64,000 nt of DNA from Sulfuriferula sp. GTDB lineage: Bacteria; Pseudomonadota; Gammaproteobacteria; Burkholderiales; Sulfuriferulaceae. Positions 1 through 64,000 of this stretch are shown here, one piece after another. A program made the translations under genes and the position numbers. The stretch covers positions 24,405-88,404 of the forward strand of contig JBAZJP010000005.1 in the NCBI GenBank assembly GCA_041651255.1. The letters run 5' to 3'. The notes under the pieces are model-generated. The model ran no database searches and was not told where the DNA came from. It saw only the letters and a list, made by a program, of their open reading frames with translations. Position 1 is the first letter of the stretch. The number at the start of each line of letters is the position of its first letter.

Positions 1-495
1 GTGGCCGCTGACAAACACAATTGCGTCCTCTACATCATAGACCTCGGCAATAGCCTGTTCCAGTTCGCGATGTATCGGGCGTTCGCCTGACACTGGGCGG
101 CTGGCAGAAACGGATGTGCCATACTGGTCTATCGCCCGTTTGGCCGCATCGGCTACGCGGGCGTCACCTGATAAACCAAGGTAGTTATAACTGGCATAGT
201 TGATATAGTCACGACCGCCAATCTTGGTTGTCGCACCCGCAATACCCTCGTGCAATTTGAAAAATGGATTGTCTATACCCATGCGCGCCGCACCATCATT
301 GATGATGCGCAGTTGTTGATAGCCCGGATGGAGGTGAAAGCGGTAGTGTTGCTCAGGAATATTGTCAGCCTGGGTTGATTTGGTTAACGGCGTATCTGCC
401 TGTTGCTCGACCTGACGCAGCTTGCGCTCGAGTGCCTGCTGTATCAGTTTATCCTTGATCTGTGCGGTGAGTCCGGTGATCCCTTTGCTTGCCAT
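1..495 (-). CDS. wcbT: WcbT/RkpG-like alpha-oxoamine synthase (8-amino-7-oxononanoate synthase / serine palmitoyltransferase family, PLP class II), truncated by window edge
   Basis: Not in the ORF track. Manual translation from ATG at 495, which overlaps the PKS stop (TGATG), gives MASKGITGLTAQIKDKLIQQALERKL...GRDYINYASYNYLGLSGD...IDQYGTSVSASRPVSGERPIHRELEQAIAEVYDVEDAIVFVSGH, open to base 1. The NYLGL and SASR motifs are typical of the family. Confidence 0.9.
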   Translation of the reverse strand, partial: MASKGITGLTAQIKDKLIQQALERKLRQVEQQADTPLTKSTQADNIPEQHYRFHLHPGYQQLRIINDGAARMGIDNPFFKLHEGIAGATTKIGGRDYINYASYNYLGLSGDARVADAAKRAIDQYGTSVSASRPVSGERPIHRELEQAIAEVYDVEDAIVFVSGH

Positions 496-3400
496 CAGCT
501 TATCATCCGTTTGTTGGCAGCGGTTCTATTGGACTGGACATCGTTCATCAGGTTGATAACAGATTCTGCGGTCATTTCCGTGCCATGTTGTGCTGCAACT
601 TGCTCAACCTGCTGTTGTACCGCACTGGTTTCTGCTTTATCGCTGCCTTTTAATTGTGTAATCAGACGTTCAGCTAATTTGGCTATGGTTGGGCTGGTGC
701 TCAACGCCATCACCGACAGGCGAATGCCAAAGCGTGATTCCAGCGCAACGACCAGCTCCACACCCATCAACGAATCCAGACCCATGTCGTAGATAGAACG
801 GTTGGCATCAATCTTATCGGGCGCAACGCGCAGGATCTCGCCAACTTCCTGTTTGAGCATGGCTATGATGGCGATCTGCAATTCATCATCGGTTAGCTCG
901 GCCAGTAAACGCTGCATATCTGCGCCGTTATCTGCATCTGCAGCGCTATCCTGATCTTGTTGTGCCATCTCGCAGAATTTGGCCGAGTTGGCACTAGGCA
1001 AGAAACGCGCAAGGGCTTTCCAGTCCAGTTCCAGTACACCCAGTCCAGAGCGGTTAGCAAGCAACATGCTTTCCAGCGCATCCAGCGCAACCGCGGAGTT
1101 GAGCGCACCGCCACCCATACGACCTTGCAGTGCATCCTTGATATTTTCATTACGTGCGAGGAAGCCTACGTCGTCAATTGCACCCCAACGTACACAGGTT
1201 GCGGCTAATCCAGCAGCTCTGCGGTTTCGGGCGAGCGCTTCCAGCGTGGCATTGGCGGCGACATAGTTGCCTTGCCCAGGATTGCCAAATAACGTGGTTG
1301 CTGACGAGAACAGGATGAAATAATCCAGTGCTAACTCTTTGGTCAACTGATGTAAGTGGAGTGCACCCAGTACCTTGGGTGCGAGTACGCGCTGGATCTG
1401 TGCGGCATCCATATTGCGTATCAGACCATCCGCTATCACCATTGCCGCGTGGACGATGCCTTTAAGCGGTGGCATGGTACTGGCAATGTGTTGTAACAGA
1501 GTGGTCAGCGCATTGATATCTGTGACGTCACAAGCAGTAGCGTAGACTTGCACACCTTGCTTCTTCAGTTGCGTGATACTGCTCAGTGCTTCGGCCGATT
1601 GAGGACCGCTACGACTAATCAATACCAAATGTCGCGCACCTTTGGCAGCCAGCCATTCTGCGGTTTTCAGGCCAAACCCACTGACTCCGCCGGTGACCAG
1701 ATAGGTTGCGGCAGCGTCGAGCTTAAGCTGTGGCTTGATAGGCTTGGCAGTGCAATGTCGTTGATGTACTGGCTGGTGATAAGTGACGACTATCTTGCCG
1801 ATTTGTTTGGCTTGCTGCATGTAACGGAAAGCATCAACGATGTCATTTGCTTCAAATACGGTATAAGGCAGTGGATGCAGTATGCCCTCAGCAAACAGAT
1901 TCATCACTTCAGCAAACAGCTTACGGGTAAGGTCGGGGCGGACTTGCATGAGCTGATCGGCATCGACGCCAAAATAGCTGATATTGTTGCGGAATGGTCG
2001 CAAACCTATTTTGGTATTTTCGTAGAAATCGCGCTTACCCAATTCGATGAATCGACCAAATGGTTTTAATACGCGGAAATTGCGGTTGATGGCTTCGCCT
2101 GCGAGTGAGTTGAGCACCACATCTACGCCCGCACCATTAGTCTGTGCCAGTATCTCATCAGCAAAACCCAGTGAGCGTGAATTGTAGATATGATCAACGC
2201 CAGACAGTCGCAGGAAGTCACGTTTTTCGTCTGATCCTGCTGTGGCGTAAATTTCTGCACCTATCCATTTTGCGATCTGGATAGCTGCTATCCCCACGCC
2301 ACCAGCCGCACCGTGTATCAGTACTTTTTCGCCAGGCTGTAGCTGAGCGAGCTGGTGCAGCGCGTAGTAAACGGTTAAGAAGGTGCTTGGTATGGTAGCC
2401 GCTGCTGCAAATGAGATGCCCGCCGGGATCAGCGCAATGGCGCTGGACTGGGTAATTACCCGGTTGCTGAAGCTGGACGGGCCAAAGCCAACGACACGGT
2501 CGCCCACAGCGTAACCGCTGGTTTGTGAGCCCACATTGATCACGATACCGGCGAATTCCAGTCCCAGCGTTGGACCCGCAAAACCTTCTTCTATGGCTTC
2601 GTCAGAGAGCATGCCCAGTGCGTACATGACGTCTCTGAAATTCAGACCAGTGGCATGGACTTCGACTTCGATTTCGTGCGCAGCGGGAAGTACACGAGGA
2701 TGTGCTTCCCAGCGTAAATTACGCAGCTGTCCAGGTGTCTGGAAAGCCAGGCGCAAGGTAGGTGCGGTGAGTGGCGCTGCTGTAGCTGCAACTGGGCGTG
2801 GTTCAAGTCGCAGACGTGGCGCGTAACGTGCCCCATGAGCGCTGAGTATTACTTCCGTTTCGTTATCTGCTAGTGTGAGTTCCTTACTCAGTGCGTTGGT
2901 GACAACCTCCAGTGCATCTGGGGCATGCAGATCAATCATGCGCACCTTGTAATTAGACTCCTCATTCATCAGGGTACGGCCAAATCCCCATAGTGCTGCA
3001 TCTGGCAGCGAAGCAGTAGAGGAATCAGTATGTTCATATTCAGATAGCAAGTCTGTGCTCACATTGGCAGTCACTAGCCAGCAAGTGGTACCGATCTGGG
3101 TAGATTCACACGCCTGGATAATGGCTGCAGCACTGGCACAACGGTCAACTTGCTGATTCAACAGTGCTGCCGGTGAGTCATTTTCGGTCAGTGTGTTAAG
3201 CCCGGCTAAGTGAATGATACCGTCGAGCTGTCCCGTGGTATCAAGCAGCAAAGATGCAATGTATGCACTATCCCCGGGCTGGGCGATGCTGACATGGTCG
3301 CCATGAGCTGTCAGTTTTTCCGTCAGTAAGCTGGCTAGTCGTGCTGAATAGCCAGTCTTATCTGCCAGTACCAGCCAGTTATGCGCTAAGGCAGGTGGCG

Positions 3401-6400
3401 TGGCTGCGATTTTTTTAGCAGCAGTTTGCGCTATCAGCAAATACGGGCCAGCATGTGCATCTGGTATTAAATCCAGATGTTCGGCATTGATAAAGTCCAG
3501 TGTTTGCAACTGTTGCTGCCAGAATTGCGCAGAATGTTGTGCAGAATGCCAGGTTGTATCCGTTGTTGTAACTTTGTCTTGGCAACCAAACACAAAATCC
3601 ATCCAGCGTGATGGGTGTTGACCTATCAATAACAGGCTGCCGCCCTCGACGAGTTGCGAATTCGCGTACCTGAGCGCGCGCATGGCTTCCTCAGGTGTGC
3701 TGAAATCAAGTTGCACGATGGCCAGTTGGCAAAATGCAGGTGAGGTAGTGGCAGTACCGATCAGACTAGTATTGAAGCGGGGATAGTGCTCTTGTAATGA
3801 CGCAACCTCTTCCAGTGCTGCTTCAGACGTGCTGGCAAACGTATAATTGCTGCGGTTGAAATCAAGTTGTGCACAAATATCCGTGGCAAACAGTGGCGTA
3901 CCTGCGCTGATTTCCAGCACGCCCAGACGCTGACCCGCAGGCAATAGCTTTAAGCTGTAACTAATCCAGTCGCGTACATTGGTCGTGAGTTGCTGTTTGC
4001 CCAGCTCGCCCAGTGCCAGACGGGTTAATGCCGCAAGTGAGGATGCGTCAGAGGCCAGTTTCGCGGGACTCATGGCGCCAGTGAGTAAGGCTGGCAAGTG
4101 CAATCCTATACGCCCGACGCTGTGAATAATCTGGAAGTAATCAGGGTAATCTGCCACCAGGCTATTCCATATATCTATGGGCAATATGCTGTCAGCCTGG
4201 CTGGCTGGAATTTCCCAGCCATGTTTGTTAGCGGTGATGGCGAGGTCTTGCTCAGCCATCGTCAACAAATGAGTGAAATAGGGCGCGGCTTGCGGTGCGG
4301 ACTTTTGGTATGCTGCCACCGCTTTGGTGGTGAGCTCTCCTGACTTATTCGCCAGTTGTTGCAATGCCTGCACAGTAAAGCCGCTGCATAAGCTGTCGAG
4401 TAGTGGCTCGACTTCAAAGGCATAACGATCAAATATCTGCTGTTGTGCGCATTGTTGTACCACGCCTGTCAGCGCGGTACGTATTTCAGCAAAGCTGACG
4501 CTGGCAACGGGCGTTGTAAGCGGATGAGGTGCAGGTGTCGCGTGAAAATCAAGGAAGCGCAGATGATCTGCAGCGTGTTTGTGTAAGCGCACACTGCGGA
4601 AGCGGGCTTGCTTGATAACGGCAATGGCCATGCCGTTTTTATCAAAAACCGTGAATTCAGCTGTCAGTGAATGTGGTGAGCGGTTTAATAACGTCACTTG
4701 TGCAAAATGAGGCGCAGCACCTGTTCGACGGAAAGCGATACGTCCCATTTTAACGGGAACAAATGCAATACCGTCATACATCGCCAAATCATCTTTCAGC
4801 AGCTGAATAATCAGCTGGAAAGTACAGTCCAATATAGCGGGATGGAGGTGTGTCTGGGCTAAATCAGGTGCAGATGATGTCGGGGTGAAAAATACTGCCA
4901 ATGCAGTTGTGCCATTGACCCAACCATGATCAATACGTTGAAACTCAGCACCATAATCCAGGCCAGCTGCGCGGGTCAGTGCGTTATGGCTGGTATGATC
5001 GAAATCAGGCTGGCGGGCTGGGAGCGTCGGTGCGATCCGTGCCAGTAAAATATCGCCAGGTTCACTAAGTATCCGTGCTACGGCATGAGTCGTCCACGGC
5101 TCTGTGCCGGCCTGATCGCGCCCAGTGATACTGACACTGCCGTCTTGTGCGGCAATGCTCACGCGTACGGTTTTGGCGTGCTCACTGCTTAAGATCAGCG
5201 GTGAACGGATTTCCAGCTCTTCTATTTCAGCTAATTCGGAGGGCTTCCACGCAAGTGCTGCTGCCAGCACCAGTTCTGCAAATCCAGTGCCGGGAAACAC
5301 CGCCGCTTCACCGACTACGTGATCTGCCAAACTAGGTAGAATAAGTGTGTCGAGTTGGTTTTCCCAGGTAAGTTCATGTTGTTGCAGCGCATAACCCAAT
5401 AGCGGATGAACCTTGTGCCGTGTCAACAAGCCCATCGATGCGGCGGACACTGGATGCCAGTGCCGCTCACGTTGCCATGGGTAATTAGGTAAGCTGATGA
5501 ATTTGCCGGGTACAGGGAACAGGCTAGCCCAATCTATGCACGCACCCGCAACGATTGCCGAATTAACTGCGGCCCAGACGAGATCTGCGGCATCGTCCTG
5601 ACGGGTTAACGTGGTAATCACACATCCTTCAATATTGCCATCTTTCAGTGCGTCATTGAGGTAACCACGCATTACTGCATGTGGGCCGACTTCGATAAAA
5701 ATATTTGTTCCTGTGGCCATTATTTGCTTGCTGGCGTGTTCAAACAGCACCGGTTTGCGTATGTTGTGCCACCAGTATTCAGCATCAAGTTCGCGCCCAT
5801 CCAGCAAATCGCCCGTTACCGTTGAGTAAAAAGGTATCGTTGAGGTGGCGGGCTGAATGTTGTTCAGCGTTTGCTTAATGTTGGACTCTATCGCATCCAT
5901 GGCGGGACTGTGGAATGCATAATCCAGCGCCAGACGCTTAAAGGGGATGTGGCGAGCTGATAAAGCCGATTCGAGCTGGGTAAGTTGATCCGCATCACCT
6001 GCGACAGTGATGCCGCGAGAGCTGTTGATGCCAGCTACTGCCAACGTGCTTCCTATGGCTGCTAATAACGTTTGCGCATCAGCAATTCCGCAGCCTACCG
6101 CAGTCATCTGACCCTTGCCCTTGGTTGTGCCTTGGGCATGGCTGCGGTGATAGATAACGGCTACGGCATCAGCTAACGATAATCCGCCGCACGCCCAGGC
6201 CGCCGCCACTTCACCTACGCTGTGACCGGCCACAGCAATAGGTGTAATGCCACGCTGTGCCAGCATGCGGGTAATGCCGACCTGTATTGCGAATAAGGCG
6301 GGTTGTGCAATTTCAGTTAGTTCATAGCGGTCGTCACCGTGTTTGCCAGCTAATTCATCTTCCAGCGAAAAATCCGCATGCAGGCGGAATAGCGCGTCGA

Positions 6401-8081
6401 TTTCACGGATAGTCGTACGGAATATGGCAGACTCTTGCAGTAGTTGTTTACCCATGCCCGCCCACTGCGAACCATTGCCTGAATAGATGAAAGCTGGGCC
6501 AGCAGGTTGGGCTAATGCGCTACCGCTTTGCACTTCATTTTTGTTAGCTTCGTCATTGGCAAACGCAAGTAAAGATTTGGCAATGGCCGCGGGTGTCGTA
6601 CCCGATAAAACAACGCGATGGCTGTGAGCCTCGCGGTTAAAAATCGTGTTGTAACTGATGTCGTAAAGTGCAGTCTTGGACTGTGAATTCAGGAATACAG
6701 CAAATTCACTCGCAGCCTGTTTGAGTCCGGCATTGTCCTTTGCCGAGAGCATGATGGGCAGATCGGTAGTTTTTGATGAGGCGGGTACTATAGTTTTGGG
6801 AGCTTCGTAACTTTCCAGTATGACGTGTGCGTTAGCGCCGCCAAAGCCGAACGAGTTGATACCAACGATAATCTTGCCTGATTTTTTTAATGGGCGATTC
6901 TTAGTGACAACTTTAACATTCAAATCGTCAAAATCAATGTTGGGATTGAGCGTATTCACGCCAATTGTTGCAGGTACCATGCGATGCTGGATGCAATGCA
7001 ATGCCTTGGCTAGACCGGCAATACCAGAAGCGGCTTCCATGTGCCCAAGATTACTTTTAATTGAACCTATCAGTAGCGGATTATTCTTGGCACGCCGCTT
7101 ACCCAATGCTTCGCCTATTGCCCGTGTTTCTATTGGGTCACCGACGGCTGTGCCGGTGCCGTGTGCTTCAAGATAATCAATCGTCGTTGGGTCGATACCG
7201 GCTTTTGCATACGTGTGCGTGAGCAGCTCAGCCTGTATTTGCGCGCTGGGCACGGTCAGGCCGGATTTTCGACCATCAGTGTTGACTGCCGTGCTGGCGA
7301 CTACCGCAAGGATTCGATCGCCGTCAGCAACCGCCTGATCATAATCCTTAAGCAGGAACACCCCGCCGCCCTCAGAGCGTACATAGCCATCACCGGCTGC
7401 GTCAAATACCTGACAGCGCCCGCGCCTGGAAAGCATGGACGCTTTGGAAAACGTAATAAAACCATAGGGATGCAAATGCAGGCTCACGCCACCTGCGAGT
7501 GCCTGTGTGCTTTCGCCTGAAAGTATGGACTGACATGCCTGATGAAACGCCACCATGGACGATGAGCAGGCAGTATCTATTGCCATGCTCGGGCCACGCA
7601 GATCCAGTACATAGGAAATACGGTTGGCAGCGATGCTGCTGGTATTGCCGGTAGCCGTTGTTGAATCGACAGTATTCAGGTCGTCAGCCAGGCGATAAGC
7701 ATAATCGTTGCTGGCGATACCGATATACACGCCACACTGGCTACCGCGTATTGACGATGGTTTCACACCTGCGTTTTCCAGTGCTTCCCAGCTCATTTCC
7801 AGCAGCAGGCGTTGCTGCGGATCCATCAATGCGGCTTCGCGTGGGGAAATTCCAAAAAAACCCGCATCAAACTGTGATACGTCGCCAACCGAACCTGCAG
7901 CAAAAGTATAGCTGGTGCCAGGATGGTTTTTATCCGGGTGACGATAAGTATCCAGCGCCCAGCGCTCTGCATCGACTTCAGTCACCAAATCACGCCCAGC
8001 CAACAAATCATCCCAGTAGTGAGCGCTGTCGGTACTGGGGAAACGAAAGGCCATTCCTGTAATTGCTACTTTTTTTGCCAT
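495..8081 (-). CDS. wcbR: Type I polyketide synthase WcbR/RkpA-like (KS-AT-DH-pseudoMT-ER-KR-ACP, no thioesterase)
   Basis: KS DTACSSS, HGTGT, GSIKSNLGH; AT GHSVG and YAFH; DH HVVGEAAVFPG; degenerate MT LEISAGT; ER IHGAAGGVG; KR TGGVSGFG and GQGNYVAAN; ACP GLDSLM. Capsule-locus context. Confidence 0.92.
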   Translation of the reverse strand: MAKKVAITGMAFRFPSTDSAHYWDDLLAGRDLVTEVDAERWALDTYRHPDKNHPGTSYTFAAGSVGDVSQFDAGFFGISPREAALMDPQQRLLLEMSWEALENAGVKPSSIRGSQCGVYIGIASNDYAYRLADDLNTVDSTTATGNTSSIAANRISYVLDLRGPSMAIDTACSSSMVAFHQACQSILSGESTQALAGGVSLHLHPYGFITFSKASMLSRRGRCQVFDAAGDGYVRSEGGGVFLLKDYDQAVADGDRILAVVASTAVNTDGRKSGLTVPSAQIQAELLTHTYAKAGIDPTTIDYLEAHGTGTAVGDPIETRAIGEALGKRRAKNNPLLIGSIKSNLGHMEAASGIAGLAKALHCIQHRMVPATIGVNTLNPNIDFDDLNVKVVTKNRPLKKSGKIIVGINSFGFGGANAHVILESYEAPKTIVPASSKTTDLPIMLSAKDNAGLKQAASEFAVFLNSQSKTALYDISYNTIFNREAHSHRVVLSGTTPAAIAKSLLAFANDEANKNEVQSGSALAQPAGPAFIYSGNGSQWAGMGKQLLQESAIFRTTIREIDALFRLHADFSLEDELAGKHGDDRYELTEIAQPALFAIQVGITRMLAQRGITPIAVAGHSVGEVAAAWACGGLSLADAVAVIYHRSHAQGTTKGKGQMTAVGCGIADAQTLLAAIGSTLAVAGINSSRGITVAGDADQLTQLESALSARHIPFKRLALDYAFHSPAMDAIESNIKQTLNNIQPATSTIPFYSTVTGDLLDGRELDAEYWWHNIRKPVLFEHASKQIMATGTNIFIEVGPHAVMRGYLNDALKDGNIEGCVITTLTRQDDAADLVWAAVNSAIVAGACIDWASLFPVPGKFISLPNYPWQRERHWHPVSAASMGLLTRHKVHPLLGYALQQHELTWENQLDTLILPSLADHVVGEAAVFPGTGFAELVLAAALAWKPSELAEIEELEIRSPLILSSEHAKTVRVSIAAQDGSVSITGRDQAGTEPWTTHAVARILSEPGDILLARIAPTLPARQPDFDHTSHNALTRAAGLDYGAEFQRIDHGWVNGTTALAVFFTPTSSAPDLAQTHLHPAILDCTFQLIIQLLKDDLAMYDGIAFVPVKMGRIAFRRTGAAPHFAQVTLLNRSPHSLTAEFTVFDKNGMAIAVIKQARFRSVRLHKHAADHLRFLDFHATPAPHPLTTPVASVSFAEIRTALTGVVQQCAQQQIFDRYAFEVEPLLDSLCSGFTVQALQQLANKSGELTTKAVAAYQKSAPQAAPYFTHLLTMAEQDLAITANKHGWEIPASQADSILPIDIWNSLVADYPDYFQIIHSVGRIGLHLPALLTGAMSPAKLASDASSLAALTRLALGELGKQQLTTNVRDWISYSLKLLPAGQRLGVLEISAGTPLFATDICAQLDFNRSNYTFASTSEAALEEVASLQEHYPRFNTSLIGTATTSPAFCQLAIVQLDFSTPEEAMRALRYANSQLVEGGSLLLIGQHPSRWMDFVFGCQDKVTTTDTTWHSAQHSAQFWQQQLQTLDFINAEHLDLIPDAHAGPYLLIAQTAAKKIAATPPALAHNWLVLADKTGYSARLASLLTEKLTAHGDHVSIAQPGDSAYIASLLLDTTGQLDGIIHLAGLNTLTENDSPAALLNQQVDRCASAAAIIQACESTQIGTTCWLVTANVSTDLLSEYEHTDSSTASLPDAALWGFGRTLMNEESNYKVRMIDLHAPDALEVVTNALSKELTLADNETEVILSAHGARYAPRLRLEPRPVAATAAPLTAPTLRLAFQTPGQLRNLRWEAHPRVLPAAHEIEVEVHATGLNFRDVMYALGMLSDEAIEEGFAGPTLGLEFAGIVINVGSQTSGYAVGDRVVGFGPSSFSNRVITQSSAIALIPAGISFAAAATIPSTFLTVYYALHQLAQLQPGEKVLIHGAAGGVGIAAIQIAKWIGAEIYATAGSDEKRDFLRLSGVDHIYNSRSLGFADEILAQTNGAGVDVVLNSLAGEAINRNFRVLKPFGRFIELGKRDFYENTKIGLRPFRNNISYFGVDADQLMQVRPDLTRKLFAEVMNLFAEGILHPLPYTVFEANDIVDAFRYMQQAKQIGKIVVTYHQPVHQRHCTAKPIKPQLKLDAAATYLVTGGVSGFGLKTAEWLAAKGARHLVLISRSGPQSAEALSSITQLKKQGVQVYATACDVTDINALTTLLQHIASTMPPLKGIVHAAMVIADGLIRNMDAAQIQRVLAPKVLGALHLHQLTKELALDYFILFSSATTLFGNPGQGNYVAANATLEALARNRRAAGLAATCVRWGAIDDVGFLARNENIKDALQGRMGGGALNSAVALDALESMLLANRSGLGVLELDWKALARFLPSANSAKFCEMAQQDQDSAADADNGADMQRLLAELTDDELQIAIIAMLKQEVGEILRVAPDKIDANRSIYDMGLDSLMGVELVVALESRFGIRLSVMALSTSPTIAKLAERLITQLKGSDKAETSAVQQQVEQVAAQHGTEMTAESVINLMNDVQSNRTAANKRMIS

Positions 8082-8509
8082 GTTGGTTTTTACTTGGTTG
8101 AGTGTATCCGGATGTTATTCGCGTTATATGTAAGCATAGTTGAAACGTTCCTTAGTATAGCATTTCCGCATACATTTACAGAAGCCTAAGGCGGGTTAAC
8201 TTGGCCTGTGCGCACGCACTGAATAGGCAATAACAGGATATTCGGCCGTTTTCTTAAGTGGTGTACAATTAGTCTGTTCCTCAATTGTATTTCTACCCAA
8301 GCCACCATGATGCAAATTCAGCGTGCCATGACAAATGATGCTATGCCTCATCGGTATTCTTATCTTTTGTACAATCTCTTGCTTAAACTGCGTGCCGATT
8401 TGCATTGGCGCTATTTGCACGCTGTAATTATGGCAAGTCAGAGGCTTGCCTTGTTCAGTTATATAAGTAGTGTTGAAGAAACTACGCATATCGTTAATGG
8501 GGTGGCGCT

Positions 8510-9232
8510 ATGCGAATAGCGGGTATGCAACCTTATTTTTTGCCTTATCTTGGCTATTGGCAATTAATCCATTCAGTTGACTTGTTTATTCTGGGGGATG
8601 ATTTTCAGTATATGAATGACGGATGGATTAATCGTAACCGTTTTTTGAAGCAGGATGGGGGTTGGTTCTATTTAACGCTACCGGTGCAGAAGCATAGTAT
8701 GCGTGAGCAAATAAGGAATATTCAGCTACCTCCTCAGGTTAGTTTGTATAAATTGCTTAATAACGCATTAATACAATATCGTTGTCGCGGACGTGCCCCT
8801 TATTTTGATGAGATTTATGCGTTGCTGCTAGATACTGTAAAGCAGATTGAAACCAAGCAAATCAGTCGTATTAATGAGGTCCTTATCAGAGCAATTTGTA
8901 CATATCTTGAGATCAATACTGAAATCAAAGTCATGTCAGAGTCTGGTTTGAAATTTCGAGAAGAGCAATCACCCGATGATCGAACCCGGGAATTATGTAG
9001 TTTTTTTCATGGTACGGAATATACCAATCCAATTGCTGGGGTGCATTTATATGACCCAGCTACATTTAGGTCAAGTGGCCTTAAATTAAAAGCATTACAA
9101 AGTCATGAGATAATTTATGCTCAACGTGATGGTTTTGAGCCTTCTCTGTCGATAGTGGATGTATTGATGTATAACGGACGAAGTGGCACACAAGCTTTAT
9201 TGGAGGCATGTACGGTTACTGAAATTATTTGA
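8510..9232 (+). CDS. WbqC-like family protein (proposed glycyltransferase)
   Basis: N-terminal MQPYFLPYLGYWQLIHSVDLFILGDDFQY...WINRN and C-terminal LSIVDVLMYNG are characteristic of the WbqC-like family. Confidence 0.85.
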   Translation: MRIAGMQPYFLPYLGYWQLIHSVDLFILGDDFQYMNDGWINRNRFLKQDGGWFYLTLPVQKHSMREQIRNIQLPPQVSLYKLLNNALIQYRCRGRAPYFDEIYALLLDTVKQIETKQISRINEVLIRAICTYLEINTEIKVMSESGLKFREEQSPDDRTRELCSFFHGTEYTNPIAGVHLYDPATFRSSGLKLKALQSHEIIYAQRDGFEPSLSIVDVLMYNGRSGTQALLEACTVTEII

Positions 9233-9276
9233 GTGTTTGCTGAAAGCTGGGCTGTGAGAGTCGTGTGAGGACTGAG

Positions 9277-10365
9277 TTAGTGATGAAGCGTACGTACAAT
9301 GATGTCGCTAATCATGCTGATTTCCTCAACTGATAACGCAGCATGTAATGGCAGGCAGAGCACGCGTGTTGCGATATCCTCAGACACTGGGCAGGCTCGT
9401 TTAAGTTCTGGTTTTAAAAAAGGCAGCGTATTTAATGATGGGTAAAAATATCGTCTAGGGTTGATGTCTTGGCTCATGAGCGCTTGTCTGGCTGACATCA
9501 TAGCCTGATGTGTTTCAAAAACCACAGGATAGTAAGCATAGTTATAAGTAAAATCAGCTTGGGGAGCAGGACGTTGCAAGCCACACTGACTTAACATTTC
9601 ATCATAATGATTAACGCACGCTTTACGTAACTTTATTTGCTCTGCGACCTTAGGCAAAACACAAAGCCCCATTGCCGCGTGCAACTCAGACATTTTTGCG
9701 TTGATGCCAATATCGAAATATTTATCTTCACCAAGATGCCCAAACATCTTGAGCTGGTAAATGCGCTCGGCAATGCGAGGATCCTTGCAGACCACAGCCC
9801 CACCTTCTGCGGTGTGAAATAGTTTGGTCGCATGAAAACTCAATATGGTCGCATCACCATGGGATAACAGAGACTGCTCATTCAGATCAACTGCAAAAGC
9901 ATGGGCAGCATCATAAATCACTTTTAAATTGTATTTGTCCGCAATTTCCTGAATCTTGGCTGTGTCGCACGGGTAACCATATACATGTGTGGCGATAATG
10001 GCAGTAGTTTTATTCGTAATTGCGGCTTCAATCAAGTCTGGATTGATACAAAATGTCTTCGCCTCAATATCCACAAACACCGGTTCGCAACCCTCCCACA
10101 AAATCGCATTGGTTGTGGCGACATAGCTGTAAGGCGTGGTGATAATCTCACCGTGTAAATCAAGCGCTTTGATAGCTAATTGTAGTGCCAGTGTTCCATT
10201 TGATACGAGTTGCAAATGTTGAATCTGTAGATAAGTTAGCAACGCTGTTTCCAGTGCCTGTTCGGTTGCGCCATTATTAGTAATTAAACCGCTGTCCCAT
10301 ATTTTTTGGAGTTGGTCAGTATATTCTTCCAGGGGAGGGAGATAGGTTTTGGTTACATTAATCAT
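9277..10365 (-). CDS. vioA: DegT/DnrJ/EryC1/StrS sugar aminotransferase, VioA-like (dTDP-4-amino-4,6-dideoxyglucose transaminase)
   Basis: MINVTKTYLPPLEEY N-terminus, IYDAAHAF, SFHATKLFHTAEGG (PLP Lys), NAKMSELHAAMG, RRYFYPSL. Confidence 0.75.
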   Translation of the reverse strand: MINVTKTYLPPLEEYTDQLQKIWDSGLITNNGATEQALETALLTYLQIQHLQLVSNGTLALQLAIKALDLHGEIITTPYSYVATTNAILWEGCEPVFVDIEAKTFCINPDLIEAAITNKTTAIIATHVYGYPCDTAKIQEIADKYNLKVIYDAAHAFAVDLNEQSLLSHGDATILSFHATKLFHTAEGGAVVCKDPRIAERIYQLKMFGHLGEDKYFDIGINAKMSELHAAMGLCVLPKVAEQIKLRKACVNHYDEMLSQCGLQRPAPQADFTYNYAYYPVVFETHQAMMSARQALMSQDINPRRYFYPSLNTLPFLKPELKRACPVSEDIATRVLCLPLHAALSVEEISMISDIIVRTLHH

Positions 10366-10417
10366 GTTGTGTTGTTAACCTAATCTGATGGCAGATCCCA
10401 AACGCATTGACATTGGT

Positions 10418-11215
10418 TCAAGCGGATGTGAAAGCCCATGAATTTATAGGCAGATTTTTTATTCTCGCTAAAAAATCCACAAATGGTAATCCTAAATTAG
10501 TTTCTAATTCTTGCGCACGTTCGGCAAAATTTCGGTGTTCAGGTTGTTCTCTAAAGGCAAATACGAGGTAATTGCCTGGCTTTCTGACGGGTAGGCAAAG
10601 TATGCGTTGATTAAAGATAGATGACAGGCGACTTAAATAGATTTCGAAGTCTGGATGTTCACTCCATAAATTGACGCACAAGACACCTGATGGTGCTAAT
10701 GCATCGGCGCATTGTTGATAAAACGCCAGGCTCGCTAATATTTCAATCTGAAAAGTAGTATCGAAAGCGTCCAATATAATGCAGTCTACATTTGTTTGTT
10801 GCGGAATATACTCGGCAGCATCTGCTTGCACTATGTTCAAGCGCTGGATGTTTTCTGGCAAGAAAAAATAATGTTGTGCGACATCAATAATCACAGGATT
10901 GATTTCAATCACGGTAGTGACTGTGGCTGGGAAGTGCTGGTATAAAAATTTAACCAGAGAACCACCCCCTAGCCCTGCCACTAAGCAATGTTTGGGGGCG
11001 TCATGGAATAGTAGAAAAGCGAACATGGCTTGGGAATAGGGCAGTGCTAATTCATTGGGCGCAGCCATATTCATCGCTGATTGCACATAGTCATTATCTA
11101 AATGTAAACAGCGTATATGCCCGATATCATTTTGCTCGCTTACCTTCACTAGACCAAATTCAGAATTTGCTTCGTAGATAATTTTGCGGCTGGGAAAAAG
11201 AGATAAGTCTGGCAT
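10418..11215 (-). CDS. Spermidine synthase-like class I SAM-binding protein
   Basis: QSAMN, GLGGGSL SAM motif, VIEINP, IILDAFD. Confidence 0.75.
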   Translation of the reverse strand: MPDLSLFPSRKIIYEANSEFGLVKVSEQNDIGHIRCLHLDNDYVQSAMNMAAPNELALPYSQAMFAFLLFHDAPKHCLVAGLGGGSLVKFLYQHFPATVTTVIEINPVIIDVAQHYFFLPENIQRLNIVQADAAEYIPQQTNVDCIILDAFDTTFQIEILASLAFYQQCADALAPSGVLCVNLWSEHPDFEIYLSRLSSIFNQRILCLPVRKPGNYLVFAFREQPEHRNFAERAQELETNLGLPFVDFLARIKNLPINSWAFTSA

Positions 11216-11359
11216 TTTCAGTATTCGTTAAATTTAAATTGGAAGTTGTGCTATGAATAGAGTTAATGTTGAATTACTCGGCAAAGTTATAGGGATATTA
11301 CTAATAATCTGCCTTCCTCGTGTGCGCGAGAATGGCAGGTTATCAGTCATACACAAATA

Positions 11360-12550
11360 TCAGAATTTAATCGTACCCACATTCACAATCGGATAAACCA
11401 CTGAAACCACAATATTCAGGAATTTCTGCAAGTCAGCACTTGGTGCGTTGGATACATACAGCACATCTTTATTATCAATCGGGAAACTTTGCGCAATAAA
11501 GAAGCTGGCAGGGTCTTTGAGATTTAGCTGATAAACCACAGGGACTTTGCCATCAGGTGTGGTTTTAGGTGTGGTTTTCCAGTTTAGCGCGTTGCTATCT
11601 TCCAAACGGAAAATAAACACTGCGCGTGCATCTGAGCGAGTATCTTGTAACCCCCCGGCTCGCGCCAATGCCTGAGCCAGCGAGATACCTTGTGCTTCAA
11701 AATTGATTTCTTCGTTTTTACCCGTCGCGCCTAACACCGTAAAACTTAATGGTTGGAACAGTGCCGTCACTACATCACCAGGTTGTAAAACAATATTTTG
11801 TTTTGGGTCGCGAATAATGGTATCCAGAGGTAAGGCTTGGACTTTATAACCGCGTGTGACTTGTAACGTCATTTTATTTACTGATTGGCGCACCCCACCA
11901 GCAGCAGCCAGCGCATCGAGCAAACGCTCACCACGGGCAGTGAGCGGCATGCGTGTGCTCGAACCTACTTCACCTACCACGGTGACATTGGCTGTGTTAT
12001 TGCGGATTATGCGTACCAGAACTTGTGGTTGATTTGCCTTGCTTTTTAGTCGTTGCGCAATTTCAGCTTCAATTTGTTGTGGGGTTTTATTTGCAGATGC
12101 AATCTGTCCCGCAAAGGGGATGTTAATTGTGCCCTGGCTGCTCACCATTTGCTCAGGGAAAGTTGTTACTCGCGTCGTTGCAGGTCCCATGCGCGGGTCT
12201 ATGGTTGTGCCACCGAAGAGTAATGCAGGTGGCGCCTCCCAAATAGACACCTCGATCACATCGCCTGCACCAATCACATAACCTTGTTTTGCTGAACTAG
12301 AAAATGCTTCTGAAAATAGCGCCTTTTTTTGATCAGTGAGCAATTTTCGGGCAACTGTGTCATCTATATCAACGACTTGTATACCCTCAATGCGCTGACT
12401 GTCGCCGCTTTCTAAAACTTGTTGGCGGCTAGGGCCTGACGAAGCCAACCAGTCAGGATAAGTAGCACAGCCGCTTAGGGCAGAGCTGATGAGCAGTGAG
12501 GTGAATAATGTTCGAGCGTAGGGGAAGCTAAATGCGGGAGTCGGTTTCAA
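11360..12550 (-). CDS. wcbC: Outer-membrane polysaccharide export lipoprotein (WcbC/Wza/BexD family)
   Basis: Lipobox LSGC, YVIGAGDVIEVSIWEAPP, IPFAGQI, SLBB repeats (LLDALAAAGG, LAQALARAGGL), D-LYVSNAP C-terminus. TTG start. Confidence 0.9.
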   Translation of the reverse strand: MKPTPAFSFPYARTLFTSLLISSALSGCATYPDWLASSGPSRQQVLESGDSQRIEGIQVVDIDDTVARKLLTDQKKALFSEAFSSSAKQGYVIGAGDVIEVSIWEAPPALLFGGTTIDPRMGPATTRVTTFPEQMVSSQGTINIPFAGQIASANKTPQQIEAEIAQRLKSKANQPQVLVRIIRNNTANVTVVGEVGSSTRMPLTARGERLLDALAAAGGVRQSVNKMTLQVTRGYKVQALPLDTIIRDPKQNIVLQPGDVVTALFQPLSFTVLGATGKNEEINFEAQGISLAQALARAGGLQDTRSDARAVFIFRLEDSNALNWKTTPKTTPDGKVPVVYQLNLKDPASFFIAQSFPIDNKDVLYVSNAPSADLQKFLNIVVSVVYPIVNVGTIKF

Positions 12551-12644
12551 TGGCGTCAGTCCAAGTCAGGGGTCGCTAAGTAATGATAAAAGTATAGTTG
12601 CGTAATGTTTCAAAAGTGCACAGTCCTATTTGCTAATTATAGCC

Positions 12645-14537
12645 TTATTTAATCTCCAAACAGTGCGCATCATCATGGTTCCATTGTCGATACCAATGGT
12701 CGTCCAGTATTACATCTAGTAGATTTTGCGTGCTTTGTTTCCATGTGAGCCAAGGCATGGCATTTGATTGAGGTGCTTTACCAGCTTTATCAAGTGCAAG
12801 CCAGTTCTGGATGGCGTCGGCCAACTCGGTAGCCTCCAGACCCGAAAAGTAGTATCCATGCGTACCTGCAACTTCACGGAACACGGGAATGTCACGGGCA
12901 ATAATAGGCAGTTTATGTTGTGCTGCTTCGATCAGCGGCAAGCCAAATCCCTCACCTTCTGAAGCGGCGATCAGGCAAGTGGAAGCTGCATAAATTTTTT
13001 CAAGGTATTCGTCACTTATACCTTCCAGCCAGAATAATCGATGATTACGTTCTGCATGGTTGCGTAGCCGTTTTACCAACAAATCAACATCCCAACCATG
13101 ATTACCCACAATCACTAGATTAATATCAATCCCTTTGCTCCACAGATGCTCAAAAGCATTGAGAGTTTGCATCTGTCCTTTGCGTGGCTCAACCGTACCC
13201 ACTGACAAGAATGTAGGTCGCGCAGCAAGTGAGTTCATCACTTGTTCTGCATCGGCGGGTAGACCCTTTGTTGGTTTAGAAGATGTAATATCAGCACCTA
13301 AATGGAACCAACCAAGTTTGAATTGCTCCAGACTTTTTGGAGTATATGCTTTTAGCCAATTCTCCATTTCCTCAGCCACTGCTCGCGAAATACATATAGC
13401 GCCATCTGTTTGCACGAGAACTTCTAACCATTTAGCATGTAAATCTGTTATTTCATCTTCAAATGCCTGCGGACGTAAAACAGGCAATAAGTCATAGATT
13501 GCAAAGTACACATGTGCACCAACCTGCTTAAGGTGATTATAAAAAGCAACCTGGCTTAAGACTACTTGTGGTTGTAAATCGAGTCCAAAAAATATGTCTC
13601 CAGGAGATACTGCTATAAGGTCATCGCTAAGTGAGTTATCTGGACATCCTAAAAATCGTAAAGTGAATTGCCGCGCATAGCGATATCCTGGCCTATCTGG
13701 TAAGGCATATACTGGCTCAACATGAAATCCATCGGGTGGGTTAGTTAAAAGTTCTTGTAAAATGCTACGTACTACACGTTGAATACCACTTTTTGAATCG
13801 TGTTGAACAAGCTTAGAAATGTCTACTAGCAGCTGTTTTGTGTGTGTCGTTGCATCGTTAACTTTATATGCTGATGGCAGCGTAATGGAAGTAATATTAT
13901 CAACCAACCATGCCGTAATAGGGTGATCATGCAGGGTATAGTGTTGTTCAAAGGTGGTGATTGCAATCGTTGCCCGGACATCCCATAGCAGTGTACTGGC
14001 TTGCGCCAAATCTGGATTGCTGTGTAATTGATCTTTGTTAGCACCAGTCTTCGATATACACACTACCCGCTCGGCAGGCACATTGAGCTGATTAATGACT
14101 GCTTGTCGTCCTGGTTCTGTAACGGCAAAAAATAAATCAGATTGCTGTAACGAGTTATTATTTAAGCCCTGGTGATGAATTGGAGTATCCCTAAAATCAT
14201 CTGGAAAACTTGTCATAAGTACGATATCTGGGCGCAAGCTTGCTAAAAAATTTTCGCGTATCAGTTTGGCTGCACGGCTGAGCCAGACATTATCAGTGTT
14301 GAATGGAGTAACCAAATCGCTGGTGTTCCAGACGCGGATATTTTCTTGGGGTAATAATCGCTTCAGAGCAGCACGAACCGGCTCGACAGTGTCAGAGAGT
14401 ATGTTATTAACGGCAATAATCACCTCATGCTTGCCGCAATTGCGTAGCATGGCCTGTGCGAATGCAAGGCTGGCTGGCTCTATCCCGTGCGTGCTATTCG
14501 TACCCTGTACTCTTGGTAAATCAATCACAATACGCAT
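12645..14537 (-). CDS. GT4 glycosyltransferase, WbdA-like: internally deleted N-terminal GT4 remnant plus intact C-terminal GT4 domain
   Basis: C-half has SGIQRVV, VGTVEPRKG, EGFGLPLIEA. N-half aligns by eye to 15793..17262 but lacks its EGFGLP lobe. Confidence 0.8.
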   Translation of the reverse strand: MRIVIDLPRVQGTNSTHGIEPASLAFAQAMLRNCGKHEVIIAVNNILSDTVEPVRAALKRLLPQENIRVWNTSDLVTPFNTDNVWLSRAAKLIRENFLASLRPDIVLMTSFPDDFRDTPIHHQGLNNNSLQQSDLFFAVTEPGRQAVINQLNVPAERVVCISKTGANKDQLHSNPDLAQASTLLWDVRATIAITTFEQHYTLHDHPITAWLVDNITSITLPSAYKVNDATTHTKQLLVDISKLVQHDSKSGIQRVVRSILQELLTNPPDGFHVEPVYALPDRPGYRYARQFTLRFLGCPDNSLSDDLIAVSPGDIFFGLDLQPQVVLSQVAFYNHLKQVGAHVYFAIYDLLPVLRPQAFEDEITDLHAKWLEVLVQTDGAICISRAVAEEMENWLKAYTPKSLEQFKLGWFHLGADITSSKPTKGLPADAEQVMNSLAARPTFLSVGTVEPRKGQMQTLNAFEHLWSKGIDINLVIVGNHGWDVDLLVKRLRNHAERNHRLFWLEGISDEYLEKIYAASTCLIAASEGEGFGLPLIEAAQHKLPIIARDIPVFREVAGTHGYYFSGLEATELADAIQNWLALDKAGKAPQSNAMPWLTWKQSTQNLLDVILDDHWYRQWNHDDAHCLEIK

Positions 14538-14838
14538 TACACTATTATCCCCGTGGCCTGATTACTGCATTTTAAGTTGAATGTGAAGTTGAATATAAAA
14601 ATCTGCAATTGGGCGGTAATCCCAGTGCAGCAACATTGTTAGCTAATAAAAAGATAAGCGGCCAATGTTGGATTCCCGGTGTGATAGCAATATTTATATG
14701 AGGCCTTTACACGATGTGGCGAGCGCTGTTCAAGTGAGGCGAAAAACAGTGAAAAAGCGGAATGTACAAATAGTACATGAGCATTTTGAGTTGATTTTCA
14801 ACGAAATATTAACAAGCACGAAGACTTACCTGATAGCC

Positions 14839-15366
14839 TTACTTTGTAATATCAGAAAATTCAGATGAAAAATCATCACTGATTGGTTTTATATGGAGTT
14901 GTTCATCACAATGTAAATTAAAAGCATGTGCAACGCCATACAGTACGCCGATTAGCTCATGCAAACTATTGAAGTGGTCTGCTATTTCCATATAATCAAT
15001 TTCATAATCATGCGCTGCTAAATTACTGGCTGTTCTAAGCAATTGCCAAGAATCTATCGAATCGACTACCGCATGCTTCTCATAGTAAGCAAGTACTTTC
15101 AAGAAAGAGTCTGCTGGTTCTCCTAATAAAAGTAGTGCGTGCCGCATAGCGGAAGCTAGCGTATCCTGCAGCTTGGAGAAACGTTCATTGAAAGCAGATA
15201 AAGCTTCAAATAAAGTTTCGTCTTTTTTGCGTTGCTGCAAGACATCCCCATCCAATGGCCATGGTAATTTACGTGAAGCAGCATCCAGAAAATATACACA
15301 ACGCTGTACTGCTTCAAGTAAATTAGCTAAATGTGTTTTTTCAGCCAGTAGTAAATCTGTTTTCAT
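14839..15366 (-). CDS. HEPN-domain protein (HepT-like toxin / nucleotidyltransferase substrate-binding family)
   Basis: RFSKLQD, YEK, and W-x2-LR-x2-SN-x3-HDY at the RxxxxH position. Overlaps the upstream MNT gene by ATGA. Confidence 0.75.
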   Translation of the reverse strand: MKTDLLLAEKTHLANLLEAVQRCVYFLDAASRKLPWPLDGDVLQQRKKDETLFEALSAFNERFSKLQDTLASAMRHALLLLGEPADSFLKVLAYYEKHAVVDSIDSWQLLRTASNLAAHDYEIDYMEIADHFNSLHELIGVLYGVAHAFNLHCDEQLHIKPISDDFSSEFSDITK

Positions 15367-15653
15367 AGCAAGACGCCTCGCATATATGCAATTTCCTGGA
15401 ATGGGGTGCGGGGTGAGGTTAGCGCGGTCGAGATAATGTCTACAGGTATCCCGAGATGCTTCTCCAGCGACAGTTTGATACGAGCTCGCTGCAATAATGA
15501 AAGTTTCGTTTTGCTTTCAATGAGTAAATCTAGATCGCCTCCTCGAGCTGCATCTTGAAGACGTGACCCATAGACATAAACACGCACGGTTCCATCAGTC
15601 TCTGCTGCGACCGTTTCGCGTATCAAAATTTGTTGTTTTAGGCTTAAACGCAT
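15363..15653 (-). CDS. Minimal nucleotidyltransferase (MntA-like antitoxin)
   Basis: 96 aa; YGSR-x6-GGDLDL (GS...DxD) and PVDI motifs. Confidence 0.85.
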   Translation of the reverse strand: MRLSLKQQILIRETVAAETDGTVRVYVYGSRLQDAARGGDLDLLIESKTKLSLLQRARIKLSLEKHLGIPVDIISTALTSPRTPFQEIAYMRGVLL

Positions 15654-15792
15654 AAAACGAATTTAATATAGCAAGGATTGATGCTGACAGAGTAGGTGAT
15701 GTCAGTAAGTAAATGCATGCGAGATGCTCCAGAACGAACCCGTTATAGAATTATATGATTTTACTGCAATGTAGCTGAATCTGTTACATAAA

Positions 15793-17262
15793 TTACCAGC
15801 GCTTGATGTAACCAGAAATGCTATCAAACGCATTTGATAACATACTGAATTTCACTGATTTTCTTAACTTATTCAAAATGTCTTGTTGTGAGTCTGCATC
15901 GGGGAAGTTGTTGTGAATGGCGAGAGCCAAATCGCTTAGTGCTTTGCTGTTGAGTGGTTTGATTGGCAGTGCAGCTATGGCGGCAATAATTGATTTGATG
16001 AGTGCTGATTGTGTTGTTTCTGACTGTGTGACTGAGCCTTTGTGTTCTTCGTGTAACTGTTCTAGCGCCGCGATGGCTTTATTGGCCGTAGCATGCCAGG
16101 AAAATGTTTTGCAGTGCGTTTCCCCGTGCACAATCAGGCGTTGTCTGTACGCCTGGTCTGTTAATGCCTGCTCTAGTTTCGCAGTGATGGCTGTCGTATC
16201 TAATGGATCAAACAGTGCTTCGGGATTGCCAATGACCTCAGGGACGCTGGATGCATTCGATCCAATTACAACTGCGCCACACGCCATGGCCTCTAATGCA
16301 GGCAGGCCAAAACCTTCATGCCAGCTGGGGAAAATAAAACATTGACACAGGTTGTAAAGATTTACCATGGTTTCATCATCGATGTGCCCAATAATAAGCA
16401 TTTCGTTGGCCGCCAGGCCCACGGCTTGAGCATGCTTTTTAAAGGTCTCAATATGATCTGGCGGCATCATGCCAGCAATGATGAGTTGATGGGTATTTCG
16501 AATATTGATAGGGAGATTCGCATATGCATCAATTAGGCGAATGTGGTTTTTTCGTGGATCAGATGCGCCGCTATAAAATACAAATGGTCGAGTGATATGC
16601 CAGCGCTCATGGAGTGTATTTCTTACATCTACTGGAATAGTTCTCTTATAAAATACCTCATCACAAGCTGCCGATATATTGACAATCCGCTCTGCTGGAA
16701 ATTGCAGGTGGTTGATCGCTTCTTGTCTGGAAGACTCTGAAATGGCAAGGCACATATCTGTTTTAGACAGGTAGGTTAGCTTCTCGTCGTACCATTGTTG
16801 AAGCACGGTATTTGCCAGGTAGTCTGCCTGATTTAAAAAAGGAATTAAGTCGTAGAGTATGACTGCAGTGGGGGGGGTGTCAGTGAATTTGTCAATGCTG
16901 GTAACAACATCATCACCAGCGCCCTCAAACAGGCTGCTGATTAACACGACATCAGGATTTAAGTTGAGTAGAAATGCCTCTCTTAATATTTCGGCAGCCT
17001 GTCTGCGCCAGTCGTTTTTCTTATTGCAATGGCTGACTGATTTCGGAGATGCCCAAATGCGAATATTTTCTTTTGGCAATAAACCTTCAAACATCGAATA
17101 TATCGGGGCGATGCTGTCAGGAAACGCGCCGTTAAGGGCAATAATTATTTCGTGATTAGCGTTGTTTTGGAGGATGCTTTTGGTTAACGCGGCTGTGTAG
17201 CGGCCTATCCCTCTGAACCGGCTGCTATTCTGCGCACCTTGAAGGTCGATTACTATGCGCAT
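15793..17262 (-). CDS. GT4 glycosyltransferase resembling the N-terminal domain of WbdA/MtfA-type polymerases
   Basis: MRIVIDLQGAQNSSRFRGIGRY, YDLIP, DPRKN, HEGFGLPALEAMACG, FSW. Ends shortly after a linker-like helical segment. Confidence 0.85.
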   Translation of the reverse strand: MRIVIDLQGAQNSSRFRGIGRYTAALTKSILQNNANHEIIIALNGAFPDSIAPIYSMFEGLLPKENIRIWASPKSVSHCNKKNDWRRQAAEILREAFLLNLNPDVVLISSLFEGAGDDVVTSIDKFTDTPPTAVILYDLIPFLNQADYLANTVLQQWYDEKLTYLSKTDMCLAISESSRQEAINHLQFPAERIVNISAACDEVFYKRTIPVDVRNTLHERWHITRPFVFYSGASDPRKNHIRLIDAYANLPINIRNTHQLIIAGMMPPDHIETFKKHAQAVGLAANEMLIIGHIDDETMVNLYNLCQCFIFPSWHEGFGLPALEAMACGAVVIGSNASSVPEVIGNPEALFDPLDTTAITAKLEQALTDQAYRQRLIVHGETHCKTFSWHATANKAIAALEQLHEEHKGSVTQSETTQSALIKSIIAAIAALPIKPLNSKALSDLALAIHNNFPDADSQQDILNKLRKSVKFSMLSNAFDSISGYIKRW

Positions 17263-17349
17263 GGATTAGCATAGGTGCAAATCAAGATAGTTGTCATCCG
17301 AGTTGTGCAACTTAACAGCATTTGTGCGCACCAACTAACAAAATCAACT

Positions 17350-18255
17350 TCAAGTCGTGCTCTCCAGCATCCATTGCAACGTATCTCTTAATGGGATGTT
17401 CGGCACATTACCAATAGCTCCATCCAGTTTTCCACGAGAACCAATGAGCCGGTGTACTTCATTGGATCGGACAAAAGCAGGATTCACCCGGATTTCTGGA
17501 TCGTGGTTAGTGAGTTCACGCATTATTGCCAATACCTCAAGCAATGAATACCCATGACCTGAGCACACATTGTAAGCTTCACCCGAAGGCGTAGCCTCCA
17601 GTAACAAACGGTAACTTCTGGCGACTGAACGCACATCGGAAAAATCCCTCACCACATTGAGATTACCCAGTTCCAGTACGGGCAGTCGGCGGTTAAAGTG
17701 ATCAACAATTTTAGGAAGTAAAAAGTCTAACGACTGTCCGGCACCCGTGTAATTGAATGGGCGTGTCAGCGTAATAGGTAAACGATCCAGCCACAAGCGC
17801 GCCATATACTCCATCGCCAGCTTACTTACGGCATAGTCATTGGCGGGTGCGGCGGGAGTGTCTTCCGTGATAGGTTCCACAGTTGCATTGCCATAGATAT
17901 TGGCGCTACTGGCTAATAGTATTGAACTCGGCTTGTGTGTGCTCTTGCTTAGCGCCTCAAGTAAATTGCGCGTGCCGACCAGATTGGTGCGATATATGGT
18001 ATCTACATCCCCGTGCGCGACAAAGGCAATGCCAGCGAGGTGTATGACGTAATTTGCCTGAGATTCCTCCACTATACGTGTTAAACCTGTTTGATCGCTT
18101 AGGTTACAAACTAATGTGGCTGTTATATAAGGGGATGGTTTGGCCGGTGCGCGATGCGTTAGTCCGAATACTTCATAACCCGCATCATGCATTTCTGCTG
18201 CCATATAGTGACCAGTGAAGCCATTGGAACCTGTAATCAAAACGCGTTTTTTCAT
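17350..18255 (-). CDS. rmd: GDP-4-keto-6-deoxy-D-mannose reductase (Rmd-like extended SDR)
   Basis: TGSNGFTG, HLAGIAFV, YAVSK (YxxxK), RPFNYTG, GNL-x-VVRDFSDV. Located next to gmd. Confidence 0.7.
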   Translation of the reverse strand: MKKRVLITGSNGFTGHYMAAEMHDAGYEVFGLTHRAPAKPSPYITATLVCNLSDQTGLTRIVEESQANYVIHLAGIAFVAHGDVDTIYRTNLVGTRNLLEALSKSTHKPSSILLASSANIYGNATVEPITEDTPAAPANDYAVSKLAMEYMARLWLDRLPITLTRPFNYTGAGQSLDFLLPKIVDHFNRRLPVLELGNLNVVRDFSDVRSVARSYRLLLEATPSGEAYNVCSGHGYSLLEVLAIMRELTNHDPEIRVNPAFVRSNEVHRLIGSRGKLDGAIGNVPNIPLRDTLQWMLESTT

Positions 18256-18282
18256 TGGGATATTGTCATTATATTAAACGGG

Positions 18283-19815
18283 TCATGAGATGCGAGGTCG
18301 AATGCAGACAGAATGTACGCTCACATCGACTTCGGCAGTCACCCATATTCGCACAGCTAAATCATTGACGTCTTCAGTAAGATCAAAAGGTAGCGTTATT
18401 GATAACACAGTATTGGTGTCATCAGTTTTAATTTCGCGCCAAGGAATAAATTGACTATCATTAGCCCAAGCAACATCCATTGTTACACCACCATCACAAC
18501 CTATTTCTTGGAAACCATTAACCTTGACCTCATACTGTCCAGCCGTTAATGGGGAATAAGGGCCGAGCAGCAAAAAACCTTCTCGCCCTGTACTCACTAT
18601 TTCGCCATCTCGCCAGCATCCTACTCCTGTTCTAAAGCGTACATCAGCCCCTGTATAACATTGCGCAGCTGATTGATCTGTTATGTCCAATTCTATTATA
18701 TAAGGTGTGAAACCAATTTTATCAAACCAAATGCTATTTCCCTGCACAGGAAGTAACATTAACTGGTACTGCCCCGGCGTATCCGGCGTCACAATACGCA
18801 TTTGTAAGTGAAGTGTGTGTAAATGTGGAATTGTACCAATTGGCAGCGGGGTGCGCTCACCATCAAAGACTACTGGTTCACCTGCTTGATCTAACCAGTG
18901 ATAGGAAAGTTCGATTGGAAGATGAGCATGACTTATCCAAGGTTCTGGAGAAGAGTTGTGAAGTTGTATTGGCAGCATGAATTCAACATTTAAACCCATA
19001 GTATTCAGTATTGCATCTGTCCACAGCGTACCCGCTGCGACTACAACGGCATCTCGGTCATAAGGTACCCATACGGCTACCTCCGGAGTGGCTACGGTCG
19101 GTTTCTGAATCTGCTGTTGTTGCCAGCGTTCGCGCAGGATGCGGTAAAACTCAATATCCAGTGCGTTCAGTTCTTCCAGACGCTGACGTAACAATGGTGA
19201 TAGTTCGTCCACGGCTTGCCGAGCGTGAGTGACGTTGACGGGTTGAAGCCGTTTTGGAGGGGCCAGCCCAATTAACTTAGCAATGTCTGCCAGAAAGACC
19301 GGCATTTCTTCAAACAGGCCCCAGACGTCATATGCTTCAATAGCGCGTAATGCATCGTTTAGCTTTTCTGCATTGTCACGCGGTTTAGAGCTGAATATAC
19401 TGGAAAAGTGTTCTACATACGGATTGTTAATGTGTCCAATTAAATTCGGGACTGACGTCTCTCCATTGGTAATGATGAACTGTTCTGTTTGCACCCATAA
19501 ATCTTGGAGCTCTTGTGCTGTGTGATTGTTTAGTACAAAATAAAGCCATGATACCGCTCGGTCTATTGGTTCACGCAAACAGGTTATGTATTGGTAGCGA
19601 GGATCTAGTCCTTTGCCATTAAAACCGATATGTGCAGAAATTACCGAATACTCACCACCATAACGACTGATCAGATCCTGATGATTTCCAATCAAATTTT
19701 CAGTGACACAACTGCCGCCCAAGGCATTGGTCAGCCAGGCATTAACTGCCTGGCCAGCAGTTTTCGCTAAATGGTCGAAGATGATGCGCCCGTTAAAGGC
19801 GTGTCTCTTAGGCAT
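18283..19815 (-). CDS. Sulfotransferase-fold protein with two C-terminal beta-sandwich modules
   Basis: 5'-PSB-like DHLAKTAG, 3'-PB-like TCLREPIDRAVSW, N-x-LD-x-EFY. C-terminal modules WLD..GERTPLP..PGQY..VQ..WFD and GFLLLGPY..L-x-AGQY. Confidence 0.7.
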   Translation of the reverse strand: MPKRHAFNGRIIFDHLAKTAGQAVNAWLTNALGGSCVTENLIGNHQDLISRYGGEYSVISAHIGFNGKGLDPRYQYITCLREPIDRAVSWLYFVLNNHTAQELQDLWVQTEQFIITNGETSVPNLIGHINNPYVEHFSSIFSSKPRDNAEKLNDALRAIEAYDVWGLFEEMPVFLADIAKLIGLAPPKRLQPVNVTHARQAVDELSPLLRQRLEELNALDIEFYRILRERWQQQQIQKPTVATPEVAVWVPYDRDAVVVAAGTLWTDAILNTMGLNVEFMLPIQLHNSSPEPWISHAHLPIELSYHWLDQAGEPVVFDGERTPLPIGTIPHLHTLHLQMRIVTPDTPGQYQLMLLPVQGNSIWFDKIGFTPYIIELDITDQSAAQCYTGADVRFRTGVGCWRDGEIVSTGREGFLLLGPYSPLTAGQYEVKVNGFQEIGCDGGVTMDVAWANDSQFIPWREIKTDDTNTVLSITLPFDLTEDVNDLAVRIWVTAEVDVSVHSVCIRPRIS

Positions 19816-20852
19816 TAAAACGACAGTCCCGTTTCGTTACGACGTATGTCTGCTTCTACCATCATCTGACAAAGTTGTTCCAGCGTGGTTTTAGGCTCCC
19901 AGCCTAGTTCGAGCTTGGCTTTTTCTGGATTACCGATGAGTAACTCAACCTCAGCAGGGCGGTAAAATTTTGGATTGACGCGTACCAGTGTTTTGCCTGT
20001 ATTTCGGTCTATGCCAATTTCATTTTCAGCGGTGCCTTGCCATACTAAATCAAATCCAACTGCCTTACCTGCCATGGTCACAAAATCACGCACCGTTTCA
20101 GTACGATTGGTAGCTAATATATAAGTTTCAGGTTTCTCGACTTGCAGCATTAGCCACATGCCTTCCACGTATTCTTTCGCAAAGCCCCAGTCACGTTTAG
20201 CATCCATGTTGCCAAGCTCAAGTACATCCTGCTTGCCCATCTTGATTTTTGCCATACTGTCGGTGATTTTACGGGTCACAAATTCCAGTCCACGTAATGG
20301 TGATTCATGGTTAAACAGAATGCCGCTGGTTGCGAAAATATTGTAACTTTCGCGGTAATTGATCGTCATCCAGTGGGCGTAGAGCTTAGCTACACCATAA
20401 GGGCTGCGTGGATGGAAAGGGGTAGTTTCTATTTGGGGTATAGCCTGTACTTTGCCGAACATTTCTGACGTGCTTGCCTGGTAATAACGAATCGCAGGAT
20501 TCACAATCCGAATCGCTTCCAGTAAATTCAATGGACCCAAGCCCGTGATTTCAGCAGTAGTGCGAGGTTGGTCAAACGACACCGCGACAAAGCTTTGTGC
20601 CGCAAGGTTGTAGACTTCAGTTGCACCAGTGGTCTGTAATAAACGGATGCTGGAACCTAAATCAGTTAAGTCGTATTCCACTAAGTGCATGTTCGGGTGA
20701 TTATTAACGCCCAACTCTTCCATGCGCCAGAAATTAACCGAGCTGGTGCGACGATATGTGCCATAAACTGTGTAACCTTTTTCCAAAAGCAATTCGGCTA
20801 GATAAGCGCCATCTTGACCCGTGATACCAGTGATTACTGCTGTTTTAGTCAT
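19815..20852 (-). CDS. gmd: GDP-mannose 4,6-dehydratase
   Basis: [54 protein letters not shown]. Confidence 0.97.
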
Positions 20853-20982
20853 GTTGTAAAATTCCTCGTGATTAATGGTGTAAAGCGTAAATATTTAAAA
20901 TTATAAATGTATTTTTAAAAATGCCAATTTTTGTTCTTGTAAATGGAGGTGTGGCGAGAATTTTAATCTAAAAATCATGTGG

Positions 20983-22431
20983 TTAATCTTTGATAAGACT
21001 CACTTCCTGAGCTATTCTTGCCAGTACCATTTGGGTCATGAGTTCTGCTGATTCGGGCGTCGCTGCTTCACAATAACAGCGTAACTCGGGCGCATTGCCT
21101 GATGGACGCAGGTGAATAATATCCTGACTGTCTAATGTCATACGTAAGCCATCGGTTAAATCCACTTGGCTAATTTTATATCCCTGGTTCATCATCTCAC
21201 AAAATAGCGCAGGCTGCGCTGCCCATGTATCCAGCAAATGCTTGCTGGTGCTAGTGGGAATATTCTGCAAACGGTCGCTTGCGGTATAACGGGCAGGTAA
21301 GGCCTTAACTAAAGTTGAAACGGCAATGCCAGCTTCGCGCGCTGCTGCCAGCACGGCTAGCGCAGGTAATATTGCATCCCGTGTGGGCAATGGAAGTAGT
21401 GCTTTGCCCTCATGCATAATGGGTGAGCCAAGCAAAAAGCCCCCATTAGCCTCAAAGCCTGCAATTGCAGAGCTATTGTCTTCAAAATTTTGCATGGCAG
21501 CAATCACGTAAGGCGAACCGATTCTAGTACGTATCACTGACTCAAAAAATCCGCATTGCTCAATCGCTGTATTGCAACTTACAGGTACGGCTAGATGTTT
21601 CACCTCAAGGTAACGCGCGCACAAAAGACCCACAATATCACCGCGTAACCAGTTGCCATGCTCATCACTCATCAATGGGCGATCGCCATCGCCGTCGGTG
21701 GAAATGAGGGCATCAAAGCCGTATTCAGCTGACCAGGCACGACCACGAGCGGCATCTTCAGCGGAAACTGCTTCAGTGTCGATCGGCACAAACACATCGG
21801 TACGCCCTAAACTTACCACCTCCGCACCGAGTTTTTCAAGTATCCGTCGCAGCGGGTCGCGTGCAACGCTGGAATGTTCATATACACCTAGTCGTAAGCC
21901 AGTCAGGATGCCAGCAGGGAAAAAATCAACATAGCGTTGTTCATAAGCAGTCATAGCCCGAGTGTCAATAGCGGGCAATGCATCTGGGGTAACCTGGCTA
22001 GCCAGTTGAACATCTGATGCTGCAATCGCTAATTCATCCGTCTTGCTGATTTCACCATCAGGGCGGTAAAACTTGATGCCATTGCGATCAAACGGAATAT
22101 GGCTACCGGTGACCATGACTGCAGGGATGCCCTGTTGCAAAGCATGTAAGGCTAAAGCCGGAGTAGGTAATGCGCCACAAAAGTCGACTTGCAACCCGGC
22201 GTCATGGATAGCTTGAGCACAAGCAGCGGCAATGGCCGGACTGCTTGGACGCAAGTCCATCCCCAGCGCTATCCGTTTGAACTGAAATGAACGTAACATG
22301 ACCGCCAGGAAAGCAGTCACATAAGCTGCGCATACATCATCCGTCATGTCTGCCACCAGGCCGCGTGTGCCGCTGGTACCAAAGGCAACGCCGCTTGTGT
22401 CCATAAGTTGCTGTATTTTGACTTTTTCCAT
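20983..22431 (-). CDS. manB: Phosphomannomutase
   Basis: FGTSGTRG, TGSHIP (phospho-Ser), DGDGDRP, GFEANGG, RPSGNAPELR. Confidence 0.92.
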   Translation of the reverse strand: MEKVKIQQLMDTSGVAFGTSGTRGLVADMTDDVCAAYVTAFLAVMLRSFQFKRIALGMDLRPSSPAIAAACAQAIHDAGLQVDFCGALPTPALALHALQQGIPAVMVTGSHIPFDRNGIKFYRPDGEISKTDELAIAASDVQLASQVTPDALPAIDTRAMTAYEQRYVDFFPAGILTGLRLGVYEHSSVARDPLRRILEKLGAEVVSLGRTDVFVPIDTEAVSAEDAARGRAWSAEYGFDALISTDGDGDRPLMSDEHGNWLRGDIVGLLCARYLEVKHLAVPVSCNTAIEQCGFFESVIRTRIGSPYVIAAMQNFEDNSSAIAGFEANGGFLLGSPIMHEGKALLPLPTRDAILPALAVLAAAREAGIAVSTLVKALPARYTASDRLQNIPTSTSKHLLDTWAAQPALFCEMMNQGYKISQVDLTDGLRMTLDSQDIIHLRPSGNAPELRCYCEAATPESAELMTQMVLARIAQEVSLIKD

Positions 22432-22690
22432 ATGTAAGCTTATCTTAATATCTTTGTGGGATTGATTGCGGTGTTCGTATTGCCAATTTTGATGTTGGCA
22501 AGTAAATTATATTATTCGACTAACTTAATCCCCTACAACTAACCTATAATTTGCTGGGTACTGTGAAGGTTAAATAAAAGATCAACTCGCGCCGTGATAC
22601 TTCGAATCATATTAAACAAAAAATTATCAGCATGTGTAAACTGGCACAACTCTAGCCTTCAATAACAAGTAAATATGTATTGGTCTTCAT

Positions 22691-23506
22691 TTAGTTCTTT
22701 CGTAACACAAGTCCAAAAGAGGTAATTGCATATTTCTCAATCATCAGCTTGAGATGAATTTCTTGTTTATATGGCGGTAGATCAATGTATTTATCTTCTG
22801 GCAGATCGCCACTGTAGAAATTCATTGGGAGGATCGAGCAGTCAAGATCAATGAGGCGATTCTGTAAATCTAATAAGTCCCGTCGCCGATAAAGAGATAG
22901 GCCTGGTGATTCAAGAGTTTCGTCATCACTAGACATATTTAATTCGGTGGTGTGAATGGCTATTCCCCCTGGTTTCAGACATTTTGTTGAATTTACTATG
23001 AAGTCCATCCCTGCTTTAAGTGATCCCAGGTGTTCAAGAGCGCAGCAAGACCAAACAAAATCATGTAAGTTTAAATCATTTGGGATTTCGTTCATATTCA
23101 CAGCGCGGAATGATACATGTTTCATGTATTGTTCTTCCGAACATATACCACCATAATAAAGGTCCATCGCGGCTCTACTCCCCCAATGGGAGTCTGAAGT
23201 GTCGAATGGTGGGATATCAGTAACTGTGACATTTAGTCCGAATTTTGCCATCACAACAGCTAATGGTTCCTTGCCACAACCGAACCCCAAACCCGTAATA
23301 TTTGGGTGCAGCAAATTGAATTGCTCAAGCGCACGCAGGATATAAATATATTCCCACTGCTTTCTATGAAACCGAGGTTTCTGTTGGATTAATTGAGCAA
23401 GACGGACATAATGATCTTCTTGGAACTGTGATGCTGTACATGTTTGTGATGAAATCTGGTCAAGAGTGGGGTGGCTTGCGAATAAAACTTGGCTTTTATT
23501 TAACAT
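22691..23506 (-). CDS. Class I SAM-dependent methyltransferase
   Basis: RKQWEY, GLGFGCGKEP SAM motif, DFVWSCCALEHLG, LKPGG-x3-HTTE. Confidence 0.8.
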   Translation of the reverse strand: MLNKSQVLFASHPTLDQISSQTCTASQFQEDHYVRLAQLIQQKPRFHRKQWEYIYILRALEQFNLLHPNITGLGFGCGKEPLAVVMAKFGLNVTVTDIPPFDTSDSHWGSRAAMDLYYGGICSEEQYMKHVSFRAVNMNEIPNDLNLHDFVWSCCALEHLGSLKAGMDFIVNSTKCLKPGGIAIHTTELNMSSDDETLESPGLSLYRRRDLLDLQNRLIDLDCSILPMNFYSGDLPEDKYIDLPPYKQEIHLKLMIEKYAITSFGLVLRKN

Positions 23507-26500
23507 TAAATGGCTCTCTAGATAATAAATGTTTATTGTTGTTTAGCAACTCAGAGTAAAGCTTGACAGCTCGTATTGCTGAATTTCGGGAGCTAAAGTA
23601 TTGGATTTGTGTTTTTGCTCCATCGGATAACTGCTTGCGAAGCTCTGGTTCCTCTAACAAACGCGTAACACAGTCTGCGAGCGATTTTGCATTTTCAGGT
23701 TCAAAGAGTAATCCACATTTTTCATCATAGACAACTTCGGGTATGGCGCCTGCACGTGATGCAATGACTGGGACGCCATGCACAAAAGCTTCCAGTGGAA
23801 CCAGGCCAAAAGATTCATATCGCGAAGGAAATACAACACAATAGGCAATATTAAATAACTTATCGCGTGTAGCATCATCTACTTCACCAAGAAAATGCAC
23901 GCGGTTTGCTAGTTCAGTTGAGATAATAGTTTTCGCTTTTGATATCCAATCTTCAATATCACGTCCAGCAAGTAATAAATGCGCTCGTGAATCACTCTTA
24001 AGAAACTCATTCGCTGCAGCTATAAGTATGTCTACACCCTTACGACTTTCGAGTCGCCCTACAAAAAGAATGAGTTTCGCATTGTTTGGGAAAGTAAGGG
24101 GCTTCCCGTTAATCTCCCCCAAATCTGCATATCCAAGACGGAAGTCAAAAAATGGCCAGTATGCGATACCGCAGAAGGATTTTGACCATCTAGCATCGCG
24201 ACAGATGCCATATTCGACTTCTAGTGTGTTTGCTATTGATTCACTGATTGGTACTACAGCATTTGCATTCGCAATTAGCGTTTGTTCAGAAGTTTTGAAC
24301 AGTTCACCTTCATAATCGGGAACAGACCAACCATTAAGACGGGCTGCTACTGGAAATGGTGTTACGAGTCGGACTACCAGTGGTGGTCGATCATTGGTGG
24401 GTATTAACGATAGCGCGAGTGCCTCACTGTCCCAAAGAGCTGATTCAACTATGTCTATCGGATGATTGGTGTGAATAGTTGCGATTGCTTGGAACGCGCT
24501 AATTGACCAGTTTATGTTGTTAATAAAGCCAGGCGTGTTCATGGTGTCTGAGCAGACCATTTTGAGCTTGGTATATTTGATGGCAAACCGCCCACGTCGA
24601 TGAATCGGTTCAAGATCACCTGGCGCGACAACCGTGACGAAGTGTCCCATCAATAGTAACTCACTCGCCAAGTGATAGTAGAGAGTGCCGATGCCGCCAC
24701 TTGGCACAAATGGGGGGAACTCCTTGGTAATAATACAGATGTGTAACCGTTTGATATCACGCTCAACAAGTGGATAGGGGGCTGCTGTTGTGAATACTTG
24801 AAATGTATTTGGAGATGGATTTAATCTGCGTGTTCGGGGGAATGCAGATGAATCAATCAGCCCCTGTTTCGTCCCTGAATGTATGGCATTAACATACGAT
24901 TTGTATTCTGCCTTGGAAATCTCGCTTGCGTTAAGTCCAGCTTTTAATGGTCGGATTCGTTCGTCATACATCCGCTGTTCAATGTAATTGGAAAGCTCTT
25001 CACCTTTTAAGCCTGAGTATGCCGCTATATAATAAGCCGTGTTTTTACAGATCGTAAACCAATTAAATTTGTATTTCCCTGTGCGATTATGACTTTGTGC
25101 GAATTCATGTCGTAAAAAAAGGTCAGGACAGTATCCGACAAGGTGTTTTTTAGACTGCAATCTGAAACATAGTTCAGATTCGTCTAAAAAATAGTCGAAT
25201 TGCTCGTCAAATCCACAAACTTTTCGAATAATGTCGGCACGGAAGCAAGTATTTGTACCTATCAACGAACGTTCCCAGCCGTTTGTTCCAATCTCTGAAG
25301 AGTCGATATTTACTTTTGCTTCAGCGAATTTGTTGATGCCGATATCCTGACATTGAAATTCTAATGATCCGGCAAGGTATGCTGGCCCCCCAAGCGCTGC
25401 TAAGGTTAATGGTCTACGGCTAAACTCTCGAATGAGCGTGTCAACCCAGTCGTCGAAAGGTAAAGCATCATCATCAATGAAAGCAATAATGTCACCATCA
25501 GATAACTCAATTCCCATATTCCGTGAGATTGACAAATTACGTTCTTGATTGTCAGCAGTTTTTATTCTGTGCTTATATTTTTTCAGGACTTCATCAGTGT
25601 TGTCCGTTGAAGGGCCATTAATAACAACTATTTCGAAGTTTTGATTAGTTTGATACTGCAAATAGTCTAAGCAACGTTCAAGTAAATCGCTTCTGTTATA
25701 TGTGCAAATTACAATTGAAACTGTTGTGAAGTGATAAGGATTTGGTAGGATTTTTTGCAGTGCGTCGATAAGGAGTTTATTTACCGACTCACGAGAAAAA
25801 CGCATTGCATTACGTTTTTGTGCTTGAATTGTTTGTTTATAACGTATTGGATTTGTCAACAACTCTCTGATGAGGGGTGGCATCTCATCTATGAAGTGGG
25901 CAAGGAAATTTCCCTCACCCATAGTTTCCCCAATTGCACTATTACGCAATGCTACTACTGGAAGAGAATGATGCGCAGCTTCTATTAGTGGCACCCCGAA
26001 TCCTTCATGTTCACTCAAGGATATGTATACAGAAGCACGCGCCAAGTAGCGCTCCACTTCAGCGTCTGAAACTTTGCCCGTTAGAATGATATGCTCAGCG
26101 AGACCAGACTTTTCAATCTGCTGACATACCTCTTGATAATAGGGATCAGCTTGGTTGTGGTTTCCAACGATGTACAGTTTGCTCGCGCAACTGGGTGCAT
26201 CAGCATGTACTTTGATGAATAGTTTTATAAGATTGACCTGTCCCTTATTCGGGGCGACCCGCCCTAAAAATAACCATGATCCTAATTCCCGAGGTATTTC
26301 ATTTTCAGTCGTGGTATTCGTTGTTTGCTTGCCAACGATGATAGGTACAAGAGAGCAGTTCTGTGGATCTGCACCAAGCTCAACGAGTTCTTGTAGGTTG
26401 TAATTGCTATCACCCCAAAAATAATGAAAATCTCGGATGATTTCGGCCAGTTGCTGCCGCCCTTTTAGACAAAAACTATAGAGATCAGTATCCGACCGAA

Positions 26501-26816
26501 AGAAAGTATGTGGCGTGATATTGTGATAAATGCATACTTTAGTACAACGTAATTTCTGTATTAAAGGAAGTGCGTATTCTGAGTAACCTGCATAGTGCAA
26601 TATAACTATGTCTTCATCAGTCGGTTTGAGCTCAGTCAGGTCCAATCGCAGGTTTGCTACATCGTCATGACGCCACTGAGAATGTATAGAGGTTGTAAAT
26701 CCCATATCTTTCAGCAAAGTATCCAGAGAGACGACCTGATTTGACACTGCGTCACCATAATCTAGCGCTTCTATGACTTGGAAGATACGTCCCGTAAAAT
26801 TAGTATTGAGTAACAT
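23496..26816 (-). CDS. Three-domain glycosyltransferase GT4-GT2-GT4
   Basis: GT4 (YHNITP, GRVAPNK, HEGFGVPLIEA); GT2 (SIVICTYNR, FIDDDA, FDYFLDESE); GT4 (GGIGT, GRLESRKG, YESFGLVPLEA). Confidence 0.9.
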   Translation of the reverse strand: MLLNTNFTGRIFQVIEALDYGDAVSNQVVSLDTLLKDMGFTTSIHSQWRHDDVANLRLDLTELKPTDEDIVILHYAGYSEYALPLIQKLRCTKVCIYHNITPHTFFRSDTDLYSFCLKGRQQLAEIIRDFHYFWGDSNYNLQELVELGADPQNCSLVPIIVGKQTTNTTTENEIPRELGSWLFLGRVAPNKGQVNLIKLFIKVHADAPSCASKLYIVGNHNQADPYYQEVCQQIEKSGLAEHIILTGKVSDAEVERYLARASVYISLSEHEGFGVPLIEAAHHSLPVVALRNSAIGETMGEGNFLAHFIDEMPPLIRELLTNPIRYKQTIQAQKRNAMRFSRESVNKLLIDALQKILPNPYHFTTVSIVICTYNRSDLLERCLDYLQYQTNQNFEIVVINGPSTDNTDEVLKKYKHRIKTADNQERNLSISRNMGIELSDGDIIAFIDDDALPFDDWVDTLIREFSRRPLTLAALGGPAYLAGSLEFQCQDIGINKFAEAKVNIDSSEIGTNGWERSLIGTNTCFRADIIRKVCGFDEQFDYFLDESELCFRLQSKKHLVGYCPDLFLRHEFAQSHNRTGKYKFNWFTICKNTAYYIAAYSGLKGEELSNYIEQRMYDERIRPLKAGLNASEISKAEYKSYVNAIHSGTKQGLIDSSAFPRTRRLNPSPNTFQVFTTAAPYPLVERDIKRLHICIITKEFPPFVPSGGIGTLYYHLASELLLMGHFVTVVAPGDLEPIHRRGRFAIKYTKLKMVCSDTMNTPGFINNINWSISAFQAIATIHTNHPIDIVESALWDSEALALSLIPTNDRPPLVVRLVTPFPVAARLNGWSVPDYEGELFKTSEQTLIANANAVVPISESIANTLEVEYGICRDARWSKSFCGIAYWPFFDFRLGYADLGEINGKPLTFPNNAKLILFVGRLESRKGVDILIAAANEFLKSDSRAHLLLAGRDIEDWISKAKTIISTELANRVHFLGEVDDATRDKLFNIAYCVVFPSRYESFGLVPLEAFVHGVPVIASRAGAIPEVVYDEKCGLLFEPENAKSLADCVTRLLEEPELRKQLSDGAKTQIQYFSSRNSAIRAVKLYSELLNNNKHLLSREPFNVK

Positions 26817-27476
26817 TTAGGCATGCTCTTTATGTTTAAGGTGGAGTAGCAGTTGTTGAGCCTCTTGAGACTTAGTAAGCAGCTCAGCAAGTTGATCAAT
26901 CACTTCATTTGCAGCCCCTTCTTTGAGGTCGATAGTTTGCGACAAAATTGATTGTGATTTTGTAATTACATGGGGTGCAATGAGTTCTTCAGATGCGGCA
27001 TGTCTTGGGCTAAACGCTGTCGTGGTTCTGTCATGTCGCATAAATTGTAGCAAACTGGCATGTATATGTTGAGCATGTGTATCAATCGCAGTTGGCAGTG
27101 CTTGTATGGCTGTTTTCAGTTCTATTGTGCCGTCTATAACGCGACTGAGTTCCGCAGTATGTTTATGTATCAGCCGTTCACTACGCTGTTGGCGTGTAAA
27201 AATTCCCCAAAACCAATGGTTGGCTCGCTTTTCATCCTTGATTAAATTGGATAGACCATTGATTTTTTTTCGTGGGTTGGCTTCGGCTGAGGTCGCTAGT
27301 TGCACGATGATTGCGGCCTTGCCATGACCCATGTGGAGTCTCCCCAAATAATAGTTCATACCAGCTGGGTCGGGATCCCGTTCCAGTAGCAGGCGGTATG
27401 CGGCGGTGATGAATTCCCGTTCGTCGTATATGAAAAGTTCTGCGATATGTTGTATGTAAGGCATGGTGATTATCAC
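26817..27476 (-). CDS. DUF4214-like module plus helical tail, no catalytic domain
   Basis: FITAAYRLLLERDPDPAGMNYYLGRL...IIVQLATSAE matches the module in 38236..41103 and 48192..51155. Confidence 0.7.
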   Translation of the reverse strand: MIITMPYIQHIAELFIYDEREFITAAYRLLLERDPDPAGMNYYLGRLHMGHGKAAIIVQLATSAEANPRKKINGLSNLIKDEKRANHWFWGIFTRQQRSERLIHKHTAELSRVIDGTIELKTAIQALPTAIDTHAQHIHASLLQFMRHDRTTTAFSPRHAASEELIAPHVITKSQSILSQTIDLKEGAANEVIDQLAELLTKSQEAQQLLLHLKHKEHA

Positions 27477-28735
27477 TATAAATTAGGAATTTTTTGGGGG
27501 GCTACACCCACTGATGGGGATGGATAACATAATGCTTGTGTTAATGCCAAGCAAGATACTTGCCATGTGAGCTCGGTTGGTTGTTGTATGTATTTATTTT
27601 CGCTTTTGAATCGCTTTAGCCATTGAGGGAGGAGAGTGGTTAGGTCATGATCGGATGCCGAGTGGAAAAAACTAACGTTTTTACTGGCAATTTCACGGAA
27701 CACAGATAGGTCACGAGCCAGGACAGGCTTGCGGAAATAAGCGGCTTCTATCAATGGTAAGCCGTAACCTTCGCCTTTGGAGGTGATGAGCACGCCCAGG
27801 CATTGCCGGTAGAGGGCGCTCAGCAGATTATCCTCCACATCATTTAACCAAATCAACCGTTTGCCTGTTTCTGCATGGGTTCGCAGGCGGTGGCTGAGTT
27901 CTTCTATGTCCCATCCTTGCTTGCCAACGATGATTAGGCGGGTTGAATCGCCTGTTGCCCAGAGTGATTCGAACGCATCAAGTGCATCATCATAGCCTTT
28001 GCGTGGCTCGATGGTGCCGACCATAAGAATAAAGTCGTGCTCTGCTAAGTGTCGCGGTAATGGTGTAATGGACGCGTTGTTATCCAGCTCTGCACCTAAA
28101 GGAATTGTGGCGCAGGGTATTTCAGTTGTGGATAGCTGATAGTGCTTTTGCATCCAGTCGTGAAAATCGGCCTGTACAGTGCGTGAGATCGCAATGGTGT
28201 TATCGGCGAGTAGGGCAATGGCACGCAACCAGCGATGGAAATTCCGGCTGGCTCTGGGGGTGAACCATTCCGGATGCAATACGGGCAAAAGGTCATAGAT
28301 CACAATGCTGATACGTGTACCTTGCAGCTTCCAGTTCCATAGCTGTTCAAGGTGATGTGGAATCAGGTGCGCAGAAAGATCCAGCCCTAAAAAAATATCA
28401 CCTGCATTAACCTGAATCGGTAAGGTCGGGGCTGTCGCTGGTTGTTGTAAAAAATCAGTGGGCAGATAGCGGTAAGGCTGGGTACGCGAGGCCGCAACAG
28501 GACAGATGCGGTAACCCGCTGGCGGAGCTGCGAGTAATGCCTTGTACAGGTTGCGTACTACACGTTGGATACCGGTTTTTGCGTCGATTTTTGCAATGGC
28601 AGAAACGTCGATTAATAATTGTTTTTCTGCAGTGTCATGCGAGGTGTCGTGGGTTACGTGTGTTAGTCTTTTGCGCCAGAATGACACTGGTAAATACGTG
28701 AGTGCAATATGGTGGAGTAATCGTAGTGCGCGCAT
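27476..28735 (-). CDS. GT4 glycosyltransferase (WbpX/WbdA C-domain-like)
   Basis: LLIDVS..DAKTGIQRVV, YDLLP, VGTIEPRKG, EGYGLPLIEA. Confidence 0.88.
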   Translation of the reverse strand: MRALRLLHHIALTYLPVSFWRKRLTHVTHDTSHDTAEKQLLIDVSAIAKIDAKTGIQRVVRNLYKALLAAPPAGYRICPVAASRTQPYRYLPTDFLQQPATAPTLPIQVNAGDIFLGLDLSAHLIPHHLEQLWNWKLQGTRISIVIYDLLPVLHPEWFTPRASRNFHRWLRAIALLADNTIAISRTVQADFHDWMQKHYQLSTTEIPCATIPLGAELDNNASITPLPRHLAEHDFILMVGTIEPRKGYDDALDAFESLWATGDSTRLIIVGKQGWDIEELSHRLRTHAETGKRLIWLNDVEDNLLSALYRQCLGVLITSKGEGYGLPLIEAAYFRKPVLARDLSVFREIASKNVSFFHSASDHDLTTLLPQWLKRFKSENKYIQQPTELTWQVSCLALTQALCYPSPSVGVAPQKIPNL

Positions 28736-29397
28736 TATCCAATCTCAGCGGCGTGCTCGTTGTAATACACGAATGCTTCATCAAGATCATCAAACGCAGT
28801 CATTTTTCCTTTAACTAAGACTGCTGCGCGCTGGCAGTGTTGGCGGATGTAGTTTGGGTCGTGGGATACGATGATCATGGCACGATCGTTGCGTTTTTCG
28901 AATAGCTCAACACGGCATTTTTCGTGGAAACGATGATCGCCCACGGCAATGATTTCATCGATTAAAAAGCAATCAAATTCCACCACCATGGAGATAGCGA
29001 ACGCCAGTCGTGCTCGCATCCCTGATGAGTACGTTTTAACGGGTTCTCTAAGATATTTTCCTAGTTCAGAGAACTCTTGTACGAAAGGGATCTTGTCTTC
29101 GGTCGAGGTGTCGTAAATGCGGCAAATGAAGCGTAAATTATCCAGACCAGTCAGGCTGCCTTGAAATGCACCACCAAACGCCAACGGCCAGGATACACTC
29201 ATTCCTCGGGTGATACTGCCGCTAGTTGGGCGCTCAGCCCCGCTGATGAGGCGGATGAGCGTGGATTTGCCCGAGCCATTGCGCCCGAGTATACCAACTT
29301 TCTCACCTGGGGCTATTTGCAGGTTGATATTATCCAGTACAGTGCTGACACCGCTGCGAGTATGGTAGCGTTTGACGAGGTTGCTAATTTGTATCAT
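28735..29397 (-). CDS. wzt: Capsule ABC transporter ATPase KpsT/Wzt, short form without C-terminal carbohydrate-binding domain
   Basis: GRNGSGKST Walker A, YSSGM signature, FLIDE Walker B, VSH. Preferred start ATG 29397 (MIQISNLV), in ATGA overlap with the wzm stop; the ORF track starts at 29457. Confidence 0.93.
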
Positions 29398-30185
29398 TCG
29401 GGTATGACCGTTCTGGATATGATACGAACTTGCGAAAGCCCCAGCAAGGTAAGGCATAAATTGATAATCGCCATGTAACTCATGTCGTAATGCGCGTGGA
29501 CCATAGACCCGAAATAGCCTTCGCGCAGTATCTCGACACCATGCACCATAGGCAACAATAGGACGAATTTTTGCCCTGTGGTGGGTAGCCAGTCAACCAT
29601 GAATGCGGCACCAGATAGTGGAAATAAGAGATATGAGGCAGGGTGCCAGAGTTTCTCAATAATTTCGCTGCGCTCACTTAAAGCGCCTATCCACAATGCA
29701 AGTGCCGAGCCAAACCAGGCTAGCATGAACCAGCCAAACATGATTTTGAGTATATCTTCGGGTGGTTTAATCCAGCCTATCGAGGTGAAGACTATCCCTA
29801 ACATAATAAATGAAGCGGTAGTGCCAGCAATTTCAAGGATTAGTCGAGAAGCAAAAATGTCGATCACTTTGACATGACGGTGATACATCAAGGCCAGGTT
29901 AGGTTCAATGGCCTTGCTGCAGCGGTTAGGCATGTTGCGCCATAGTAAAACAGATGAGTAACCGGTGAGCGCAAATGCGGCAATAGGGATGTTGGTAAAG
30001 TGATGTCCGCCAGCCATAGTCCACAGCACGGTGACACCCAAGGTAAAGAGCATGGGTTCAACGAATAGCCATAAAAAACCAATATTATGACGACCATAGC
30101 GGGTGATGACTTCGCGCATCAATAGCGCGCCAATGACGCGGAATTGTATTTGTAAGGATCGGCGCAAGCTGGGTGTTGTATTCAT
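29394..30185 (-). CDS. wzm: Capsule ABC transporter permease KpsM/Wzm
   Basis: [26 protein letters not shown], multiple TM segments, P-x-VHG-x-E-x2-R. Confidence 0.93.
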
Positions 30186-30197
30186 CGATGGATCTCT

Positions 30198-31349
30198 TTA
30201 ATCCTGATGTTCGCGTATACCTGCGAATAACATGGTCAGCACACCCCAGACTATCATGCCAAGTATGAAAGTGGCGATGATGCTGCGTATGCGTCGTGGT
30301 TCCATTGCTTTATCTGGTTTGCTTGGTTGCACAATACGCTCCAGGTAAAACTGTTTGCGCTGAGCCTCGTTGCGTGCCTGTTCGAGCGACGCAAAAGCAG
30401 TAGCGAGTTGTTTATCTGCGAACATGCTTTCCAACTTGAGACGCTCATAGTCAGCAGCTTTGTTGGACAGGGAGTTGCCCGCGCCTGCGACTTTGGCAGT
30501 CTCGGTAGCAATGTCGGCTTCCAATGAGGCTACATGGCGTCTCAAAGCTGGTATTTGCGGGTTGTCGCGGGTGAGGCTTATTATCTGGCTGAGTTGATTT
30601 TTGGTGGAAATCAAATCGTCTTGCAGCTTGGAAATGAGTTGTAGTTGTAATGCGGATTGGCCAGTAGGGTCGAATATGCTTTTCTGATCACGGTAACGCG
30701 ATACGGCCAGAGCGGCGGCTTTGGCTTTTTGTTCGGCGGTAGCAACCTCTGCAGCAGCAAAGCGTATCATGTCCTGGCGACCACGTTCATTAAGTTGGTT
30801 GACAAGCTTTTCGCTCATTTCCAGCAGGCTTGCATTGATATGGTAAGCATCTTCGCTGGTAAACGCTTTAACGGTGAGCGTGGAGATGGATGACGCAGTA
30901 TCTGCATCGACGGTTACGTGTTTTTCATAATAACGCAACAGTGCTTCAAAGCTGGTGTCCCAGCCTAACCCACCGAAGCGGCTAAATATATCAATTTTGT
31001 TGCTGCTGTAAGCTTGACCGAGTTTGTATTGGTTCTCTAGCTGTTGCAGTGCGTCACGTGAAAGGATGAAGTCATGTACAGCAAAGCTGTCATCTTGTGC
31101 ACGTGAGAACCCCGCACCTTGCAGCAATGCACCCAAGCCCGAAGCGCTTTGTTTATCAGGGCTACGCACCACAAAACGTGATTCAGAGATATAAACGTCG
31201 GAAGCGATAAGGCCGAAATAGAGGATGGATAACAGCGTGGGAATGGCGACAGTAAACAGAAATAAGCGATTTATGCCCTTAATGCGCTGGATTAAATTGG
31301 GCTTGGTGTGCTGGATGTCGTTTGCTGCTGTGATTGTTGCGTTATCCAA
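30198..31349 (-). CDS. wcbD: Capsule export inner-membrane adaptor KpsE/WcbD/BexC
   Basis: N- and C-terminal TM helices, YISESRFVVRS, LSRDAL, EQARNEAQRKQFYL, P-x-KPD-x3-EP-x-R. TTG start with AGGAA RBS. Confidence 0.92.
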   Translation of the reverse strand: MDNATITAANDIQHTKPNLIQRIKGINRLFLFTVAIPTLLSILYFGLIASDVYISESRFVVRSPDKQSASGLGALLQGAGFSRAQDDSFAVHDFILSRDALQQLENQYKLGQAYSSNKIDIFSRFGGLGWDTSFEALLRYYEKHVTVDADTASSISTLTVKAFTSEDAYHINASLLEMSEKLVNQLNERGRQDMIRFAAAEVATAEQKAKAAALAVSRYRDQKSIFDPTGQSALQLQLISKLQDDLISTKNQLSQIISLTRDNPQIPALRRHVASLEADIATETAKVAGAGNSLSNKAADYERLKLESMFADKQLATAFASLEQARNEAQRKQFYLERIVQPSKPDKAMEPRRIRSIIATFILGMIVWGVLTMLFAGIREHQD

Positions 31350-31466
31350 AGTAATTCCTAGTGTATTAAGTATGCGTTGTTGCGCAAGAATGTTCGTTAG
31401 TATAACGCAGGATTGTTACAATTTGCTGAGTTAGGTAAGGTGGTATATACATGTTAATCGTGTTTA

Positions 31467-33089
31467 TCAGTCTGGCTCAGAGGATGTCTGGGCTCCTGCA
31501 TTGTTGGGTTCGACAATAATATGGATAACTGTAGGTTTAAAGTCGTTACTCATGACGTCAAACCAGCCGATTGTTTCTTGAACTAGTGTTAAAGTCAGAG
31601 CGTAATGACCCGGCAAGGCGGGTGCGTTAATAAGCATCGATGTGGTGGCTGTCTGACCAGCGCGGATGCCGCCATGTGGCAGGGCAGAGCGTTCTCCTTC
31701 TAATATGGTATTGCCATTTTGAGCCCAGCGAAAAGCTATGTTGACTGGGCGGTAAACATCGCCTACCCAATGCTGTTTACCACAGTTCGCAATCACCACT
31801 TCTACAGTCATGGTCTGGTTGCATTGCATTGCTGGGATTGAATCGGTTGTAAAGATGCTGCCTTGAGGAGCTGCGATAATGCGGGCATCATCAGCATCAT
31901 GTGTGGGTAGCAAAGACAGTTCAGTTGGCAAATAAGCGTATCCGGCAAATTGTTGTTCAATAAGGCGGCGCACATGGAATTCACAGGCAACATCGCTCCA
32001 GGCCAATTCATTGATGCCTTCGGCTAAGCGCTCCGTGAAAGAAAACCCGGCGGTATATCGACCTGTTGGTAAATCCGCAATCAGGTAATAGCGTGCAGAG
32101 TATGAACCTGTTTCCACATTTTCATGGATTTGTTTAAGTAATATATTGTTTGTGCCGAATGCCCAGCGTTTCTCGTCATCGAAGATATGTATCCCCATCC
32201 CAAGTCCGGTTATATCTCGGCTCAGGAAGAAATCCACGGTAAATGTCATGACCTGGCCGTATTCAATAACAGCTCCATCTTGCAGTTCTGCCTTACTGAT
32301 GATCAGGTCAGGGGTGGTAAGCAGGCGGTTTCCACTCTGGCGTTCATATTTTTGCCATTGCGGCAAAGTCAGTTGTGGTGGGATAACGACCCGTTGCCAA
32401 GACGCCACTGTCTTATACAGTTGTAAATCAAGCTGATTGAGTTCGATGAGCCGCTTTTTCAATCCTTTTTTGATTTTTGACAGGCTTGGGCGTGCCGGTG
32501 TGACCCTGTGCCTGGCGACTTCGCTGGTTGGTGGGCTGCCAATTAGCTTGCCAAACTCATAGATGAAAGCAAGCATGTCTTCCTGCAACCCTATCAGGTC
32601 GTATTGGGCAAGTACTTTCAGGCAATGTGCTACGGAGAGCCGATTTTCCGTATTGTCTGTTGCCCCAATGCGAGAAAAGTGATTGACATAAAGGTTGGAA
32701 ATATTTGGTATCAGATCGTTATCCAGTTCCTGCCCATCGCTTTCCAGTAGTCGGGAAACTGACTGATATAACTTGGTATCCTGTTGGTTTTTGTATTCAT
32801 CCAGTACATAATAAAGCCAGGAAACGGCGCGATCTATAGGGTCACGCAGGCAGGTGACATAGGTGTAGCGAGGATCCAGCATATCACCCATATCGAAATC
32901 CATATGAGCACTGATGACGGAATATGTGCCACCGTATTGGGAAATAAGCTTGCGATGCAACCCATTGACTTGAGGCGAGACGCAGCCAGTTCCCAGCACG
33001 CTTGTCAGCCACGTAGCAGTTGCTGTACCCGCAGTTTTAGGCAGGTGGTCAAATAGTATTCGTCCTGGAAATGCCAGTGTTTTGTTCAT
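31467..33089 (-). CDS. Sulfotransferase-fold protein fused to a Wzt C-terminal-like domain and a second beta-sandwich
   Basis: DHLPKTAGT, TCLRDPIDRAVSW. Middle domain VIEYGQVMTFTVDF..GIHIFDD..AFGTNN..LPTGRY..EFHV. Last module FRW..GERSALP..PGHY..VQE..WFD. Confidence 0.75.
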   Translation of the reverse strand: MNKTLAFPGRILFDHLPKTAGTATATWLTSVLGTGCVSPQVNGLHRKLISQYGGTYSVISAHMDFDMGDMLDPRYTYVTCLRDPIDRAVSWLYYVLDEYKNQQDTKLYQSVSRLLESDGQELDNDLIPNISNLYVNHFSRIGATDNTENRLSVAHCLKVLAQYDLIGLQEDMLAFIYEFGKLIGSPPTSEVARHRVTPARPSLSKIKKGLKKRLIELNQLDLQLYKTVASWQRVVIPPQLTLPQWQKYERQSGNRLLTTPDLIISKAELQDGAVIEYGQVMTFTVDFFLSRDITGLGMGIHIFDDEKRWAFGTNNILLKQIHENVETGSYSARYYLIADLPTGRYTAGFSFTERLAEGINELAWSDVACEFHVRRLIEQQFAGYAYLPTELSLLPTHDADDARIIAAPQGSIFTTDSIPAMQCNQTMTVEVVIANCGKQHWVGDVYRPVNIAFRWAQNGNTILEGERSALPHGGIRAGQTATTSMLINAPALPGHYALTLTLVQETIGWFDVMSNDFKPTVIHIIVEPNNAGAQTSSEPD

Positions 33090-33134
33090 ATTTTAAGTTT
33101 AATATCGTCGATATTTTCTGAGTGAATTTAGATA

Positions 33135-34430
33135 TTAACTAATCAGCCCGAGTGGTGCAGTAATGGCTTCCATGACAGCTGGATCGCCACGCGCTCCCCA
33201 GCGTTTTAGTGTGCTGGAGAATACGCTGGCAGCAGTACCTACGACATTCGATCGATCTATTCTATGCTTCATGTTCATAATGCGTGTTGCATAATCATCA
33301 GCCCGGAACGTTTTTAGTGCATAGTTGCGAGCTAAATTGCCAATTGTGTGCCGTTCATCCGGTAATGCGGTCAGTCTTTCCAGTGCGGTTCGCAAATCGG
33401 TCAGTTCTGTTTCTGGGGATACTTTTAATACACAATCATCAGGCAGGTCGAGGTAGAAACCCGTGTTCGTAACTACGGTAGGTTTACTATACAGCATGGC
33501 TTCAATGGTCGATGCAGATGCCGCTTCCAGAGCTGGCCAGCGCAAGCAGCACATGAGATCGGCGCGGTGAATTTCTTCAGCCAGGCATTCATCGTTCACT
33601 GCACCGGTGATTGTTATGTCGACTTGCAGCTGGTCGGCAAGTGATTGCAGTTCTTCTGCCATGGCGGGTTCGATGGCGCCAACTATGCGATAAGTTAAAT
33701 CCGAGCATAGCTCAGGACTCGATCCGATCGCTTTTATTACACTTGTATAACGCTTGTTGTGGTTAACATGTCCAATCGTTAGTGCTACGGTTCGTTCATG
33801 ACTCACTGACTGATTCTTCATGTCGGTGTGTTCAGCAAAGGGTGCGTCGTAGGGGAGCGCAACAACCTCAACCGGTCCGGGACAGGCATGAGCGATTCGA
33901 TCCATTGCCCAGCTTGAATGCACAATCACAGCGCTGGACATCGCCGCTATCCATTCAGTCATCGGCGCAGCCGTGCTGGCATATTCGATAAATGATGAAG
34001 AATCCGAATGATTAAAAAAACGCTCGGACACTTCAGTGCCGTATAGCGCTGCAAGCACTTCTAATGCATGCGGTCGTCCGACGGTTTCAGACCAGGCCCA
34101 AAATAAATGGCCTAGAAAATTATCATGCAACGAAACTAATCCGGGGAGTTGGGGCAGCCATTCCAAGCAGCCACGATGATAAGCGTAGTAGTTACCTATC
34201 TGATACACAATCAGATCAGATTGCTCTGCTTGCAGGCGAACCTGTTCGGTGTTATTCCAGTGCTCTATCTGGCATGAGAACGGATGGGTCGGGCTGTCGA
34301 AGCACGAGGGTTCTTCTGCGCGTACGATGACAACTTCGTGTCCTCGCTGCTGCAACTCGTAAACGATGAGTTTGGATACCCTGCCGATTGCAGAAGTGAG
34401 TACTATTGGGGTAAAAAACAGTATTTTCAT
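33135..34430 (-). CDS. GT4-like glycosyltransferase
   Basis: SAIGR, YQIGN-x3-H, IGHVNHNKR, LRWPALEAASASTIEAM. Confidence 0.75.
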   Translation of the reverse strand: MKILFFTPIVLTSAIGRVSKLIVYELQQRGHEVVIVRAEEPSCFDSPTHPFSCQIEHWNNTEQVRLQAEQSDLIVYQIGNYYAYHRGCLEWLPQLPGLVSLHDNFLGHLFWAWSETVGRPHALEVLAALYGTEVSERFFNHSDSSSFIEYASTAAPMTEWIAAMSSAVIVHSSWAMDRIAHACPGPVEVVALPYDAPFAEHTDMKNQSVSHERTVALTIGHVNHNKRYTSVIKAIGSSPELCSDLTYRIVGAIEPAMAEELQSLADQLQVDITITGAVNDECLAEEIHRADLMCCLRWPALEAASASTIEAMLYSKPTVVTNTGFYLDLPDDCVLKVSPETELTDLRTALERLTALPDERHTIGNLARNYALKTFRADDYATRIMNMKHRIDRSNVVGTAASVFSSTLKRWGARGDPAVMEAITAPLGLIS

Positions 34431-35464
34431 GTGAGCAATCTTTCAATGGTGGCGGGCCATGAGATTTCCATATCGTTCCATAATTTGTACGCGGCACGTC
34501 CCATGGCTCGCACCTCGGCAGTATCACGACAAGCCTGATTTAATGCGGTTGCCAATGAATCCGGGTTAGGTTCGGCAACCCAGCCGGTTTCTCCGTGTTT
34601 CACTAATCCCAGGACCCCGCCGCTATCAGATGAGGAAATAATCGGCTTGCTGGCTGTGGCTGCTTCCATTGCGACATAGCCGAGTGAGTCCTCGTCAAAT
34701 GGCAAATAAGCACAGGCATTAGCTTCATTGGCATAGCGTGCCAGTTCTTCTCTGCTCAGAAATCTAAGATCGAGTTTAACTTTATCCTGCAAGCCATGCT
34801 GCTCAACCAGGCGCTGGAGCCGTAAAGCATCCTCTGGTTTTTCTGGCGGGCCGGCCACAATCAGGCGCACATGTGAGGCGGTTTGTGCCATCGCTTCAAT
34901 CAGCAGGTGCTGACGTTTCATACCGTTGACGCGCCCGCCAGCAAATACATAGCCTTGCGATGTTCCGCCGGTGAATAGCTCGGGATCATTCAAAGGCGGT
35001 AGTAGTACTTCGGCCTCAAAGCCATTGTATTTGGCCAGTCGCGATTTTGTGACGTCGGAATTGGTAAAGATACGACGTGTTTCGCCAAAGGCTTCATTAT
35101 CCGCATTGCGAATAATGGTTCGCACTTCATCACCGGCGGCACCGGCTGGAATGTTGGACTGTCCCGCATCGAACAGATCGTAGGCCTGACGATACTGGTG
35201 TAGTAACCATAGGGTTTTGTGCGGGTGGCGAATCAAATAGGCGGGAAATTTCAGGGCAATGACGCGATCCACGTTGCGTACTTCCATTGCTCGAGCCATC
35301 AGCATCTGGGCAGGAATGCCCTTCGCTGGCTCCCATTGAAAGGGGATGCGTAGTATTTCGGCTTCATGGCCAGCAATGATGAGATTTTTTTCTAGATGCA
35401 CCGCTAATTCTTCGGCGCCGCCCCAGATAAAAGGTGCCATGTTGTTAACAATGAGTATCTTCAT
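34427..35464 (-). CDS. GT4 glycosyltransferase
   Basis: GGAE, GRVNGMKRQHL, EDSLGYVAMEA. Paralog of 35461..36498. Confidence 0.85.
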   Translation of the reverse strand: MKILIVNNMAPFIWGGAEELAVHLEKNLIIAGHEAEILRIPFQWEPAKGIPAQMLMARAMEVRNVDRVIALKFPAYLIRHPHKTLWLLHQYRQAYDLFDAGQSNIPAGAAGDEVRTIIRNADNEAFGETRRIFTNSDVTKSRLAKYNGFEAEVLLPPLNDPELFTGGTSQGYVFAGGRVNGMKRQHLLIEAMAQTASHVRLIVAGPPEKPEDALRLQRLVEQHGLQDKVKLDLRFLSREELARYANEANACAYLPFDEDSLGYVAMEAATASKPIISSSDSGGVLGLVKHGETGWVAEPNPDSLATALNQACRDTAEVRAMGRAAYKLWNDMEISWPATIERLLT

Positions 35465-36498
35465 GCAAGTAACTGTTCTAATACATGCGGCCAGGAAATG
35501 TTCAATTCGATGATGCGTTGCGCAGCATTGAGCCCCATCTGCTGGGTATTGGCGCGATTGAGAAAAAGTTGATCCATCGCCTCAGCCAGTGCTTCAGGTT
35601 TGGGAGCGGCAATTAATCCGTTATAGCCATGTTTTACCAATTCGGTCACACCACCCGCGTCGGTAGTGGTAAGGATAGGCTTGGATGAATGACTGGCTTC
35701 CAGGGATGGGTATCCATAGGAATCTTCGTCGAGCGGCAGATAGGCCGCAGCCAGGCATTCTGACAGAATTTGTATTTTTTCCTCCTCGGGTATCCATTTG
35801 CTCTCGAAGTGAACACGATCTTCGAGTTTGGATGCCGCAATCAACTCCTGGAGTTCTTGAGTATAGGCGTCGCTATCACTTTTACCGCAAATACGCAGCT
35901 TAACGTTTGTGCGAGTATGGCGCAGCGCTTCAATCAATAAATGCTGGCGTTTATGATGGACGATTCTGCATATGTAAACGATTTCATCATTAAAGTGCTG
36001 GTTGTGGAAACGTTCCGGTTGAATGACAGGCGGATACAGTACCTTACTGCCGACATTGTTAAAACGTTGTAATCTGTCTGAAACTACGTGTGAATTGGTG
36101 AAAACTTGTTTCGCTTCGCCTAAAGCGGCCGTGTCGGCACGATGCAGTACATCACGAAGATTTTGATGTTTTTCATCATCGTTGAAGCATCTGTATGGAG
36201 TATCCCACAGATCGTAAAAGACTCGAATATGATGAATGAACCACAGTATTTTATGTGGATGAGGAATGACGTGAGCCGGGGGGCGAAAGCATATTATCCT
36301 GTCTGCAGATGCAGTTAGGTCGACCCATCGATAGGCCGCCATTTGCGATAACAGTAAATCGGGCTCGTCAGAATGCGGTAAATAGATGCGCTCTACCTGG
36401 TGCCCGGCTTTGAGTAGTTCGATTTGTAGCCAGTCTACGATATTGCGGTATCCTCCATTAATGAAGGGTACAGCTGAAGAACAAAGGGCGATCTTCAT
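35461..36498 (-). CDS. GT4 glycosyltransferase
   Basis: CRIVHHKRQHL, EDSYGYPSLEA. Paralog of 34427..35464 with the same length (345 aa). Confidence 0.85.
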   Translation of the reverse strand: MKIALCSSAVPFINGGYRNIVDWLQIELLKAGHQVERIYLPHSDEPDLLLSQMAAYRWVDLTASADRIICFRPPAHVIPHPHKILWFIHHIRVFYDLWDTPYRCFNDDEKHQNLRDVLHRADTAALGEAKQVFTNSHVVSDRLQRFNNVGSKVLYPPVIQPERFHNQHFNDEIVYICRIVHHKRQHLLIEALRHTRTNVKLRICGKSDSDAYTQELQELIAASKLEDRVHFESKWIPEEEKIQILSECLAAAYLPLDEDSYGYPSLEASHSSKPILTTTDAGGVTELVKHGYNGLIAAPKPEALAEAMDQLFLNRANTQQMGLNAAQRIIELNISWPHVLEQLLA

Positions 36499-37610
36499 GG
36501 CAGGGAAGTTGCCTTATCGAGGGCGTGCGCAATGTGTAAAACATCGTCTCGCGTTAGCATTTGATGTGTGGGAAGATTAATGCCACGCTGCGCCCATAAG
36601 TCGGCTATTGGGAAAGTGCTTGGTTGTGCGTAAGGGGGCAGGATATGCATGGGATAGAACACCGGCCTGGTCTCAATGCCAACTTCATCGAGCTCTCGCA
36701 TCACTGCATCACGTCGTACTTCGTCACCCTCGCGCAGAAAAATATTGTACATCCAGTAAGTTTGCTTGGCCCATTGGGCCTGAGTGGGTAACTGAATACG
36801 GTCAGCCAGTGGAGCCAAAGCTTCGTCGTACCAACCGGCCAGGCGTTCGCGATCAGAAAGCGCCTGGTCAATATTTTCCAGCTGAGCCAGACCAATGGCG
36901 GCCTGAATGTTGGTCATGCGGTAATTGTAGCCAACGACAGGAAACCAGTAACGGCGATCCGGATCCATGCCCTGCCCACGATACAAACGTAGTTTGGCGG
37001 CCAGTTCGTCGTCATTGGTTGTGACCATGCCGCCTTCACCCGTGGTGATAATCTTGTTACCAAAGAAGCTGAAAATGGCGCATTGTCCGAGCGTACCTAC
37101 TTTCTGTCCAAGGTATTCGGCACCATGCGCCTCTGCTGCATCCTCCAGTACGAATAATCCGTGAGATCTGGCGAATTCAAGAATAGGTTTCATTTCAGCC
37201 GGATGTCCATAGAGGTGGACCGGGATGATTCCTTTGGTTTTGGGCGTAAGGTGTCTTGCCATATCCACCGGGTCGATATTCATGGTGCCCGGACATACAT
37301 CGACCAATACGGGTGTGGCACCGCAGTAACGCACTGCATTGGCGGTGGCAATGTACGTTACGGTCGGGATGAGAACCTCATCGCCTGGCTGCAGCCCCAT
37401 AGCCACCAGTGCCAAGTGCAATGCGGTAGTGCCATTGTTTGTGGCGATGGCGTGTTTGACACCACAAAACTGGGCGAAAGATTCCTCGAAAGCGGTGATG
37501 TATTTGCCTTTAGAGGAGATCCAGGTGCTGTCGATACAGTCCAGGACGTACTCTCGTTCCTTGCCTGATAGTTTGGGTTCTGCTACTGAAATTCGTGGTG
37601 TACTCATCAT
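36495..37610 (-). CDS. per: GDP-perosamine synthase (Per/RfbE-like aminotransferase)
   Basis: P-x-LSGKEREYVLDCIDSTWISSKG, EDAAEAHG, FSFFGNKIITTGEGG, GYNYRMTN-x-QAAIG. gmd present in the window. Confidence 0.82.
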   Translation of the reverse strand: MMSTPRISVAEPKLSGKEREYVLDCIDSTWISSKGKYITAFEESFAQFCGVKHAIATNNGTTALHLALVAMGLQPGDEVLIPTVTYIATANAVRYCGATPVLVDVCPGTMNIDPVDMARHLTPKTKGIIPVHLYGHPAEMKPILEFARSHGLFVLEDAAEAHGAEYLGQKVGTLGQCAIFSFFGNKIITTGEGGMVTTNDDELAAKLRLYRGQGMDPDRRYWFPVVGYNYRMTNIQAAIGLAQLENIDQALSDRERLAGWYDEALAPLADRIQLPTQAQWAKQTYWMYNIFLREGDEVRRDAVMRELDEVGIETRPVFYPMHILPPYAQPSTFPIADLWAQRGINLPTHQMLTRDDVLHIAHALDKATSLP

Positions 37611-38239
37611 TGCTCTTTACGGAAAATTCTGGCCGGATGGCCGAGTGCTGTAGTTGAAGAAGGGATGTCGGAAATCACGACCCCGCCGGCGCCTATCATT
37701 GTGTTGTCACCAATCGTTATATCCGGAATCACAGTGGTGCTGATACCGAGAAATGCTCTCTGACCCACGGTTACATTGCCGGCAAGTGCGCACTGCGGTG
37801 CTATGTGAGCACAGAACCCAATGCGGCAATCGTGGTCGACAGTAGCACCTGTGTTGATGATCGCCAGGTCTTCGATATGGCTTTCAGCGTTGATTATTGC
37901 GCCACTCATGATTGCTATGCCTTTGCCTAGCACGACGGACGGGGAAATGATTGCAAATGGGCTGATGGCATTGACAAGTTCGAATCCGAGGGTTACAGCG
38001 TGGGCAGTTGCGCGCTCGCGGATGCGGTTTGACCCGATGGCAGGAAAGAGCAGGCTATTTCCGGCTTCACGCAGCTTAATTAGCTGTTCATCTCCCTGTA
38101 GAACGGGTACGTCCAGACATGTAGCAGGGCTGTCTTCGCCACCGACACAGTAGTTAACCTGATAACCCGCTGCGCGTAGTATCTCAATGACGACTTTGGC
38201 ATGACCGCCCCCACCTAAAACGACCACGGAATTTTTCAT
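37607..38239 (-). CDS. Sugar N-acetyltransferase, PerB/PglD/NeuD family (left-handed beta-helix)
   Basis: LGGGGHAKV, AIG-x-N-x2-R, hexapeptide repeats, VDHDC, G-x-PAR. Preferred start ATG 38239 with AGGAGG RBS and ATGA overlap. Confidence 0.88.
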   Translation of the reverse strand: MKNSVVVLGGGGHAKVVIEILRAAGYQVNYCVGGEDSPATCLDVPVLQGDEQLIKLREAGNSLLFPAIGSNRIRERATAHAVTLGFELVNAISPFAIISPSVVLGKGIAIMSGAIINAESHIEDLAIINTGATVDHDCRIGFCAHIAPQCALAGNVTVGQRAFLGISTTVIPDITIGDNTMIGAGGVVISDIPSSTTALGHPARIFRKEQ

Positions 38240-41103
38240 TGCGAACCTCCTGCTTTTGTCCAAACTGGCGATTGCCGCCGCGCAAAAAACAGATTTATTG
38301 ATTCGATGGCGTCCAGCTCATCAATGGAAATGTTGCGTAATGCGCCGCTATCAGGGTGAATTGCTTGGTATTCAAGACCGAGTTGGCTAAATCGCTCCAG
38401 CCAGTCTTGCGATGTGATATTGGTCCGTTTCAAGTGGGAGTTGCCAAATTCTGCAATGATAGCGATGTCTTTATTCTGCTTTATCAGTGATTCAGCCCCA
38501 GCCAATACTTCAAGCTCGGCACCTTCTGCATCAATTTTAATGAGGTGCGCAAATGGCGCGTTTGCCATGATTTGATCTATTGTTGTGGTGCGCACGGTAA
38601 CTGGTTCGATGTCTATTCTGGATGCTTCGTCGAGCGGGAAGAGAGAATGGTGGCCGCTGGTTGCACCTAGATACAAGGTGCGTTCACGCTGTTCGTCAGA
38701 TGCGGCAATGCAGTGTATTTCAACCATATTTTTAAAACCATTCATCCAGATGGTTTTTTCCAGTAGGCGTGCTGTCGGAGGGTAAGGTTCGAATGCAATC
38801 ACACGTCCTTGTCCACGCATGCTCTTCGCAGCCGCAAGGGTGTGCATCCCAACATTTGCACCCACATCAATAAAGATGTCGCCTGGGCTGAGAATATGCT
38901 GAATCAAATGTCGTGTGCCTGGTTCCAGTTCGCCGCTTTCGATGAGTGCTGCAATCAGGGCATGATCTTCACTAGCGCATAAAACATAGCCGACACTGGT
39001 TCTTACCATGAGGGCATCCGTTCCGAAAGGAACGGCTACACGGCGAGCAGCAGTCAGCCCATAAAGCTCAATGCGACCAAGCTGAGGATTCAGTTGATCT
39101 AATTGTAGGTGCAGCTGTTCCTGAGCAGTTATGGACTCAGCCAGTTGAGCCAGGATGGTGGTGTTATCTTCTTTCAGTGTTTGCGGTAGCGAAACATTCA
39201 AGTATTCAGCGACTTGCTGTACACGGTAGGTCATGTCAGCCTGGATGTTGGATAGTGTCGCTAACATCTCGCTTGTATGCTTATGCACGTCGTTGGATAC
39301 GGTTGAGCTTTCTTTGCTGATTAAGGCTGCAGTGTTAACTGCATGTTGGCCTAGTTGCAGGCGCAACTGTTCCTGAGCAGTTATGGACTCAGCCAGTTGA
39401 GCCAGGATGGTGGTGTTATCTTCCTTCAGTGTTTGCGGAAGCGAAACATTCAAGTATTCAGCGACCTGTTGTACACGGTTGGTCATGTCAGCCTGGATGT
39501 TGGATAGTGTCGCTAACATCTCGTTTGTAAGCTTATGCACGTCGTTGGATACGGTAGAACTTTCTTTACTGATTAAAGCTGCAGTGTTAACTGCATGTTG
39601 ACTTAGTTGTAGGCGTAGCTGTTCCTGAGCTTGATCTCCCAATATAAGCCGTGCCAGGATTGTCGTTTTGATCTCGTCAATGGATTGTGGTAAAGATGTA
39701 TTTAGTTGCTCAGCAGCTTCCTGTGCCTGGCGGGTTAGGTCTGCTTGCGTCTTAATTAGCGCAGTTTGTACGCTATGAGAAAAGTTGTTTATTTCGTGCA
39801 ACAAGGTTGTATGCTCTTGGCCAATCAAGGATGCTGTCTCATAGGCGAGCTTGTCTAGTTGTTGATGAAGCCGCTTTTGTGCTGTTTCAGCTTTCAAGAG
39901 AGACGCTAATATTGTTGCTTTGATATCCTCAGCTGTTTGTGGCAACGATGCACTTAATTGCGAAGTCGCTTCTTGCACCAGGCGGGCAAGGTTCATTTGA
40001 GTTTTAGTTAGCGCTGTTTGCGCATCGTTTGCAACTTTGCTAATTCTGTAAGATAAGGCTGCGTGCTCTTGATCAATCAAAGTCGTTGTTTCTTTGCTGA
40101 GCTTGTCGACTTGTTGCGCCAGAGTCAATGTTGCGGTTTGCCCATCTTTGAGTTCTGCTCTGATTGTCGCGACATCGGATTGTTGTTGTGAATTAATTCG
40201 TTGTATTGATAGCTCTATGCCTTGCAAGCGTTGACGGCTATCTGCGACTGCTGAGGGTAGTGTAAGTGTATCGATTGCCCATTTGATAAAGGGCATATTT
40301 CTTAGTTTGTGTAGCCAGGATGCCGCTGTTAACCCCGCCACTCGATTCGAGATAACTCTATCCCTGTTGGATGTTTTGATCTCGGAGAGGATGGAGAGTT
40401 TGCTGCGGCCATTTCTTAGTTGTGTCAAATAATGTTCGAAGTTCTGTTGGTCTGGCAAGCGACCGAGAACCGATTGAAATGCATGATTAATAAACTGGAC
40501 ATCATCATAAACAAGTAATTCGTTTAGATGGACGCGTGAAATTGCGCAGATTAATTCAATTAACCACCCAAGAACAGGCACGCGTCGATATTTTAGTAGC
40601 AGGTATGTCCAGCGCAGTTTTTTATACCACTTTTTGGCAATTTCAGTTTCTCCAGAGGCCGCTAGCTGTCCCAGAATTTGGATGCGAGAGATGCCGTCAT
40701 TTAATCGTTGATTAAAATAATGCAATCCAGTCGGGTCTGGTGTTCTATCTAGTATTTCTAAGTAAGCAGCGTTGATAAATTTTTCACCGTCTAATGACAA
40801 TAGGCGCGGTAGTCTGATGTGTATTTGCGAAGTGGGGTCAAACAATGGGCTGGTTGATGTCTGCTCGTGACTCAAGTCATGAGTTGTAATTTTTTCGGGT
40901 TGTGATTGGGGTTCGCAAGGGGAGGCGTTTTCTTTAACTTGAGGATTGTGCGGGCAACTAAGTGCGTTGATGGCTGGGCTGCGCATCTGATGATTGAGAA
41001 TATCTCCCATGCTTGGATCATGTATCGTCATCTTTTTTGGTCGGGATGTGCGATTGTGAATGCTGTCGTTATTCATTTTGTCAAGGGTTGAGGGATGTTT
41101 CAC
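38236..41103 (-). CDS. FkbM-family methyltransferase with two N-terminal DUF4214-like modules and a 4x84-aa helical repeat stalk
   Basis: C-terminal IDVGANVG, AFEP, IKIDAEGAELEVL-x-G. Two F-x3-(Y/F)-x3-L-x-R-x-PD modules. Start codon uncertain. Confidence 0.85.
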   Translation of the reverse strand: MKHPSTLDKMNNDSIHNRTSRPKKMTIHDPSMGDILNHQMRSPAINALSCPHNPQVKENASPCEPQSQPEKITTHDLSHEQTSTSPLFDPTSQIHIRLPRLLSLDGEKFINAAYLEILDRTPDPTGLHYFNQRLNDGISRIQILGQLAASGETEIAKKWYKKLRWTYLLLKYRRVPVLGWLIELICAISRVHLNELLVYDDVQFINHAFQSVLGRLPDQQNFEHYLTQLRNGRSKLSILSEIKTSNRDRVISNRVAGLTAASWLHKLRNMPFIKWAIDTLTLPSAVADSRQRLQGIELSIQRINSQQQSDVATIRAELKDGQTATLTLAQQVDKLSKETTTLIDQEHAALSYRISKVANDAQTALTKTQMNLARLVQEATSQLSASLPQTAEDIKATILASLLKAETAQKRLHQQLDKLAYETASLIGQEHTTLLHEINNFSHSVQTALIKTQADLTRQAQEAAEQLNTSLPQSIDEIKTTILARLILGDQAQEQLRLQLSQHAVNTAALISKESSTVSNDVHKLTNEMLATLSNIQADMTNRVQQVAEYLNVSLPQTLKEDNTTILAQLAESITAQEQLRLQLGQHAVNTAALISKESSTVSNDVHKHTSEMLATLSNIQADMTYRVQQVAEYLNVSLPQTLKEDNTTILAQLAESITAQEQLHLQLDQLNPQLGRIELYGLTAARRVAVPFGTDALMVRTSVGYVLCASEDHALIAALIESGELEPGTRHLIQHILSPGDIFIDVGANVGMHTLAAAKSMRGQGRVIAFEPYPPTARLLEKTIWMNGFKNMVEIHCIAASDEQRERTLYLGATSGHHSLFPLDEASRIDIEPVTVRTTTIDQIMANAPFAHLIKIDAEGAELEVLAGAESLIKQNKDIAIIAEFGNSHLKRTNITSQDWLERFSQLGLEYQAIHPDSGALRNISIDELDAIESINLFFARRQSPVWTKAGGSQ
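39121..40128. repeat. Intragenic tandem repeat, 4 x 252 bp (84 aa)
   Basis: ctgagcagttatggactcagccag occurs at 39121 and 39373 (252 bp apart). Two near-identical units are preceded in the protein by two diverged units of exactly 84 aa, each containing SLPQ and ending AQ. Confidence 0.92.
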
Positions 41104-41467
41104 ATAGTGGAGCCATAATTATGTTTTCAAATAATGTCGTGTGTTTTTTCGAGCTTGATAACATCAGTGGCGTATTGCTATCCCTAGTGATTATGTTTTT
41201 GATTACCTAATGAGCAATATAATTTTTTATTGCTGGTTGTAAATATTGAATGATTATATTACAAACAAATGGCTTGGTGTTTCTTTGTAACCTATCTGCT
41301 AGGTTGATAATTGGGTTATGCAGCTTAGTCCAATATGCAATATGGTGATTGTGAAATAAGTTGTTTTTAACTGTTGCGTTTGAAGTTTTATGTAGGACGC
41401 TATTACCTGTTGAGGGTGCTGTCAGGTAATCTACATTGTTCAAATGCTGGTCTCATCCTGATAAATG

Positions 41468-41505
41468 AAAACGCTGAATTTCAATCTCGAAATTCAGCGT
41501 TTTTT
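41468..41505. terminator. Intrinsic (rho-independent) terminator, potentially bidirectional
   Basis: AAAACGCTGAATTTC-aatctc-GAAATTCAGCGTTTTTT: perfect inverted repeat, 21 bp past the stop of 41527..41871. Confidence 0.85.
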
Positions 41506-41526
41506 GCCGCTTATACACTTTAGTTA

Positions 41527-41871
41527 TTAAGCTTGGGTGCTAACACTATCAGTGGTGAGGCTTTGGCTTGCTAGTTGAGAAAGCGTTTGCAAGTAATCAG
41601 CAGCTGTTGCATAGGTGTTGCCTTGTAGGCTTTGCGATAGTTGCATTATATCCGCTCCAGCCTGCTGAGATTGAGCGATGCTCTGTACGGATGCTTTAGC
41701 TTGTTGGCGATTTTGGACAGCATCTGTACTAGTTACGTTAGATAACGTTTGTGCGAAAGATGCGCCACCAGATTGAGTAGTGCTTTGAGTTGATGTTTTA
41801 CGATCTTGCATTAAGCATGCAGCGCCAGTTTTGTAGGCACCAGTCCCTATATATCCAGGATTAACAGGCAT
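41527..41871 (-). CDS. Small Q/S/T/A-rich hypothetical protein
   Basis: AAGGAG RBS 6 nt before the ATG; own terminator downstream. Confidence 0.7.
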   Translation of the reverse strand: MPVNPGYIGTGAYKTGAACLMQDRKTSTQSTTQSGGASFAQTLSNVTSTDAVQNRQQAKASVQSIAQSQQAGADIMQLSQSLQGNTYATAADYLQTLSQLASQSLTTDSVSTQA

Positions 41872-42253
41872 TTTATTCTCCTTAAATTAAACTAAAAAAG
41901 TTGAAGTGGTTGAGTGAAGCGCTTTCAGTTTAGAATAATTTGTAATTAATTTAAGGGTGGAATAAGGGGGGGAATCCCATTCTGTTCATGGAAATAAAAT
42001 GTAACGCTGAGCTATGATTTCATGGATTAATTCTGCCAGGTTAAGTTGGCGTTTTTCTGATAGGTAAGATGCATTGGTAATTTTTAAATTTATCTTTAAA
42101 TATTTAAAAAACAGTGTTTGTTAATTTGTATGTGTCGGAAGTCTTGCGTGAATGATTTCGCGGCCCTGTAGAAGGTGGCTGGCCATATTTTATGTTTAGG
42201 CTGCTTTAATCTAGCTTGACCCACTATCTGGCGAATGTTAGTTTCTGTCCATT

Positions 42254-43405
42254 ATGAAAATCTTAATAGATGTTACTCGTTTGGTGAGTCGTTTTATGGA
42301 CGGGCGTTTGCCAACTGGGGTAGATAGAGTCGGGCTGGCGTATGTGCGGCATTATGGTGTGCGAGCGCAGGCAGTGGTGCGTTGGGCGGGGCGGCTGTGG
42401 GTGTTGCCACGTGTGCAATCAGCGGCGTTGTTTGCCTGGTTGGCGAATCCTGTTGACTCACGTGGTGCGGTGTGGATTATTACGCGTGGCATTATGGCGG
42501 GTGGCTGGCTACAGGATGTGGCAGGGAGTATTTTGCTGAATACCGGGCACACGGGTTTGCATGAGAGTGCGTATGTGACCATGCTGTGTAAATTGGGTGT
42601 GCACCCTGTGTTTTTGGTGCATGATCTGATCCCGATTACTCACCCGGAATATTGCCGCGCGGGTGAGGATGAGAAGCATCGGCGGCGTATGCAGCATGTG
42701 CTGACCTTGGGGTGCGGTGTGGTGGCGATTTCGCAAGCTACATTGAATGATTTGAGTCAGTTTGCCGCGCAGTTACAGTTACCTATGCCGCCTGCAGTGG
42801 TCGGGTTGTTAGCACCTGGTCCTGCTCATTGTGTGGCAAGTACGCGCCCAGTGGCCGAACCATATTTTGTAGTATTGAGCACCATAGAACCACGTAAAAA
42901 TCATGTGCTGTTATTACAGGTGTGGCGGCGTCTGGTTGAGCAATATGGCGAACACGCGCCGCGCTTGGTGGTGATAGGGCAGCGTGGTTGGGAGTGTGAG
43001 AATGTGGTGGATTTGCTGGAGCGCTGTGCTGTGCTTAAGGGGGTTGTGATTGAGCTGGCAGATTGCTCGGATGCAGTATTGGTGAATTATTTGCATCATG
43101 CTCAGGCCCTGTTGTTTCCTTCTTTTGTTGAGGGTTATGGTATGCCGCTGGTTGAGGCGTTGGCGTTGGGTCTGCCGGTGATTGCCAGTGATTTGGAAGT
43201 GTTTCATGAGATTGCTGCGGATATTCCTGAATATATTGATCCGCTGGATGGGCTGCGCTGGGCGGAACGGGTGATGGATTACGCACAGCCGAATAGCGAA
43301 TCACGCGCAGCGCAGTTGCAGCGTATATCGCATTTCAAGACGCCAGCTTGGGCGGATCATTTTGCCAAGGTTGATGCTCTGTTAGAGGTTGTCGGAAATG
43401 CCTAA
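42254..43405 (+). CDS. wcbB: GT4 glycosyltransferase, WcbB-like
   Basis: IDVTRL..PTGVDRV, HDLIP-x-THPEY, TIEPRKNH, EGYGMPLVEA. Directly upstream of the kpsC-like gene, as in wcb loci. Confidence 0.8.
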   Translation: MKILIDVTRLVSRFMDGRLPTGVDRVGLAYVRHYGVRAQAVVRWAGRLWVLPRVQSAALFAWLANPVDSRGAVWIITRGIMAGGWLQDVAGSILLNTGHTGLHESAYVTMLCKLGVHPVFLVHDLIPITHPEYCRAGEDEKHRRRMQHVLTLGCGVVAISQATLNDLSQFAAQLQLPMPPAVVGLLAPGPAHCVASTRPVAEPYFVVLSTIEPRKNHVLLLQVWRRLVEQYGEHAPRLVVIGQRGWECENVVDLLERCAVLKGVVIELADCSDAVLVNYLHHAQALLFPSFVEGYGMPLVEALALGLPVIASDLEVFHEIAADIPEYIDPLDGLRWAERVMDYAQPNSESRAAQLQRISHFKTPAWADHFAKVDALLEVVGNA

Positions 43406-44459
43406 GCAAAAAGATTTAACTATGCAGCATATTATTAATGCTGAAGTGCTGGGAATTTATCAGTTTCCCTACTGGAAACATCCTGTGGTGAAGCAGTGTT
43501 TCCCTGCATTTCGGGTGGTATTTATTGAATCCATAGATAAATTGCCGGTGGGTGCGATCCTGGTGTTGTGGGGGATGCGTCCTGTACCAGAGGGCGTGAC
43601 TAAAGATGTGCAGGTTTGGCGAATGGAAGATGGCTTTCTGCGCTCCGTAGGTTTGGGTGCGGATTTGATACGCCCGATGTCGTGGATAGTCGATCAGCAA
43701 GGTATTTACTATGATGCGACGCGGGTATCGGATTTGGAACAGCTATTGGCGCAGACACAGTTTGATGAGGCTCTGCTAGCCAGAGCTGCTGATTTGCGCG
43801 CACGCGTAGTAGCGACTGGGCTGACAAAATATAATGTAGGTGCAGGAAAATGGCAGCGACTTGCGAATGCGGCACGAGTGATCCTGGTGCCCGGGCAGGT
43901 GGAGAGTGACGCATCGTTGGCGTTTGGCGCGCCTGGTGAGCGCACCAATATAGGATTGTTGCAGGCAGTACGGTCTGCGCATCCCGATGCGTATGTGGTG
44001 TATAAGCCACACCCCGATGTTTATGCGCGATTGCGTGCTGAGGGTCAGAATGAGCAGAGTGCCTATCGCTGGTGCGATGAGGTGGTGACCGATGTGGCTA
44101 TGGGGGATTTGCTCACCATGGTTGATGAAGTGCATGTGATTACGTCTTTGGCAGGCTTTGAGGCGCTGTTGCGTGGTAAACCCGTGACTTGCTACGGCCA
44201 GCCATTCTATGCTGGCTGGGGTTTGACGCAGGATGTGATGCCGATAGCTCGGCGTAGTCGACGTTTGAGTTTAGACGAGTTAGTGGCGGCAGTGTTGATT
44301 TTGTATCCGCTGTATTTGAGCCGTGATGGTAAGCATTTGATTACGCCAGAACAGGCATTAAATGAGCTATCTGTTTGGCTGGCACATACCGGTGGTCGTG
44401 TAACCATATGGCGTAAGTTTATCAGGATGTTTCTGCGGCAGATTATTGGCGTGCGTTAA
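43398..44459 (+). CDS. kpsC: KpsC/WcbA-family beta-Kdo transferase, single-domain (about half length)
   Basis: EDGFLRSVGLGA, GIYYDAT, PGQVESDAS, YKPHPDV, SLAGFEALLRG, PFYAGWGLT-x-D. Start ATG 43398 with AGAGG RBS. Confidence 0.85.
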   Translation: MPKQKDLTMQHIINAEVLGIYQFPYWKHPVVKQCFPAFRVVFIESIDKLPVGAILVLWGMRPVPEGVTKDVQVWRMEDGFLRSVGLGADLIRPMSWIVDQQGIYYDATRVSDLEQLLAQTQFDEALLARAADLRARVVATGLTKYNVGAGKWQRLANAARVILVPGQVESDASLAFGAPGERTNIGLLQAVRSAHPDAYVVYKPHPDVYARLRAEGQNEQSAYRWCDEVVTDVAMGDLLTMVDEVHVITSLAGFEALLRGKPVTCYGQPFYAGWGLTQDVMPIARRSRRLSLDELVAAVLILYPLYLSRDGKHLITPEQALNELSVWLAHTGGRVTIWRKFIRMFLRQIIGVR

Positions 44460-44627
44460 TACGGAATTTATACTGTATTTCTGATTATTTCATTTTGTTA
44501 CAGTTTGTAACCATGTAATATCCCGACTTCATGTAAGTAACTTGTAATGTAATAGGGCGTTACTTACCTTAATAATTCGTAGATATTGCTCCTAATCGGT
44601 TGGGCAAAACTTATTGGAATGTGGTTC

Positions 44628-47600
44628 ATGGTCAGAATATCAGTACTCCTCACCTCATATAATCATGCCAAATACTTGCGAGAAGCTATCGACAGTGTTT
44701 TGGCGCAGACATTTGCGGATTTTGAATTATTGATTGTGGATGATGGCTCAACCGATGAATCTTGGGAGATTATTGGTAGTTATGCTGACCCTAGGGTACG
44801 TGGGTTTAGAACTGGTGAGCAAAACATTACTACAGCGGTAAACCAATTAATCGCGCAACAGGCTGTAGGTGAATTTATCGCTATTTTTCATTCAGATGAC
44901 GTTTGGCGAACAGATAAGTTGGCTCAGCAAGTTACTTATCTGGACCAGCACACTGAATGTGGCGCGGTGTTTACACAAACAATTGCCTTAGATGAGGGTG
45001 GTCAGCCACTGTCTGATGGTGCCGCTGGGATTGCTAGCATCTTTGCACAGCCTAATCGTTCTCGTCAGCAATGGCTTAGATATTTTTTCTACCAAATGAA
45101 TGCGTTATGTCATCCCAGTGTGTTGATACGCAAACAGTGTTATCTCGACATAGGTTTTTATCGCGAAACCATGTGGGCGCTGGATGATTTTGATTTGTGG
45201 GTCAGGTTGTGTTTGCGTTACGAAATTCACGTGCTTGAAGATGCGCTGACTTGCTTCCGCGTACGTGCGGATCATGGAAATGTCAGCGGCAATAAAATTG
45301 GAACGCATGTACGTACTGCGACGGAATTCTTTTTCGTGCTGCGCCACTATTTGACCATAGATAGTTTTGAAGAGCTGGTACATATCTTCCCCGAGGCACA
45401 GGTTTATTATCGTGCCGAGGGTTGCGAGCCGCATTTTGTGCTGGCGATGATGGCGTTAGCACAACAGGCTTTCCCGCAAACGCAATTATTCGGTCTGTCT
45501 CTGTTGTTCGATTTGCTGGAGGATGCGGAATCTGCCCGTCGTATTGATGTGCTCTATGGGTTTAAACCTGCTGACTTTCACGCGCTGAAAGTACAGCATG
45601 ATGTGTTTCGTGTTAAGCAATTGCATGAGGCAGAGCAGAAGATTGCGATGTTGGAAACTGCTTCACCTGCCGCACCAGCCATACATTCAGTGGCGTCGTT
45701 AAATGATGTTGTGCGCTTGTGGGGTGATGATCCACGGCTTTTCAGCCAAGTCGGTGTGCGCACGATCTGGGGGGATTTGGAAACAACAGGTCAAGCTGGT
45801 TATCTGATGTATGGGCCGTATTTACCTTTTGCTAAAGGGCATTATCAGGTTGTCGTGCGTGGTTCGGTAGGGCGAGCTGGGGCGCGATTTGATGTGACAG
45901 CCGTTCATGGTAGTCAAACTATAGTCGCGATGGACATAGTGGAAGCTGATGAGACGGGATGCCTGGTTCGCATACTCATAGAATTGACAGACGATTGTAC
46001 TGATCTGGAATGCCGTATTAGCGTTAGTGCAGAATGCAATTTGAGAGTGGCTATGCTGGAAATCACACCATTGCAGTTTGCTGATACGGCAATGACAGGT
46101 ACTCGACCCACACAATTACCCGTTGATATATCAGTATGCCGCCCGTTGCGAATTATGCTGATGGGTAATTGTCAGTCATTAGTTTTGGCCACTTTGATAG
46201 GTATGATGGCAAGTGAGGTAGTTGAAGCAAAAGGTTGGAAGTGGACGCAGGAATTTCGCCAGCGACTGTTAAATAGCGATGCTGAATTGATGGATTGGCT
46301 ATTAAATAGTGACCTGATTTTATTGCACAAAGAAGGTGGTTTTTATCAATGGTTTGAACAGCACTATCCCAATTTGCGATTTAAGGTTCGTTATATACCA
46401 AGTATTTCTTTTGGTGCGTGGCATCCTGATTTGGATCTTATTTCTATTGGGCAAGAGGAGGCTTGTGGGTATGTTGAAGGGTCGATGGGCGCTTGTCAGT
46501 CTACGCTAGCTTTTTATGGTTGGAAACAGGGATGGGATGTCGAACAGACCTTGAATTTGTTTGCGACTGATATTTATGAGCTGATGGGTTATTTTGATGC
46601 TTATGCTGGTTGGAAAGAATTTTTGGTAGAAGAAGGGGTGAGAGGCAACCTTCCTTTGGGGCATCTGATCGATGAGTGGTCGCGCAGGGGGTGCTGGATG
46701 CACTCCATCTACCATCCTAAGTTATTTGTGTTGGTCGATGTGGCGCGTGAATTAATGCTACGTGAACAGATAATGATTAATACGTCGGTTCAGCCAGAAA
46801 CTCTTATAGAGGATGATTTCCTGAATAGTCCAATTTGGCCCATTTATCCCGAAATTGCCGAGCATTATGGTTTGACGGGTGATTATGTGTTTCGCTCAAA
46901 TGAGCGTGAACAAACATTGCGCGAGTTTGTGGTAGATTCTTTTGCCCGCTTTGATCAGTATGGTGGCGCAACGCTGGGTAGCGATATGTATGCTGCAGAG
47001 CAGCTCAAGGTTTTGCATGAGCGTTTGACATTATACCTTGCCCATCGTAAGCCTGTGGATGAGCGCATCATGCCAAAGGCATTGCCTGTGGCAGCCTTAT
47101 CCAACCCCTATCGCAACTTGCCGGATTATCATTTTTGGCGGCGTGCAGTTGAGCAGGTGCCGGTGCAACAACTTGATCCAGTGGTGCGTGCGCGCGTGCA
47201 TTTGCGGGCTGACAGCAAAGTGGCGACTGCGGGCAGTTGTTTCGCACAGCATATTTCCCGCGCTTTGCGGCAACATGGATACAATAATTACATCACTGAA
47301 ACTGGTATAGGACTGAGTGCAGCTGAAGCTGAACAACGCAACTATGGTGTATATTCAGCGCGCTACGGCAATGTTTACACTGCGCGTCAACTGGTACAGT
47401 TGTTTGATCGTGCCTATGGCGACTACGCACCGAGTGAACAAGCTTGGCTGCGTGAAGATGGTCGATTTGTGGACCCCTTCCGGCCACAAATCGAACCTGA
47501 TGGATTTGCACAGATTGAAGCGCTGGAACAATCGCGTGCAGAACAATTTTCTGCCGTACGCGAACTGTTTGAAAATCTTGATGTGTTTGTATTTACACTA

Positions 47601-48164
47601 GGGCTAACAGAAGCCTGGCGTAACCGCAGCGATGGCGCCGTTTTTCCACTTGCGCCCGGCGTTGTTGCTGGTGCAATGAATCCGCGCGAGCATGAGTTTA
47701 TCAACTTCAATACGCAGGATGTGATTGGCGATTTACAGGCCTTTATCAACCGTTTATTACGGATCAATCCAGCTGCAAAAATGATACTGACCGTGTCACC
47801 CGTGCCACTGATTGCGACGTATGAAGATCAGCATGTGTTGGTGTCGAATACTTACAGCAAATCGGTATTGCGTGCGGCGGCCGAAGAAATCTGCCGTCGT
47901 AACGCCATGTGCGAATACTTCCCCGCCTACGAGATGATTACAGGGCATTATAATCATGGCGCATGGTTTGAAGGTGACTTGCGTTCAGTGCGAGCTGAAG
48001 GGATTGAACATGTCATGCGTACATTCTTTAAGCATTATGCGGCAGATGAGGCAGGTATGGCTGATGGAGAAGGTAAGGCAAGTGCAGCTCGAGTTGTATT
48101 GAATTATGCTGCTGTAGCAGGTGTCGTGTGCGAAGAAGCTGCGTTGGATCAGCCGTCAGTCTAG
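44628..48164 (+). CDS. Multidomain fusion: GT2 + beta-sandwich + WcbI-like domain + GSCFA (SGNH-like) domain
   Basis: GT2: SVLLTSYNH, VDDGSTD, DFDLW. Module GYLMYGPY. WcbI-like: GNCQ, IPSI-x-F-x-AWHPD, HS-x-YHP. GSCFA: TAGSCFAQ, FTLGLTEAW, LTVSPVP, YFPAYE. Preferred start ATG 44628; ORF track uses 44586. Confidence 0.78.
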   Translation: MVRISVLLTSYNHAKYLREAIDSVLAQTFADFELLIVDDGSTDESWEIIGSYADPRVRGFRTGEQNITTAVNQLIAQQAVGEFIAIFHSDDVWRTDKLAQQVTYLDQHTECGAVFTQTIALDEGGQPLSDGAAGIASIFAQPNRSRQQWLRYFFYQMNALCHPSVLIRKQCYLDIGFYRETMWALDDFDLWVRLCLRYEIHVLEDALTCFRVRADHGNVSGNKIGTHVRTATEFFFVLRHYLTIDSFEELVHIFPEAQVYYRAEGCEPHFVLAMMALAQQAFPQTQLFGLSLLFDLLEDAESARRIDVLYGFKPADFHALKVQHDVFRVKQLHEAEQKIAMLETASPAAPAIHSVASLNDVVRLWGDDPRLFSQVGVRTIWGDLETTGQAGYLMYGPYLPFAKGHYQVVVRGSVGRAGARFDVTAVHGSQTIVAMDIVEADETGCLVRILIELTDDCTDLECRISVSAECNLRVAMLEITPLQFADTAMTGTRPTQLPVDISVCRPLRIMLMGNCQSLVLATLIGMMASEVVEAKGWKWTQEFRQRLLNSDAELMDWLLNSDLILLHKEGGFYQWFEQHYPNLRFKVRYIPSISFGAWHPDLDLISIGQEEACGYVEGSMGACQSTLAFYGWKQGWDVEQTLNLFATDIYELMGYFDAYAGWKEFLVEEGVRGNLPLGHLIDEWSRRGCWMHSIYHPKLFVLVDVARELMLREQIMINTSVQPETLIEDDFLNSPIWPIYPEIAEHYGLTGDYVFRSNEREQTLREFVVDSFARFDQYGGATLGSDMYAAEQLKVLHERLTLYLAHRKPVDERIMPKALPVAALSNPYRNLPDYHFWRRAVEQVPVQQLDPVVRARVHLRADSKVATAGSCFAQHISRALRQHGYNNYITETGIGLSAAEAEQRNYGVYSARYGNVYTARQLVQLFDRAYGDYAPSEQAWLREDGRFVDPFRPQIEPDGFAQIEALEQSRAEQFSAVRELFENLDVFVFTLGLTEAWRNRSDGAVFPLAPGVVAGAMNPREHEFINFNTQDVIGDLQAFINRLLRINPAAKMILTVSPVPLIATYEDQHVLVSNTYSKSVLRAAAEEICRRNAMCEYFPAYEMITGHYNHGAWFEGDLRSVRAEGIEHVMRTFFKHYAADEAGMADGEGKASAARVVLNYAAVAGVVCEEAALDQPSV

Positions 48165-48191
48165 ATGATGTGGAAGAGTATTTGAGGTGGT

Positions 48192-51155
48192 ATGAAAAAT
48201 GAGAGTGGTTCAATGAATCAAATAACGATCCCAACACTGGAGAATGCCGCTGGTTTGCTGTCAGTTGCAGAGCTGCTGTCATATCATGATGAGTTTTTTA
48301 TACGTTTGGCATTTTTGGTTTTGCTGGGACGAGCGGCTGATCCTGATGGTTTGAACCATTATTTAGGCCGCTTGCGTAATGGTATCGATAAAGCACAGAT
48401 ACTGGCAGAGATTAAATTTTCACCAGAGGGGGAGGGCTATGCGACAGCGCTTGCTGGACTGGATGCAGTGCTTAAGCCGTATGCTTGGTTGAAATCACCT
48501 ATTTTAAATAAGCTGACCCGCATACAAAAGCGGTTGGGTGGCAACGATGCGATTTTGTGCCACTTACGTGCCTTGGATAATCAACTGTTGCGACAGCAAG
48601 ATGATTTTGGTTATGAGTTACGGCAAGTGGATGAGCGCTTGGCCCAGCAATTGGCAGCACAACAGGCAGCCTCAACGAATTTGGAGGGACAGCTTTCCAG
48701 TCGGTTGGATGCTTTAGCGCAGCAGTTGAGTGAGCAGCAGGTGGCGCTGGCCCAGCAATTGGCAGCACAACAGGCAGCCTCAACGAATTTGGAGGGACAG
48801 CTTTCCAGTCGGTTGGATGCTTTAGCGCAGCAGTTGAGTGAGCAGCAGGTGGCGCTGGCCCAGCAATTGGCAGTACAACAGAGTGCCTCGACGAATTTGG
48901 AGGGGCAGCTTTCCAGTCGGCTGGATGCTTTAGCGCAGCAGTTGAGTGAGCAGCAGGTGGCGCTGGCCCAGCAATTGGCAGCACAACAGGCTGCCTCGAC
49001 GAATTTGGAGGGGCAGCTTTCCAGTCGGTTGGATGCTTTAGCGCAGCAGTTGAGTGAGCCGCAAATGGCGCTGGTGCAGCAAATGACAGTGCAACAGGCT
49101 GCCACAGCGAATTTTGAGGGTTGGGTTTCCAGTCGGCTGGAAGTTTTGATGCAGCGCATGGGCGAGCAGCAGTCAACTTTGGGGCAATTACACTCGTTGA
49201 ATGAGGTCAAGCTGGATGAACTTAAGGAATATAGGGTTGCAGTTCGCCCATGGGTTGGTGAATTGCCCGCTTTGGCTGTGGCACCCAAAGTGTCAGTTGT
49301 CATCGTGCAGTACCAGCACTCGGTTGTGACTAGCCGCTGTATTCGTTCCTTATTCCGTTACACCGATATGTATGATGTTGAAATTGTGGTGGTAGATAAT
49401 GGCAGTTCACCAGAACATGTTGAGGCATTGGTGCAAGAATTTGGTTCGTCTATCAGGATGCTGCAATTGGGAGTCAATCGCTATTTCGGCGAAGGTAACA
49501 ATATAGGGGTTGAAGCGACGCGTGGCGAATTTGTCGTGTTGATCAATAATGACGTGGCAGTTACGCAGGGCTGGTTGAGTGCGTTGTTGCCTCATTTGCA
49601 TGGCAATATTGGCGTTGTGGCGCCGACGTTCCTCTACCCGGATGGTCGCGTGCAGGAATGCGGCGCGACGATAAATGAGCAGGGACGATCTATTCAGAAA
49701 CTGCAGTTTGGTAATCAAAGTGAGTTACCGCTGCTTCCATTTGAGTGTGATTATGTTTCTGCTGCCCTGATAGTTATGCGTAAACGGGATTATCTCGCTG
49801 TGGGCGGTTTTTCACCGGAATATGAACCAGCATATTACGAAGACGTGGATTTGTGTTTCAAGCTGGCTGCGCGGGGGTTGCGTACGGTCTGCGTACCTAA
49901 AGTACGTGTGTATCATGTGGGAAATGCAACTTCAAGTGGCTTTGAATTTGGAATGGAACTTCCGATGCTGATCGATTCTGCCAAGAATGTTCTGCTGTCG
50001 CGCTGGCAGCCGTTTTTGAGTAGTAGAAATGTAGATGGTTTGCGATCAGGGGCACGTGACAGCATGCATTTGCCCGATAGTGCGGCGACTATAACGATGG
50101 CGTCTCCTGCTGCCTTATTCTATTTGCCGGCCGTTGAGTTTGATGCTAACACCCGATACGCTTTAAACATTGCCCGTGCGATGGCGACGACGCATCAGCT
50201 GGTTTTCGCTTGCCCTGCAGCCACTAGTCGTTTGCGTTTATTGCAGATTGCGCGTCACTGGGGGCTGGGACTAGCGAATTTGCAATGCGTGGTCTGGGGT
50301 GATGCTGTCACTGATCAGGTATGGGATAAATGTTTTGTGTTCGGTAATACGGTGTTTCCACCTATCGCTGCACCTGTTGCGCATAGCATATATGCGTGTG
50401 CATTCCCGGTTGATGCTCACCATCCTGATATAACTAATCAGTCGTTAATGGATGGATATCAATATTGGTGCCAAAGTGTATGGGTCAAAAATAATCTTTG
50501 TGATGCGGGTTGGGTAGCGCCTGAACGGGTGACTGTCTTGCCAGAAGCAGTAAGTCAATTTGCGGCTCAAGCAAACAAGGAGCATGTCATTGTATCAGTG
50601 GCGAAATTCACGCTTAATGGCCAGCAGCTTCTGATAATTGAGGCGTTCAAACGTTTGGTTGCTTCAGGTGGTTTTGACGGCTGGCGCTTGATATTGGTTG
50701 GCACGCGTTCTCCACAACCTGATGATCTGGCTTACTTGAGCCACTGTATGGCACAAGCGGAAGGCTGGGCTATTGAGTTTGTGTTCGATGATGCAATAGA
50801 TATATTGCGTGATGTTTATGCGCGTGCAGCAGTGTATTGGCACGGGGCAGGGTTGGGTGTGGATGTGGTCAGCACTCCGGCGCTGGCTGATAATGCCGGG
50901 GTGGAAGCCTTAGAGGCAGCCAGCGCTGGTTGCCATGTTTTTATACCTAATGCTGGATCGGTGTTTGAATGGTTGCGCGGTGCACCAACTGGTGTGTATG
51001 CGTGTGCTAGTGTTGATGAGCTGGTAAATCTTATGCTCGATGTTAATCAGGATTTGGGTTGGGAGGTCGCTGCGGAACATGATGCAGCGTGGTTGCAAGA
51101 TCGGTCTTTGCAAAAATTTACCGAGTCAGTTCAGAATAAGCTTCAGTTGCTGTGA
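48192..51155 (+). CDS. DUF4214-like module + 36-aa repeat stalk + GT2 + GT4-like glycosyltransferase
   Basis: LLGRAADPDGLNHYLGRL; repeats; GT2 VVDNGS, GNN-x-G, NND, YYEDVDLC; C-terminal GT4-like domain with GVEALEAASAG. Confidence 0.85.
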   Translation: MKNESGSMNQITIPTLENAAGLLSVAELLSYHDEFFIRLAFLVLLGRAADPDGLNHYLGRLRNGIDKAQILAEIKFSPEGEGYATALAGLDAVLKPYAWLKSPILNKLTRIQKRLGGNDAILCHLRALDNQLLRQQDDFGYELRQVDERLAQQLAAQQAASTNLEGQLSSRLDALAQQLSEQQVALAQQLAAQQAASTNLEGQLSSRLDALAQQLSEQQVALAQQLAVQQSASTNLEGQLSSRLDALAQQLSEQQVALAQQLAAQQAASTNLEGQLSSRLDALAQQLSEPQMALVQQMTVQQAATANFEGWVSSRLEVLMQRMGEQQSTLGQLHSLNEVKLDELKEYRVAVRPWVGELPALAVAPKVSVVIVQYQHSVVTSRCIRSLFRYTDMYDVEIVVVDNGSSPEHVEALVQEFGSSIRMLQLGVNRYFGEGNNIGVEATRGEFVVLINNDVAVTQGWLSALLPHLHGNIGVVAPTFLYPDGRVQECGATINEQGRSIQKLQFGNQSELPLLPFECDYVSAALIVMRKRDYLAVGGFSPEYEPAYYEDVDLCFKLAARGLRTVCVPKVRVYHVGNATSSGFEFGMELPMLIDSAKNVLLSRWQPFLSSRNVDGLRSGARDSMHLPDSAATITMASPAALFYLPAVEFDANTRYALNIARAMATTHQLVFACPAATSRLRLLQIARHWGLGLANLQCVVWGDAVTDQVWDKCFVFGNTVFPPIAAPVAHSIYACAFPVDAHHPDITNQSLMDGYQYWCQSVWVKNNLCDAGWVAPERVTVLPEAVSQFAAQANKEHVIVSVAKFTLNGQQLLIIEAFKRLVASGGFDGWRLILVGTRSPQPDDLAYLSHCMAQAEGWAIEFVFDDAIDILRDVYARAAVYWHGAGLGVDVVSTPALADNAGVEALEAASAGCHVFIPNAGSVFEWLRGAPTGVYACASVDELVNLMLDVNQDLGWEVAAEHDAAWLQDRSLQKFTESVQNKLQLL
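48639..49178. repeat. Intragenic tandem repeat, 4 near-identical + 1 diverged 108-bp (36-aa) units
   Basis: Unit LAQQLAAQQAASTNLEGQLSSRLDALAQQLSEQQVA; ggcccagcaattggcag at 48641 and 48749. Units are contiguous, with no spacers. Confidence 0.95.
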
Positions 51156-51158
51156 GGA

Positions 51159-52280
51159 TTATTCCTTAAAAATAGACTTGTTGTTAATCTCGGGTGTTTG
51201 ATTTAGTAACGGATAGAAAAAACCAACAAACGGATTGACCAGGCGTGACGGCGCTTTCAGCGCCAATTTTAACGGTGACATATAAGCCCCCAGATCTTTT
51301 TTGATGGGGTAAGTGGTCAGCCCGAGTTCTAGCCGAGTGGCTCCCAGGTTAATGGCGGTCTCGACAACCTTGTGTGCGACGTAGATGTAGAGGCTGTCGT
51401 TCACTGCATCCGTGCGTCCGAAATACAACCAGCGTAGCAGTGTGCCATCCATTAACAATAATGCATGGCCGATGAGTTCGTCCTGGCGGTAGAACAGGAT
51501 GACTTTGGAGCGCGCACCGAGTTCGGCTGAAAATCCTCGATAGAATTCAGGAGTGAGGACTTCGCGTTGATATTCGCTGGCGTGGTTGTGTACCACTAGC
51601 CATTGGTTACATAGTGTGTCCGCGAGATGATCGAAATCGTCGTGCAGTTCATGGCGTATGCCTTGTTTTTCGTTGATGCGTAAGTGCTTGAGTAATTTGC
51701 TGCGGTAGTAGCTTTTCATCGCCGCAAGGTAAGCAGCAGGTGTTTTCCAGACTATTTCCATGTAGGTAGTCGGCAGGCTATCCACTACATGGTAGCCCAG
51801 CTGTGTGAATAGTGGCTGTACGGTTGCGGTTTCTGCTTCAAAGTCACGGACAACGATGAGGAAATGGTTTTGTTGTTTGGCGAGACTCATCAACATATCG
51901 TTGAGCGCAGTGACCATGTCAATATCGCTGATGTGGTTGCCGGCAACAAATGGCTTGTTTAAGGTAATTGGCGTGCCGCATTCCAGCATTTTGAGCTGGA
52001 AAAATCCGGGGAAGAATTTGCGGATTTTGGCGATAGTGGTTTTGAGTCCACCTGTTGCGAAAATAGCAATGTCTGTGGTGATAGTGTAAAAACTGGTGAA
52101 TGCGAGCGGTATGCCGTTATCATCATAGAATATGGCATAGCGATAGCGGAAATCATTGAGCTTTGCGCGTTCGAGGATAGCCCAGAATTCATAAGCGTAC
52201 GTCGATGAATGACCCTTTTGCAGTGAGTCCCAGTGATCTTTCGGCACTTCGTCTATATTGTTGTATATTATTGTTTTCAT
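51159..52280 (-). CDS. Double-GNAT (FemAB-like) N-acyltransferase family protein
   Basis: 373 aa; Y-x2-AMKS-x-YR-x2-L, LRWLYFG, LY-x-Y-x6-VE-x-AI, LELGLTTY-x2-K-x2-LGA pattern typical of FemAB-like/GNAT folds. Confidence 0.65.
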   Translation of the reverse strand: MKTIIYNNIDEVPKDHWDSLQKGHSSTYAYEFWAILERAKLNDFRYRYAIFYDDNGIPLAFTSFYTITTDIAIFATGGLKTTIAKIRKFFPGFFQLKMLECGTPITLNKPFVAGNHISDIDMVTALNDMLMSLAKQQNHFLIVVRDFEAETATVQPLFTQLGYHVVDSLPTTYMEIVWKTPAAYLAAMKSYYRSKLLKHLRINEKQGIRHELHDDFDHLADTLCNQWLVVHNHASEYQREVLTPEFYRGFSAELGARSKVILFYRQDELIGHALLLMDGTLLRWLYFGRTDAVNDSLYIYVAHKVVETAINLGATRLELGLTTYPIKKDLGAYMSPLKLALKAPSRLVNPFVGFFYPLLNQTPEINNKSIFKE

Positions 52281-52377
52281 ATTTGCGTGTGCATTGGTCT
52301 CGGGTTGCGCGCAGTATTGTCGAGCCTGGGTAGTTAGGTTAATTTTTCAAGTCGATTTTCGGTCATTAAAGGCATAG

Positions 52378-53391
52378 ATGCAAGTCACCACGAATAATTT
52401 AGTGCTGGTCACTGGAGCGACAGGATTTATCGGTAGCCGATTAGCGCAGCGTCTGCTCGATGATGGCTATGCGGTGAGAGTGTTGGTGCGCGATCCGCAG
52501 AGATTGTCTGCATTGCTGCGTGAACAATGTGAAGTCGTCGTTGGCGATGTGCTTGACGAGGCAGTAATGGCGAGTGCGGTCAGGCAAGTGCAACTGATAT
52601 TCCATTGTGCGGCAAACGTGAAAACATGGGATACGTATGCGGCTTATTTCGCGGTGAATGTTCAGGGTGTGCAGAATCTGATGCAGGCGATAGCGCAGGT
52701 AAATCCGGATCTGTCGCGTTTGGTACACATCTCTACGGTTGACGTGTATGGCTTCCCCGATGCGCCGTGTGACGAGACTTGTGTTGCCACGGGTGGTGAG
52801 TTCGATTATGGCAAAACCAAGCTGATGGGTGAGAATCTGGTGCGCTCACTGGGCGATGCGGCAAATATTTCTTACACGATTATCCGGCCCTGCAATGTCA
52901 TCGGGCCGGGCAGTCAGTTCATAGAACGCATAGGTGCAGAGTTAAAGTCTGGGGTTATGTTGACCATAGCCGGCGGACACACTCATGCCGGGCTGGTTTA
53001 TATTGATAATCTGGTTGATGATGTGGTGTGGGCTGCAACTGCGCCTAATGCACACCGGGAATGCTACAACGTGCGTGATGATAACGAAGTCGATTGGGCT
53101 GAATTTTTGCGGGTATTTCGTCAGTGTATCGGGGGCAAGGGCTTAGTGATCAATTTGCCCTTTGCGGTTGCGGATAAATTGGCATGGGCTTTTGCAATAG
53201 TGCATAAAACATTGTTACCGCGCCATGAGCCACTGTTACACCGCTTGCTGGTGCGGTTTTTTGGTAAAACCTGTGGGCATAGCCCGGCAAAAATTCGCAC
53301 GCATCGAGCCGGTGCATCTGCCGTGCAGAGGATAGATTTTGACGAGGCAATGCGGCGGTCGTGTCAGTGGTTTAAGGGTGAAAATGACTAA
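52378..53391 (+). CDS. NAD-dependent epimerase/dehydratase (extended SDR, 3-beta-HSD-like)
   Basis: VTGATGFIG, FHCAA, HISTVDVYG, YGKTK (YxxxK), IRP-x-NV-x-GPG. Confidence 0.88.
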   Translation: MQVTTNNLVLVTGATGFIGSRLAQRLLDDGYAVRVLVRDPQRLSALLREQCEVVVGDVLDEAVMASAVRQVQLIFHCAANVKTWDTYAAYFAVNVQGVQNLMQAIAQVNPDLSRLVHISTVDVYGFPDAPCDETCVATGGEFDYGKTKLMGENLVRSLGDAANISYTIIRPCNVIGPGSQFIERIGAELKSGVMLTIAGGHTHAGLVYIDNLVDDVVWAATAPNAHRECYNVRDDNEVDWAEFLRVFRQCIGGKGLVINLPFAVADKLAWAFAIVHKTLLPRHEPLLHRLLVRFFGKTCGHSPAKIRTHRAGASAVQRIDFDEAMRRSCQWFKGEND

Positions 53392-54604
53392 TTCGCATGT
53401 GGTGTTTTTACAAGGCTTGCCATCACCGTTTTTCAGTCGTGTCGCACGTGGATTAGCTGAATCGGGTTGTCGGGTAACAGGGATTAACTTGTGTGTAGGA
53501 GACCAGTTATTCTGGCGTGGTCCGAATACGCTGAATTACCGCGGTCGCCTGGCTGATTGGCCGCAGTTTATCGCTGATTTCTACGATAAAAATGGCGTGA
53601 CTGATATTGTTCTGTTAGGCGAGCAACGCAGTTACCACCAGCATGCAATCAAGCTGGCACAAGCACGTGGCATACGCGTGACGGTGACCGATTTTGGCTA
53701 CTTGCGCCCTGACTGGATGGCGTTTGAACGGGATGGTATGGGCGGCGATTCGCATTTCCCCAAAGATCCGCAAGCCATATTGGCGCTGGCTGCCCAGGCG
53801 CCCAAGGCAGCGCTCACACAGCGCTATACAGATAGCTTCTGGACTATGGCATGGGGCGACATGCTTTATCATTTTGCCAATTTCTTTTATTTCTGGTTAT
53901 TTCCTTATTATCGTCGTCCCTACAAACGTAACCACCCGTTAGTGCATTATTTCTCTATCGGCAAGCGATTGCTGTTTGCTAAACGTGGGCATCAACATGC
54001 GACCCGCAGATTAGCCGAATTAAAAGCTGATGGTGCGCGTTATTTCATGTTCCCGTTGCAGTTGGAAAACGATTTTCAAATTGTGTCCTATTCCCCATTT
54101 GACCGTCTGGAAGATGCGATATGGCTGGTGTTACAGTCCTTTGCCAAGCATGCCAGCGCGGAGACTCGTTTGCTGGTCAAAGTGCATCCACTGGATCCCG
54201 GCTTGAAGAATTGGAAAAAAATGATTTGCCGCTGGACAAGTGAACTGGGCATAGCTGAACGTATTGATTATTTTGATGGCGGCAATTTAGATGACATTAT
54301 CAGCGCGTCACAGGGCGTGGTGACAGTTAACAGTACCGTGGGTATTCGCGCGCTACAACTGGGTAGCCCGGTCATTACGCTAGGCGATGCGATTTATGAT
54401 GTAGATGGGCTGGCTTTTCAGGACGGTATTGATCGCTTCTGGATTGAGGCTAAAAAACCAGATCCGGTATTGGTTGACGCATTTATCGATGCGGTCTGTC
54501 ATAGCATACAAATACGTGGTACTTTTTATAGTGAGCCTGGCTTGAGTGCGGCGGTTGATGCTGCCGTGATCCGGCTATCCACGGGGACGAGCGGCTTAGC
54601 CTGA
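53384..54604 (+). CDS. kpsS: KpsS/WcbO/RkpJ capsule priming beta-Kdo transferase
   Basis: FLQG-x-PSPFF, GYLRPDW, PLQLENDFQ, K-x-HP-x-D, TVNSTVG. Preferred start ATG 53384, overlapping the SDR stop. Confidence 0.88.
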   Translation: MTNSHVVFLQGLPSPFFSRVARGLAESGCRVTGINLCVGDQLFWRGPNTLNYRGRLADWPQFIADFYDKNGVTDIVLLGEQRSYHQHAIKLAQARGIRVTVTDFGYLRPDWMAFERDGMGGDSHFPKDPQAILALAAQAPKAALTQRYTDSFWTMAWGDMLYHFANFFYFWLFPYYRRPYKRNHPLVHYFSIGKRLLFAKRGHQHATRRLAELKADGARYFMFPLQLENDFQIVSYSPFDRLEDAIWLVLQSFAKHASAETRLLVKVHPLDPGLKNWKKMICRWTSELGIAERIDYFDGGNLDDIISASQGVVTVNSTVGIRALQLGSPVITLGDAIYDVDGLAFQDGIDRFWIEAKKPDPVLVDAFIDAVCHSIQIRGTFYSEPGLSAAVDAAVIRLSTGTSGLA

Positions 54605-54611
54605 TGTTTGG

Positions 54612-55106
54612 TTATTCAGCCTCGGTCAGCGGCAGCGATAGCGTTTCCTTGACTTCTTCCATTACGATATAACTTCTTGATTCCTGCGCGCCTGGCAGAG
54701 TGAGCAGGATGTCGCCCAGCAGGGTTCGATAATCGGCCATTTTGGGTATACGTGCTTTGATCAGGTAATCGAAATCCCCCGATACCAGGTGACATTCGAG
54801 CACACTCGGCAGTTTGATAATCTCTTTCTTGAATTTTTCGAAAATACCGCCTGATTTGGCGGAAAGCTTGATTTCTACGAATACCAGTAGCGACAATTCC
54901 AAAGCATGCGGGTCAAGACGGGCGTGGTAGCCGAGGATGACACGTTCCTTTTCCAGACGTTTGACCCGTTCACCGCACGGGGTGACCGACAGCCCGACTT
55001 GTTCAGCCAGGTCGGTGATGGAGATGCGGGCATCTTGCTGGAGTATGGACAAAATTTTGCGGTCGATTTTGTCCAGTTCACGGATGGCGTGGGTCCGTAT
55101 TCTCAT
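54612..55106 (-). CDS. lrp: Leucine-responsive regulatory protein (Lrp/AsnC family)
   Basis: LDKIDRKIL..LQQDARIS..VGLS-x-TPC-x-ERVKRLE, ECHLVSGDFDYL-x-KAR. Divergent from dadA. Confidence 0.92.
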   Translation of the reverse strand: MRIRTHAIRELDKIDRKILSILQQDARISITDLAEQVGLSVTPCGERVKRLEKERVILGYHARLDPHALELSLLVFVEIKLSAKSGGIFEKFKKEIIKLPSVLECHLVSGDFDYLIKARIPKMADYRTLLGDILLTLPGAQESRSYIVMEEVKETLSLPLTEAE

Positions 55107-55294
55107 GTGTTTTTGTCCTTAATTTTCCTGATCATGCCGCGATATTATTATTTTTAGATGGTTGTTAATGTTTAATCTAAAAATAGAGTAATTTATACTA
55201 CATAAATGGCTATTTAAAGGCAATTATTTGCTACCCAGAAGCTAGAATTTGATTATTCGCTGTGTTGATCAAGTTGATGTTCTGGGAGTATGAG

Positions 55295-56599
55295 ATGCGA
55301 GTCGTTGTGCTTGGAAGTGGTGTCGTTGGTATCACCAGTGCCTATTATCTGGCGCGAGCTGGTTTTGACGTGACTGTGGTGGATCGCCAGCCCGGTCCGG
55401 GGATGGAAACCAGTTTTGCCAATGCAGGTCAGGTTTCGCCTGGTTATTCTGCGCCCTGGGCTGCACCCGGAATTCCATTGAAAGCCGCAAAATGGCTGTT
55501 CCAACGTCATGCGCCGCTGTCAGTTCGCCCGGATGGCACGCTTTGGCAATTGCAATGGGTAGGTCAGATGCTACGTAATTGCACGACTGAGCGTTATGCG
55601 ATCAATAAGTCGCGTATGGTGCGTTTGGCAGAATACAGCCGAGATTGTCTGCGGCAGTTGCGTGCTGAAACTGGCATCACCTACGAACATCGCACCCAGG
55701 GCACGCTGCAGGTATTTCGTACCCAGCAGCAGCTGGATGCGGCGGGCAAGGATATTGCCGTACTTGCCGAATGTGGCGTGCCCTATGAGTTGCTTGATCG
55801 GAATGGGTGTGCAGGGGTCGAACCTGCGCTGAATCTGGTCAAGGAAAAATTGGTGGGTGGCCTGCGTTTACCGGGTGATGAGACTGGGGATTGCCAGCTG
55901 TTTACTCGTTTGCTCGCGGAAGAAGCTAAAAAACTGGGTGTGGTGTTCCACTATAATTTGCCTGTGGACCGGCTGCTCAGCGCTAACGGCCGCATTACGG
56001 GTGTTGAAGCCAGCGGGGAGCGCATCATGGGCGATCATTTCGTGGTCGCCATGGGGAGTTATTCGCGCCCCATGTTACATGCGCTGGGGCTGGATATCCC
56101 GGTGTACCCAGTCAAAGGCTATTCGCTGACAGTACCGATTACCAATGCGGCTGCGTCACCGGTTTCTACCATCATGGATGAAACTTACAAGGTGGCGATT
56201 ACCCGTTTTGATGACCGCATCCGCCTGGGGGGTATGGCCGAGCTGGCGGGCTTCGATCTGACGCTCAATCCACGTCGCCGTGCAACGCTGGAAATGGTGG
56301 CAGGGGATCTGTTCCCGCAGGGGGGCGATATCCCCGCCGCAACTTTCTGGACGGGTTTGCGTCCGATGACACCCGATGGCACGCCTATTATCGGCGCTAC
56401 CCGTTACGAAAATCTGTGGCTCAATACTGGTCATGGCACGCTGGGTTGGACCATGTCTTGTGGCTCGGCGCAGGTATTGGCTGATTTGATGGCTGGACGC
56501 GTTCCAGCGATTGCGGCAGATGATCTGGGTTTATCTCGCTACGATGGCGGACGCATAGCTCATGCCAAGGTTGCGATGGGCAGCCAGTTGGCAAGTTGA
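55295..56599 (+). CDS. dadA: D-amino acid dehydrogenase
   Basis: [21 protein letters not shown]-x-[32 protein letters not shown]. Preferred start ATG 55295. Confidence 0.95.
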
Positions 56600-56603
56600 T
56601 GTT

Positions 56604-57701
56604 ATGAGTCGCCCTGCTGTTGCTCATATTCGTCTGGATGCCTTCCGCCACAATTATCGTCTGGCAAAAAAACTTCATGGCGGGCGCGCGCTTGCCGTCA
56701 TCAAGGCCAATGCCTATGGCCATGGTGCTGTGCAATGTGCGCGTGCTATTGCCGATGAAACTGACGGTTATGCGGTGGCCGCGATTGAAGAAGCACTGAC
56801 CCTGCGCGCAGCAGGAATTACTGCGCCGATATTACTGCTGGAAGGGTTTTTTGAAGTAGCGGAACTGTTTGAGATAGTAGCGAACAATTTGTGGATCGTG
56901 GTACACCATCTCTGGCAAGTTGAAGCGTTGCTCGCTGCCCGGTTGCAGAAGCCGCTCACCATCTGGCTGAAAATGGATAGCGACATGCACAGGGTGGGTC
57001 TGGCGCCTGATGTCTATCGGCTGGTCTATGAACGACTGAAAGTACATCCCAATGTTGCGCAGATTGTATTAATGAGCCACTTCGCACGTGCGGATGAGCT
57101 GGCTTCTGCCTATACGATACGCCAAATGCATACTTTCCATGCAGCGATTACGGATATCAATGCACCCATCAGTCTGTCCAACTCGGCAGGCGTGCTGGGC
57201 TGGCCGGGTGCATATGCGGACTGGGCCAGACCTGGCATCATGCTGTATGGAGCGAATCCGTTTGCGGGGCAGGAAGGCTGCCTGGATGCACATTTGCGCC
57301 CAGTGATGCAGTTAACGTCAGCAGTGATTTCGGTACGTACCATACCCATAGGCGAATCAGTCGGTTACGGAGGTGTCTTCGTGGCTGAACGTGTTACCCG
57401 AGTCGGTGTGGTCGCCTGCGGTTATGCCGATGGTTATCCGCGTATTGCCTCGACGGGTACGCCAGTGGCGGTGGATGGCAAGCGCACGCAGTTGATCGGG
57501 CGAGTTTCCATGGATATGCTGATGGTGGATTTGACTGATCTGCCGGAGGCGGGTCTGGGTAGTCGTGTCGAATTATGGGGTGATCAGGTAGCGGTGAGTG
57601 AAATTGCTGGTCGTGCTGGTACCATTGCTTATGAATTATTGTGTAACGTCAAACGTGTCCGTTGTGTGTATACGGACACATTAACTGAGGAATCCTTATG
57701 A
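56604..57701 (+). CDS. alr: Alanine racemase (catabolic, DadX-type)
   Basis: AVIKANAYGHG (PLP Lys), LLLEG, MSHFA-x-AD, RPGIMLYG, VGYGG, GYADGYPR, GRVSMDM. Preferred start ATG 56604. Confidence 0.95.
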   Translation: MSRPAVAHIRLDAFRHNYRLAKKLHGGRALAVIKANAYGHGAVQCARAIADETDGYAVAAIEEALTLRAAGITAPILLLEGFFEVAELFEIVANNLWIVVHHLWQVEALLAARLQKPLTIWLKMDSDMHRVGLAPDVYRLVYERLKVHPNVAQIVLMSHFARADELASAYTIRQMHTFHAAITDINAPISLSNSAGVLGWPGAYADWARPGIMLYGANPFAGQEGCLDAHLRPVMQLTSAVISVRTIPIGESVGYGGVFVAERVTRVGVVACGYADGYPRIASTGTPVAVDGKRTQLIGRVSMDMLMVDLTDLPEAGLGSRVELWGDQVAVSEIAGRAGTIAYELLCNVKRVRCVYTDTLTEESL

Positions 57702-58072
57702 AACTGATACAAACCCAACACGCACCAGCAGCTATAGGTCCGTATTCACAAGCGATACAGGTCGGTTCGCTATTGTTCACTTCCGGGCAGATTCCGCTGC
57801 GTGCGGATGGCAGTCTGGTCGAGGGCGGGATTGAAGTGCAGACCCAGCAGGTGTTCGACAATCTGCGTGCCGTCATCGAAGCGGCTGGTGGTTCGCTTGC
57901 TCAGGTGGTGAAAACTACCGTGTTTCTTAAGGATTTGCAGGATTTTGCTGCAATGAATGGCGTGTACGAAGCGGCATTTGGTAGCCATCGCCCGGCGCGT
58001 TCAGCGGTGCAGGTTGCGCGGCTGCCTCGCGATGTGCTGATAGAAATTGAAGCCATTGTTTCCGTGTCTTGA
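57698..58072 (+). CDS. ridA: RidA/YjgF/UK114 family enamine/imine deaminase
   Basis: APAAIGPYSQA, SGQIP, KTTVFL, MN-x-VY, PARSAV (catalytic Arg), IEIEAI. Confidence 0.93.
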   Translation: MKLIQTQHAPAAIGPYSQAIQVGSLLFTSGQIPLRADGSLVEGGIEVQTQQVFDNLRAVIEAAGGSLAQVVKTTVFLKDLQDFAAMNGVYEAAFGSHRPARSAVQVARLPRDVLIEIEAIVSVS

Positions 58073-58119
58073 GCAGGATGGGTGTGTTTCGTCTATTTTA
58101 AAATTAACAGATTGACTGC

Positions 58120-59286
58120 ATGAAACCAGAACTCCATATCGATTGGCGCACTATCATTGCGCTGAATACCGTATCAACTTTGTCGCAAATCGGTCAATTC
58201 GGCATTGGTTTTGTGGTATTACCATTGTGGTTGGTCGGGCATGGACTCAACGCTGCTCAGATAGGGTTGTTCGCTTCCGTTGAATGGTTAGGTATGCTGA
58301 TCGGTATGGGCATAGCGCCACGTTTGAATATTCAGCTTGGACACCGTGCCGTGGTTGTGACCGGTTTGCTGGTTAGTATGCTGGCGCTTGCGGCCATTCC
58401 CTATACCCATTGGCCCATGTGGTTACCTGCCGCAGCGATGATAGGGTTGGGCATCGGCTTGCGCTGGATAGGGCTGGAACCCTGGCTGTACCGAATTGCG
58501 CCAAATGAGGCTCGTGGCCGGCTGGTGGGCTTTCATGAAACTCTGATCAGCATTGCACCTATCGTGGCGCCTGTGTTGACGCAGTGGGTGGGTATCGCAG
58601 GCGCTGCACCCTTGCTGCTGGGCGTTGGTTTTACGGGTTCGGCGTTACTGCCGTTGTTGTTCACACGACCAGAGCCAGATGGGTTGCCCGAGATCCATGT
58701 CAATGCTAATCAGGAAACTGATTTTGCGCATAAAAACATATTCGCACTGGGTATCGTTATTGCCATCATCGGTGGCGTTACTGAAGCGGCTTTTTCTGGC
58801 CTTTTCCCTTTATTCGGCATCAGTCGCGGCCTGGGCACTGATCAAATAGCGACTCTGCTTGCTGTGTTTGGTCTGGGGGGCTTGTTGCTGCAATATTTGA
58901 TCGGCTGGCTGGCCGACCATCGTGGTTTGGCTTTTGCCACGCTGGTTAACGCCGCAGGTGTTGTTCTCATTGCGGGAATTGCGGCGCTACCGCTGGGTTT
59001 CATTGGCCTCGCCATCGCGGTCTTCGTACTGGGTGGTACTATTACTGCCTATCTGACATTGGCACTTATTGCCTCCACTCAGGCTGGCGACGGTGACCTG
59101 TCTGTCAATGTCACGCGCATCTCTATGGCTTATACCGCCAGTTCTATCTTTGGCCCGCTGATCGCCGGTGTGGCAATGAAAAATTTTACCAGTGAGGCGC
59201 TTATCTGGCAGGTGGGCGTGTTGGCCGTTGTGCTATGTGCTTACTTGCTGTTCTCGATGCGCAGCTATCGCGCGCGTGCAAGCTAA
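58120..59286 (+). CDS. Major facilitator superfamily transporter
   Basis: About 12 hydrophobic segments; G-x-LADHRG motif; RGRL-x-G loop. Confidence 0.85.
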   Translation: MKPELHIDWRTIIALNTVSTLSQIGQFGIGFVVLPLWLVGHGLNAAQIGLFASVEWLGMLIGMGIAPRLNIQLGHRAVVVTGLLVSMLALAAIPYTHWPMWLPAAAMIGLGIGLRWIGLEPWLYRIAPNEARGRLVGFHETLISIAPIVAPVLTQWVGIAGAAPLLLGVGFTGSALLPLLFTRPEPDGLPEIHVNANQETDFAHKNIFALGIVIAIIGGVTEAAFSGLFPLFGISRGLGTDQIATLLAVFGLGGLLLQYLIGWLADHRGLAFATLVNAAGVVLIAGIAALPLGFIGLAIAVFVLGGTITAYLTLALIASTQAGDGDLSVNVTRISMAYTASSIFGPLIAGVAMKNFTSEALIWQVGVLAVVLCAYLLFSMRSYRARAS

Positions 59287-59294
59287 ATTCCTGG

Positions 59295-59343
59295 AAATGG
59301 CTCTGTGATTTTAAACAAAAGTGGCTCTGGTGAGCGGGCCATT
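59295..59343. promoter_or_regulatory. Candidate MocR/GabR-family operator upstream of the puuB-like gene
   Basis: TGGCTCT direct repeats at 59298 and 59322, plus inverted GGCCATT, forming TGG-N14-CCA (59322-59341). The same layout occurs at 62292-62311. Confidence 0.55.
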
Positions 59344-59431
59344 ATCTGGGTTAGTATCCTGTTCAATCGTTATCCCATAATGCAAATGCGCTCTATGAGT
59401 CGTTGCTGAGTGATTAGAATGGAAAAATCTT

Positions 59432-60739
59432 ATGCTGGCCTGTGAACAAAAGCTGATACAAAATTCCTACTATACGGACAGTGCAAACGCCAAACCCGAC
59501 TATCCTCGACTGGAGGGCGAGTTGGAGGCCGACGTATGCGTGGTTGGTGCTGGTCTGGCGGGTTTGTCGGCAGCGATAGAGCTGGCGGATCGTGGTTATT
59601 CAGTGATTGTACTGGAAGCCGAAACCGTAGGCTGGGGCGCGAGTGGTCGGAATGGCGGTCAGATCATTGCCGGTCTGGCTTGCGATCAGTCAGTGATCGA
59701 GAAAGCATTGGGTTTTGAAGCCGCGCGGCAGGCATGGGACATTACTATCTCAGCGCTTAATCTGGTGCGAGAACGGATTAAGCGTTTCGATATCAAGTGT
59801 GATTTGGTCGATGGTTTTCTCGGCGTGGCTGTAGGTGAACGCAAAGGTGCTGCATTGCGGGAGTGGTATGACAGCATGGCGCAGCGTTATCACTATGATA
59901 CCGATGCCGAGTGGATAGCGTCGCAGGACTTGCAGCAGTGGATAGACAGCCCTCGTTTTCATAGTGGCTATTATGATCGCCGCTCAGGTCACTTGCACCC
60001 GCTAAATTACACATTGGGCTTGGCGCGTGGCGCAGAAAGTCTGGGGGTGAAGATATTCGAACACTCGCCTGTGCGTGCCATGACCAAAGGTGAGCCAGCT
60101 TTGCTGCGGGCTGACCATGGCAGTGTCAAGGCGCGTTTTGTCGTGCTCGCAGGCAATATGTATCTGCCTGAAGTGGCACCTGACTTGGCACCTGAATTGG
60201 CGCGACGTATCATGCCAGTGGGTACTTACATCGTCGGGACTGAACCGCTGGATCCGGCCTTGACAGCCAGCCTGATTCCGACCAAAGCGGCTGTCTGCGA
60301 CTCCAATTTTGTGCTCGATTACTTCCGTTTCTCGGCGGATAACCGCATGCTGTTTGGCGGCCGGGTCAGCTATAGCACGATGACGCCACCTAATCTTAAA
60401 GACGATATGCATAGGCGCATGCAGCTGGTATTTCCGCAACTGGCCAGTGCCAAAGTGGAATATGCCTGGGGTGGTTTCGTCGATATCACCATGAATCGGG
60501 CGCCTGATTTTGGCCGGGTTGCGCCCAATGTCTATTATCTGCAGGGCTTTTCCGGTCATGGCGTGGCACTTACCGGCATGGCAGGCAAGCTGGTTGCCGA
60601 AGCTATCGGCGGTCAGGCAGAGCGTCTTGATCTGATGGCGCGTATTCCACATCACGATTTCCCTGGCGGCAAAATGCTGCGCACACCCGCGCTGGTGCTG
60701 GGCATGGCATGGTATCGATTGCGCGACGCACTGGGCTGA
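59432..60739 (+). CDS. puuB: FAD-dependent oxidoreductase, gamma-glutamylputrescine oxidase PuuB-like
   Basis: VVGAGLAGL, GASGRNGG, HLHPLNY, LDYFR-x-SAD-x-R-x-LFGG, QGFSGHG. puuD/puuA nearby. Confidence 0.8.
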   Translation: MLACEQKLIQNSYYTDSANAKPDYPRLEGELEADVCVVGAGLAGLSAAIELADRGYSVIVLEAETVGWGASGRNGGQIIAGLACDQSVIEKALGFEAARQAWDITISALNLVRERIKRFDIKCDLVDGFLGVAVGERKGAALREWYDSMAQRYHYDTDAEWIASQDLQQWIDSPRFHSGYYDRRSGHLHPLNYTLGLARGAESLGVKIFEHSPVRAMTKGEPALLRADHGSVKARFVVLAGNMYLPEVAPDLAPELARRIMPVGTYIVGTEPLDPALTASLIPTKAAVCDSNFVLDYFRFSADNRMLFGGRVSYSTMTPPNLKDDMHRRMQLVFPQLASAKVEYAWGGFVDITMNRAPDFGRVAPNVYYLQGFSGHGVALTGMAGKLVAEAIGGQAERLDLMARIPHHDFPGGKMLRTPALVLGMAWYRLRDALG

Positions 60740-60746
60740 GTTGTTT

Positions 60747-62243
60747 CTAGTGACTCAGCGCCGCCTGTATCACGCTTGCGAGGATGCGACCGTAAGGGGT
60801 AATACGTTCAGTAGCCGCATAAGCATAGCCCACAATTAGCCCCTTTTCGCGATGCTGGCCTACGCCGTAGCCAGACAGGGGGTAGACGCGCAGTCCCTGT
60901 TCTGCCGCCAGTTCTGCGACCCGTACATCGTCGCAATACGATGGCAGTTCCACTACCAGATGCAGTCCAGAACCCGCAGGTGGCAGGCGTGCACCCATGC
61001 TGGTAACGGGCGCTAGTGCTTTCTGTAACAGGCGGCGGCGTTCTCCATAAATTTGGCGCAGGCGTCGGATGTGGCTAGTAAAATGACCCTCTTCGATGAA
61101 CTCGGCAAGTGCTGCCTGAATTACCACCTGGCCGGGGCGCTGCAGTTCGTACAAGCCACGCTTGAAGCTTTCTGCCAGATCGGGCGGCACCACCAGGTAG
61201 CCCAGTTTGATGCCTGGGTACATGACCTTGGAAAAGGTGCCCAGATACAGCACACGACCGCTTTGATCCATACCCTGTAGTGAAGACAGCGGCCGCCCCT
61301 CGAAACGAAACTCGCTGTCATAGTCGTCTTCTAGTATCCATGCGCCCTGGCTGGCCGCGTAGTCAAGCAACAGGCGGCGGCGTCCGTAACTCATGACCAC
61401 GCCTTTAGGGTACTGGTGCGATGGCGTGGTGTAAATGAGGCGCGGCGGGCGCCGAAAATCGGCATTGCCTGGAGCCATTCCCTCATCGTCAACGGGTACG
61501 GGGTGCAGTTGCAGGCCATTTACCTCTAATACTCGACGTGCACCCCAGTAACAGGGATTCTCTACCCAGACGCGGTCGCCGTGATCGGTGAGCAGGCGGG
61601 CGCACAGATCAATCGATTGCTGAGTGCCTGAGGTAATCAGTATCTGTTCCACCGTCAGGTTGACAGCACGCGACATGCGCAGGTAGTTGGCGATGGCGCG
61701 GCGTAATGGCAGATAGCCGCCGGCATGGCCATAATCGAGGTGGGCGGGTTGCGGATCGCGCCATTGCCGGTTGAGCAGGCGCCGCCACAGCTGTGTAGGA
61801 AAAGCGGAGAAGTCATCTTCCCCTGGCGCAAAGGGTTGCACTTCATAACTGGGCTGGTCTGCCAGACCTGCTGCAGTAGCGCCTCGTGCAGACAATCCCA
61901 TTGTGGCTGCAGCGGCATCAGTGCCATTCGCTGTTATCGATATATTTTTTTCAGCAAAGTCTTCGGGTAGCGTTTTGGCGACACGAGTACCGCTGCCTGT
62001 CTGTGACACCACATAACCTTCATCGTGTAACTGTTCAAACGCAGCTAACAAGGTATTGCGCGATAACCCCAGCGCGGTTGCCAAGCCGCGTGTGGACGGC
62101 AACCGTGTACCCGGCGTGAGGTGGTGGCTGGCGATGGCGCGACGTATGGATTCATATACTCTGCGGTGCGCGGGCATTCGAGGCGGAAAACGCCCTTGTT
62201 TGAGCTCGTTGAGCAACCAGTCAGAGATGGTTAGGGATTCCAC
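60747..62243 (-). CDS. MocR/GabR-family regulator (GntR HTH + PLP aminotransferase-like domain)
   Basis: LPSTR-x-LA-x2-LGLSRNT, YTTPSHQYP-x-G, EDDYDSEFR, GTFSK-x4-G-x-KLGY. Confidence 0.92.
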   Translation of the reverse strand: MESLTISDWLLNELKQGRFPPRMPAHRRVYESIRRAIASHHLTPGTRLPSTRGLATALGLSRNTLLAAFEQLHDEGYVVSQTGSGTRVAKTLPEDFAEKNISITANGTDAAAATMGLSARGATAAGLADQPSYEVQPFAPGEDDFSAFPTQLWRRLLNRQWRDPQPAHLDYGHAGGYLPLRRAIANYLRMSRAVNLTVEQILITSGTQQSIDLCARLLTDHGDRVWVENPCYWGARRVLEVNGLQLHPVPVDDEGMAPGNADFRRPPRLIYTTPSHQYPKGVVMSYGRRRLLLDYAASQGAWILEDDYDSEFRFEGRPLSSLQGMDQSGRVLYLGTFSKVMYPGIKLGYLVVPPDLAESFKRGLYELQRPGQVVIQAALAEFIEEGHFTSHIRRLRQIYGERRRLLQKALAPVTSMGARLPPAGSGLHLVVELPSYCDDVRVAELAAEQGLRVYPLSGYGVGQHREKGLIVGYAYAATERITPYGRILASVIQAALSH

Positions 62244-62265
62244 AGCATTTTCTCCTGATGGTATA

Positions 62266-62315
62266 AAGTGGTACCAATAAAATAATCAAAATGGCTCTTG
62301 TAAGATTGCCAATTT
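62266..62315. promoter_or_regulatory. Candidate MocR/GabR-family operator in the divergent regulator/puuD promoter
   Basis: AAGTGG at 62266, AAAATGGCTCT at 62288, inverted TGCCAATTT at 62307. TGG-N14-CCA is conserved with the site upstream of puuB. Confidence 0.55.
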
Positions 62316-62502
62316 AAGCGAAGAATACACCTATTGATACTTGTTTTGCAATATATATTTCATATAAAACAATATGTTATTTGATTTGTATATTTTTATA
62401 ATTATTTTTTGTTTAATTTATTTTCGTGCGCTTTTATCCAATAAAGGTGCCAATTCATAAATAGGTAACCAGGGTGGTTATCATGATGATGAGGTTGTAT
62501 AA

Positions 62503-63273
62503 ATGATGCAGAATCGTACGCCGGTAGTGTTGCTGCCAGCAGACAGCAGACAGCTTGGAGATCATCCGTTTCATGTGGCGGGTCATAAGTATGTCAACGC
62601 TGTCGTGCAGGCGGCACACGCTTTACCGTTGATAGTCCCTGCGCTGGGTAATGACAGCGATATCGCGGCGCTGCTTGAAGTGGCTGACGGTATTTTGTTG
62701 CCAGGCGCGGTTTCCAATGTTCACCCCTCGCATTTTGATCAGGCTGTCCGCGATCCATCATTGCCACTCGATCCAGCGCGTGATGGTTTGACCTTGCGAC
62801 TGATACGCGCTGCGGTAGAGGCAGGCATTCCCGTGCTGGGCATTTGTCGCGGTTTTCAGGAAATCAATGTGGCGTTTGGTGGCAGCTTGCATCAGGCAGT
62901 GCATGAAACCGCAGGCATGGCTGATCACCGTGAACCGGATACACCCTTGCTCGAACAGCAATATGCCCAAGTGCATACCGTGCGCACCGTAGTGGGTGGG
63001 CAGCTGGCTGAAATGACAGGTTGCAGTGAATTCATGGTTAATTCTTTGCATGGTCAGGGAATTGATCGTCTGGGGGCCGAATTGGTGGCTGAGGCTTATG
63101 CACCAGATGGTCTGATCGAAGCCGTCAGTGTTGCAGGTGCGAAAACCTTTGCGCTGGCGGTGCAGTGGCATCCTGAATGGGATGTGTTGAATACGCCACC
63201 TTATCTGGCGATATTTCGTGCTTTTGGTGCGGCTTGCCAGGCGCGTGTGGTGCAGCGTCATGCTGGAAACTGA
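62503..63273 (+). CDS. puuD: Gamma-glutamyl-gamma-aminobutyrate hydrolase (peptidase C26)
   Basis: KYV-x-AV, DGILLPG-x2-SNVHP, GICRGFQE-x-NVA-x-GG, VNSLHGQG, VQWHPE. Confidence 0.92.
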   Translation: MMQNRTPVVLLPADSRQLGDHPFHVAGHKYVNAVVQAAHALPLIVPALGNDSDIAALLEVADGILLPGAVSNVHPSHFDQAVRDPSLPLDPARDGLTLRLIRAAVEAGIPVLGICRGFQEINVAFGGSLHQAVHETAGMADHREPDTPLLEQQYAQVHTVRTVVGGQLAEMTGCSEFMVNSLHGQGIDRLGAELVAEAYAPDGLIEAVSVAGAKTFALAVQWHPEWDVLNTPPYLAIFRAFGAACQARVVQRHAGN

Positions 63274-63304
63274 CAATAATATAGATATGCATAGGAGAAT
63301 ATAA

Positions 63305-64000
63305 ATGACTGATCGTAAAGATTTTTCCCATACCGACATGGAACAGTGGCTGGCTGATAATCGCGTGACTGAAATCGAATGTCTGGTTCCCGACCTTACC
63401 GGTGTAGCGCGTGGCAAGATATTGCCGCGCGAGAAATTTACTGCCGAACGTGCCATGCGTTTGCCTGAAGCTGTGCTGGGTGTGACTGTTACTGGCGAGT
63501 CGCCTGAACATCACGAAGGTTATGACAATGTGTTCGGCTTTACCGATAAAGACATGGTGCTGGTGCCGGATCCGAGTACAGTGCGCCTGGTGCCGTGGGC
63601 GGTTGATCCTACTGCCCAGGTCATCATGGACTGCTTCTTTCATGATGGCACACCAGTCGATTTTGCGCCGCGTAATGTCTTGCGCCGCGTGACCGACCTA
63701 TACAAAAACATGGGCTGGACACCGATTGTGGCGCCAGAACTGGAATTTTATCTGCTGGCCCGTAACACCGACCCTAATCAGCCGCTGGTACCGCCTATCG
63801 GCCGTAGTGGACGTGCAGAAACCAGTCGCCAGCTATACAGTATCGATGCCGTGAACGAGTTTGATCCACTGTTTGAGGATATCTATGATTACTGCGACAT
63901 CATGGGGCTGGAGCTGGATACACTGATTCATGAATTCGGCGCCGGACAGATGGAAATCAACTTCCTGCATGATGAACCGATGATACTGGCAGACAAGGTG
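63305..64000 (+). CDS. puuA: Glutamine synthetase-family gamma-glutamylputrescine synthetase (PuuA-like), truncated by window edge
   Basis: Not in the ORF track. Manual translation MTDRKDFSH...EIECLVPDLTGVARGKILP...D-x-DMVLVPD...APELEFYL...HEFGAGQMEINFLH stays open to the end. AGGAG RBS upstream. Confidence 0.85.
   Translation, partial: MTDRKDFSHTDMEQWLADNRVTEIECLVPDLTGVARGKILPREKFTAERAMRLPEAVLGVTVTGESPEHHEGYDNVFGFTDKDMVLVPDPSTVRLVPWAVDPTAQVIMDCFFHDGTPVDFAPRNVLRRVTDLYKNMGWTPIVAPELEFYLLARNTDPNQPLVPPIGRSGRAETSRQLYSIDAVNEFDPLFEDIYDYCDIMGLELDTLIHEFGAGQMEINFLHDEPMILADKV

Follow-up and report, generated by a model that had tools for sequence, protein, structure and literature searches.

A PKS without thioesterase coupled to a serine palmitoyltransferase-like oxoamine synthase at the end of a Sulfuriferula capsule gene cluster

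Gene pairs formed by a PKS and an oxoamine synthase (AONS) are already known: their genetics go back to the 1990s (rkp-1, wcb) and their chemistry to 2025 (SgaAB). Among fungi, the fumonisin, sphingofungin and myriocin clusters each hold an HR-PKS lacking a thioesterase (TE) together with a PLP-dependent oxoamine synthase. The logic of the fungal pairs is the same, but they are eukaryotic and not orthologous, and their products are toxins or inhibitors rather than capsule-linked lipids; as to the fumonisin and sphingofungin clusters, only their KDSR homologues are named in the SgaAB study (PMC12134224). PfSgaAB of Pseudomonas fluorescens MYb115 gives C24-C28 sphinganines and phosphoglycerol sphingolipids, all products being even-chain (Peters et al., Nat Commun 2025, PMC12134224). 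PfSgaB is a dimeric, L-serine-specific enzyme with serine palmitoyltransferase (SPT) activity, assayed with acyl-CoA surrogates, and SgaAB homologues have been listed from Burkholderia, Sinorhizobium, Sulfuriferula, Comamonas, Collimonas, Deefgea and Desulfobulbus (PMC12134224). It has been proposed that the rkp-1 genes of Sinorhizobium meliloti/fredii (rkpA, rkpG, rkpH, rkpI, rkpJ) synthesise a lipid that serves as carrier or anchor (PMC3557214, PMC7902896). Homologous PKS and AONS genes belong to capsule I of Burkholderia pseudomallei (wcbR-wcbS-wcbT, with wcbP, wcbQ and wcbO), where the LpxC-like wcbS sits between wcbR and wcbT (PMC4275268). Mutants of rkpA and wcbR lose capsule or have less of it (PMC3735121, PMC3557214).

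We analysed a window of 64,000 nucleotides from Sulfuriferula sp. (GCA_041651255.1 JBAZJP010000005.1:24405-88404), which holds such a pair at its left end. On the basis of the genera involved, the architecture and the RkpA/WcbR link, the two genes are probably the Sulfuriferula-type members of the family RkpA/RkpG, WcbR/WcbT and SgaA/SgaB; close relatives of the module were found in genera of the published SgaAB homologue list. Its anatomy, motifs, conservation and synteny were established here. As in SgaA/SgaB, an iterative monomodular type I PKS is followed by an SPT-like alpha-oxoamine synthase, and L-serine condensation to very long bases is expected. As in rkp-1, the PKS precedes an AONS-type acyltransferase in a K-antigen/Kps context. 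The AONS shares 95% identity with a protein of Sulfuriferula nivalis and 57% with the AONS of a Burkholderia-type locus in wcb gene order (L067/L073). The earlier note had placed an LpxC-like wcbS between wcbR and wcbT, in agreement with the literature (PMC4275268), and the same order is seen at L073. The motifs YAFH and GHSVGE, the AONS N-terminal helix and a QH-type tail motif are common to this locus and ours, but there an LpxC-like gene separates PKS and AONS and a GNAT gene follows, whereas our PKS and AONS genes overlap, and next to them comes a gene for an unrelated acyltransferase of the E2/CAT fold. This third gene also distinguishes the locus from SgaAB, and it is not part of rkp-1 as described in the literature. 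The Sulfuriferula copy of the pair brings no new principle; what is new is a conserved PKS-AONS-E2-like triad and a family-wide set of end helices.

The PKS gene (window 495..8081, (-) strand; ORF, translation and Pfam) encodes an iterative, fully reducing type I enzyme of the RkpA/WcbR/SgaA type, of 2528 aa. Pfam, together with an alignment of the pseudo-methyltransferase (MT) region, gave the domain order KS-AT-DH-pseudoMT-ER-KR-ACP. All domains lie on the (-) strand: KS (residues 3-375, window 6957..8075; PF00109, PF02801), AT (531-831, window 5589..6491; PF00698), DH (892-1165, window 4587..5408; PF21089, PF14765), the pseudo-C-MT region (about 1223-1502, window 3576..4415; phmmer), ER (about 1777-2100, window 1782..2753; PF08240, PF00107, PF13602), KR (2125-2303, window 1173..1709; PF08659) and ACP (2398-2479, window 645..890; PF00550, match 2409-2473, and AF2). 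The active-site motifs DTACSSS, HGTGT, GAAGGVG, GGVSGFG, YVAAN and GLDSLMG are present, the last one (residues 2434-2440) carrying the ACP serine. No TE was found in the protein by Pfam search (E<=0.01). The view that the PKS is TE-less and ends in an ACP and a helical tail thus stands, with a tail of 49 aa instead of the 40 or so first estimated.

Two domains deserve comment. The AT motif YAFH (residues 721-724, window 5910-5921) had been read in the earlier note as intermediate between malonyl and methylmalonyl fingerprints. LDYAFHS was recovered by motif search in all 20 family PKSs that could be scored, one further relative giving no match; YAFH is therefore no local oddity. The malonyl-type motifs GHSVGE (here at residues 619-624) and QPALFA occur in 21/21 family PKSs. 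In view of this invariance, of the malonyl-type company of the motif and of the even-chain published products, an intermediate specificity is not supported. The reading of the MT region as degenerate proved right: it aligns to the CurJ C-MT 5thy (phmmer, E=1.9e-10), of which LEIGAGTGG is replaced by LEISAGTPL, that is, GAGTGG by SAGTPL. The degenerate SAM motif I, LEISAGT, lies at residues 1389-1395 (window 3897-3917). The region had no Pfam MT match (E<=0.01), and its motif I varies between loci among the relatives in which the motif search located it.

The AONS gene (G000:C5:23556-24899, 447 aa, PF00155 member) is of the SPT-like RkpG/WcbT/SgaB type; its 5' part (residues 1-165) occupies window 1..495 on the (-) strand, and the remainder lies outside the window. 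This remainder carries the PLP lysine that had been left to check, K297 in TLSKS; the SGHATN and DEAHS motifs are also present in the protein. Among solved structures, its best matches are the serine palmitoyltransferases 3a2b and 8guh (E=2e-64). At the TGATG junction (window 493..497, (-) strand, in AGC TGA TGG) the A of the PKS stop codon is also the A of the AONS ATG (window 495), so that the genes overlap by 1 nt, as first read from the sequence. The gap between the two genes is -11 to +5 nt in 36/41 family loci, and in a sample of 401 genomes the PKS adjoins the AONS in all 20 that have this AONS type. Chain release by PLP-dependent decarboxylative condensation, as the earlier note proposed, fits the PfSgaAB biochemistry, this adjacency and the PLP lysine.

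The whole can probably be explained by a TE-less PKS, serine condensation by the AONS, N-acylation by the E2-like enzyme and use of the lipid in a capsule. The PKS would work iteratively on malonyl-CoA with full reduction, and a saturated, very long acyl chain would grow on the enzyme's own ACP; the dimeric SPT-like AONS would take the acyl-S-ACP and condense it with L-serine, with loss of CO2, thereby releasing a long-chain base of the 3-keto-sphinganine type. For serine specificity and for the sphinganine and PG-sphingolipid products, we rely on the literature on one homologue, PfSgaAB. Among these steps, direct transfer from the ACP to the AONS is inferred with good confidence. How a C24-C28 chain is handed over from a TE-less iterative PKS to a separate PLP enzyme is a point unaddressed in the literature searched.

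In the AF2 model of residues 2395-2528, the ACP is a confident four-helix fold (residues 2398-2479, pLDDT 89-97), after which come two low-confidence helices (2484-2499 and 2505-2527, pLDDT about 50-58). The tail therefore measures 49 aa (residues 2480-2528, window 498..644, (-) strand), and its helical prediction is of low confidence. Alignment with 35 relatives placed in it a near-invariant QHG (H2499); QH[GA] is conserved among them, Burkholderia-type locus included, and the rest of the tail is weakly conserved. At the C-terminal end, RMIS, the pattern R-[MI]-I-x is kept in closer relatives and missing from distant members. Near its N-terminus the AONS has a family-specific amphipathic helix, modelled with low confidence (residues 10-32, window 400..468, (-) strand; AF2, pLDDT 36-52) and followed by a variable, disordered linker up to about residue 47. 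Residues 11-32 of this stretch read AQIKDKLIQQALERKLRQVEQQ; the helix has a net charge of +2, and at K14, L17, I18 and L22 conservation among the 35 relatives reaches 90% or more. Solved SPT/AONS structures align only from residues 71-98 and leave the helix uncovered, which bears out the N-terminal extension noticed in the first reading. All 35 aligned pairs have helix and tail together, loci split by an LpxC-like gene included, and both elements (the tail by its QH[GA] motif) recur with the tight junction in relatives of several phyla.

As both end elements are conserved among the 35 relatives and the genes are so closely spaced, docking is a reasonable hypothesis. Judging from sequence, the PKS tail and the AONS helix are a candidate docking pair, a tentative assignment that we place somewhat below even chances; they would keep the two dimers in contact and so allow direct transfer. 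The modelled layout would resemble that of DEBS-type modular PKS docking, the donor having helices after its ACP and the dimeric acceptor a short helix at its N-terminus. In DEBS-type docking, the C-terminal helices bind an N-terminal coiled coil. Here the acceptor differs in being a stand-alone PLP enzyme and not a KS, and a Pfam search with the PKS and the first 165 aa of the AONS gave no docking or PKS dimerisation-element family (E<=0.01).

That missing match, and the weak conservation of the tail apart from QH[GA], would suit another and rather unlikely reading, according to which the AONS helix anchors the enzyme at the inner membrane or stabilises the dimer, letting the hydrophobic product leave, and the PKS tail serves as a flexible linker or for dimerisation; the ACP would then meet the AONS through an ordinary ACP-enzyme surface only, aided by co-translation. 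Membrane anchoring would agree with an amphipathic, positively charged helix that a disordered linker connects to the core, and with the C24-C28 lipids that the family makes; His-tagged PfSgaB is, moreover, active on acyl-CoA without the PKS. The near-invariant tail histidine and the R-[MI]-I-x end of closer relatives nevertheless point to a specific tail function, and helix and tail persist together even at loci split by the LpxC-like gene. Family-wide as they are, both elements are precise targets for truncation.

The operon forms the end of a capsule gene cluster, a link absent from the SgaAB study (PMC12134224). Genes of a Kps-type capsule context found within the window are a KpsS-like Capsule_synth gene (window 53339..54604, (+) strand; PF05159, 249 bits), a single-domain KpsC-like Capsule_synth gene (window 43389..44459, (+) strand; PF05159, 134 bits), a Wza/KpsD-type outer-membrane polysaccharide export protein (OPX; window 11360..12550, (-) strand; PF02563, PF22461) and a capsule exporter with ABC-2 permease and ATPase (window 28735..30185, (-) strand; PF01061, PF00005). 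As the enzyme that primes the capsule, the KpsS-like product would be the one to draw on the lipid. The lipid would serve as a primer or anchor for KpsS and KpsC, a role that we infer from synteny and favour slightly.

We think it improbable that the cluster position is incidental and that the operon makes free or phospho-sphingolipids, membrane-bound or secreted, as in P. fluorescens MYb115, with no capsule role. Peters et al. do describe free sphinganines and PG-sphingolipids with capsules unmentioned (PMC12134224); the operon also has its own upstream region and a GC content of about 52% versus about 42% in the glycan genes, and the genome is without the sulfatase-family gene that elsewhere accompanies KpsS and KpsC. 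Against this stand the capsule phenotypes of the rkpA and wcbR mutants and the surroundings of the PKS-AONS pair in Sulfuriferula plumbiphila, Comamonas, Collimonas, Desulfobulbus, Deefgea and Methylobacter, where Capsule_synth, OPX and ABC exporter genes again neighbour it.

The locus differs from rkp-1 in its SDR and sulfatase-family genes. The earlier note had suggested that an SDR and a sulfatase-like gene may lie left of the window; what lies there instead is the remainder of the AONS, the E2/CAT-like acyltransferase gene and, beyond it, a convergent DbpA helicase gene. A search of the genome (completeness 99.84%) with S. plumbiphila queries gave no match for a membrane protein of the sulfatase family (RkpI/WcbQ type); its sole PF00884 match is weak (37 bits) and on another contig. 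As for the KDSR-like SDR of the RkpH/WcbP/SgaC type, none is in the operon, and the paralogues in the genome reach 33% identity at most with the S. plumbiphila SDR query. The proposed inspection for rkpH and rkpI homologues nearby was thus negative for both in the operon; genome-wide, it left no gene of the RkpI type and weak paralogues of the RkpH type. Both genes are present in S. plumbiphila, a close relative, and in SgaABC an SgaC-type KDSR gene belongs to the system, whereas here none adjoins the pair and no clear orthologue is found in the genome. With RkpI/WcbQ and a clear RkpH/SgaC absent, the downstream steps may differ, and for that reason the final lipid as well. An extended SDR gene adjoining the KpsS-like gene (window 52378..53391, (+) strand; Epimerase/3Beta_HSD/NAD_binding_4) is a candidate replacement for the missing ketoreductase.

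Third in the operon, and lying immediately left of the window, is the gene for an E2/CAT-fold acyltransferase (PF00198, E=1.6e-16), whose profile finds E2 catalytic domains among PDB entries (E=1e-9). Its DHxxxDG motif is intact, H251, D255 and G256 being invariant in 14 relatives. Lipoyl and subunit-binding domains are absent from the protein, which rules it out as a subunit of a dehydrogenase complex. The slot after the AONS is occupied by a GNAT gene in the Burkholderia-type locus, by a formyltransferase gene in G312 and by the E2/CAT-like gene here. Enzymes of these three kinds usually modify amines. The E2-like gene follows the PKS-AONS pair in 24 loci, and it was detected in 3/20 sampled genomes with the pair (E<=1e-10), so the family functions without it. 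In Alphaproteobacteria, it adjoins a different AONS-like gene in seven loci without a PKS, three of which also keep an SDR. This suggests that the E2-like gene goes with the amine product and not with the PKS.

The E2-like enzyme would N-acylate the amine of the long-chain base to give a ceramide-like lipid, a step to which we assign a chance approaching even. E2 catalytic domains exchange thioesters between lipoamide and CoA. By such an exchange the E2-like enzyme, in which DHxxxDG is kept, might free the chain from the ACP as acyl-CoA or free acid, or an unlinked thioesterase might do so, for an AONS working in the manner of a classical SPT, and PfSgaB does accept acyl-CoA, but the rarity of the gene among the sampled PKS-AONS genomes, its occurrence beside an AONS-like gene without a PKS and an operon lacking both TE and acyl-CoA ligase make this very improbable. 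Returning to N-acylation, we consider it quite unlikely, taken in all its parts, that the triad is a self-contained ceramide line, in which a dedicated PKS-AONS docking pair channels acyl-ACP directly to the serine palmitoyltransferase and an E2/CAT-fold ceramide synthase yields a product that primes the Kps capsule in place of lyso-phosphatidylglycerol. If true, docking between a PKS and a PLP enzyme that stands alone would be seen for the first time, and the E2/CAT-fold protein would be a bacterial ceramide synthase of a new type, distinct from the GNATs. More generally, the unrelated amine-modifying enzymes encoded after the AONS, and the LpxC-like deacylase gene between PKS and AONS in Burkholderia, suggest that the amine of the lipid is modified, which bears on the lipid that primes such capsules, that of B. 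pseudomallei included.

The PKS-AONS module at the left end of the window (G000:C5:24405-88404; source genome of 2.9 Mb, 99.84% complete) is a variant of an already known system. The polyketide synthase (PKS) gene (window 495..8081, minus strand) is an ORF of 2528 aa, in which Pfam identified KS, AT, DH, ER and KR domains and a PP-binding domain at residues 2409-2473, and matched neither a thioesterase nor a docking family. Catalytic motifs are intact in KS, ER, KR and ACP. The PKS stop codon and the start codon of the alpha-oxoamine synthase (AONS) gene overlap as TGATG, with the common A at window 495, and the AONS gene, encoding 447 aa in all, extends beyond the left edge of the window to G000:C5:23556. 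In the AF2 model of AONS, residues 10-32 form a low-confidence helix, followed by a disordered linker to approximately residue 47. These observations confirm what an earlier note had described, namely a PKS devoid of thioesterase whose gene overlaps that of an AONS with an N-terminal helix.

The DH-ER interval of the PKS, about 600 aa long, had no Pfam match, and the structure of the CurJ C-methyltransferase (5thy) aligned to this stretch (E=1.9e-10). The SAM motif reads LEISAGTPL where 5thy has LEIGAGTGG, and it varies between loci, among relatives in which the motif search found it. As the motif is both replaced and variable, the region is a pseudo-MT, in line with the degeneracy reported earlier (LEISAGT). 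The AT motif YAFH, on the other hand, had been over-interpreted as a sign of intermediate specificity. LDYAFHS was present in all 20 scorable relatives, Burkholderia type included, and GHSVGE and TE[IV]AQPALFA, both of malonyl type, in 21 of 21; the published bases of the family are even-chain, C24-C28 (PMC12134224), and the related motif IAFH is interpreted as malonyl-specific in PMC3908369. YAFH is therefore a family signature and does not point to mixed specificity. The PKS differs between two Comamonas endophytica assemblies (L007:1053-8652 and L006:1051-8652): one has a single 2533-aa ORF, the other three called genes in its place (1595, 743 and 209 aa), owing either to frameshifts or to assembly errors.

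AONS is a fold-type I PLP enzyme. Its catalytic Schiff-base lysine, the absence of which had been set as decisive against the proposed chain release, is present in TLSKS. The best solved relatives are the bacterial serine palmitoyltransferases 3a2b and 8guh (E=2e-64), with KBL, ALAS and BioF ranking behind, and all matches to solved structures begin at query residue 71-98. Among named proteins the closest come from Sulfuriferula, AONS being 95% identical to one of S. nivalis. In Pseudomonas fluorescens MYb115, C24-C28 sphinganines and phosphoglycerol sphingolipids need the iterative PKS PfSgaA and PfSgaB; purified PfSgaB, assayed with acyl-CoA surrogates, is a dimer with a strong preference for L-serine, and the SDR PfSgaC is the proposed ketoreductase (Peters et al. 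2025, PMC12134224). The same study counts 6101 homologous clusters, its supplementary genus list including Burkholderia, Sinorhizobium, Nitrosomonas, Comamonas, Sulfuriferula, Collimonas, Deefgea and Desulfobulbus; it makes no mention of docking, thioesterase, capsule or wcbR. Chain release by PLP-dependent condensation, as the earlier note had proposed, is supported by the probable homology of the pair to the characterised SgaAB system. The AONS sequence itself gave no specificity, and by analogy with PfSgaB we infer that the amino-acid substrate would be L-serine.

An SDR and a sulfatase-like gene had been proposed as possible neighbours left of the window. Neither is there; this flank holds the remainder of AONS, an E2-like acyltransferase gene and a convergent DbpA helicase gene. 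A sulfatase-family protein of S. plumbiphila used as query had no match in the source genome, the sole PF00884 match in this genome was weak and on another contig, and an SDR query returned paralogues only (at most 33% identity). An extended SDR (Epimerase/3Beta_HSD/NAD_binding_4; window 52378-53391, plus strand), directly upstream of a KpsS-like gene, may stand in for the absent RkpH/SgaC ketoreductase. What marks this module as a variant is the E2-like acyltransferase it carries and its lack of SDR and sulfatase partners.

The E2-like gene (G000:C5:22708-23553, or L003:14709-15554 in the left-flank locus; minus strand; 281 aa) begins two bases past the AONS stop. It encodes a stand-alone protein without lipoyl domain, which matches the catalytic domain of E2 subunits from 2-oxoacid dehydrogenases (PF00198; PDB profile match) and whose DHxxxDG active-site motif is invariant in 14 relatives. 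Since the convergent dbpA ends 7 nt from the end of the E2-like gene, the operon comprises three genes; a terminator scan at its end found none. A search of a plasmid collection with the E2-like protein yielded nothing beyond haloarchaeal and Bacillus E2 subunits (23-31% identity). In a sister species with a 95%-identical AONS (L051, G268:C1:1464890-1465720), the E2-like match contains one TAG, which could indicate a pseudogene or a match running beyond the stop codon.

The order PKS-AONS-E2-like was also found in Sulfuriferula plumbiphila and Comamonas endophytica, further in Undibacterium, Collimonas, Deefgea, Chitinilyticum, Desulfobulbus, a Syntrophus MAG and Methylobacter, and in many beta-proteobacterial MAGs. 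The triad occupies at least 24 loci in several phyla, and usually adjoins a convergent block of sulfatase, SDR, two Capsule_synth, GT, OPX and ABC exporter genes. A sample of 401 genomes from the order of the source contained 20 with this type of AONS, with a PKS C-terminus upstream in 20 of 20; the E2-like gene was detected in three of these 20 (3/401 sampled) at E<=1e-10. In the Burkholderia-type locus L073 (G036, a 7.1-Mb genome), the order is sulfatase-PKS-LpxC-like-AONS-GNAT. This is also how B. pseudomallei BPSL2786-2792 is annotated (PMC4275268), so that the earlier placement of an LpxC-like wcbS between wcbR and wcbT was correct. Identity of WcbS with the E2-like protein was ruled out, since the intervening gene of L073 belongs to the LpxC family (PF03331, E=6e-66) and bears no relation to the E2-like profile; the downstream GNAT is likewise unrelated. 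This GNAT (L073:11600-12445) and a formyltransferase-like gene in another genome (L063:1-456, G312), each directly after AONS, fill one and the same slot with amine-modifying enzymes that share no homology.

In Alphaproteobacteria, the E2-like gene belongs to an operon without PKS, composed of an ABC ATPase, a MacB-type permease, the E2-like gene and DUF3108. In seven loci its neighbour is an AONS-like gene of another kind (32-35% identity), and three of the seven keep an SDR. An example is the MAG locus L029:6062-12605; others are L028, L033, L037, L042 and L043, the SDR lying beyond the divergent AONS-like gene in L029, L033 and L042. This operon looks like an uncharacterised cluster for aminolipid synthesis and export. 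One protein, P0104, is an FtsX-E2-like fusion. The repeated linkage to oxoamine synthases, together with the slot being taken elsewhere by a GNAT or a formyltransferase, point to an E2-like enzyme acting on the amine product of AONS; N-acylation would be the likeliest reaction.

As to the terminal helices, the N-helix of AONS is kept across the 35 pairs that were aligned (consensus GLTAQxKDKLIQQALERRLR; K14, L17, I18 and L22 at 90% or more) and followed by a variable linker, and the PKS tail has a near-invariant His (H2499) in QH[GA]. In the AF2 model of PKS residues 2395-2528, a confident four-helix ACP precedes low-confidence helices at 2484-2499 and 2505-2527. Closer relatives also keep a C-terminal R-[MI]-I-x, even with differing codons, which therefore reflects more than a ribosome-binding-site constraint. 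Of 41 loci, 36 have a gap of -11 to +5 nt at the junction, and both elements are present in the Burkholderia-type locus though the two genes are separated. Net charge is +2 for the N-helix and -2 for the tail. A 1:1 complex prediction run without controls, using full AONS and ACP-tail alignments, scored 0.30 and 0.19 for a mark of 0.32 and carries no weight either way on binding. On sequence grounds, the N-helix and the PKS tail are a plausible candidate docking pair; a helix that binds the membrane or stabilises the dimer fits equally well, and would suit the conservation, junction and charge data to the same extent.

As for the surroundings, GC content is about 50-53% in the PKS operon and 48-53% in the core genes to its left (48-53% for both together, window 1-8000 plus L003), and 41-43% in the capsule cluster's glycan genes (window 8001-60000). 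GC content was therefore rejected as a sign of horizontal transfer of the PKS operon: the operon matches the core genes, and the glycan genes are the low ones. Between the PKS start and a divergent WbqC-like gene is a gap of 430 nt, which may hold the operon promoter; a 97-aa ORF inside it (window 8196-8489, minus strand), with no Pfam match, may be spurious. Within the capsule cluster, the OPX gene and a DegT-type aminotransferase gene flank a spermine/spermidine-synthase-like gene of methyltransferase fold (window 10418-11215, minus strand).

What the first reader, a model, noticed from the sequence alone, without database searches (positions are those of the whole stretch)
31467..33089. Wzt C-terminal glycan-recognition domain relocated from the ABC ATPase to a sulfotransferase
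Seen: the ATPase (28735-29397) is only about 220 aa with no C-terminal domain. The gene just upstream of kpsE-M-T carries a Wzt_C-like domain (about 31965-32330) between a sulfotransferase fold and another beta-sandwich. Established: in ABC-dependent O-antigen export the Wzt C-domain binds the capped chain end and gates export; capsule KpsT lacks it. Inference: a capping enzyme that carries its own cap-reader and may dock on KpsMT in trans, coupling terminal sulfation to export in a capsule-type transporter.
Basis: partly seen in the sequence, partly recalled or inferred. Interest (0 to 1): 0.78.

Follow-up and report, generated by a model that had tools for sequence, protein, structure and literature searches.

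The report
Capsule sulfotransferase with Wzt-type glycan-binding domain
A gene beside a capsule export pump encodes a sulfate-adding enzyme fused to a sugar-chain-end-binding domain normally found on O-antigen pumps; it belongs to a widespread, uncharacterised enzyme family, and the domain most likely guides the enzyme to its sugar chain and is not a detached part of the pump.

Summary
ORF 31467-33089 (-) encodes a 540-aa protein with three domains:
- an intact PAPS-type sulfotransferase head;
- a true Wzt_C carbohydrate-binding domain, supported by Pfam above its cut-off, a sequence match to the Aquifex Wzt CBD, and fold matches to three solved Wzt CBDs;
- an Ig-like beta-sandwich with no curated family, here called 'modA'.

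Directly downstream lie kpsE, kpsM and a 220-aa kpsT that has no extra domain.

The interpretation that the domain was relocated from the ATPase and docks on KpsMT is only partly supported.
- This CBM subfamily has about 160 clusters at 50% identity. Nearly all members sit on sulfotransferase-like heads, and only 2 of 137 sit on ATPases.
- In O-antigen-type loci the fusion directly follows wzm-wzt. That Wzt carries its own CBM in 9 loci and lacks one in 3.
- ST-borne CBMs group apart from the neighbouring ATPase CBMs in a tree.
- Kps loci also hold paralogous sulfotransferases without this domain.
- Published work indicates that KpsMT recognises the lipid-Kdo end of its substrate.

In Kps loci the conserved block is an FkbM methyltransferase stalk protein, a multi-GT polymerase, the ST-CBM and gmd/rmd. 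The best reading is therefore a CBM-guided sulfotransferase that acts at or near the chain end of a D-rhamnan-like capsule. It is a new variant of a known kind, and its function is untested.

The parts
31467..33089 (-). ST1: 540-aa sulfotransferase, Wzt_C CBM and modA fusion protein (P0001)
   Evidence: ORF; Pfam; AF2 model with mean pLDDT 86.8; more than 160 homologues
32394..33089 (-). Sulfotransferase head, residues 1-232
   Evidence: Sulfotransfer_2 scores 24.9 bits against a cut-off of 22. In 39 homologues the 5'-PSB-like HLPKTAGT motif (K18, T19, G21: 38 of 39, the other row a gap) and the 3'-PB-like RDPxxRxxS motif (R82, P84, R87, S90: 39 of 39) are conserved, as is H137 in 39 of 39. 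Homologue P0097 is fused to an APS kinase.
31902..32324 (-). Wzt_C-type carbohydrate-binding domain, residues 256-396
   Evidence: PF14524 E 5.4e-12; phmmer hit to the Aquifex Wzt CBD at E 7e-7; Foldseek TM 0.64-0.76 to 8dky, 5hno and 2r5o. W364 aligns with the Aquifex cap-lid W362 and is kept in 36 of 39 homologues.
31506..31883 (-). 'modA': second beta-sandwich, residues 403-528, with no curated family
   Evidence: DSSP strands at 410-527. No significant Pfam or PDB sequence match. Shared with paralogue ST2. W441, W455, R467 and W509 are invariant in 39 homologues.
30198..31349 (-). kpsE (BexC/CtrB/KpsE family)
   Evidence: TIGR01010 E 1.8e-117. No terminator-like site in the 117-bp gap to ST1.
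29394..30185 (-). kpsM (ABC-2 permease)
   Evidence: ABC2_membrane; best NCBIfam match is KpsM NF050053
28735..29397 (-). kpsT, 220 aa, with no C-terminal domain
   Evidence: ABC_tran only. Best PDB match is KpsT 8tsi at E 8e-59, with the alignment starting at M21.
38236..41103 (-). 955-aa DUF4214 x2 / repeat stalk / FkbM methyltransferase, the recurrent partner of the ST-CBM family
   Evidence: Pfam. FkbM proteins lie within 10 kb of the ST-CBM in 21 of 47 related loci and are fused to it in P0227.
18283..19815 (-). ST2: paralogous sulfotransferase with modA but no Wzt_C
   Evidence: BLASTP: heads 39% identical; modA of P0001 (374-532) aligns to ST2 229-384; no Wzt_C
17350..20852 (-). rmd (17350-18255) and gmd (19815-20852), which supply GDP-D-rhamnose
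   Evidence: Pfam. gmd lies within 10 kb of the ST-CBM in 10 of 25 Kps-clade loci.

Best explanation
ST1 is a cytoplasmic, PAPS-dependent polysaccharide sulfotransferase of a large capsule locus. That locus combines KpsMTE/KpsD/KpsC/KpsS export and priming with a wcb-like lipid module. Its two beta-sandwich modules, a Wzt_C-type CBM and 'modA', are appended targeting modules. The Wzt_C pocket probably binds the non-reducing end of the nascent lipid-linked polymer, as it does in Wzt. The polymer is probably rich in D-rhamnose or perosamine and possibly methyl-capped. This binding would hold the catalytic head at or near the chain end. ST1 belongs to a conserved biosynthetic block made of an FkbM methyltransferase stalk protein, a multi-GT polymerase, the ST-CBM and gmd/rmd. 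It works with that block and not as a subunit of the exporter. Shown here: domain identities, intact PAPS motifs, family distribution and gene contexts. Inferred: glycan binding by the CBM, chain-end specificity, and independence from KpsT.
For: Domain identity comes from Pfam, PDB sequence and fold matches. The sulfotransferase motifs are conserved in all or all but one of 39 homologues, and one homologue is fused to an APS kinase. The genome encodes APS kinase. Positions equivalent to the Aquifex cap pocket are conserved across homologues that are only 32-51% identical to P0001: H301 in 30 of 39, G348 in 37, E353 in 37, and the Trp lid W364 in 36. This CBM subfamily sits almost only on sulfotransferase-like heads. 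Of 137 representatives, 89 carry this head and 33 carry a second head with GxDKTGST and RxPxSxxxS motifs. One is Wzt_C-DUF7024-Sulfotransfer_3, and only 2 are ATPases. Accessory modules are shuffled between members: ST2 has modA without Wzt_C, other members have Wzt_C without modA, and some have extra C-terminal domains. The conserved order in Kps loci is FkbM/DUF4214 protein, multi-GT4 polymerase, ST-CBM, gmd. KpsMT needs no cap reader according to published work. A CBM on a chain-modifying terminator has one published precedent, where it was read as substrate recruitment (PMC11231755).
Against: No binding or activity data exist for any member of this family. In the window ST1 is immediately upstream of kpsE with no terminator between them. 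In three O-antigen-type loci the ST-CBM follows a CBM-less Wzt. Both facts fit an exporter-linked role as well. Wzt CBDs can work in trans in E. coli O9a (cited in PMC9445017). The Aquifex binding pocket is completed by the NBD hinge helix, so a Wzt_C domain alone may bind weakly.
Confidence: 0.6

Rival explanations
1. ST1 adds a terminal sulfate cap, reads it with its own Wzt_C domain and docks on KpsT/KpsM in trans. Only capped chains would then be exported, so the CBM functionally replaces the C-domain that KpsT lacks.
For: ST1 abuts kpsE-M-T with no terminator. Loci L019, L030 and L031 have the order wzm, short wzt, ST-CBM. The O9a CBD works in trans. This is the only Wzt_C domain in the genome.
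Against: Nine loci have the ST-CBM behind Wzt proteins that keep their own CBM. ST-borne CBMs and neighbouring ATPase CBMs lie on opposite sides of a branch with support 94. In other Kps loci the gene is 2.5-7.5 kb from kpsEMT and often on the opposite strand. Kps loci exist with ST-modA enzymes but no Wzt_C (L026; the window's ST2). KpsMT has low polymer specificity and recognises the Kdo-glycolipid. The residue that bridges CBD and NBD in Aquifex (H355) is not conserved; the equivalent position E357 is variable.
Confidence: 0.1
2. Two-step chain-end module. The FkbM stalk methyltransferase caps the chain. The Wzt_C domain of ST1 reads that methylated end, or the un-capped end, and the head sulfates the terminal or sub-terminal sugar. 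Methyl plus sulfate would then form a WbdD-like terminating modification that sets chain length, while export by KpsMT stays cap-independent.
For: An FkbM methyltransferase lies within 10 kb in 12 of 25 Kps-clade loci and 9 of 22 other loci, often adjacent. Direct fusions exist: ST-Wzt_C-modA-FkbM (P0227) and ST-Wzt_C-Methyltransf_25 (L052). The ST-CBM sits in the slot directly after wzt in O-antigen-type loci. The closest solved CBD binds a 3-O-methyl D-Man or D-Rha cap of a D-rhamnan, and gmd/rmd are linked to the family.
Against: ST1 has no coiled-coil ruler of its own. The position of the sulfate is unknown. Published sulfated Kps-type capsules exist (e.g. Cobetia marina, PMC11766843), and the passages read there give no indication of a sulfate cap. 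Several pocket residues differ from the methyl-binding pocket of Aquifex: L300 to H, T346 to G, H350 to T.
Confidence: 0.22
3. The Wzt_C domain has lost glycan binding and serves only as a dimerisation or scaffold module, through the C-terminal strand exchange seen in Wzt CBD dimers.
For: Wzt CBDs are strand-swapped dimers. The segment that aligns to the C-terminal end of the Aquifex CBD (FAGYAYLPTE, with G383, L387 and P388) is among the best conserved parts.
Against: Pocket-equivalent residues, including the Trp lid, are also conserved. The domain travels together with a second sandwich rich in tryptophan and arginine, on several different sulfotransferase heads. That pattern is typical of targeting modules.
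Confidence: 0.08

Closest known systems
Wzt C-terminal carbohydrate-binding domain of O-antigen ABC transporters (A. aeolicus 6o14/8dky/8dku; E. coli O9a 2r5o; R. terrigena O12 5hno)
   Same: Same Pfam family and same jelly-roll fold. The closest solved sequence is the Aquifex CBD. The Trp that lids the cap pocket and the C-terminal strand motif are conserved.
   Different: The domain is attached to a sulfotransferase and not to an ABC nucleotide-binding domain. It is followed by another sandwich. Several pocket residues differ. It belongs to a separate subfamily that is almost never found on ATPases.
WbdD (E. coli O9a/O8) and K. pneumoniae O7 ORF6 chain terminators
   Same: These are cytoplasmic enzymes that modify the glycan in ABC-transporter-dependent assembly. 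Relatives of ST1 sit in the same slot after wzm-wzt and are fused or adjacent to methyltransferases. O7 ORF6 is the one published terminator with a predicted CBM.
   Different: The chemistry is sulfotransfer and not kinase/methyltransferase. ST1 has no coiled-coil ruler. The CBM in O7 ORF6 is described as Ig-like, not Wzt_C. A terminating role for ST1 is not shown.
Sulfated Kps-type capsule loci (e.g. Cobetia marina KMM 1449, PMC11766843) and rhizobial polysaccharide sulfotransferases (from my own knowledge: M. loti KpsS, S. meliloti LpsS)
   Same: Loci that combine kpsDMTE and kpsSC with a wcb lipid operon, GDP-mannose-derived sugars and sulfotransferases.
   Different: The passages read describe no Wzt_C or other CBM on those sulfotransferases. 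In Cobetia the PAPS genes are inside the locus, whereas here they lie elsewhere in the genome.
KpsMT-KpsE capsule exporter (8tsi and related entries, PMC11041684)
   Same: The window's KpsT, KpsM and KpsE are clear homologues.
   Different: No accessory cap-reading subunit is known for this exporter, and none is required by the published model.

Membership tests
Wzt_C carbohydrate-binding domain (PF14524) | Profile match above the curated cut-off | tested here: met
   46.3 bits against 30.4, E 5.4e-12, residues 264-385
Wzt_C carbohydrate-binding domain (PF14524) | Beta-sandwich (jelly-roll) fold of solved Wzt CBDs | tested here: met
   Foldseek TM (normalised to target) 0.76 for 8dky, 0.69 for 5hno and 0.64-0.67 for 2r5o. 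Model pLDDT is 83-94 per 10-residue block over residues 261-370 and lower at the domain's edges.
Wzt_C carbohydrate-binding domain (PF14524) | C-terminal fusion to the Wzt nucleotide-binding domain | tested here: not met
   The domain follows a sulfotransferase head. The window's ATPase has no such domain.
Wzt_C carbohydrate-binding domain (PF14524) | Pocket that binds the non-reducing terminal cap | tested here: inconclusive
   The Trp lid is conserved (W364, 36 of 39 homologues). Other pocket positions are conserved within the family but differ from Aquifex. There are no binding data.
Wzt_C carbohydrate-binding domain (PF14524) | Strand-swapped dimer that contacts the NBD | not testable with these tools
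   Only monomer prediction is available. The motif that aligns to the C-terminal end of the Aquifex CBD is conserved.
PAPS-dependent sulfotransferase (Sulfotransfer_2) | Profile match above the cut-off | tested here: met
   24.9 bits against 22, a marginal pass, residues 11-226
PAPS-dependent sulfotransferase (Sulfotransfer_2) | 5'-phosphosulfate and 3'-phosphate binding motifs and a candidate catalytic His | tested here: met
   HLPKTAGT (K18 in 38 of 39), RDPIDRAVS (R82 and S90 in 39 of 39) and H137 in 39 of 39. The assignment of motif roles rests on my own knowledge of the fold.
PAPS-dependent sulfotransferase (Sulfotransfer_2) | PAPS supply in the organism | tested here: met
   Two APS-kinase matches elsewhere in the genome. 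Homologue P0097 is fused to an APS kinase.
WbdD-like chain terminator | Coiled-coil molecular ruler in the same protein | tested here: not met
   There are no long helices after residue 232 in the model. The stalk is in the separate FkbM protein.
WbdD-like chain terminator | Gene position next to wzm-wzt and a transporter CBM that needs the cap | tested here: inconclusive
   Met in relatives (L034, L037, L039-41, L045, L047, L048, L052). Not met in the window, which has KpsT and no CBM.
WbdD-like chain terminator | Modification of the non-reducing terminal sugar that stops polymerisation | not testable with these tools
   This needs the polymer structure and mutants.
Kps (group 2/3-like) ABC capsule export system | KpsT, KpsM, KpsE, an OPX protein (KpsD-like) and KpsC/KpsS present | tested here: met
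   KpsT against 8tsi E 8e-59. KpsE TIGR01010 E 1.8e-117 and KpsM NF050053 E 7e-27, both below the equivalog cut-offs. Poly_export/SLBB at 11360-12550 and Capsule_synth at 43389-44459 and 53339-54604.

The most novel reading that the evidence does not exclude
The Wzt_C-modA cassette is a portable chain-end reader for sulfotransferases. Together with the FkbM stalk methyltransferase it would install a composite methyl/sulfate end-modification on D-rhamnan-like polymers. This would be a sulfate-based counterpart of the WbdD methyl-phosphate cap, used in both Wzm/Wzt and KpsMT pathways. In loci whose ATPase lacks a CBM, including this one, the enzyme-borne reader could also hand finished chains to the exporter.
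Probability: 0.2. Interest if true: 0.75.

Novelty: new variant of a known kind. Interest (0 to 1): 0.5.

Why it matters
Chain-end capping and cap reading are the quality-control logic of ABC-transporter-dependent O-antigen assembly. So far the reader domain has been characterised only on the transporter, and the 2024 study read here states that no terminator other than K. pneumoniae O7 ORF6 has a CBM. This work defines a sizeable family spanning several phyla, about 160 clusters at 50% identity, in which a Wzt-type reader sits on sulfotransferases. The family is locked into a conserved block of methyltransferase, polymerase and sulfotransferase, and it occurs in both capsule-type and O-antigen-type loci. 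If the CBM binds chain ends, it offers a simple handle for two open questions: whether sulfate is a chain-end signal in bacteria, and how capsule (Kps) systems that have no reader on the pump control modification and length. If it only recruits substrate, it is an ordinary enzyme-plus-CBM design, and the 'relocated cap reader' idea should be dropped.

Tried and rejected
1. A recent copy of a neighbouring Wzt CBM was rejected. In the tree, ATPase CBMs and ST-borne CBMs lie on opposite sides of a branch with support 94, and the window sits in a starred 26-row clade made only of ST-borne CBMs. The ATPase sample is small (17 sequences from two lineages), so the deep origin remains open.

2. The rule that the fusion co-occurs only with short ATPases was rejected.

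3. modA could not be assigned to a curated family. Pfam gives only sub-threshold hits (N_BRCA1_IG E 0.035, NPCBM_assoc E 0.17), and there is no PDB sequence hit.

4. hhalign of the second N-terminal head (GxDKTGST) against this sulfotransferase head gave no significant match (probability 3%). Its sulfotransferase nature rests on motifs only.

5. The Mann, Kimber and Whitfield 2019 Glycobiology census of terminators and CBMs is not held, so I could not check whether it already lists sulfotransferase-CBM fusions. Full-text searches for Wzt plus sulfotransferase found nothing relevant.

6. The organism could not be named, because cluster look-ups carry no names.

8. The first FkbM co-occurrence test, with the full-length protein at E below 1e-20, found one locus. 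A domain-level iterative search corrected this to 21 of 47 loci, with 7 of 8 confirmed by Pfam.
Full report
**1. What is there**

The minus-strand ORF 31467-33089 is open and encodes 540 aa.

- Pfam gives Wzt_C (PF14524) at residues 264-385, with E 5.4e-12 and 46.3 bits against a cut-off of 30.4. It gives Sulfotransfer_2 at residues 11-226, with 24.9 bits against a cut-off of 22.
- A sequence search of the PDB hits only the carbohydrate-binding domain (CBD) of the Aquifex aeolicus O-antigen transporter Wzt (6o14, 8dky, 7k2t, 8dku), at E 7e-7 over residues 278-392.
- An AlphaFold2 model built on 39 homologues has mean pLDDT 86.8 and pTM 0.55. It shows three well-folded domains with flexible joints: an alpha/beta head (1-232), a beta-sandwich (256-396) and a second beta-sandwich (410-527).
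- By Foldseek the first sandwich matches the three solved Wzt CBDs: 8dky TM 0.76, 5hno 0.69, 2r5o 0.64-0.67.
- Directly downstream on the same strand are kpsE (TIGR01010, E 1.8e-117), kpsM and an ATPase with only an ABC_tran domain. The best solved relative of that ATPase is the capsule KpsT (8tsi, E 8e-59). The alignment begins at M21, so the protein has 220 aa (28735-29397).
- The genome (2.9 Mb, 54 contigs) has no other Wzt_C domain.

**2. The enzyme head looks active**

- The sequence HLPKTAGT (residues 15-22) and RDPIDRAVS (82-90) fit the 5'-phosphosulfate and 3'-phosphate binding motifs of PAPS-dependent sulfotransferases. The assignment of those roles rests on my own knowledge of the fold.
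- K18, T19 and G21 are kept in 38 of 39 homologues, the remaining row being a gap. R82, P84, R87, S90 and H137 are kept in all 39.
- One homologue (P0097) is fused to an adenylyl-sulfate kinase.
- The window's genome has two APS-kinase matches outside the locus.

**3. The locus**

The window holds a capsule locus of about 55 kb. It contains:

- a WcbR-like PKS, an OPX (KpsD-like) protein, many GT4 and GT2 genes, a phosphomannomutase, gmd and rmd;
- a perosamine-synthase-like aminotransferase with a NeuD-type acetyltransferase;
- a 955-aa DUF4214 / repeat stalk / FkbM methyltransferase;
- a half-length KpsC, KpsS, and a second sulfotransferase.

The second sulfotransferase (18283-19815) is 39% identical to ST1 in the head and shares the C-terminal sandwich 'modA'. 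It has no Wzt_C. modA matches no curated family. Three Trp and one Arg in it are invariant across homologues, which fits a glycan-binding module. That reading is an inference.

**4. The family**

- The protein has more than 160 relatives at 90% clustering, in Paraburkholderia, Burkholderia, Comamonas, Duganella, Methylobacter, Gallionella and many MAGs. Where named, NCBI calls them 'Wzt carbohydrate-binding domain-containing protein' or 'sulfotransferase family 2 domain-containing protein'. No functional paper was found.
- A search with the CBM alone against 1.84 billion representatives found only 161 proteins at E 0.001 or better.
- Of 137 that I classified, 89 carry this sulfotransferase head. 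Another 33 carry a different N-terminal head of about 340 aa, with GxDKTGST and RxPxSxxxS motifs and no Pfam match. I read that head as a second sulfotransferase-like head from the motifs alone, because hhalign found no link to the first.
- Only 2 of the 137 are ABC ATPases.
- Other architectures include Wzt_C-DUF7024-Sulfotransfer_3 (P0222) and ST-Wzt_C-modA-FkbM (P0227, 1251 aa).

This Wzt_C subfamily is therefore essentially a sulfotransferase accessory module, usually in tandem with modA.

**5. Contexts of 56 genomic loci**

*The clade that holds the window.* In the CBM tree it has 26 rows and support 99.

- Thirteen of its 25 loci have a Kps or wcb marker (KpsD, KpsE, KpsM, KpsT, KpsC, KpsS or the PKS) within 10 kb. 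KpsT there is always 217-240 aa.
- The recurrent order is kpsEMT, GT4, FkbM/DUF4214 stalk protein, large multi-GT4 polymerase, ST-CBM, gmd (and rmd).
- In L009 the polymerase and FkbM are one 1806-aa protein that ends 84 bp before the ST-CBM.
- The ST-CBM is usually 2.5-7.5 kb from kpsEMT and often on the other strand. The direct adjacency in the window is not conserved.

*More distant members in O-antigen-type loci.* Here the gene directly follows wzm-wzt.

- In eight alphaproteobacterial loci, mostly Rhizomicrobium MAGs, the order is two Wzt proteins and then the ST-CBM. Pfam checks on L034 and L037 showed that each Wzt has its own Wzt_C. In L037 a wzm precedes them and a methyltransferase follows.
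- In L052 the order is wzm, Wzt with Wzt_C, ST-Wzt_C-methyltransferase.
- In L019, L030 and L031 the order is wzm, a short Wzt without CBM, then one to three ST-CBM genes. FkbM follows in L030 and L031.

FkbM methyltransferases lie within 10 kb in 12 of 25 loci of the first group and 9 of 22 of the second. Pfam confirmed 7 of 8 checked.

In the CBM tree the 17 neighbouring ATPase CBMs lie on one side of a branch (support 94) and all ST-borne CBMs on the other.

**6.

These points are supported:

- The domain is real.
- The family is linked to ABC-dependent glycan assembly.
- It sits where chain-end modifying enzymes sit.
- It is coupled to methyltransferases.

These points argue against 'relocated from the ATPase and docking on KpsMT in trans':

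- The fusion co-exists with CBM-bearing Wzt in 9 loci, so there it does not replace the transporter's reader.
- The ST-borne CBMs are an old, separate lineage.
- KpsT-type ATPases have no CBM whether or not an ST-CBM is present, so a short KpsT carries no information.
- Kps loci also use sulfotransferases without the domain (ST2 here; two ST-modA genes in L026).
- Linkage to kpsEMT is loose in the relatives.
- KpsMT is reported to have limited specificity for the polymer and to recognise the conserved Kdo-glycolipid (PMC11041684).
- In Aquifex the full O-antigen pocket needs Tyr233 of the NBD hinge helix, and His355 of the CBD bridges to the NBD (PMC9445017). The position equivalent to His355 is variable in this family (E357).

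These points keep the model alive:

- The three loci with a short Wzt.
- The in-trans activity of the O9a CBD (cited).
- The adjacency to kpsE in the window, with no terminator-like site in the 117-bp gap.

**7. Most likely mechanism**

I read ST1 as a CBM-guided sulfotransferase.

- Mapping the Aquifex cap pocket through the alignment gives these pairs: Aquifex L300, T346, A348, H350 and the W362 lid correspond to P0001 H301, G348, S350, T352 and W364.
- H301 (30 of 39), G348 (37 of 39), E353 (37 of 39) and W364 (36 of 39) are conserved among homologues that share only 32-51% identity with P0001. That suggests a common ligand in the same pocket.
- Solved Wzt CBDs bind non-reducing terminal residues. 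The nearest one binds the 3-O-methyl-D-Man or D-Rha cap of a D-rhamnan.
- The family travels with gmd/rmd and with FkbM methyltransferases.

The simplest model is that the CBM holds the enzyme on the growing or finished chain end of a D-rhamnose-type polymer, and the head sulfates the terminal or nearby sugars. This model cannot say whether sulfate is a true terminating cap (rival 2, 0.22) or a decoration. One published terminator, K. pneumoniae O7 ORF6, has a predicted CBM. Its authors read it as possible substrate recruitment and state that no other terminator has one (PMC11231755).

**8. Novelty and score**

The architecture is already visible in public annotation, but I found no characterised member. 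It is a new variant of two known kinds: a polysaccharide sulfotransferase and a Wzt-type CBM. It is not a new category.

Interest is moderate, at 0.5. The export-coupling idea that motivated the original high score is weakened. The family-level picture is still worth testing: a reader domain on the modifying enzyme, a conserved methyltransferase-polymerase-sulfotransferase block in both Kps and Wzm/Wzt loci, and sulfate as a possible chain-end chemistry.

Earlier notes of this scan report sulfotransferases next to Wzm/Wzt in many other genomes. They are AI leads that point the same way, and I do not count them as evidence.

Noticed in passing
window 38236-41103 and loci L003, L005, L006, L008, L010, L018, L023, L036: Large FkbM methyltransferase proteins with DUF4214 modules and long spacers recur in Kps-type loci beside the ST-CBM. 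The domain order differs between them: FkbM is N-terminal and DUF4214 C-terminal in the three relatives checked by Pfam (L003, L005, L008), and the reverse holds in the window.
   Followed up: partly
L009:4479-9899: An 1806-aa single protein carries three GT4 modules and a C-terminal FkbM methyltransferase, a polymerase-terminator style fusion. It ends 84 bp before the ST-CBM gene, in a locus with KpsD, KpsC and KpsS.
   Followed up: partly
P0127, P0129, P0138, P0160 and about 30 other representatives: A second N-terminal head of about 340 aa has 'GxDKTGST' and 'RxPxSxxxS' motifs and no Pfam family. It carries the same Wzt_C-modA cassette and is probably an undescribed sulfotransferase-like family.
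   Followed up: partly
P0227 (1251 aa); L052:9983-12160; P0097 (617 aa); P0222 (738 aa): Rosetta-stone fusions of the ST-CBM: with two FkbM domains (P0227), with a class-I methyltransferase (L052) and with an APS kinase (P0097). P0222 is a separate architecture, Wzt_C-DUF7024-Sulfotransfer_3.
   Followed up: partly
L034, L037, L039, L040, L041, L045, L047, L048 (mostly Rhizomicrobium MAGs): Two tandem Wzt ATPase genes lie ahead of the ST-CBM. Each was shown by Pfam to carry its own Wzt_C domain in L034 and L037. The two CBMs fall in different clades, so one locus holds three distinct Wzt_C domains.
   Followed up: partly
L030:8262-14099: Three tandem paralogues of ST-Wzt_C-modA lie directly behind wzm and a CBM-less wzt, followed by an FkbM methyltransferase and a GT4.
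   Followed up: partly
L027 (Deefgea sp.) 156-1586 and 10001-11601: kpsM and kpsT appear as one 476-aa open frame, and the ST-CBM homologue is split into three ORFs, so it is probably a pseudogene.
   Followed up: no
L031:9294-9926 and P0222: A DUF7024 domain appears as a separate small protein between wzt and the ST-CBM in L031, and fused to Wzt_C in P0222. It may be another accessory module of these systems.
   Followed up: no
window 29394-29457: The longest kpsT ORF starts at 29457 and would overlap kpsM by 64 bases. Homology to solved KpsT begins at M21 (29397), which gives a 4-base overlap with the kpsM stop.
   Followed up: yes

Follow-up and report, generated by a model that had tools for sequence, protein, structure and literature searches.

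The window, by which we mean the whole stretch of 64,000 nucleotides that was analysed, carries a capsule-type locus. Kps-type homologues were detected in it with Pfam (Capsule_synth twice, Poly_export/SLBB, ABC2_membrane and ABC_tran), and KpsS- and KpsC-like genes were present. The NCBIfam Kps scores were all below their cut-offs (392.5 against 437.5 for KpsE, the BexC/CtrB/KpsE model; 94.9 against 300 for KpsM; 236.2 against 600 for KpsS). The genes of the export machine (KpsE-like, KpsM-like and ABC ATPase; Pfam ABC2_membrane and ABC_tran) lie at 28735..31349 on the minus strand, just upstream of a GT4 gene and of a gene for a 219-aa protein. The same gene order was found in loci L001, L086 and L087.

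The transporter ATPase, a 240-aa ORF, matched ABC_tran alone in Pfam and had no C-terminal domain for cap binding. Wzt_C occurs once in the locus, on a sulfotransferase-like protein (31467-33089). This leaves the O-antigen paradigm without its cap-recognition half, and the locus was not assigned to capped-glycan export of the Wzm/Wzt type.

Three proteins of this locus matched the Pfam model of DUF4214 (PF13946) above its gathering cut-off of 23.2 bits. The 219-aa product of 26817..27476 matched at residues 18-66 (42.0 bits, E 1e-10), the 955-aa product of 38236..41103 contained two copies (66.1 bits, E 3e-18), and the 987-aa product of 48192..51155 matched at residues 31-79 (30.3 bits, E 4.4e-7). 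A preliminary description had noticed a DUF4214-like motif once, twice and once in these proteins. The model matched all four of these motif copies, confirming both the identity and the copy numbers. The spacing at the start of the motif had been written F-x3-[YF], which matched nowhere. Corrected to F-x4-[YF], the motif gave exactly four matches in the window (27327-27413, 40408-40494, 40693-40779 and 48297-48383) and none in 50 shuffles of it. The lack of evident signal peptides in these cytoplasmic proteins also held, as no transmembrane or signal-like segment was found in the three proteins; the top 19-residue Kyte-Doolittle mean was 1.6, in the linker between two modules. A six-frame search of the whole genome (2.9 Mb) returned four DUF4214 copies above the cut-off, all in these three proteins and inside 24 kb of this one locus.

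In each copy the helical DUF4214 core is followed by a conserved extension of about 35 residues, and the two together make a base module of about 95 residues. We defined the extension-bearing base module as a subtype for this analysis; it is not a curated family. It is recognised by the pattern GL..ai...r..r.PvlG.l.r.l behind the core, by a net positive charge and by a scarcity of acidic residues. All four window modules aligned over profile positions 1-98, with extensions of +4 to +6.

The Trp/Lys/Arg-rich segments that had been picked out behind the motif fell, in four of four cases, in identical alignment columns just past the Pfam core. They thus occupy homologous positions instead of being independent coincidences. 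Over 128 modules of relatives, the net charge of the extension was +4.6 +/- 2.0 (+3 or more in 87%), against -1.3 for the core. K or R occupied two columns at 64-67%, P reached 80% and G 74%, and acidic residues were nearly absent. The centre of the extension reads Pro-hydrophobic-hydrophobic-Gly-hydrophobic, and its hydrophobic moment was moderate (0.44-0.53). The extension is basic and hydrophobic throughout the family. Trp-richness, on the other hand, did not stand as a shared design trait. Trp reached only about 30% at one column, and what is conserved instead is the basic residues, Pro and Gly; Trp in the extension is a local trait, not a family trait.

The 955-aa protein (38236..41103, minus strand; 955 aa from GTG, 931 aa from Met25) is a candidate chain terminator and ruler. 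From the N-terminus, which is disordered, it runs through a double DUF4214 base and a modular helical stalk to an FkbM/RfbT-like methyltransferase. Base module 1 (residues 93-190; 40534..40827) contains the core and EIAKKWYKKLRWTYLLLKYRRVPVLGWLIELICAI, with a net charge of +6 in the extension, and base module 2 (residues 189-284; 40252..40539) the core and RVISNRVAGLTAASWLHKLRNMPFIKWAIDTLTLP, with +4. An AF2 model of the double base gave one compact fold (pLDDT 80, pTM 0.70), in which the first extension was confident (pLDDT 78-89). As modelled, this extension may be buried in the fold and not a free membrane helix.

The stalk (residues 285-670, 386 aa; 39094..40251) is made of 84-aa units, with a tandem DNA repeat of period 252 (2.1 copies) at 39093-39630. 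The AF2 secondary structure placed helices at residues 289-385, 391-469, 475-554, 563-638 and 641-670, with breaks at SLPQ motifs, where the stalk could fold back. The full-length model, of a monomer, was poor (pLDDT 44.5). Long helices were predicted over residues 289-670 at pLDDT below 50, and heptad periodicity was modest. Orthologues retained base and enzyme, and their stalks varied by whole 84-aa units (1-5 units), measuring 134, 302, 386, 386 and 426 aa with 1, 3, 4, 4 and 5 SLPQ-type breaks, respectively. The lengths of P0009 and P0010 differ by exactly 84 aa.

The methyltransferase domain (residues 671-955; 38239..39093), a candidate methyl-capping enzyme, belongs to the FkbM family by two models, Methyltransf_21 (PF05050; residues 746-909, 74.9 bits against a cut-off of 22.7) and NCBIfam fkbM_fam (TIGR01444; 101.7 against 37.7). 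It also matched V_cholerae_RfbT (PF05575; 41.6 against 27.9). In Vibrio cholerae, RfbT methylates the terminal perosamine of the O1 O-antigen. The setting is similar here: the 955-aa gene heads a cassette that also encodes a DegT aminotransferase, a NeuD/PglB/VioB-family N-acetyltransferase and three GT4 proteins, and elsewhere the locus has a gene for a GDP-mannose 4,6-dehydratase. The best NCBIfam scores of the aminotransferase were with LegC/PseC-type models, all below cut-offs. Unlike the 955-aa protein, RfbT is a stand-alone enzyme of about 286 residues (Pfam model length) that has neither base nor stalk.

The 987-aa protein (48192..51155, plus strand) has a single DUF4214 base, a repeat stalk of about 235 aa, a GT2 domain and a sub-threshold GT4-like domain. 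The base module (residues 22-116; 48255..48539) consists of the core and EGYATALAGLDAVLKPYAWLKSPILNKLTRIQKRL, the extension being +4. The stalk (residues ~117-350; 48540..49241) is rich in Q, L and A, almost free of Pro and Gly, and built of 36-aa units; its DNA repeat has a period of 108 (4.7 copies, 48635-49141) with copies 92% identical. Pfam placed Glycos_transf_2 at residues 368-520, a part that matched chondroitin synthase 2z87 (E 6e-11), and scored Glyco_trans_1_4 at 22.1 bits, below its cut-off of 27. The far end of this protein thus carries glycosyltransferases and no obvious terminator.

The 219-aa protein (26817..27476, minus strand) has one DUF4214 core, an extension of +5 and a tail of about 115 aa. 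It showed no other domain in Pfam and no NCBIfam family. Its stop abuts the start of a gene for a 1106-aa GT4-GT2-GT4 protein (23496..26816, minus strand; Pfam), the candidate polymerase that is partnered with this headless base. The enzyme is therefore absent in cis and is represented by the abutting gene. The three proteins had been described as one design of module, helical stalk and enzyme. This was true of the 955-aa and 987-aa proteins, both with repeats in the stalk; the 219-aa protein has no enzyme, and its "stalk" is only the tail.

The headless base was found in the same place in other loci. Stand-alone homologues of 147-220 aa precede multi-GT genes of 1244-1396 aa in L001-L003, and the pairing is conserved in L001, L002, L003, L085 and L086. 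The 219-aa protein is also colinear with the last ~200 aa of FkbM-coiled-coil-DUF4214 proteins (P0173, P0013 and P0174), and it sits in the gene slot of P0013 and P0173.

Longer relatives formed a series of architectures. P0034 and P0129, which matched coiled-coil Pfam models, are fused proteins with the order FkbM, coiled coil, extension-bearing DUF4214 (three or two copies) and GT4, plus GT2 in P0034. In these the module separates the coiled coil from the polymerase GT domains, which places it at the polymerase end of a WbdD/WbbB-type ruler. The split relatives P0013 and P0173 have FkbM, a spacer of ~450-550 aa, the extension-bearing module and a tail, and are followed with start/stop overlap by a multi-GT4 gene of 1431-1482 aa. 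Their module, immediately ahead of the multi-GT gene, corresponds in position to the part of WbdD that binds the membrane and recruits the polymerase. Relatives with two modules, a spacer and FkbM measured about 300-590 aa from the second module to the FkbM match in Pfam. Whether N- or C-terminal, the module was always at the spacer end opposite the capping enzyme. P0011 and P0012 carried the double base fused directly to the acetyltransferase of the cassette with no long stalk, suggesting a localising role of the base that is independent of a ruler.

One of the closest known parallels is WbdD (E. coli O9a/O8, Klebsiella O3/O5), in which a capping methyltransferase(-kinase) on a coiled-coil ruler works with the polymerase WbdA. 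As in WbdD, the candidate capping methyltransferase of the window is on a long helical spacer, the non-catalytic end adjoins a multi-GT polymerase gene, the pathway is ABC-transporter-dependent, and P0013 and P0173 keep the order enzyme, coiled coil, base. The 955-aa protein differs in its FkbM/RfbT-type methyltransferase, the lack of a kinase, its reversed domain order, its DUF4214 base, and a stalk about three times longer and made of 84-aa units; the export genes are Kps-like, with an ATPase that has no cap-binding domain. A catalytic domain homologous to that of WbdD was not recognized in it, Pfam giving FkbM/RfbT and no kinase. A phmmer search with it (P0001) against all PDB chains, WbdD among them, gave no hit at E<=0.01.

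In WbbB (Klebsiella O12), ORF6-O7 and ORF7-O4, as described in PMC11231755, terminator, coiled coil and polymerase are fused or split. P0034 and P0129 resemble WbbB and ORF6-O7 in having terminator, coiled coil and GT modules, here with DUF4214 inserted, and the variable spread of the enzyme modules over polypeptides is common to all. The passages of that paper that were consulted mention no DUF4214. ORF7-O4 also differs by a TPR-like bundle ahead of its coiled coil, and in the window the bases are spread over three proteins and not gathered on one scaffold. The terminator of WbbB-type systems can be a glycosyltransferase, and the 987-aa protein could be read in this way. Coiled-coil proteins have been taken as markers of the WbdD/WbbB-type strategy (PMC11231755 and PMC5082667), and the base of WbdD combines a membrane amphipathic helix with recruitment of the polymerase (PMC11231755).

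From these comparisons, we think it rather likely that the extension-bearing DUF4214 module marks the polymerase- and membrane-proximal end of stalk proteins that organise ABC-transporter-dependent glycan assembly. The base module would play the part of the C-terminal membrane-binding and polymerase-recruiting region of E. coli WbdD. The double base and the 386-aa stalk of the 955-aa protein, if the stalk oligomerises and extends, would hold the RfbT-like methyltransferase away from the site of polymerisation, so that, as we propose, only long chains would be methyl-capped. The GT2/GT4-like pair of the 987-aa protein would be held on its ~235-aa stalk in the terminator position, and we propose that it may be a capping or block-switching glycosyltransferase. 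The 219-aa protein, a base that has neither head nor ruler, would tether the abutting 1106-aa multi-GT polymerase. Points against this reading are the poor full-length model of the 955-aa protein, with SLPQ breaks at which the stalk could fold back, the moderate hydrophobic moment and possible burial of the extension, the glycosyltransferases at the far end of the 987-aa protein, the ATPase that lacks a cap-binding domain, and a preprint that proposes glycan binding for a secreted DUF4214 protein.

The preliminary description had seen in the module a common docking or membrane-anchoring foot that positions the enzymes. Module position, fusion order, the acetyltransferase fusion and the basic extension are comparative evidence for a docking or membrane-anchoring base, and enzyme positioning in cis would apply to two of the three proteins. 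It had also seen in this a function for an uncharacterised domain. Enzyme association was compared in the best 150 of 24,258 hits (cluster representatives), a sample biased towards multi-copy proteins, with a somewhat arbitrary cut-off between full and core-only modules. In this sample, 77 scanned extension-bearing proteins had only FkbM/class-I methyltransferases, GT4, GT2, RgpF or PglD-type domains, or none, whereas 64 scanned core-only proteins also had PBS_linker, RTX, LRR, Kelch, FG-GAP and Ig domains. Within the best 150, extension-bearing modules were thus associated only with cytoplasmic glycan enzymes, and core-only arrays also with secreted and phycobilisome-linker-type proteins. The proposal would apply to the extension-bearing subtype and not to DUF4214 generally.

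The core-only distribution bears on a different reading, in which DUF4214 does not anchor to a membrane or a protein but binds glycan or primer. The module would retain the growing chain or the lipid-linked primer, e.g. the Kdo linker of Kps-type capsules, which is anionic and would be the ligand of the basic extension. The strongly basic extension and the KpsS- and KpsC-like genes of the locus agree with this, and many secreted proteins carry DUF4214 arrays. The literature search gave one functional proposal for DUF4214, and none of the papers mentioning it was about glycan chain termination. That proposal is a preprint on Psh of Pseudomonas putida, a secreted RTX-DUF4214 phage-resistance protein, for which O-antigen binding by DUF4214 was suggested from modelling and genetics (bioRxiv 10.64898/2026.09.02.748959). 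Like the window proteins, Psh carries DUF4214; it is genetically linked to O-antigen loci. It differs in being exported through a type I system, in acting extracellularly and in lacking both a stalk and an enzyme domain. Among the best 150, RTX and other domains of secreted type turned up on core-only proteins alone.

Three observations made this reading unlikely. The conserved core residues (F, LGR.PD, G, K and S.E) are common to the protein-binding repeats of phycobilisome linkers and thus look like fold determinants. The module is at the stalk end furthest from the capping enzyme, and therefore cannot read the chain tip. No carbohydrate-binding fold was detected, and no Foldseek match in the PDB was better than E 0.17. 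The only solved structures related to DUF4214 by profile or fold were phycobilisome linkers (PF00427/ApcE REP): the profile matched ApcE 8imi with E 5e-7, and the likeness to 2l06 in Foldseek was weak (probability 0.89, with E 0.17 and TM 0.25-0.35). These linkers are all-helical protein adaptors that share the F..AY...LGR.PD motif. They differ from the window modules in binding phycobiliprotein hexamers and in having no basic extension, stalk or enzyme. No PF00427 match was found in the window proteins, which were not counted as linkers.

The linker likeness would also fit modules that act as homo- or hetero-oligomerisation hubs. The three proteins would associate through their bases, nucleating the coiled coils of one multi-stalk complex, with membrane contact supplied by other components. 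Every DUF4214 copy of the genome is in this locus, other loci have several base-bearing proteins (three in L002, two in L003, at least two in L005), and modules are often in tandem, the double module forming one compact fold (pTM 0.70). On the other hand, only one base-bearing protein was seen in the 17-23 kb of each of L001, L085, L086 and L087, loci that look complete, so a partner base is not obligatory, and one other genome among 300 of the class had a single module. The conserved basic and hydrophobic extension would also be left unexplained, and we regard hubs of this kind as doubtful.

An equally doubtful extension of these ideas is that the three bases co-assemble at one Kps-type export site, giving one capsule machine with rulers of different lengths. 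With the headless base the polymerase would sit at zero distance, the ~235-aa stalk would present the capping or block-switching glycosyltransferase and the ~386-aa stalk the methyl cap. If this were true, the glycan would pass two successive length checkpoints, and the extension-bearing DUF4214 would be a general hub module of ruler-controlled glycan assembly, capsules included. To our knowledge, no chain-length control of this ruler kind has been described for capsules.

Domain shuffling alone is a further reading. Recombination among glycan genes would have spread DUF4214 as a structurally inert cap, and the helical regions would be generic linkers that neither measure nor position. This would suit the mosaic loci, in which a methyltransferase, an acetyltransferase and a GT pair all carry the same base, the recent, nearly identical repeats and the sporadic module (2 of 300 genomes of the class), but is quite improbable in view of the better conservation of the base than of the stalk in the orthologue alignment of the 955-aa protein (including invariant Trp residues), the equal stalk length of P0002 (the 987-aa protein) and its orthologue P0172 at 46% identity, the order enzyme, spacer, base, polymerase recurring in fused, split and headless forms, and the charge signature conserved over 128 modules.

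The molecular ruler of WbdD is known; the variant proposed here, with a DUF4214 base at the polymerase- and membrane-proximal end, points to a role for an uncharacterised domain that is widespread.

The natural variation of the 955-aa family by whole 84-aa units is compatible with stalk length setting the modal chain length.

DUF4214 (Pfam PF13946) was detected in all three proteins in which the preliminary description had placed a module of this kind, with HMM matches above the 23.2-bit cut-off. P0003 (219 aa; 26817-27476, minus strand) scored 42.0 bits over residues 18-66, P0001 (955 aa; 38236-41103, minus strand) 66.1 bits with two copies, and P0002 (987 aa; 48192-51155, plus strand) 30.3 bits over residues 31-79. 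When the entire 2.9-Mb assembly was searched in six frames, these four copies and no others came up; a fifth, weak match on contig C4 (E 0.029) was rejected as a nonsense ORF without the motif. The motif as first written, with F-x3-[YF], was off by one and had no matches. The corrected form, F-x4-[YF], was found in exactly the four places described and not once in 50 shuffles of the window.

The four Trp/Lys/Arg-rich segments following the motif fell in shared alignment columns immediately C-terminal to the Pfam core, and were thus homologous, forming one element. A profile of the four ~98-residue window segments was searched against 1.84 billion representative proteins (E<=1e-3), and yielded 24,258 matching clusters (50% identity). 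Many of the best 150 of these matched the core only (profile positions ~15-63), and others extended through positions ~85-97. The module thus exceeds the Pfam domain.

In an alignment of 128 full modules, the extension consensus was S.Eg(r)......l.GL..ai...r..r.PvlG.l.r.l, with K/R at 64-67% at two columns, Pro at 80% and Gly at 74%. Hydrophobic residues occupied positions +1, +2, +5 and +6 relative to Pro, and acidic residues were nearly absent. The net charge over the ~35 extension residues was +4.6 +/- 2.0 (at least +3 in 87%), with a core mean of -1.3; the four extensions in the window carried +6, +4, +5 and +4. Trp reached only ~30% at one column across the 128 modules, so that the proposed Trp-richness did not hold as a family trait. 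What characterises the family is a basic segment centred on Pro-hydrophobic-Gly.

The partner domains of extension-bearing and core-only proteins differed. Extension-bearing proteins (80 among the best 150 of the 24,258 matches; 77 scanned with Pfam) were joined to cytoplasmic glycan enzymes only, or to none: FkbM in 11, class-I methyltransferases in about four, GT4 in six, GT2 in five, and RgpF and a PglD-type enzyme in one each. Core-only proteins (69 among the same best 150; 64 scanned) carried some glycosyltransferases, plus PBS_linker (18), RTX, LRR, Kelch, FG-GAP, DUF11, Ig-like and VgrG3-like domains. The contrast was clear, despite a small sample biased to multi-copy proteins and an arbitrary full-versus-core cut-off, as illustrated by the near-full last module beside the FkbM domain of the relative P0017.

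To our knowledge, DUF4214 is a very widespread domain with no established function. The module was present in 2 of 300 genomes in a class-wide search. Among 14 named control genomes, those of Escherichia coli and Synechococcus elongatus gave matches in the DUF4214 family search, and in one of these the score exceeded the Pfam cut-off. In a PDB sequence search, the module matched only phycobilisome linkers. Foldseek of the double base of P0001 against the PDB gave nothing significant, the best match again being a phycobilisome linker (E 0.17). The linker repeats are therefore the sole solved relatives of the module, and only remote ones.

P0001 begins with a disordered N-terminus (residues 1-92), followed by a double base (residues 93-284; AF2 model from 19 sequences, pLDDT 80.4, pTM 0.70), a stalk of 386 aa and an FkbM domain that also scored above the RfbT cut-off. 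The full-length AF2 model (five sequences, pLDDT 44.5) was too poor for a fold search, and was used for secondary structure alone. It predicted five stalk helices with breaks at SLPQ motifs. The helical stalks of the preliminary description were supported for P0001 and P0002: both regions were predicted to be helical and were poor in Pro and Gly, and both contained tandem repeats at the DNA level, with a period of 252 bp in P0001 (x2.1, 39093-39630) and of 108 bp in P0002 (x4.7, 48635-49141). Their heptad periodicity was weak in a simple Fourier analysis. The rise of a straight coiled coil is 0.148 nm per residue, and the P0001 stalk in that form would measure ~57 nm, a maximum given that the stalk could bend at the SLPQ breaks.

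Base and enzyme were retained in the orthologues of P0001, and Trp residues within the extensions were invariant. Stalk lengths were 134, 302, 386 and 426 aa, with 1, 3, 4 and 5 SLPQ-type breaks. The near-identical metagenomic orthologues P0009 (895 aa) and P0010 (979 aa) differed by exactly one 84-aa stalk unit. This variation in repeat-unit number suggested a simple means by which evolution could adjust chain length. Another orthologue, P0008, had a single stalk unit and an extra ~290-aa N-terminal domain without a Pfam match.

P0002 has a single base and a stalk of ~235 aa made up of 36-aa units, followed by a GT2 domain, which proved related to chondroitin synthase in the PDB sequence search, and a GT4-like domain below threshold. 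Its orthologue P0172 (46% identity) had diverged repeats and an equal stalk length, which fits a spacer whose length would matter. The P0002 enzymes lie at the stalk end distal to the base, which by the logic of the fusions would put them in the terminator position. P0002 may be a capping or block-switching glycosyltransferase, an assignment we make with low confidence. P0003 consisted of a base and a tail without any enzyme domain; the proposed design of module, stalk and enzyme therefore applied to P0001 and P0002 and failed for P0003.

The window contains a large glycan locus with export of the ABC-transporter type, according to Pfam and NCBIfam scans. On the minus strand are a KpsE-like gene (30198-31349), an ABC-2 permease (29394-30185) and a transporter ATPase (a 240-aa ORF, 28735-29457). 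A Poly_export/SLBB protein (11360-12550) and two Capsule_synth (KpsS/KpsC-like) genes (43389-44459 and 53339-54604) were also found, along with many GT4 and GT2 genes, a GDP-mannose 4,6-dehydratase, a DegT aminotransferase and a NeuD/PglB/VioB-family acetyltransferase. The NCBIfam matches to KpsE, KpsM and KpsS were clear yet under the curated cut-offs, and we therefore call the system Kps-like. The ATPase had no Wzt_C domain in the Pfam scan. A Wzt C-terminal carbohydrate-binding domain (46.3 bits) was found instead on the adjoining sulfotransferase-family protein (31467-33089, minus strand). Cap recognition by the transporter, as in the O-antigen paradigm, is thus absent here.

Ten long relatives carried the module at one end, with a spacer between it and the enzyme. 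Six were 2xDUF4214-spacer-FkbM proteins with ~300-590 aa from the second module to the FkbM match; one had GT2 after ~250 aa, and one had GT4 first. P0013 (826 aa) and P0173 (937 aa) had the reverse polarity: FkbM, a long Q/E/A/R-rich spacer, DUF4214 with its extension, and a ~110-aa tail. Each of their genes overlaps the start of a multi-GT4 gene (1431-1482 aa). In one relative's locus (L086), this pair comes after genes for a KpsE-like protein, a permease, an ATPase and a GT4 enzyme. Gene order in the window matches this, except that P0003 occupies the slot before the multi-GT protein P0005 (23496-26816, GT4-GT2-GT4).

Stand-alone P0003 homologues of 147-220 aa occupied the slot before a multi-GT gene in three other loci (L001, L002 and L003). 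P0003 and these homologues aligned colinearly with the C-terminal ~200 residues of P0173, P0013 and a third relative, P0174, and several members of this set had in common a C-terminal motif, LTP.A..IY.QLK. Two proteins were fully fused: P0034 (2328 aa; FkbM, coiled coil, three DUF4214 modules with extension, GT4 domains and GT2) and P0129 (2239 aa; FkbM, coiled coil, two such modules and GT4 domains). The fused, split and headless forms all put the module between ruler and polymerase. Most likely, P0003 would serve to tether P0005.

A scan of the genome collection, seeded on methyltransferase peptides of the orthologue alignment, gave plain FkbM genes without DUF4214 at 79 of 80 loci. The informative locus, in a betaproteobacterial MAG (L005), was the best relative of the window locus in that collection. 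There, the P0001 orthologue was divided into two overlapping ORFs, 3596-4486 (base) and 4483-6861 (rest); the division is natural or results from a frameshift. At the end of the contig (14126-16846) was a GT4 protein with three DUF4214 modules on its C-terminal side.

In WbdD of E. coli O9a, catalytic domains at the N-terminus precede a coiled coil, which serves as a molecular ruler, and a C-terminal region; altering the coiled-coil length alters the modal chain length (PMC11231755; PMC5082667). PMC11231755 also describes WbbB (O12) and ORF6-O7, in which terminator, coiled coil and polymerase modules are fused, and ORF7-O4, a coiled-coil protein whose terminator is a glycosyltransferase; it regards the coiled-coil protein as a scaffold associated with the membrane and as marking the strategy. 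The architecture series maps onto the WbdD scheme, with the DUF4214 module where WbdD has its base. On the other hand, there was no sequence homology, and the P0001 enzyme is of the FkbM/RfbT type. P0001 had no match among PDB sequences. We interpreted the extension-bearing module as probably marking the end of coiled-coil terminator scaffolds that lies nearest the membrane and the polymerase.

Two relatives, P0011 and P0012 (the latter at 1734-3422 of locus L004), had a double base 55-57% identical to that of P0001, joined by a ~30-70-residue linker to a PglD/NeuD-type acetyltransferase. The window counterpart of this enzyme is the gene adjoining P0001. The L004 cassette shares the aminotransferase and three GT4 genes with the window, and has neither stalk nor methyltransferase. 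An enzyme whose substrate is a soluble nucleotide sugar has no need of a ruler, and by this reasoning the base in these fusions can have no role other than localisation.

What the base may bind was considered in three ways. Peripheral binding of anionic lipid by the extension would fit its basic and hydrophobic composition. Its hydrophobic moment was, however, moderate, and the double-base model confidently placed the first extension within one fold, which suggested that this extension may be structural. The base may instead bind glycan or primer, as proposed in a preprint for a secreted DUF4214 protein (10.64898/2026.09.02.748959). Bases may also oligomerise with one another: two or three base-bearing proteins were also present in L002, L003 and L005, but only one in L001, L085, L086 and L087. 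As had been claimed, no signal-like segment was evident in the three window proteins, nor was any transmembrane segment; a secreted-protein reading was rejected from the lack of signal or RTX features and the dependence of the enzymes on SAM or nucleotide sugars.

The general ruler principle is well known. DUF4214 is mentioned in ten papers of the searchable literature, none of which links it to glycan chain termination, and an earlier mention elsewhere is possible. The presence of three base-bearing proteins in one locus and stalks varying by whole repeat units would be new. So would the definition of a base module for terminators that are split or of reverse polarity, and WbdD/WbbB ruler logic within Kps-like capsule loci. 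Setting apart the core with its basic extension as a subtype gives that DUF4214 subtype a concrete, testable job. In glycan loci that lack annotation, the module could help to pick out genes for terminators, rulers and polymerase tethers, and it could serve the design of length-controlled glycans in glycoengineering.

A short linear motif, (T/S)x(H/Y)DPSMGDIL, was present in the disordered N-terminus of P0001 (residues 28-36; 40996-41022, minus strand), just before the double base. It occurred three times in P0008, twice in P0009 and P0010, and once in P0011 and P0012; this genome has it once, together with a second copy in degenerate form, ITTHDLSHE. The motif could serve as a docking peptide.

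Directly upstream of P0002 was a GT2-WcbI-GSCFA fusion protein (44586-48164, plus strand). A similar fusion in locus L088 (5004-8540) had the same order relative to a base-stalk-GT2 gene, with one gene between. This recurrence suggested that the two genes travel together. Toxin-antitoxin pairs (MazE/PIN, ParE, RHH/ParE) lay beside glycan cassettes on two unrelated contigs (L001, 14814-16116; L004, 272-755), which hints at the location of such cassettes at mobile or variable spots.

Follow-up and report, generated by a model that had tools for sequence, protein, structure and literature searches.

WbdD of Escherichia coli O9a/O8 and Klebsiella O3/O5 is a chain-terminating kinase/methyltransferase mounted on a trimeric coiled-coil ruler. 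Structures of WbdD exist (PMC3482155), and insertions or deletions in its spacer shift the modal chain length (PMC11231755; PMC5082667). In WbdD, WbbB, and the Klebsiella proteins O4 ORF7 and O7 ORF6, the coiled-coil terminator sets chain length, with the terminator located N-terminal to the coiled coil (PMC11231755; PMC5082667). Klebsiella pneumoniae O12 WbbB, O7 ORF6, and O4 ORF7 show that the combination of a terminator with a coiled coil is a modular, widely reshuffled design (Kelly et al., J Biol Chem 2024, PMC11231755). For ABC transporter-dependent capsules, no chain-length factor is known, according to a 2025 review (PMC12220298).

The window analyzed here, a stretch of 64,000 nucleotides from Sulfuriferula sp. 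(contig JBAZJP010000005.1), encodes a protein that, like WbdD, combines a terminator-type methyltransferase, a long, predicted helical spacer, and a putative membrane- or polymerase-proximal module within an ABC transporter-dependent glycan locus. Unlike WbdD, this protein has its anchor candidate at the N terminus and its enzyme, a methyltransferase of the FkbM/RfbT type without a kinase, at the C terminus; these four published rulers have an N-terminal terminator, and the inverted topology proposed in a first, sequence-only reading of this DNA is thus borne out. The stalk also differs from that of WbdD in being about 2.5 to 3 times longer, if extended, and in consisting of exact tandem repeats with a period of 3.65 residues and one proline per unit, and the exporter, KpsMT/KpsE, lacks the cap-binding Wzt domain. 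Whereas two of the three proteins WbbB, ORF6, and ORF7 carry polymerase glycosyltransferase modules in the same chain, here each of the three GT4 glycosyltransferases is a protein of its own, and DUF4214 takes the place of the base module. We give just under an even chance to the interpretation that this protein is a methyltransferase capping chains from a spacer of tunable length, following WbdD-like logic in mirror-image topology in a capsule pathway, and infer for it the role of a ruler. Searches of the literature on FkbM proteins in connection with chain length, coiled coils, or terminal capping identified no study of this stalked family.

Domain order and repeat units of the stalked methyltransferase

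The features of the gene, all on the minus strand, are as follows.

38236..41103, minus strand: open reading frame of the stalked methyltransferase (955 aa from GTG; the probable true start, M25 at 41031, gives 931 aa)
40645..40791, minus strand: first DUF4214 module (residues 105-153; best PF13946 stretch; AF2 pLDDT about 80-85)
40519..40644, minus strand: basic/aromatic amphipathic helix EIAKKWYKKLRWTYLLLK and then hydrophobic helix VPVLGWLIELICAISRVHL; candidate monotopic membrane or complex anchor
40369..40506, minus strand: second DUF4214 module (about residues 200-245; second Pfam stretch)
39037..40293, minus strand: predicted helical stalk (residues 271-689, 419 aa; AF2)
39877..40128, minus strand: repeat unit 1, U1 (residues 326-409)
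39625..39876, minus strand: repeat unit 2, U2 (residues 410-493)
39373..39624, minus strand: repeat unit 3, U3 (residues 494-577)
39121..39372, minus strand: repeat unit 4, U4 (residues 578-661)
39091..39120, minus strand: truncated start of a fifth unit, EQLHLQLDQL (residues 662-671), merging into the conserved LNPQLGRIELYG junction and then the methyltransferase module
38239..39096, minus strand: conserved 286-aa C-terminal methyltransferase module (Pfam, NCBIfam; AF2 pLDDT about 90)
38377..38868, minus strand: FkbM core (residues 746-909)

M25 is the likely start because the database gene call (P0001) uses it and the homologs P0005 and P0002 begin at the equivalent position. From the N to the C terminus, the protein comprises two DUF4214 modules, the four-unit repeat region, and the FkbM/RfbT-type methyltransferase; Pfam and NCBIfam profile matches confirm the earlier suggestion that the repeats separate a DUF4214-like N-terminal part from a C-terminal methyltransferase.

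The methyltransferase module matches FkbM (PF05050, 74.9 bits, cutoff of 22.7), TIGR01444 (101.7 bits, cutoff of 37.7), and the V. cholerae RfbT family (PF05575, 41.6 bits against a gathering score of 27.9, residues 724-921); the last match, above threshold, is the likeness to the Vibrio cholerae O1 Ogawa methyltransferase RfbT/WbeT. The AF2 model of the module has the class I SAM methyltransferase fold, and Foldseek matches were to class I methyltransferases only. In all of the 174 relatives examined, the module forms the last 286 residues, at the extreme C terminus. RfbT itself adds its methyl group to the perosamine at the end of a perosamine homopolymer from an ABC-dependent pathway; the enzyme stands alone, at about 286 aa, with neither stalk nor DUF4214, and we know of no role for it in setting chain length. 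Among 27 genomes of the same genus, only stand-alone FkbM domains or DUF4214 fragments were found, with no full-length ortholog. A scan of contigs from named genomes with patterns from the methyltransferase core returned generic FkbM enzymes and was uninformative on the repeats.

At the N terminus, DUF4214 (PF13946) scores 66.1 bits across two stretches, above the gathering score; phmmer finds two N-module matches per protein, and most family members show an internal repeat at lag 95. The module is widespread but uncharacterized, and other enzymes of the locus likewise carry it, followed by helical repeats. Between the two stretches lie EIAKKWYKKLRWTYLLLK, with a hydrophobic moment of 0.43 and a net charge of +5, and VPVLGWLIELICAISRVHL, with a Kyte-Doolittle mean of 1.62 across 19 residues, in a segment that is conserved in the family consensus. 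Judging from these sequence properties, the segment may serve as an anchor to the membrane or to a complex. A transmembrane anchor was rejected because the positive charges N-terminal of the hydrophobic segment would leave a SAM-dependent enzyme on the periplasmic side, and a monotopic anchor is the likelier of the two.

Residues 326-661 (39121..40128) consist of four units of 84 aa that align with zero indels, and SLPQ recurs at residues 386, 470, 554, and 638, exactly 84 residues apart and once per unit, just as originally described. All unit pairs score 7.7 to 22.9 standard deviations over shuffled units, and the observed score was reached by none of 5,000 shuffles. The units fall into an old pair, U1 and U2 (50% aa and 62% nt identity), and a young pair, U3 and U4 (95% aa and 93.7% nt identity), with 31 to 39% aa identity between the pairs; only the young pair was found by Tandem Repeats Finder (39093..39630, period 252, 2.1 copies). 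The description of two units as nearly identical holds for the protein but not for the DNA, where 16 of 252 sites differ between U3 and U4 (dS of 0.236, dN/dS of 0.09). Similarly, of the two ages of duplication that had been suggested, the divergence of U1 from U2 and the closeness of U3 to U4 stand, but the latter pair is not recent (dS of 0.24). The DNA shows the U3/U4 duplication to be old and subject to strong purifying selection, which reveals a sequence-specific constraint exceeding the needs of a passive spacer and counts against the ruler interpretation.

Periodicity and predicted structure of the stalk

Across all 336 repeat residues, hydrophobic power is 24.7 at a period of 3.66 and 0.9 at 3.5; shuffled sequences reach 8.3 at most. 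With 23 turns per 84-residue unit, the period is 3.65 residues and not 3.5; the unit therefore reads as seven hendecads plus one heptad, and the 12 heptads assigned to it earlier were arithmetic only. The power spectrum rules out a canonical, left-handed heptad coiled coil, and the same holds across the family, in which 17 of 19 spacers peak at 3.62 to 3.66. This non-heptad period counts against the ruler interpretation. LIVMF residues account for 57% of positions within ±50 degrees of the seam and 15% outside it.

Two AF2 runs model the repeat region wholly as helix, at a pLDDT of 40-65 and without a compact fold. The full-length model contains helices at 247-535 and 543-665 by DSSP (P0001 numbering), with a stalk pLDDT of 40-58. 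Thus, structure prediction agrees, at low confidence, with the helical, nonglobular spacer that had been envisaged, but the period of 3.65 does not agree with a heptad coiled coil; the repeats are predicted to form an all-helical, nonglobular spacer between the DUF4214 module and the methyltransferase. An alpha-solenoid of short helix-turn-helix repeats was rejected, given that each 62-aa pre-proline segment forms a single coherent seam and is nearly free of Gly and Pro.

A conserved proline recurs once in each unit (once per 39 aa in B. lata), which would be uncommon in a rigid coiled coil and counts against a straight rod. The model of the stalk by itself, also of low confidence (pLDDT of 58, pTM of 0.22), has three helices, with breaks at residues 194-204 and 290-294, beside the SLPQ motifs of units 2 and 3. 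Given these breaks at two of the four motifs and the stalk pLDDT of 40-58, the models would allow the stalk to fold back. In that case, SLPQ motifs would be turns, Pro-to-Pro helices of ∼84 aa would pack antiparallel in a bundle of about 12 nm, and additional units would add helices rather than length. The occurrence of SxLPx once per unit throughout the family (once per 39 aa in B. lata) is in line with such a bundle, as are weak compositional matches to the helical bundles of ApoA-IV (PDB E value of 0.0098; Pfam, 12.5 bits). However, the helix of the full-length model passes through three of the four prolines, and the phase shift of the seam across the proline, ∼30 to 75 degrees, is like the drift inside helices. 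We consider the bundle improbable.

The same matches point to a further, very improbable arrangement, in which the repeats would be apolipoprotein-like amphipathic helices that lie flat, along the surface of the cytoplasmic membrane or a lipid-linked intermediate, instead of projecting. The combination of 11/3-type periodicity with proline punctuation is a hallmark of exchangeable apolipoproteins. The phmmer search against all PDB chains (E of ≤1) that gave the ApoA-IV match yielded nothing significant and no WbdD chain. The 12.5 bits for the Pfam Apolipoprotein A1/A4/E family (PF01442), however, compare with a gathering score of 90. Furthermore, the repeats carry a net charge of −12 and only 25 Lys and Arg among their 336 residues, unfavorable on an anionic bacterial membrane, and the single-stripe seam is read as coiled-coil-like rather than lipid binding.

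Capsule locus and proposed mechanism

The stalked methyltransferase gene heads a cassette that lies close to the exporter genes.

33135..38263, minus strand: downstream cassette, cotranscribed (NeuD/PglB/VioB-type N-acetyltransferase, DegT-family aminotransferase, three GT4s; Pfam, NCBIfam)
28735..31349, minus strand: KpsE-like, KpsM-like, and short KpsT-like exporter genes (TIGR01010, 392 bits; KpsM model NF050053)

The three GT4 glycosyltransferases are 345, 345, and 431 aa long, and the same gene order and protein sizes recur in six other loci. KpsE, KpsM, and KpsT are neighbors both here and in six related loci, identifying an ABC transporter-dependent assembly locus; counting all seven loci, including those of Burkholderia lata and Ralstonia insidiosa, the cassette lies in a Kps-type capsule context (KpsE/M/T, KpsC/S, and KpsD). 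The window and the Burkholderia and Ralstonia loci also share a KpsD-like OPX protein, Kdo transferases of the KpsC/KpsS-like kind, and a large PKS, and in this they resemble Kps-type (group 2/3, wcb-like) capsule loci. The described Kps machinery includes no stalked terminator-type methyltransferase. The KpsT-like ATPase, at 240 aa, consists of the ABC_tran domain alone, without Wzt_C, and the exporter ATPases of related loci have 215 to 218 aa; the Wzt_C domain found in the window sits on a separate sulfotransferase protein. The parallel with O antigens drawn in the sequence-only reading changes in this respect: the pathway is of the Kps capsule type and not a Wzm/Wzt system with a cap-reading Wzt. 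The cassette encodes the enzymes expected for N-acylated perosamine, and its product is, in all likelihood, an N-acetylperosamine-rich polymer made by a Kps-type capsule pathway.

In the proposed mechanism, the gene product would be a cytoplasmic SAM-dependent O-methyltransferase of the FkbM/RfbT type acting on the polysaccharide of its own cassette. The DUF4214 pair and the basic amphipathic helices would anchor the protein to the membrane or the glycosyltransferase complex, and the four 84-aa units would form a long non-heptad helical stalk, probably oligomeric, along which a single hydrophobic seam would run unbroken, making 23 turns in each unit. The stalk would hold the methyltransferase apart from the site of polymerization; the enzyme would be reached only by sufficiently long chains, and a methyl group on the nonreducing terminal sugar would end extension. 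Recombination between units would alter the length of the stalk by whole units or by quanta of two, four, or six turns. If so, the protein would offer a concrete candidate for how ABC transporter-dependent capsules set chain length, and the principle of the coiled-coil ruler would come to include a mirror-image topology, a non-heptad stalk built of repeats, and DUF4214. A broader proposition, which strikes us as rather doubtful, is that this is the first chain-length determinant of Kps-type capsules, a methyl-capping enzyme on a non-heptad, proline-punctuated rod; that the length of the capsule polymer is adjusted, among species and inside one species, as whole units are gained or lost; and that DUF4214 is the general docking module fixing these rulers, like other stalked capsule enzymes, to the assembly site.

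Some features of the locus fit a tether or scaffold that measures nothing. Since the exporter ATPase lacks a cap-reading domain, capping is not needed for export, and methylation could be internal decoration. The repeats would then oligomerize and dock the enzyme, which would decorate chains internally or cap them regardless of length, while repeat turnover would be neutral. Such a tether, possible but on the unlikely side in our assessment, would suit not only the short KpsT but also the presence of DUF4214 with helical repeats on other enzymes of the locus and the U3-U4 dN/dS of 0.09, which could reflect specific protein-protein contacts along the stalk. In contrast, the catalytic module is at the end farthest from the putative anchor, and the published coiled-coil terminators in ABC-dependent glycan assembly are rulers in every tested case.

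Stalk length and unit number among relatives

The spacers of the stalked methyltransferase family vary naturally in length. A survey of relatives, as suggested earlier, showed that repeat number does vary: the 84-type unit is present in one, three, four, or five copies, and spacers range from 121 to 540 aa, broadly and continuously, without preferred values. Taken together, an enzyme on a long repeat stalk and the differing repeat numbers of its relatives make a gauge of capsule chain length plausible. Variation in length is, however, also expected from the neutral drift of an unconstrained tether, which counts against the ruler interpretation, and the continuous range without favored values again suits a nonmeasuring tether. 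Indels between orthologous units measure 7, 15, and 22 aa, equal to two, four, and six turns, so that the register of the seam is kept; these seam-preserving quanta indicate selection for an intact long helix and not for any linker, which argues against the tether. Unit lengths within relatives can be unequal (84, 69, 62, 77, and 77). A linear array would easily accommodate such lengths and the copy numbers found (1, 3, 4, and 5; 7 versus 8), which fit poorly into a closed bundle, in which odd versus even unit numbers would, moreover, flip the end bearing the enzyme.

Under the ruler interpretation, loci with the shared cassette are of particular interest. Those with GT4s of 345, 345, and 431 to 441 aa have spacers of 212, 289/373, 291, 373, and 501/540 aa; in Ralstonia (spacer of 427 aa), only two 345-aa GT4s were seen, and the contig encoding a protein with a 445-aa spacer ends ahead of its GT4s. 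The shared cassette, stalks of 212 to 540 residues, and one-unit alleles constitute a built-in natural experiment, and because the same cassette occurs with differing stalks, the ruler hypothesis is directly testable through polymer sizes. For example, alleles with 100% identical 16-kb flanks differ by one unit, and B. lata-group proteins only two substitutions apart likewise differ by one unit (seven versus eight copies), although such one-unit differences (three versus four as well as seven versus eight units) rest on assemblies of short reads, in which a collapse of the repeats could have produced them. One relative, P0004, is a mosaic and not the product of a single crossover. In a tree of the units, the units group by protein, indicating lineage-specific duplication or homogenization.

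Anatomy and predicted structure of the stalk

The stalked methyltransferase is encoded on the minus strand by ORF 38236..41103, which reads as 955 aa if begun at a GTG; homolog N termini and the gene call in the database agree in favoring a start at M25 (window 41031; 931 aa). Pfam and NCBIfam matches locate a pair of DUF4214 modules N-terminal and an FkbM methyltransferase C-terminal to a repeat array, and the methyltransferase domain also scores above the V. cholerae RfbT threshold.

39121..40128, minus strand: four-unit repeat array (residues 326-661), 4 x 84 aa with zero indels

The sequence-only reading had described four exact 84-aa units, each with an SLPQ motif, between the DUF4214 modules and the methyltransferase, and this description holds: the split is ungapped, the domain order is as stated, and SLPQ recurs at residues 386, 470, 554, and 638, exactly 84 apart. 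All six unit pairings score 7.7 to 22.9 sd over shuffled units (0 of 5,000 shuffles equaled the observed score). Tandem Repeats Finder detected the young pair, U3/U4, and nothing else of the array. A truncated fifth unit, EQLHLQLDQL, follows U4 and merges into the methyltransferase module. The earlier proposal of two ages of duplication, with a nearly identical young pair, stands at the protein level, where U3 and U4 share 95% identity (93.7% in DNA), the old pair U1/U2 50%, and the old versus the young pair 31 to 39%. Near identity does not hold for the DNA, in which 16 of 252 bases differ between U3 and U4 (dS 0.236, dN 0.021, dN/dS 0.09); judged by this divergence, the duplication is not recent. 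Exact U3/U4 runs of 51 and 43 nt are still present and would be the remaining recombination substrate.

The hydrophobicity spectrum of the 336 repeat residues contains one sharp peak, at 3.66 residues (84/23), with a power of 24.7, compared with at most 8.3 across 300 shuffles. Conserved apolar residues occupy unit columns 25, 29, 32, 36, 40, 43, 47, 51, 54, 58, 62, 66, 69, 73, and 77, a 4-3-4 hendecad rhythm. Because of this peak and these columns, the unit is best read as seven hendecads plus one heptad, or 23 turns; the "12 heptads" claimed previously are merely the arithmetic of 84 = 12 x 7, with almost no power (0.9) at 3.5 residues. The resulting seam is a single unbroken stripe, with LIVMF at 57% inside ±50 degrees of its axis versus 15% outside, and its phase is equal in all four units, the offset across the proline being only ~30 to 75 degrees. 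The 11/3 period with proline punctuation, together with weak ApoA-IV matches, suggests an apolipoprotein-like binding of the stalk to the membrane surface, but the region's net charge (-12) and the stripe-like form of its seam speak against such binding.

AlphaFold2 modeling of the full-length protein (alignment of 14 sequences) yielded a pLDDT of about 80 to 85 for the N module and about 90 for the methyltransferase, with residues 247 to 665 (numbered from M25) forming a helix with a single short break at a pLDDT of 40 to 58. Modeled by itself, the stalk is all helix, with breaks at piece residues 194-204 and 290-294 (pLDDT 58, pTM 0.22), both adjoining the SLPQ sites of units 2 and 3. The stalk, which the sequence-only reading inferred to be a ruler and proposed for structure prediction, is thus predicted as helical in both models, and no compact globular domain appears; at the prolines, the helices may either continue straight or turn back on themselves. 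A Foldseek search with the model returned class I SAM methyltransferases only, and a PDB sequence search gave no significant match.

The capsule locus

The methyltransferase gene heads a cassette with overlapping stop/start junctions, whose next genes encode an N-acetyltransferase of the NeuD/PglB/VioB family, an aminotransferase of the DegT family, and three GT4s of 345, 345, and 431 aa. The genes beyond the cassette encode a sulfotransferase with a Wzt_C domain, a KpsE-family protein (TIGR01010, 392 bits), KpsM, and an exporter ATPase without a carbohydrate-binding domain; the window further carries an OPX/KpsD-like gene, gmd, an rmd-like gene, and KpsC/KpsS-like genes. By gene content, the locus belongs to the Kps-type capsule systems and not to the Wzm/Wzt systems for O antigen.

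495..8081, minus strand: 2528-aa ORF at the locus edge
28735..29457, minus strand: exporter ATPase, 240 aa, adjoining KpsM
31467..33089, minus strand: sulfotransferase with Wzt_C domain, 540 aa

No sulfotransferase-Wzt_C partner was seen within 8 to 10 kb in related loci. A polyketide synthase of 2542 aa, comprising KS, AT, DH, and ER domains, is encoded at the edge of the locus in Ralstonia insidiosa (L097 1-1537); the 2528-aa ORF was compared with it by size, and the similar sizes suggest that a wcb-like lipid-primer module may travel with the cassette. Upstream of the methyltransferase gene, a 1.1-kb AT-rich gap (GC about 41%) contains a putative 114-aa Q/S/T/A-rich ORF (41527..41871, minus strand) with only a weak, subthreshold Pfam match.

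Variation of stalk length and unit number

The C-terminal module is common to 38 relatives (90% clustering) and 513 clusters of the 50% library (E <= 1e-30), and it lies at the extreme C terminus without exception in 174 relatives. The same three-part design was found in 28 retrieved proteins, with spacers of 121, 138, 158, 212, ... 501, 506, and 540 aa, most of which are tandem repeats themselves, with periods of 84, 77, 73, 62, 40, and 39 aa. Counted with a profile of the 84-aa unit, the copies number 1 in P0006, 3 in P0004 and P0007, 3.5 in P0016, 4 in the window protein and P0003, and 5 of the 84 type in P0002 (84, 69, 62, 77, and 77 aa); the survey of repeat number suggested previously hence gives a range of 1 to 5 copies, and spacers across the family measure 121 to 540 aa. 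In a unit tree, copies cluster by protein, not by position, and therefore duplication or homogenization has been recurrent in each lineage. Indels between orthologous units measure 7, 15, and 22 aa, that is, 2, 4, and 6 turns, and the hydrophobic period is 3.62 to 3.66 in 17 of 19 family spacers (3.54, or 11 turns, for a 39-aa Burkholderia lata repeat). Thus, the seam has been held in register despite repeated remodeling, which argues for functional long helices rather than a loose linker. A bundle folded back with turns at SLPQ would fit the proline conservation and the helix breaks obtained when the stalk is modeled alone; however, it matches poorly the lability of copy number and the differing lengths of the units.

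DUF4214 is absent from relatives P0020-P0034 and most of P0043-P0175, which carry N-terminal extensions of 100 to 300 aa, often proline-rich and repeat-built (periods, 17 to 53 aa). By their domain makeup, these form a second, larger architecture class, the majority of the relatives of the C-terminal module.

The gene order KpsE-like, KpsM, short KpsT, (GT4), methyltransferase, acetyltransferase, aminotransferase, GT4-345, GT4-345, GT4-431/441, gmd was found again in metagenome loci L014 and L015, in B. lata (L096) and R. insidiosa (L097), and in three more metagenome loci. In B. lata, KpsC, KpsD, and the cassette are present, and no KpsE/M/T was seen within 10 kb; the Ralstonia listing includes two 345-aa GT4s only, and contig L098 ends ahead of its GT4s. 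Among cassette-sharing loci, stalk length ranges from 212 to 540 aa.

Alleles differing by one unit also occur, all resting on short-read assemblies, in which collapse artifacts are possible. For example, P0003 (4 units) and P0004 (3 units), from two ENA assemblies (L014 8001-10940 versus L015 8001-10688), are exactly 252 nt apart, with 8-kb flanks on either side 100% identical. P0004 is a mosaic of U2/U3 and U3/U4 chimeras, not the product of one crossover, and the difference may reflect true polymorphism or an artifact of assembly. In the B. lata-group orthologs (L096, cluster members P0176-P0184), a 39-aa unit with an LPK proline in every copy is present 7 or 8 times; its counterpart in the 84-aa unit is the C-terminal half. 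Within this group, P0009 and P0010 are separated by 24 substitutions and one 39-aa unit, and P0180 (1270 aa, all 8 units) and P0181 (1231 aa, one unit fewer) are each 2 substitutions from P0009. In several NCBI records, the gene is divided into "partial" proteins where contigs end, a pattern to be expected of a repeat at which short-read assemblies break.

A possible role in chain length control

No signal peptide was found at the N terminus of the stalked methyltransferase, and a SAM-dependent methyltransferase must be cytoplasmic. In the N module, the conserved helix EIAKKWYKKLRWTYLLLK (hydrophobic moment 0.43, charge +5) is followed by VPVLGWLIELICAISRVHL (Kyte-Doolittle 1.62), and we read the two together as a candidate monotopic anchor or docking site. 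From the observed anatomy, context, and comparative variation, we infer that an anchored, oligomeric, straight stalk would keep the methyltransferase up to about 50 nm off (336 residues x 0.15 nm), or about 62 nm if the whole predicted helix is counted. A lipid-anchored chain that the GT4s elongate would come to the enzyme only when long enough, and methylation of its terminal sugar would stop extension. A tether or scaffold without a measuring role, with methylation as decoration, also fits: the exporter ATPase has no cap-reading domain, spacer lengths spread continuously across the family, and the unit sequence is under strong purifying selection.

A measuring stalk has precedents. Experiments on WbdD, a trimer of about 20 nm, showed that the modal length moves upon insertion or truncation (PMC5082667), and coiled-coil ruler logic has been called characteristic of ABC-dependent terminators (PMC11231755). 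The stalked methyltransferase may be likened in function to the class comprising WbdD, WbbB, O4 ORF7, and O7 ORF6, with a putative measuring role, although the PDB sequence search found no kinship to WbdD. Unlike in that class, the enzyme is of the FkbM/RfbT type and C-terminal to a DUF4214 base module, an inversion relative to WbdD already recognized in the sequence-only reading; furthermore, the stalk is a non-heptad tandem repeat punctuated by proline, and the pathway is of the Kps type, which has no known chain-length factor (PMC12220298). Literature searches turned up no study of the stalked FkbM family; "methyltransferase FkbM" appears merely as an annotation in a similar Burkholderia cluster (PMC3584063).

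DUF4214 modules occur elsewhere in the locus. A 219-aa protein (26817..27476, minus strand), directly upstream of a 1106-aa GT2/GT4 multidomain glycosyltransferase, consists of one such module and a helical tail, with no enzyme domain, and may be an adaptor. A 987-aa GT2-GT4 enzyme (48192..51155, plus strand) has an N-terminal DUF4214 module followed by ~5 near-identical 36-aa Q/L/A-rich repeats (about 48639..49178) without a 3.5 peak in the hydrophobic spectrum; this array is a putative second repeat-built stalk in the locus.
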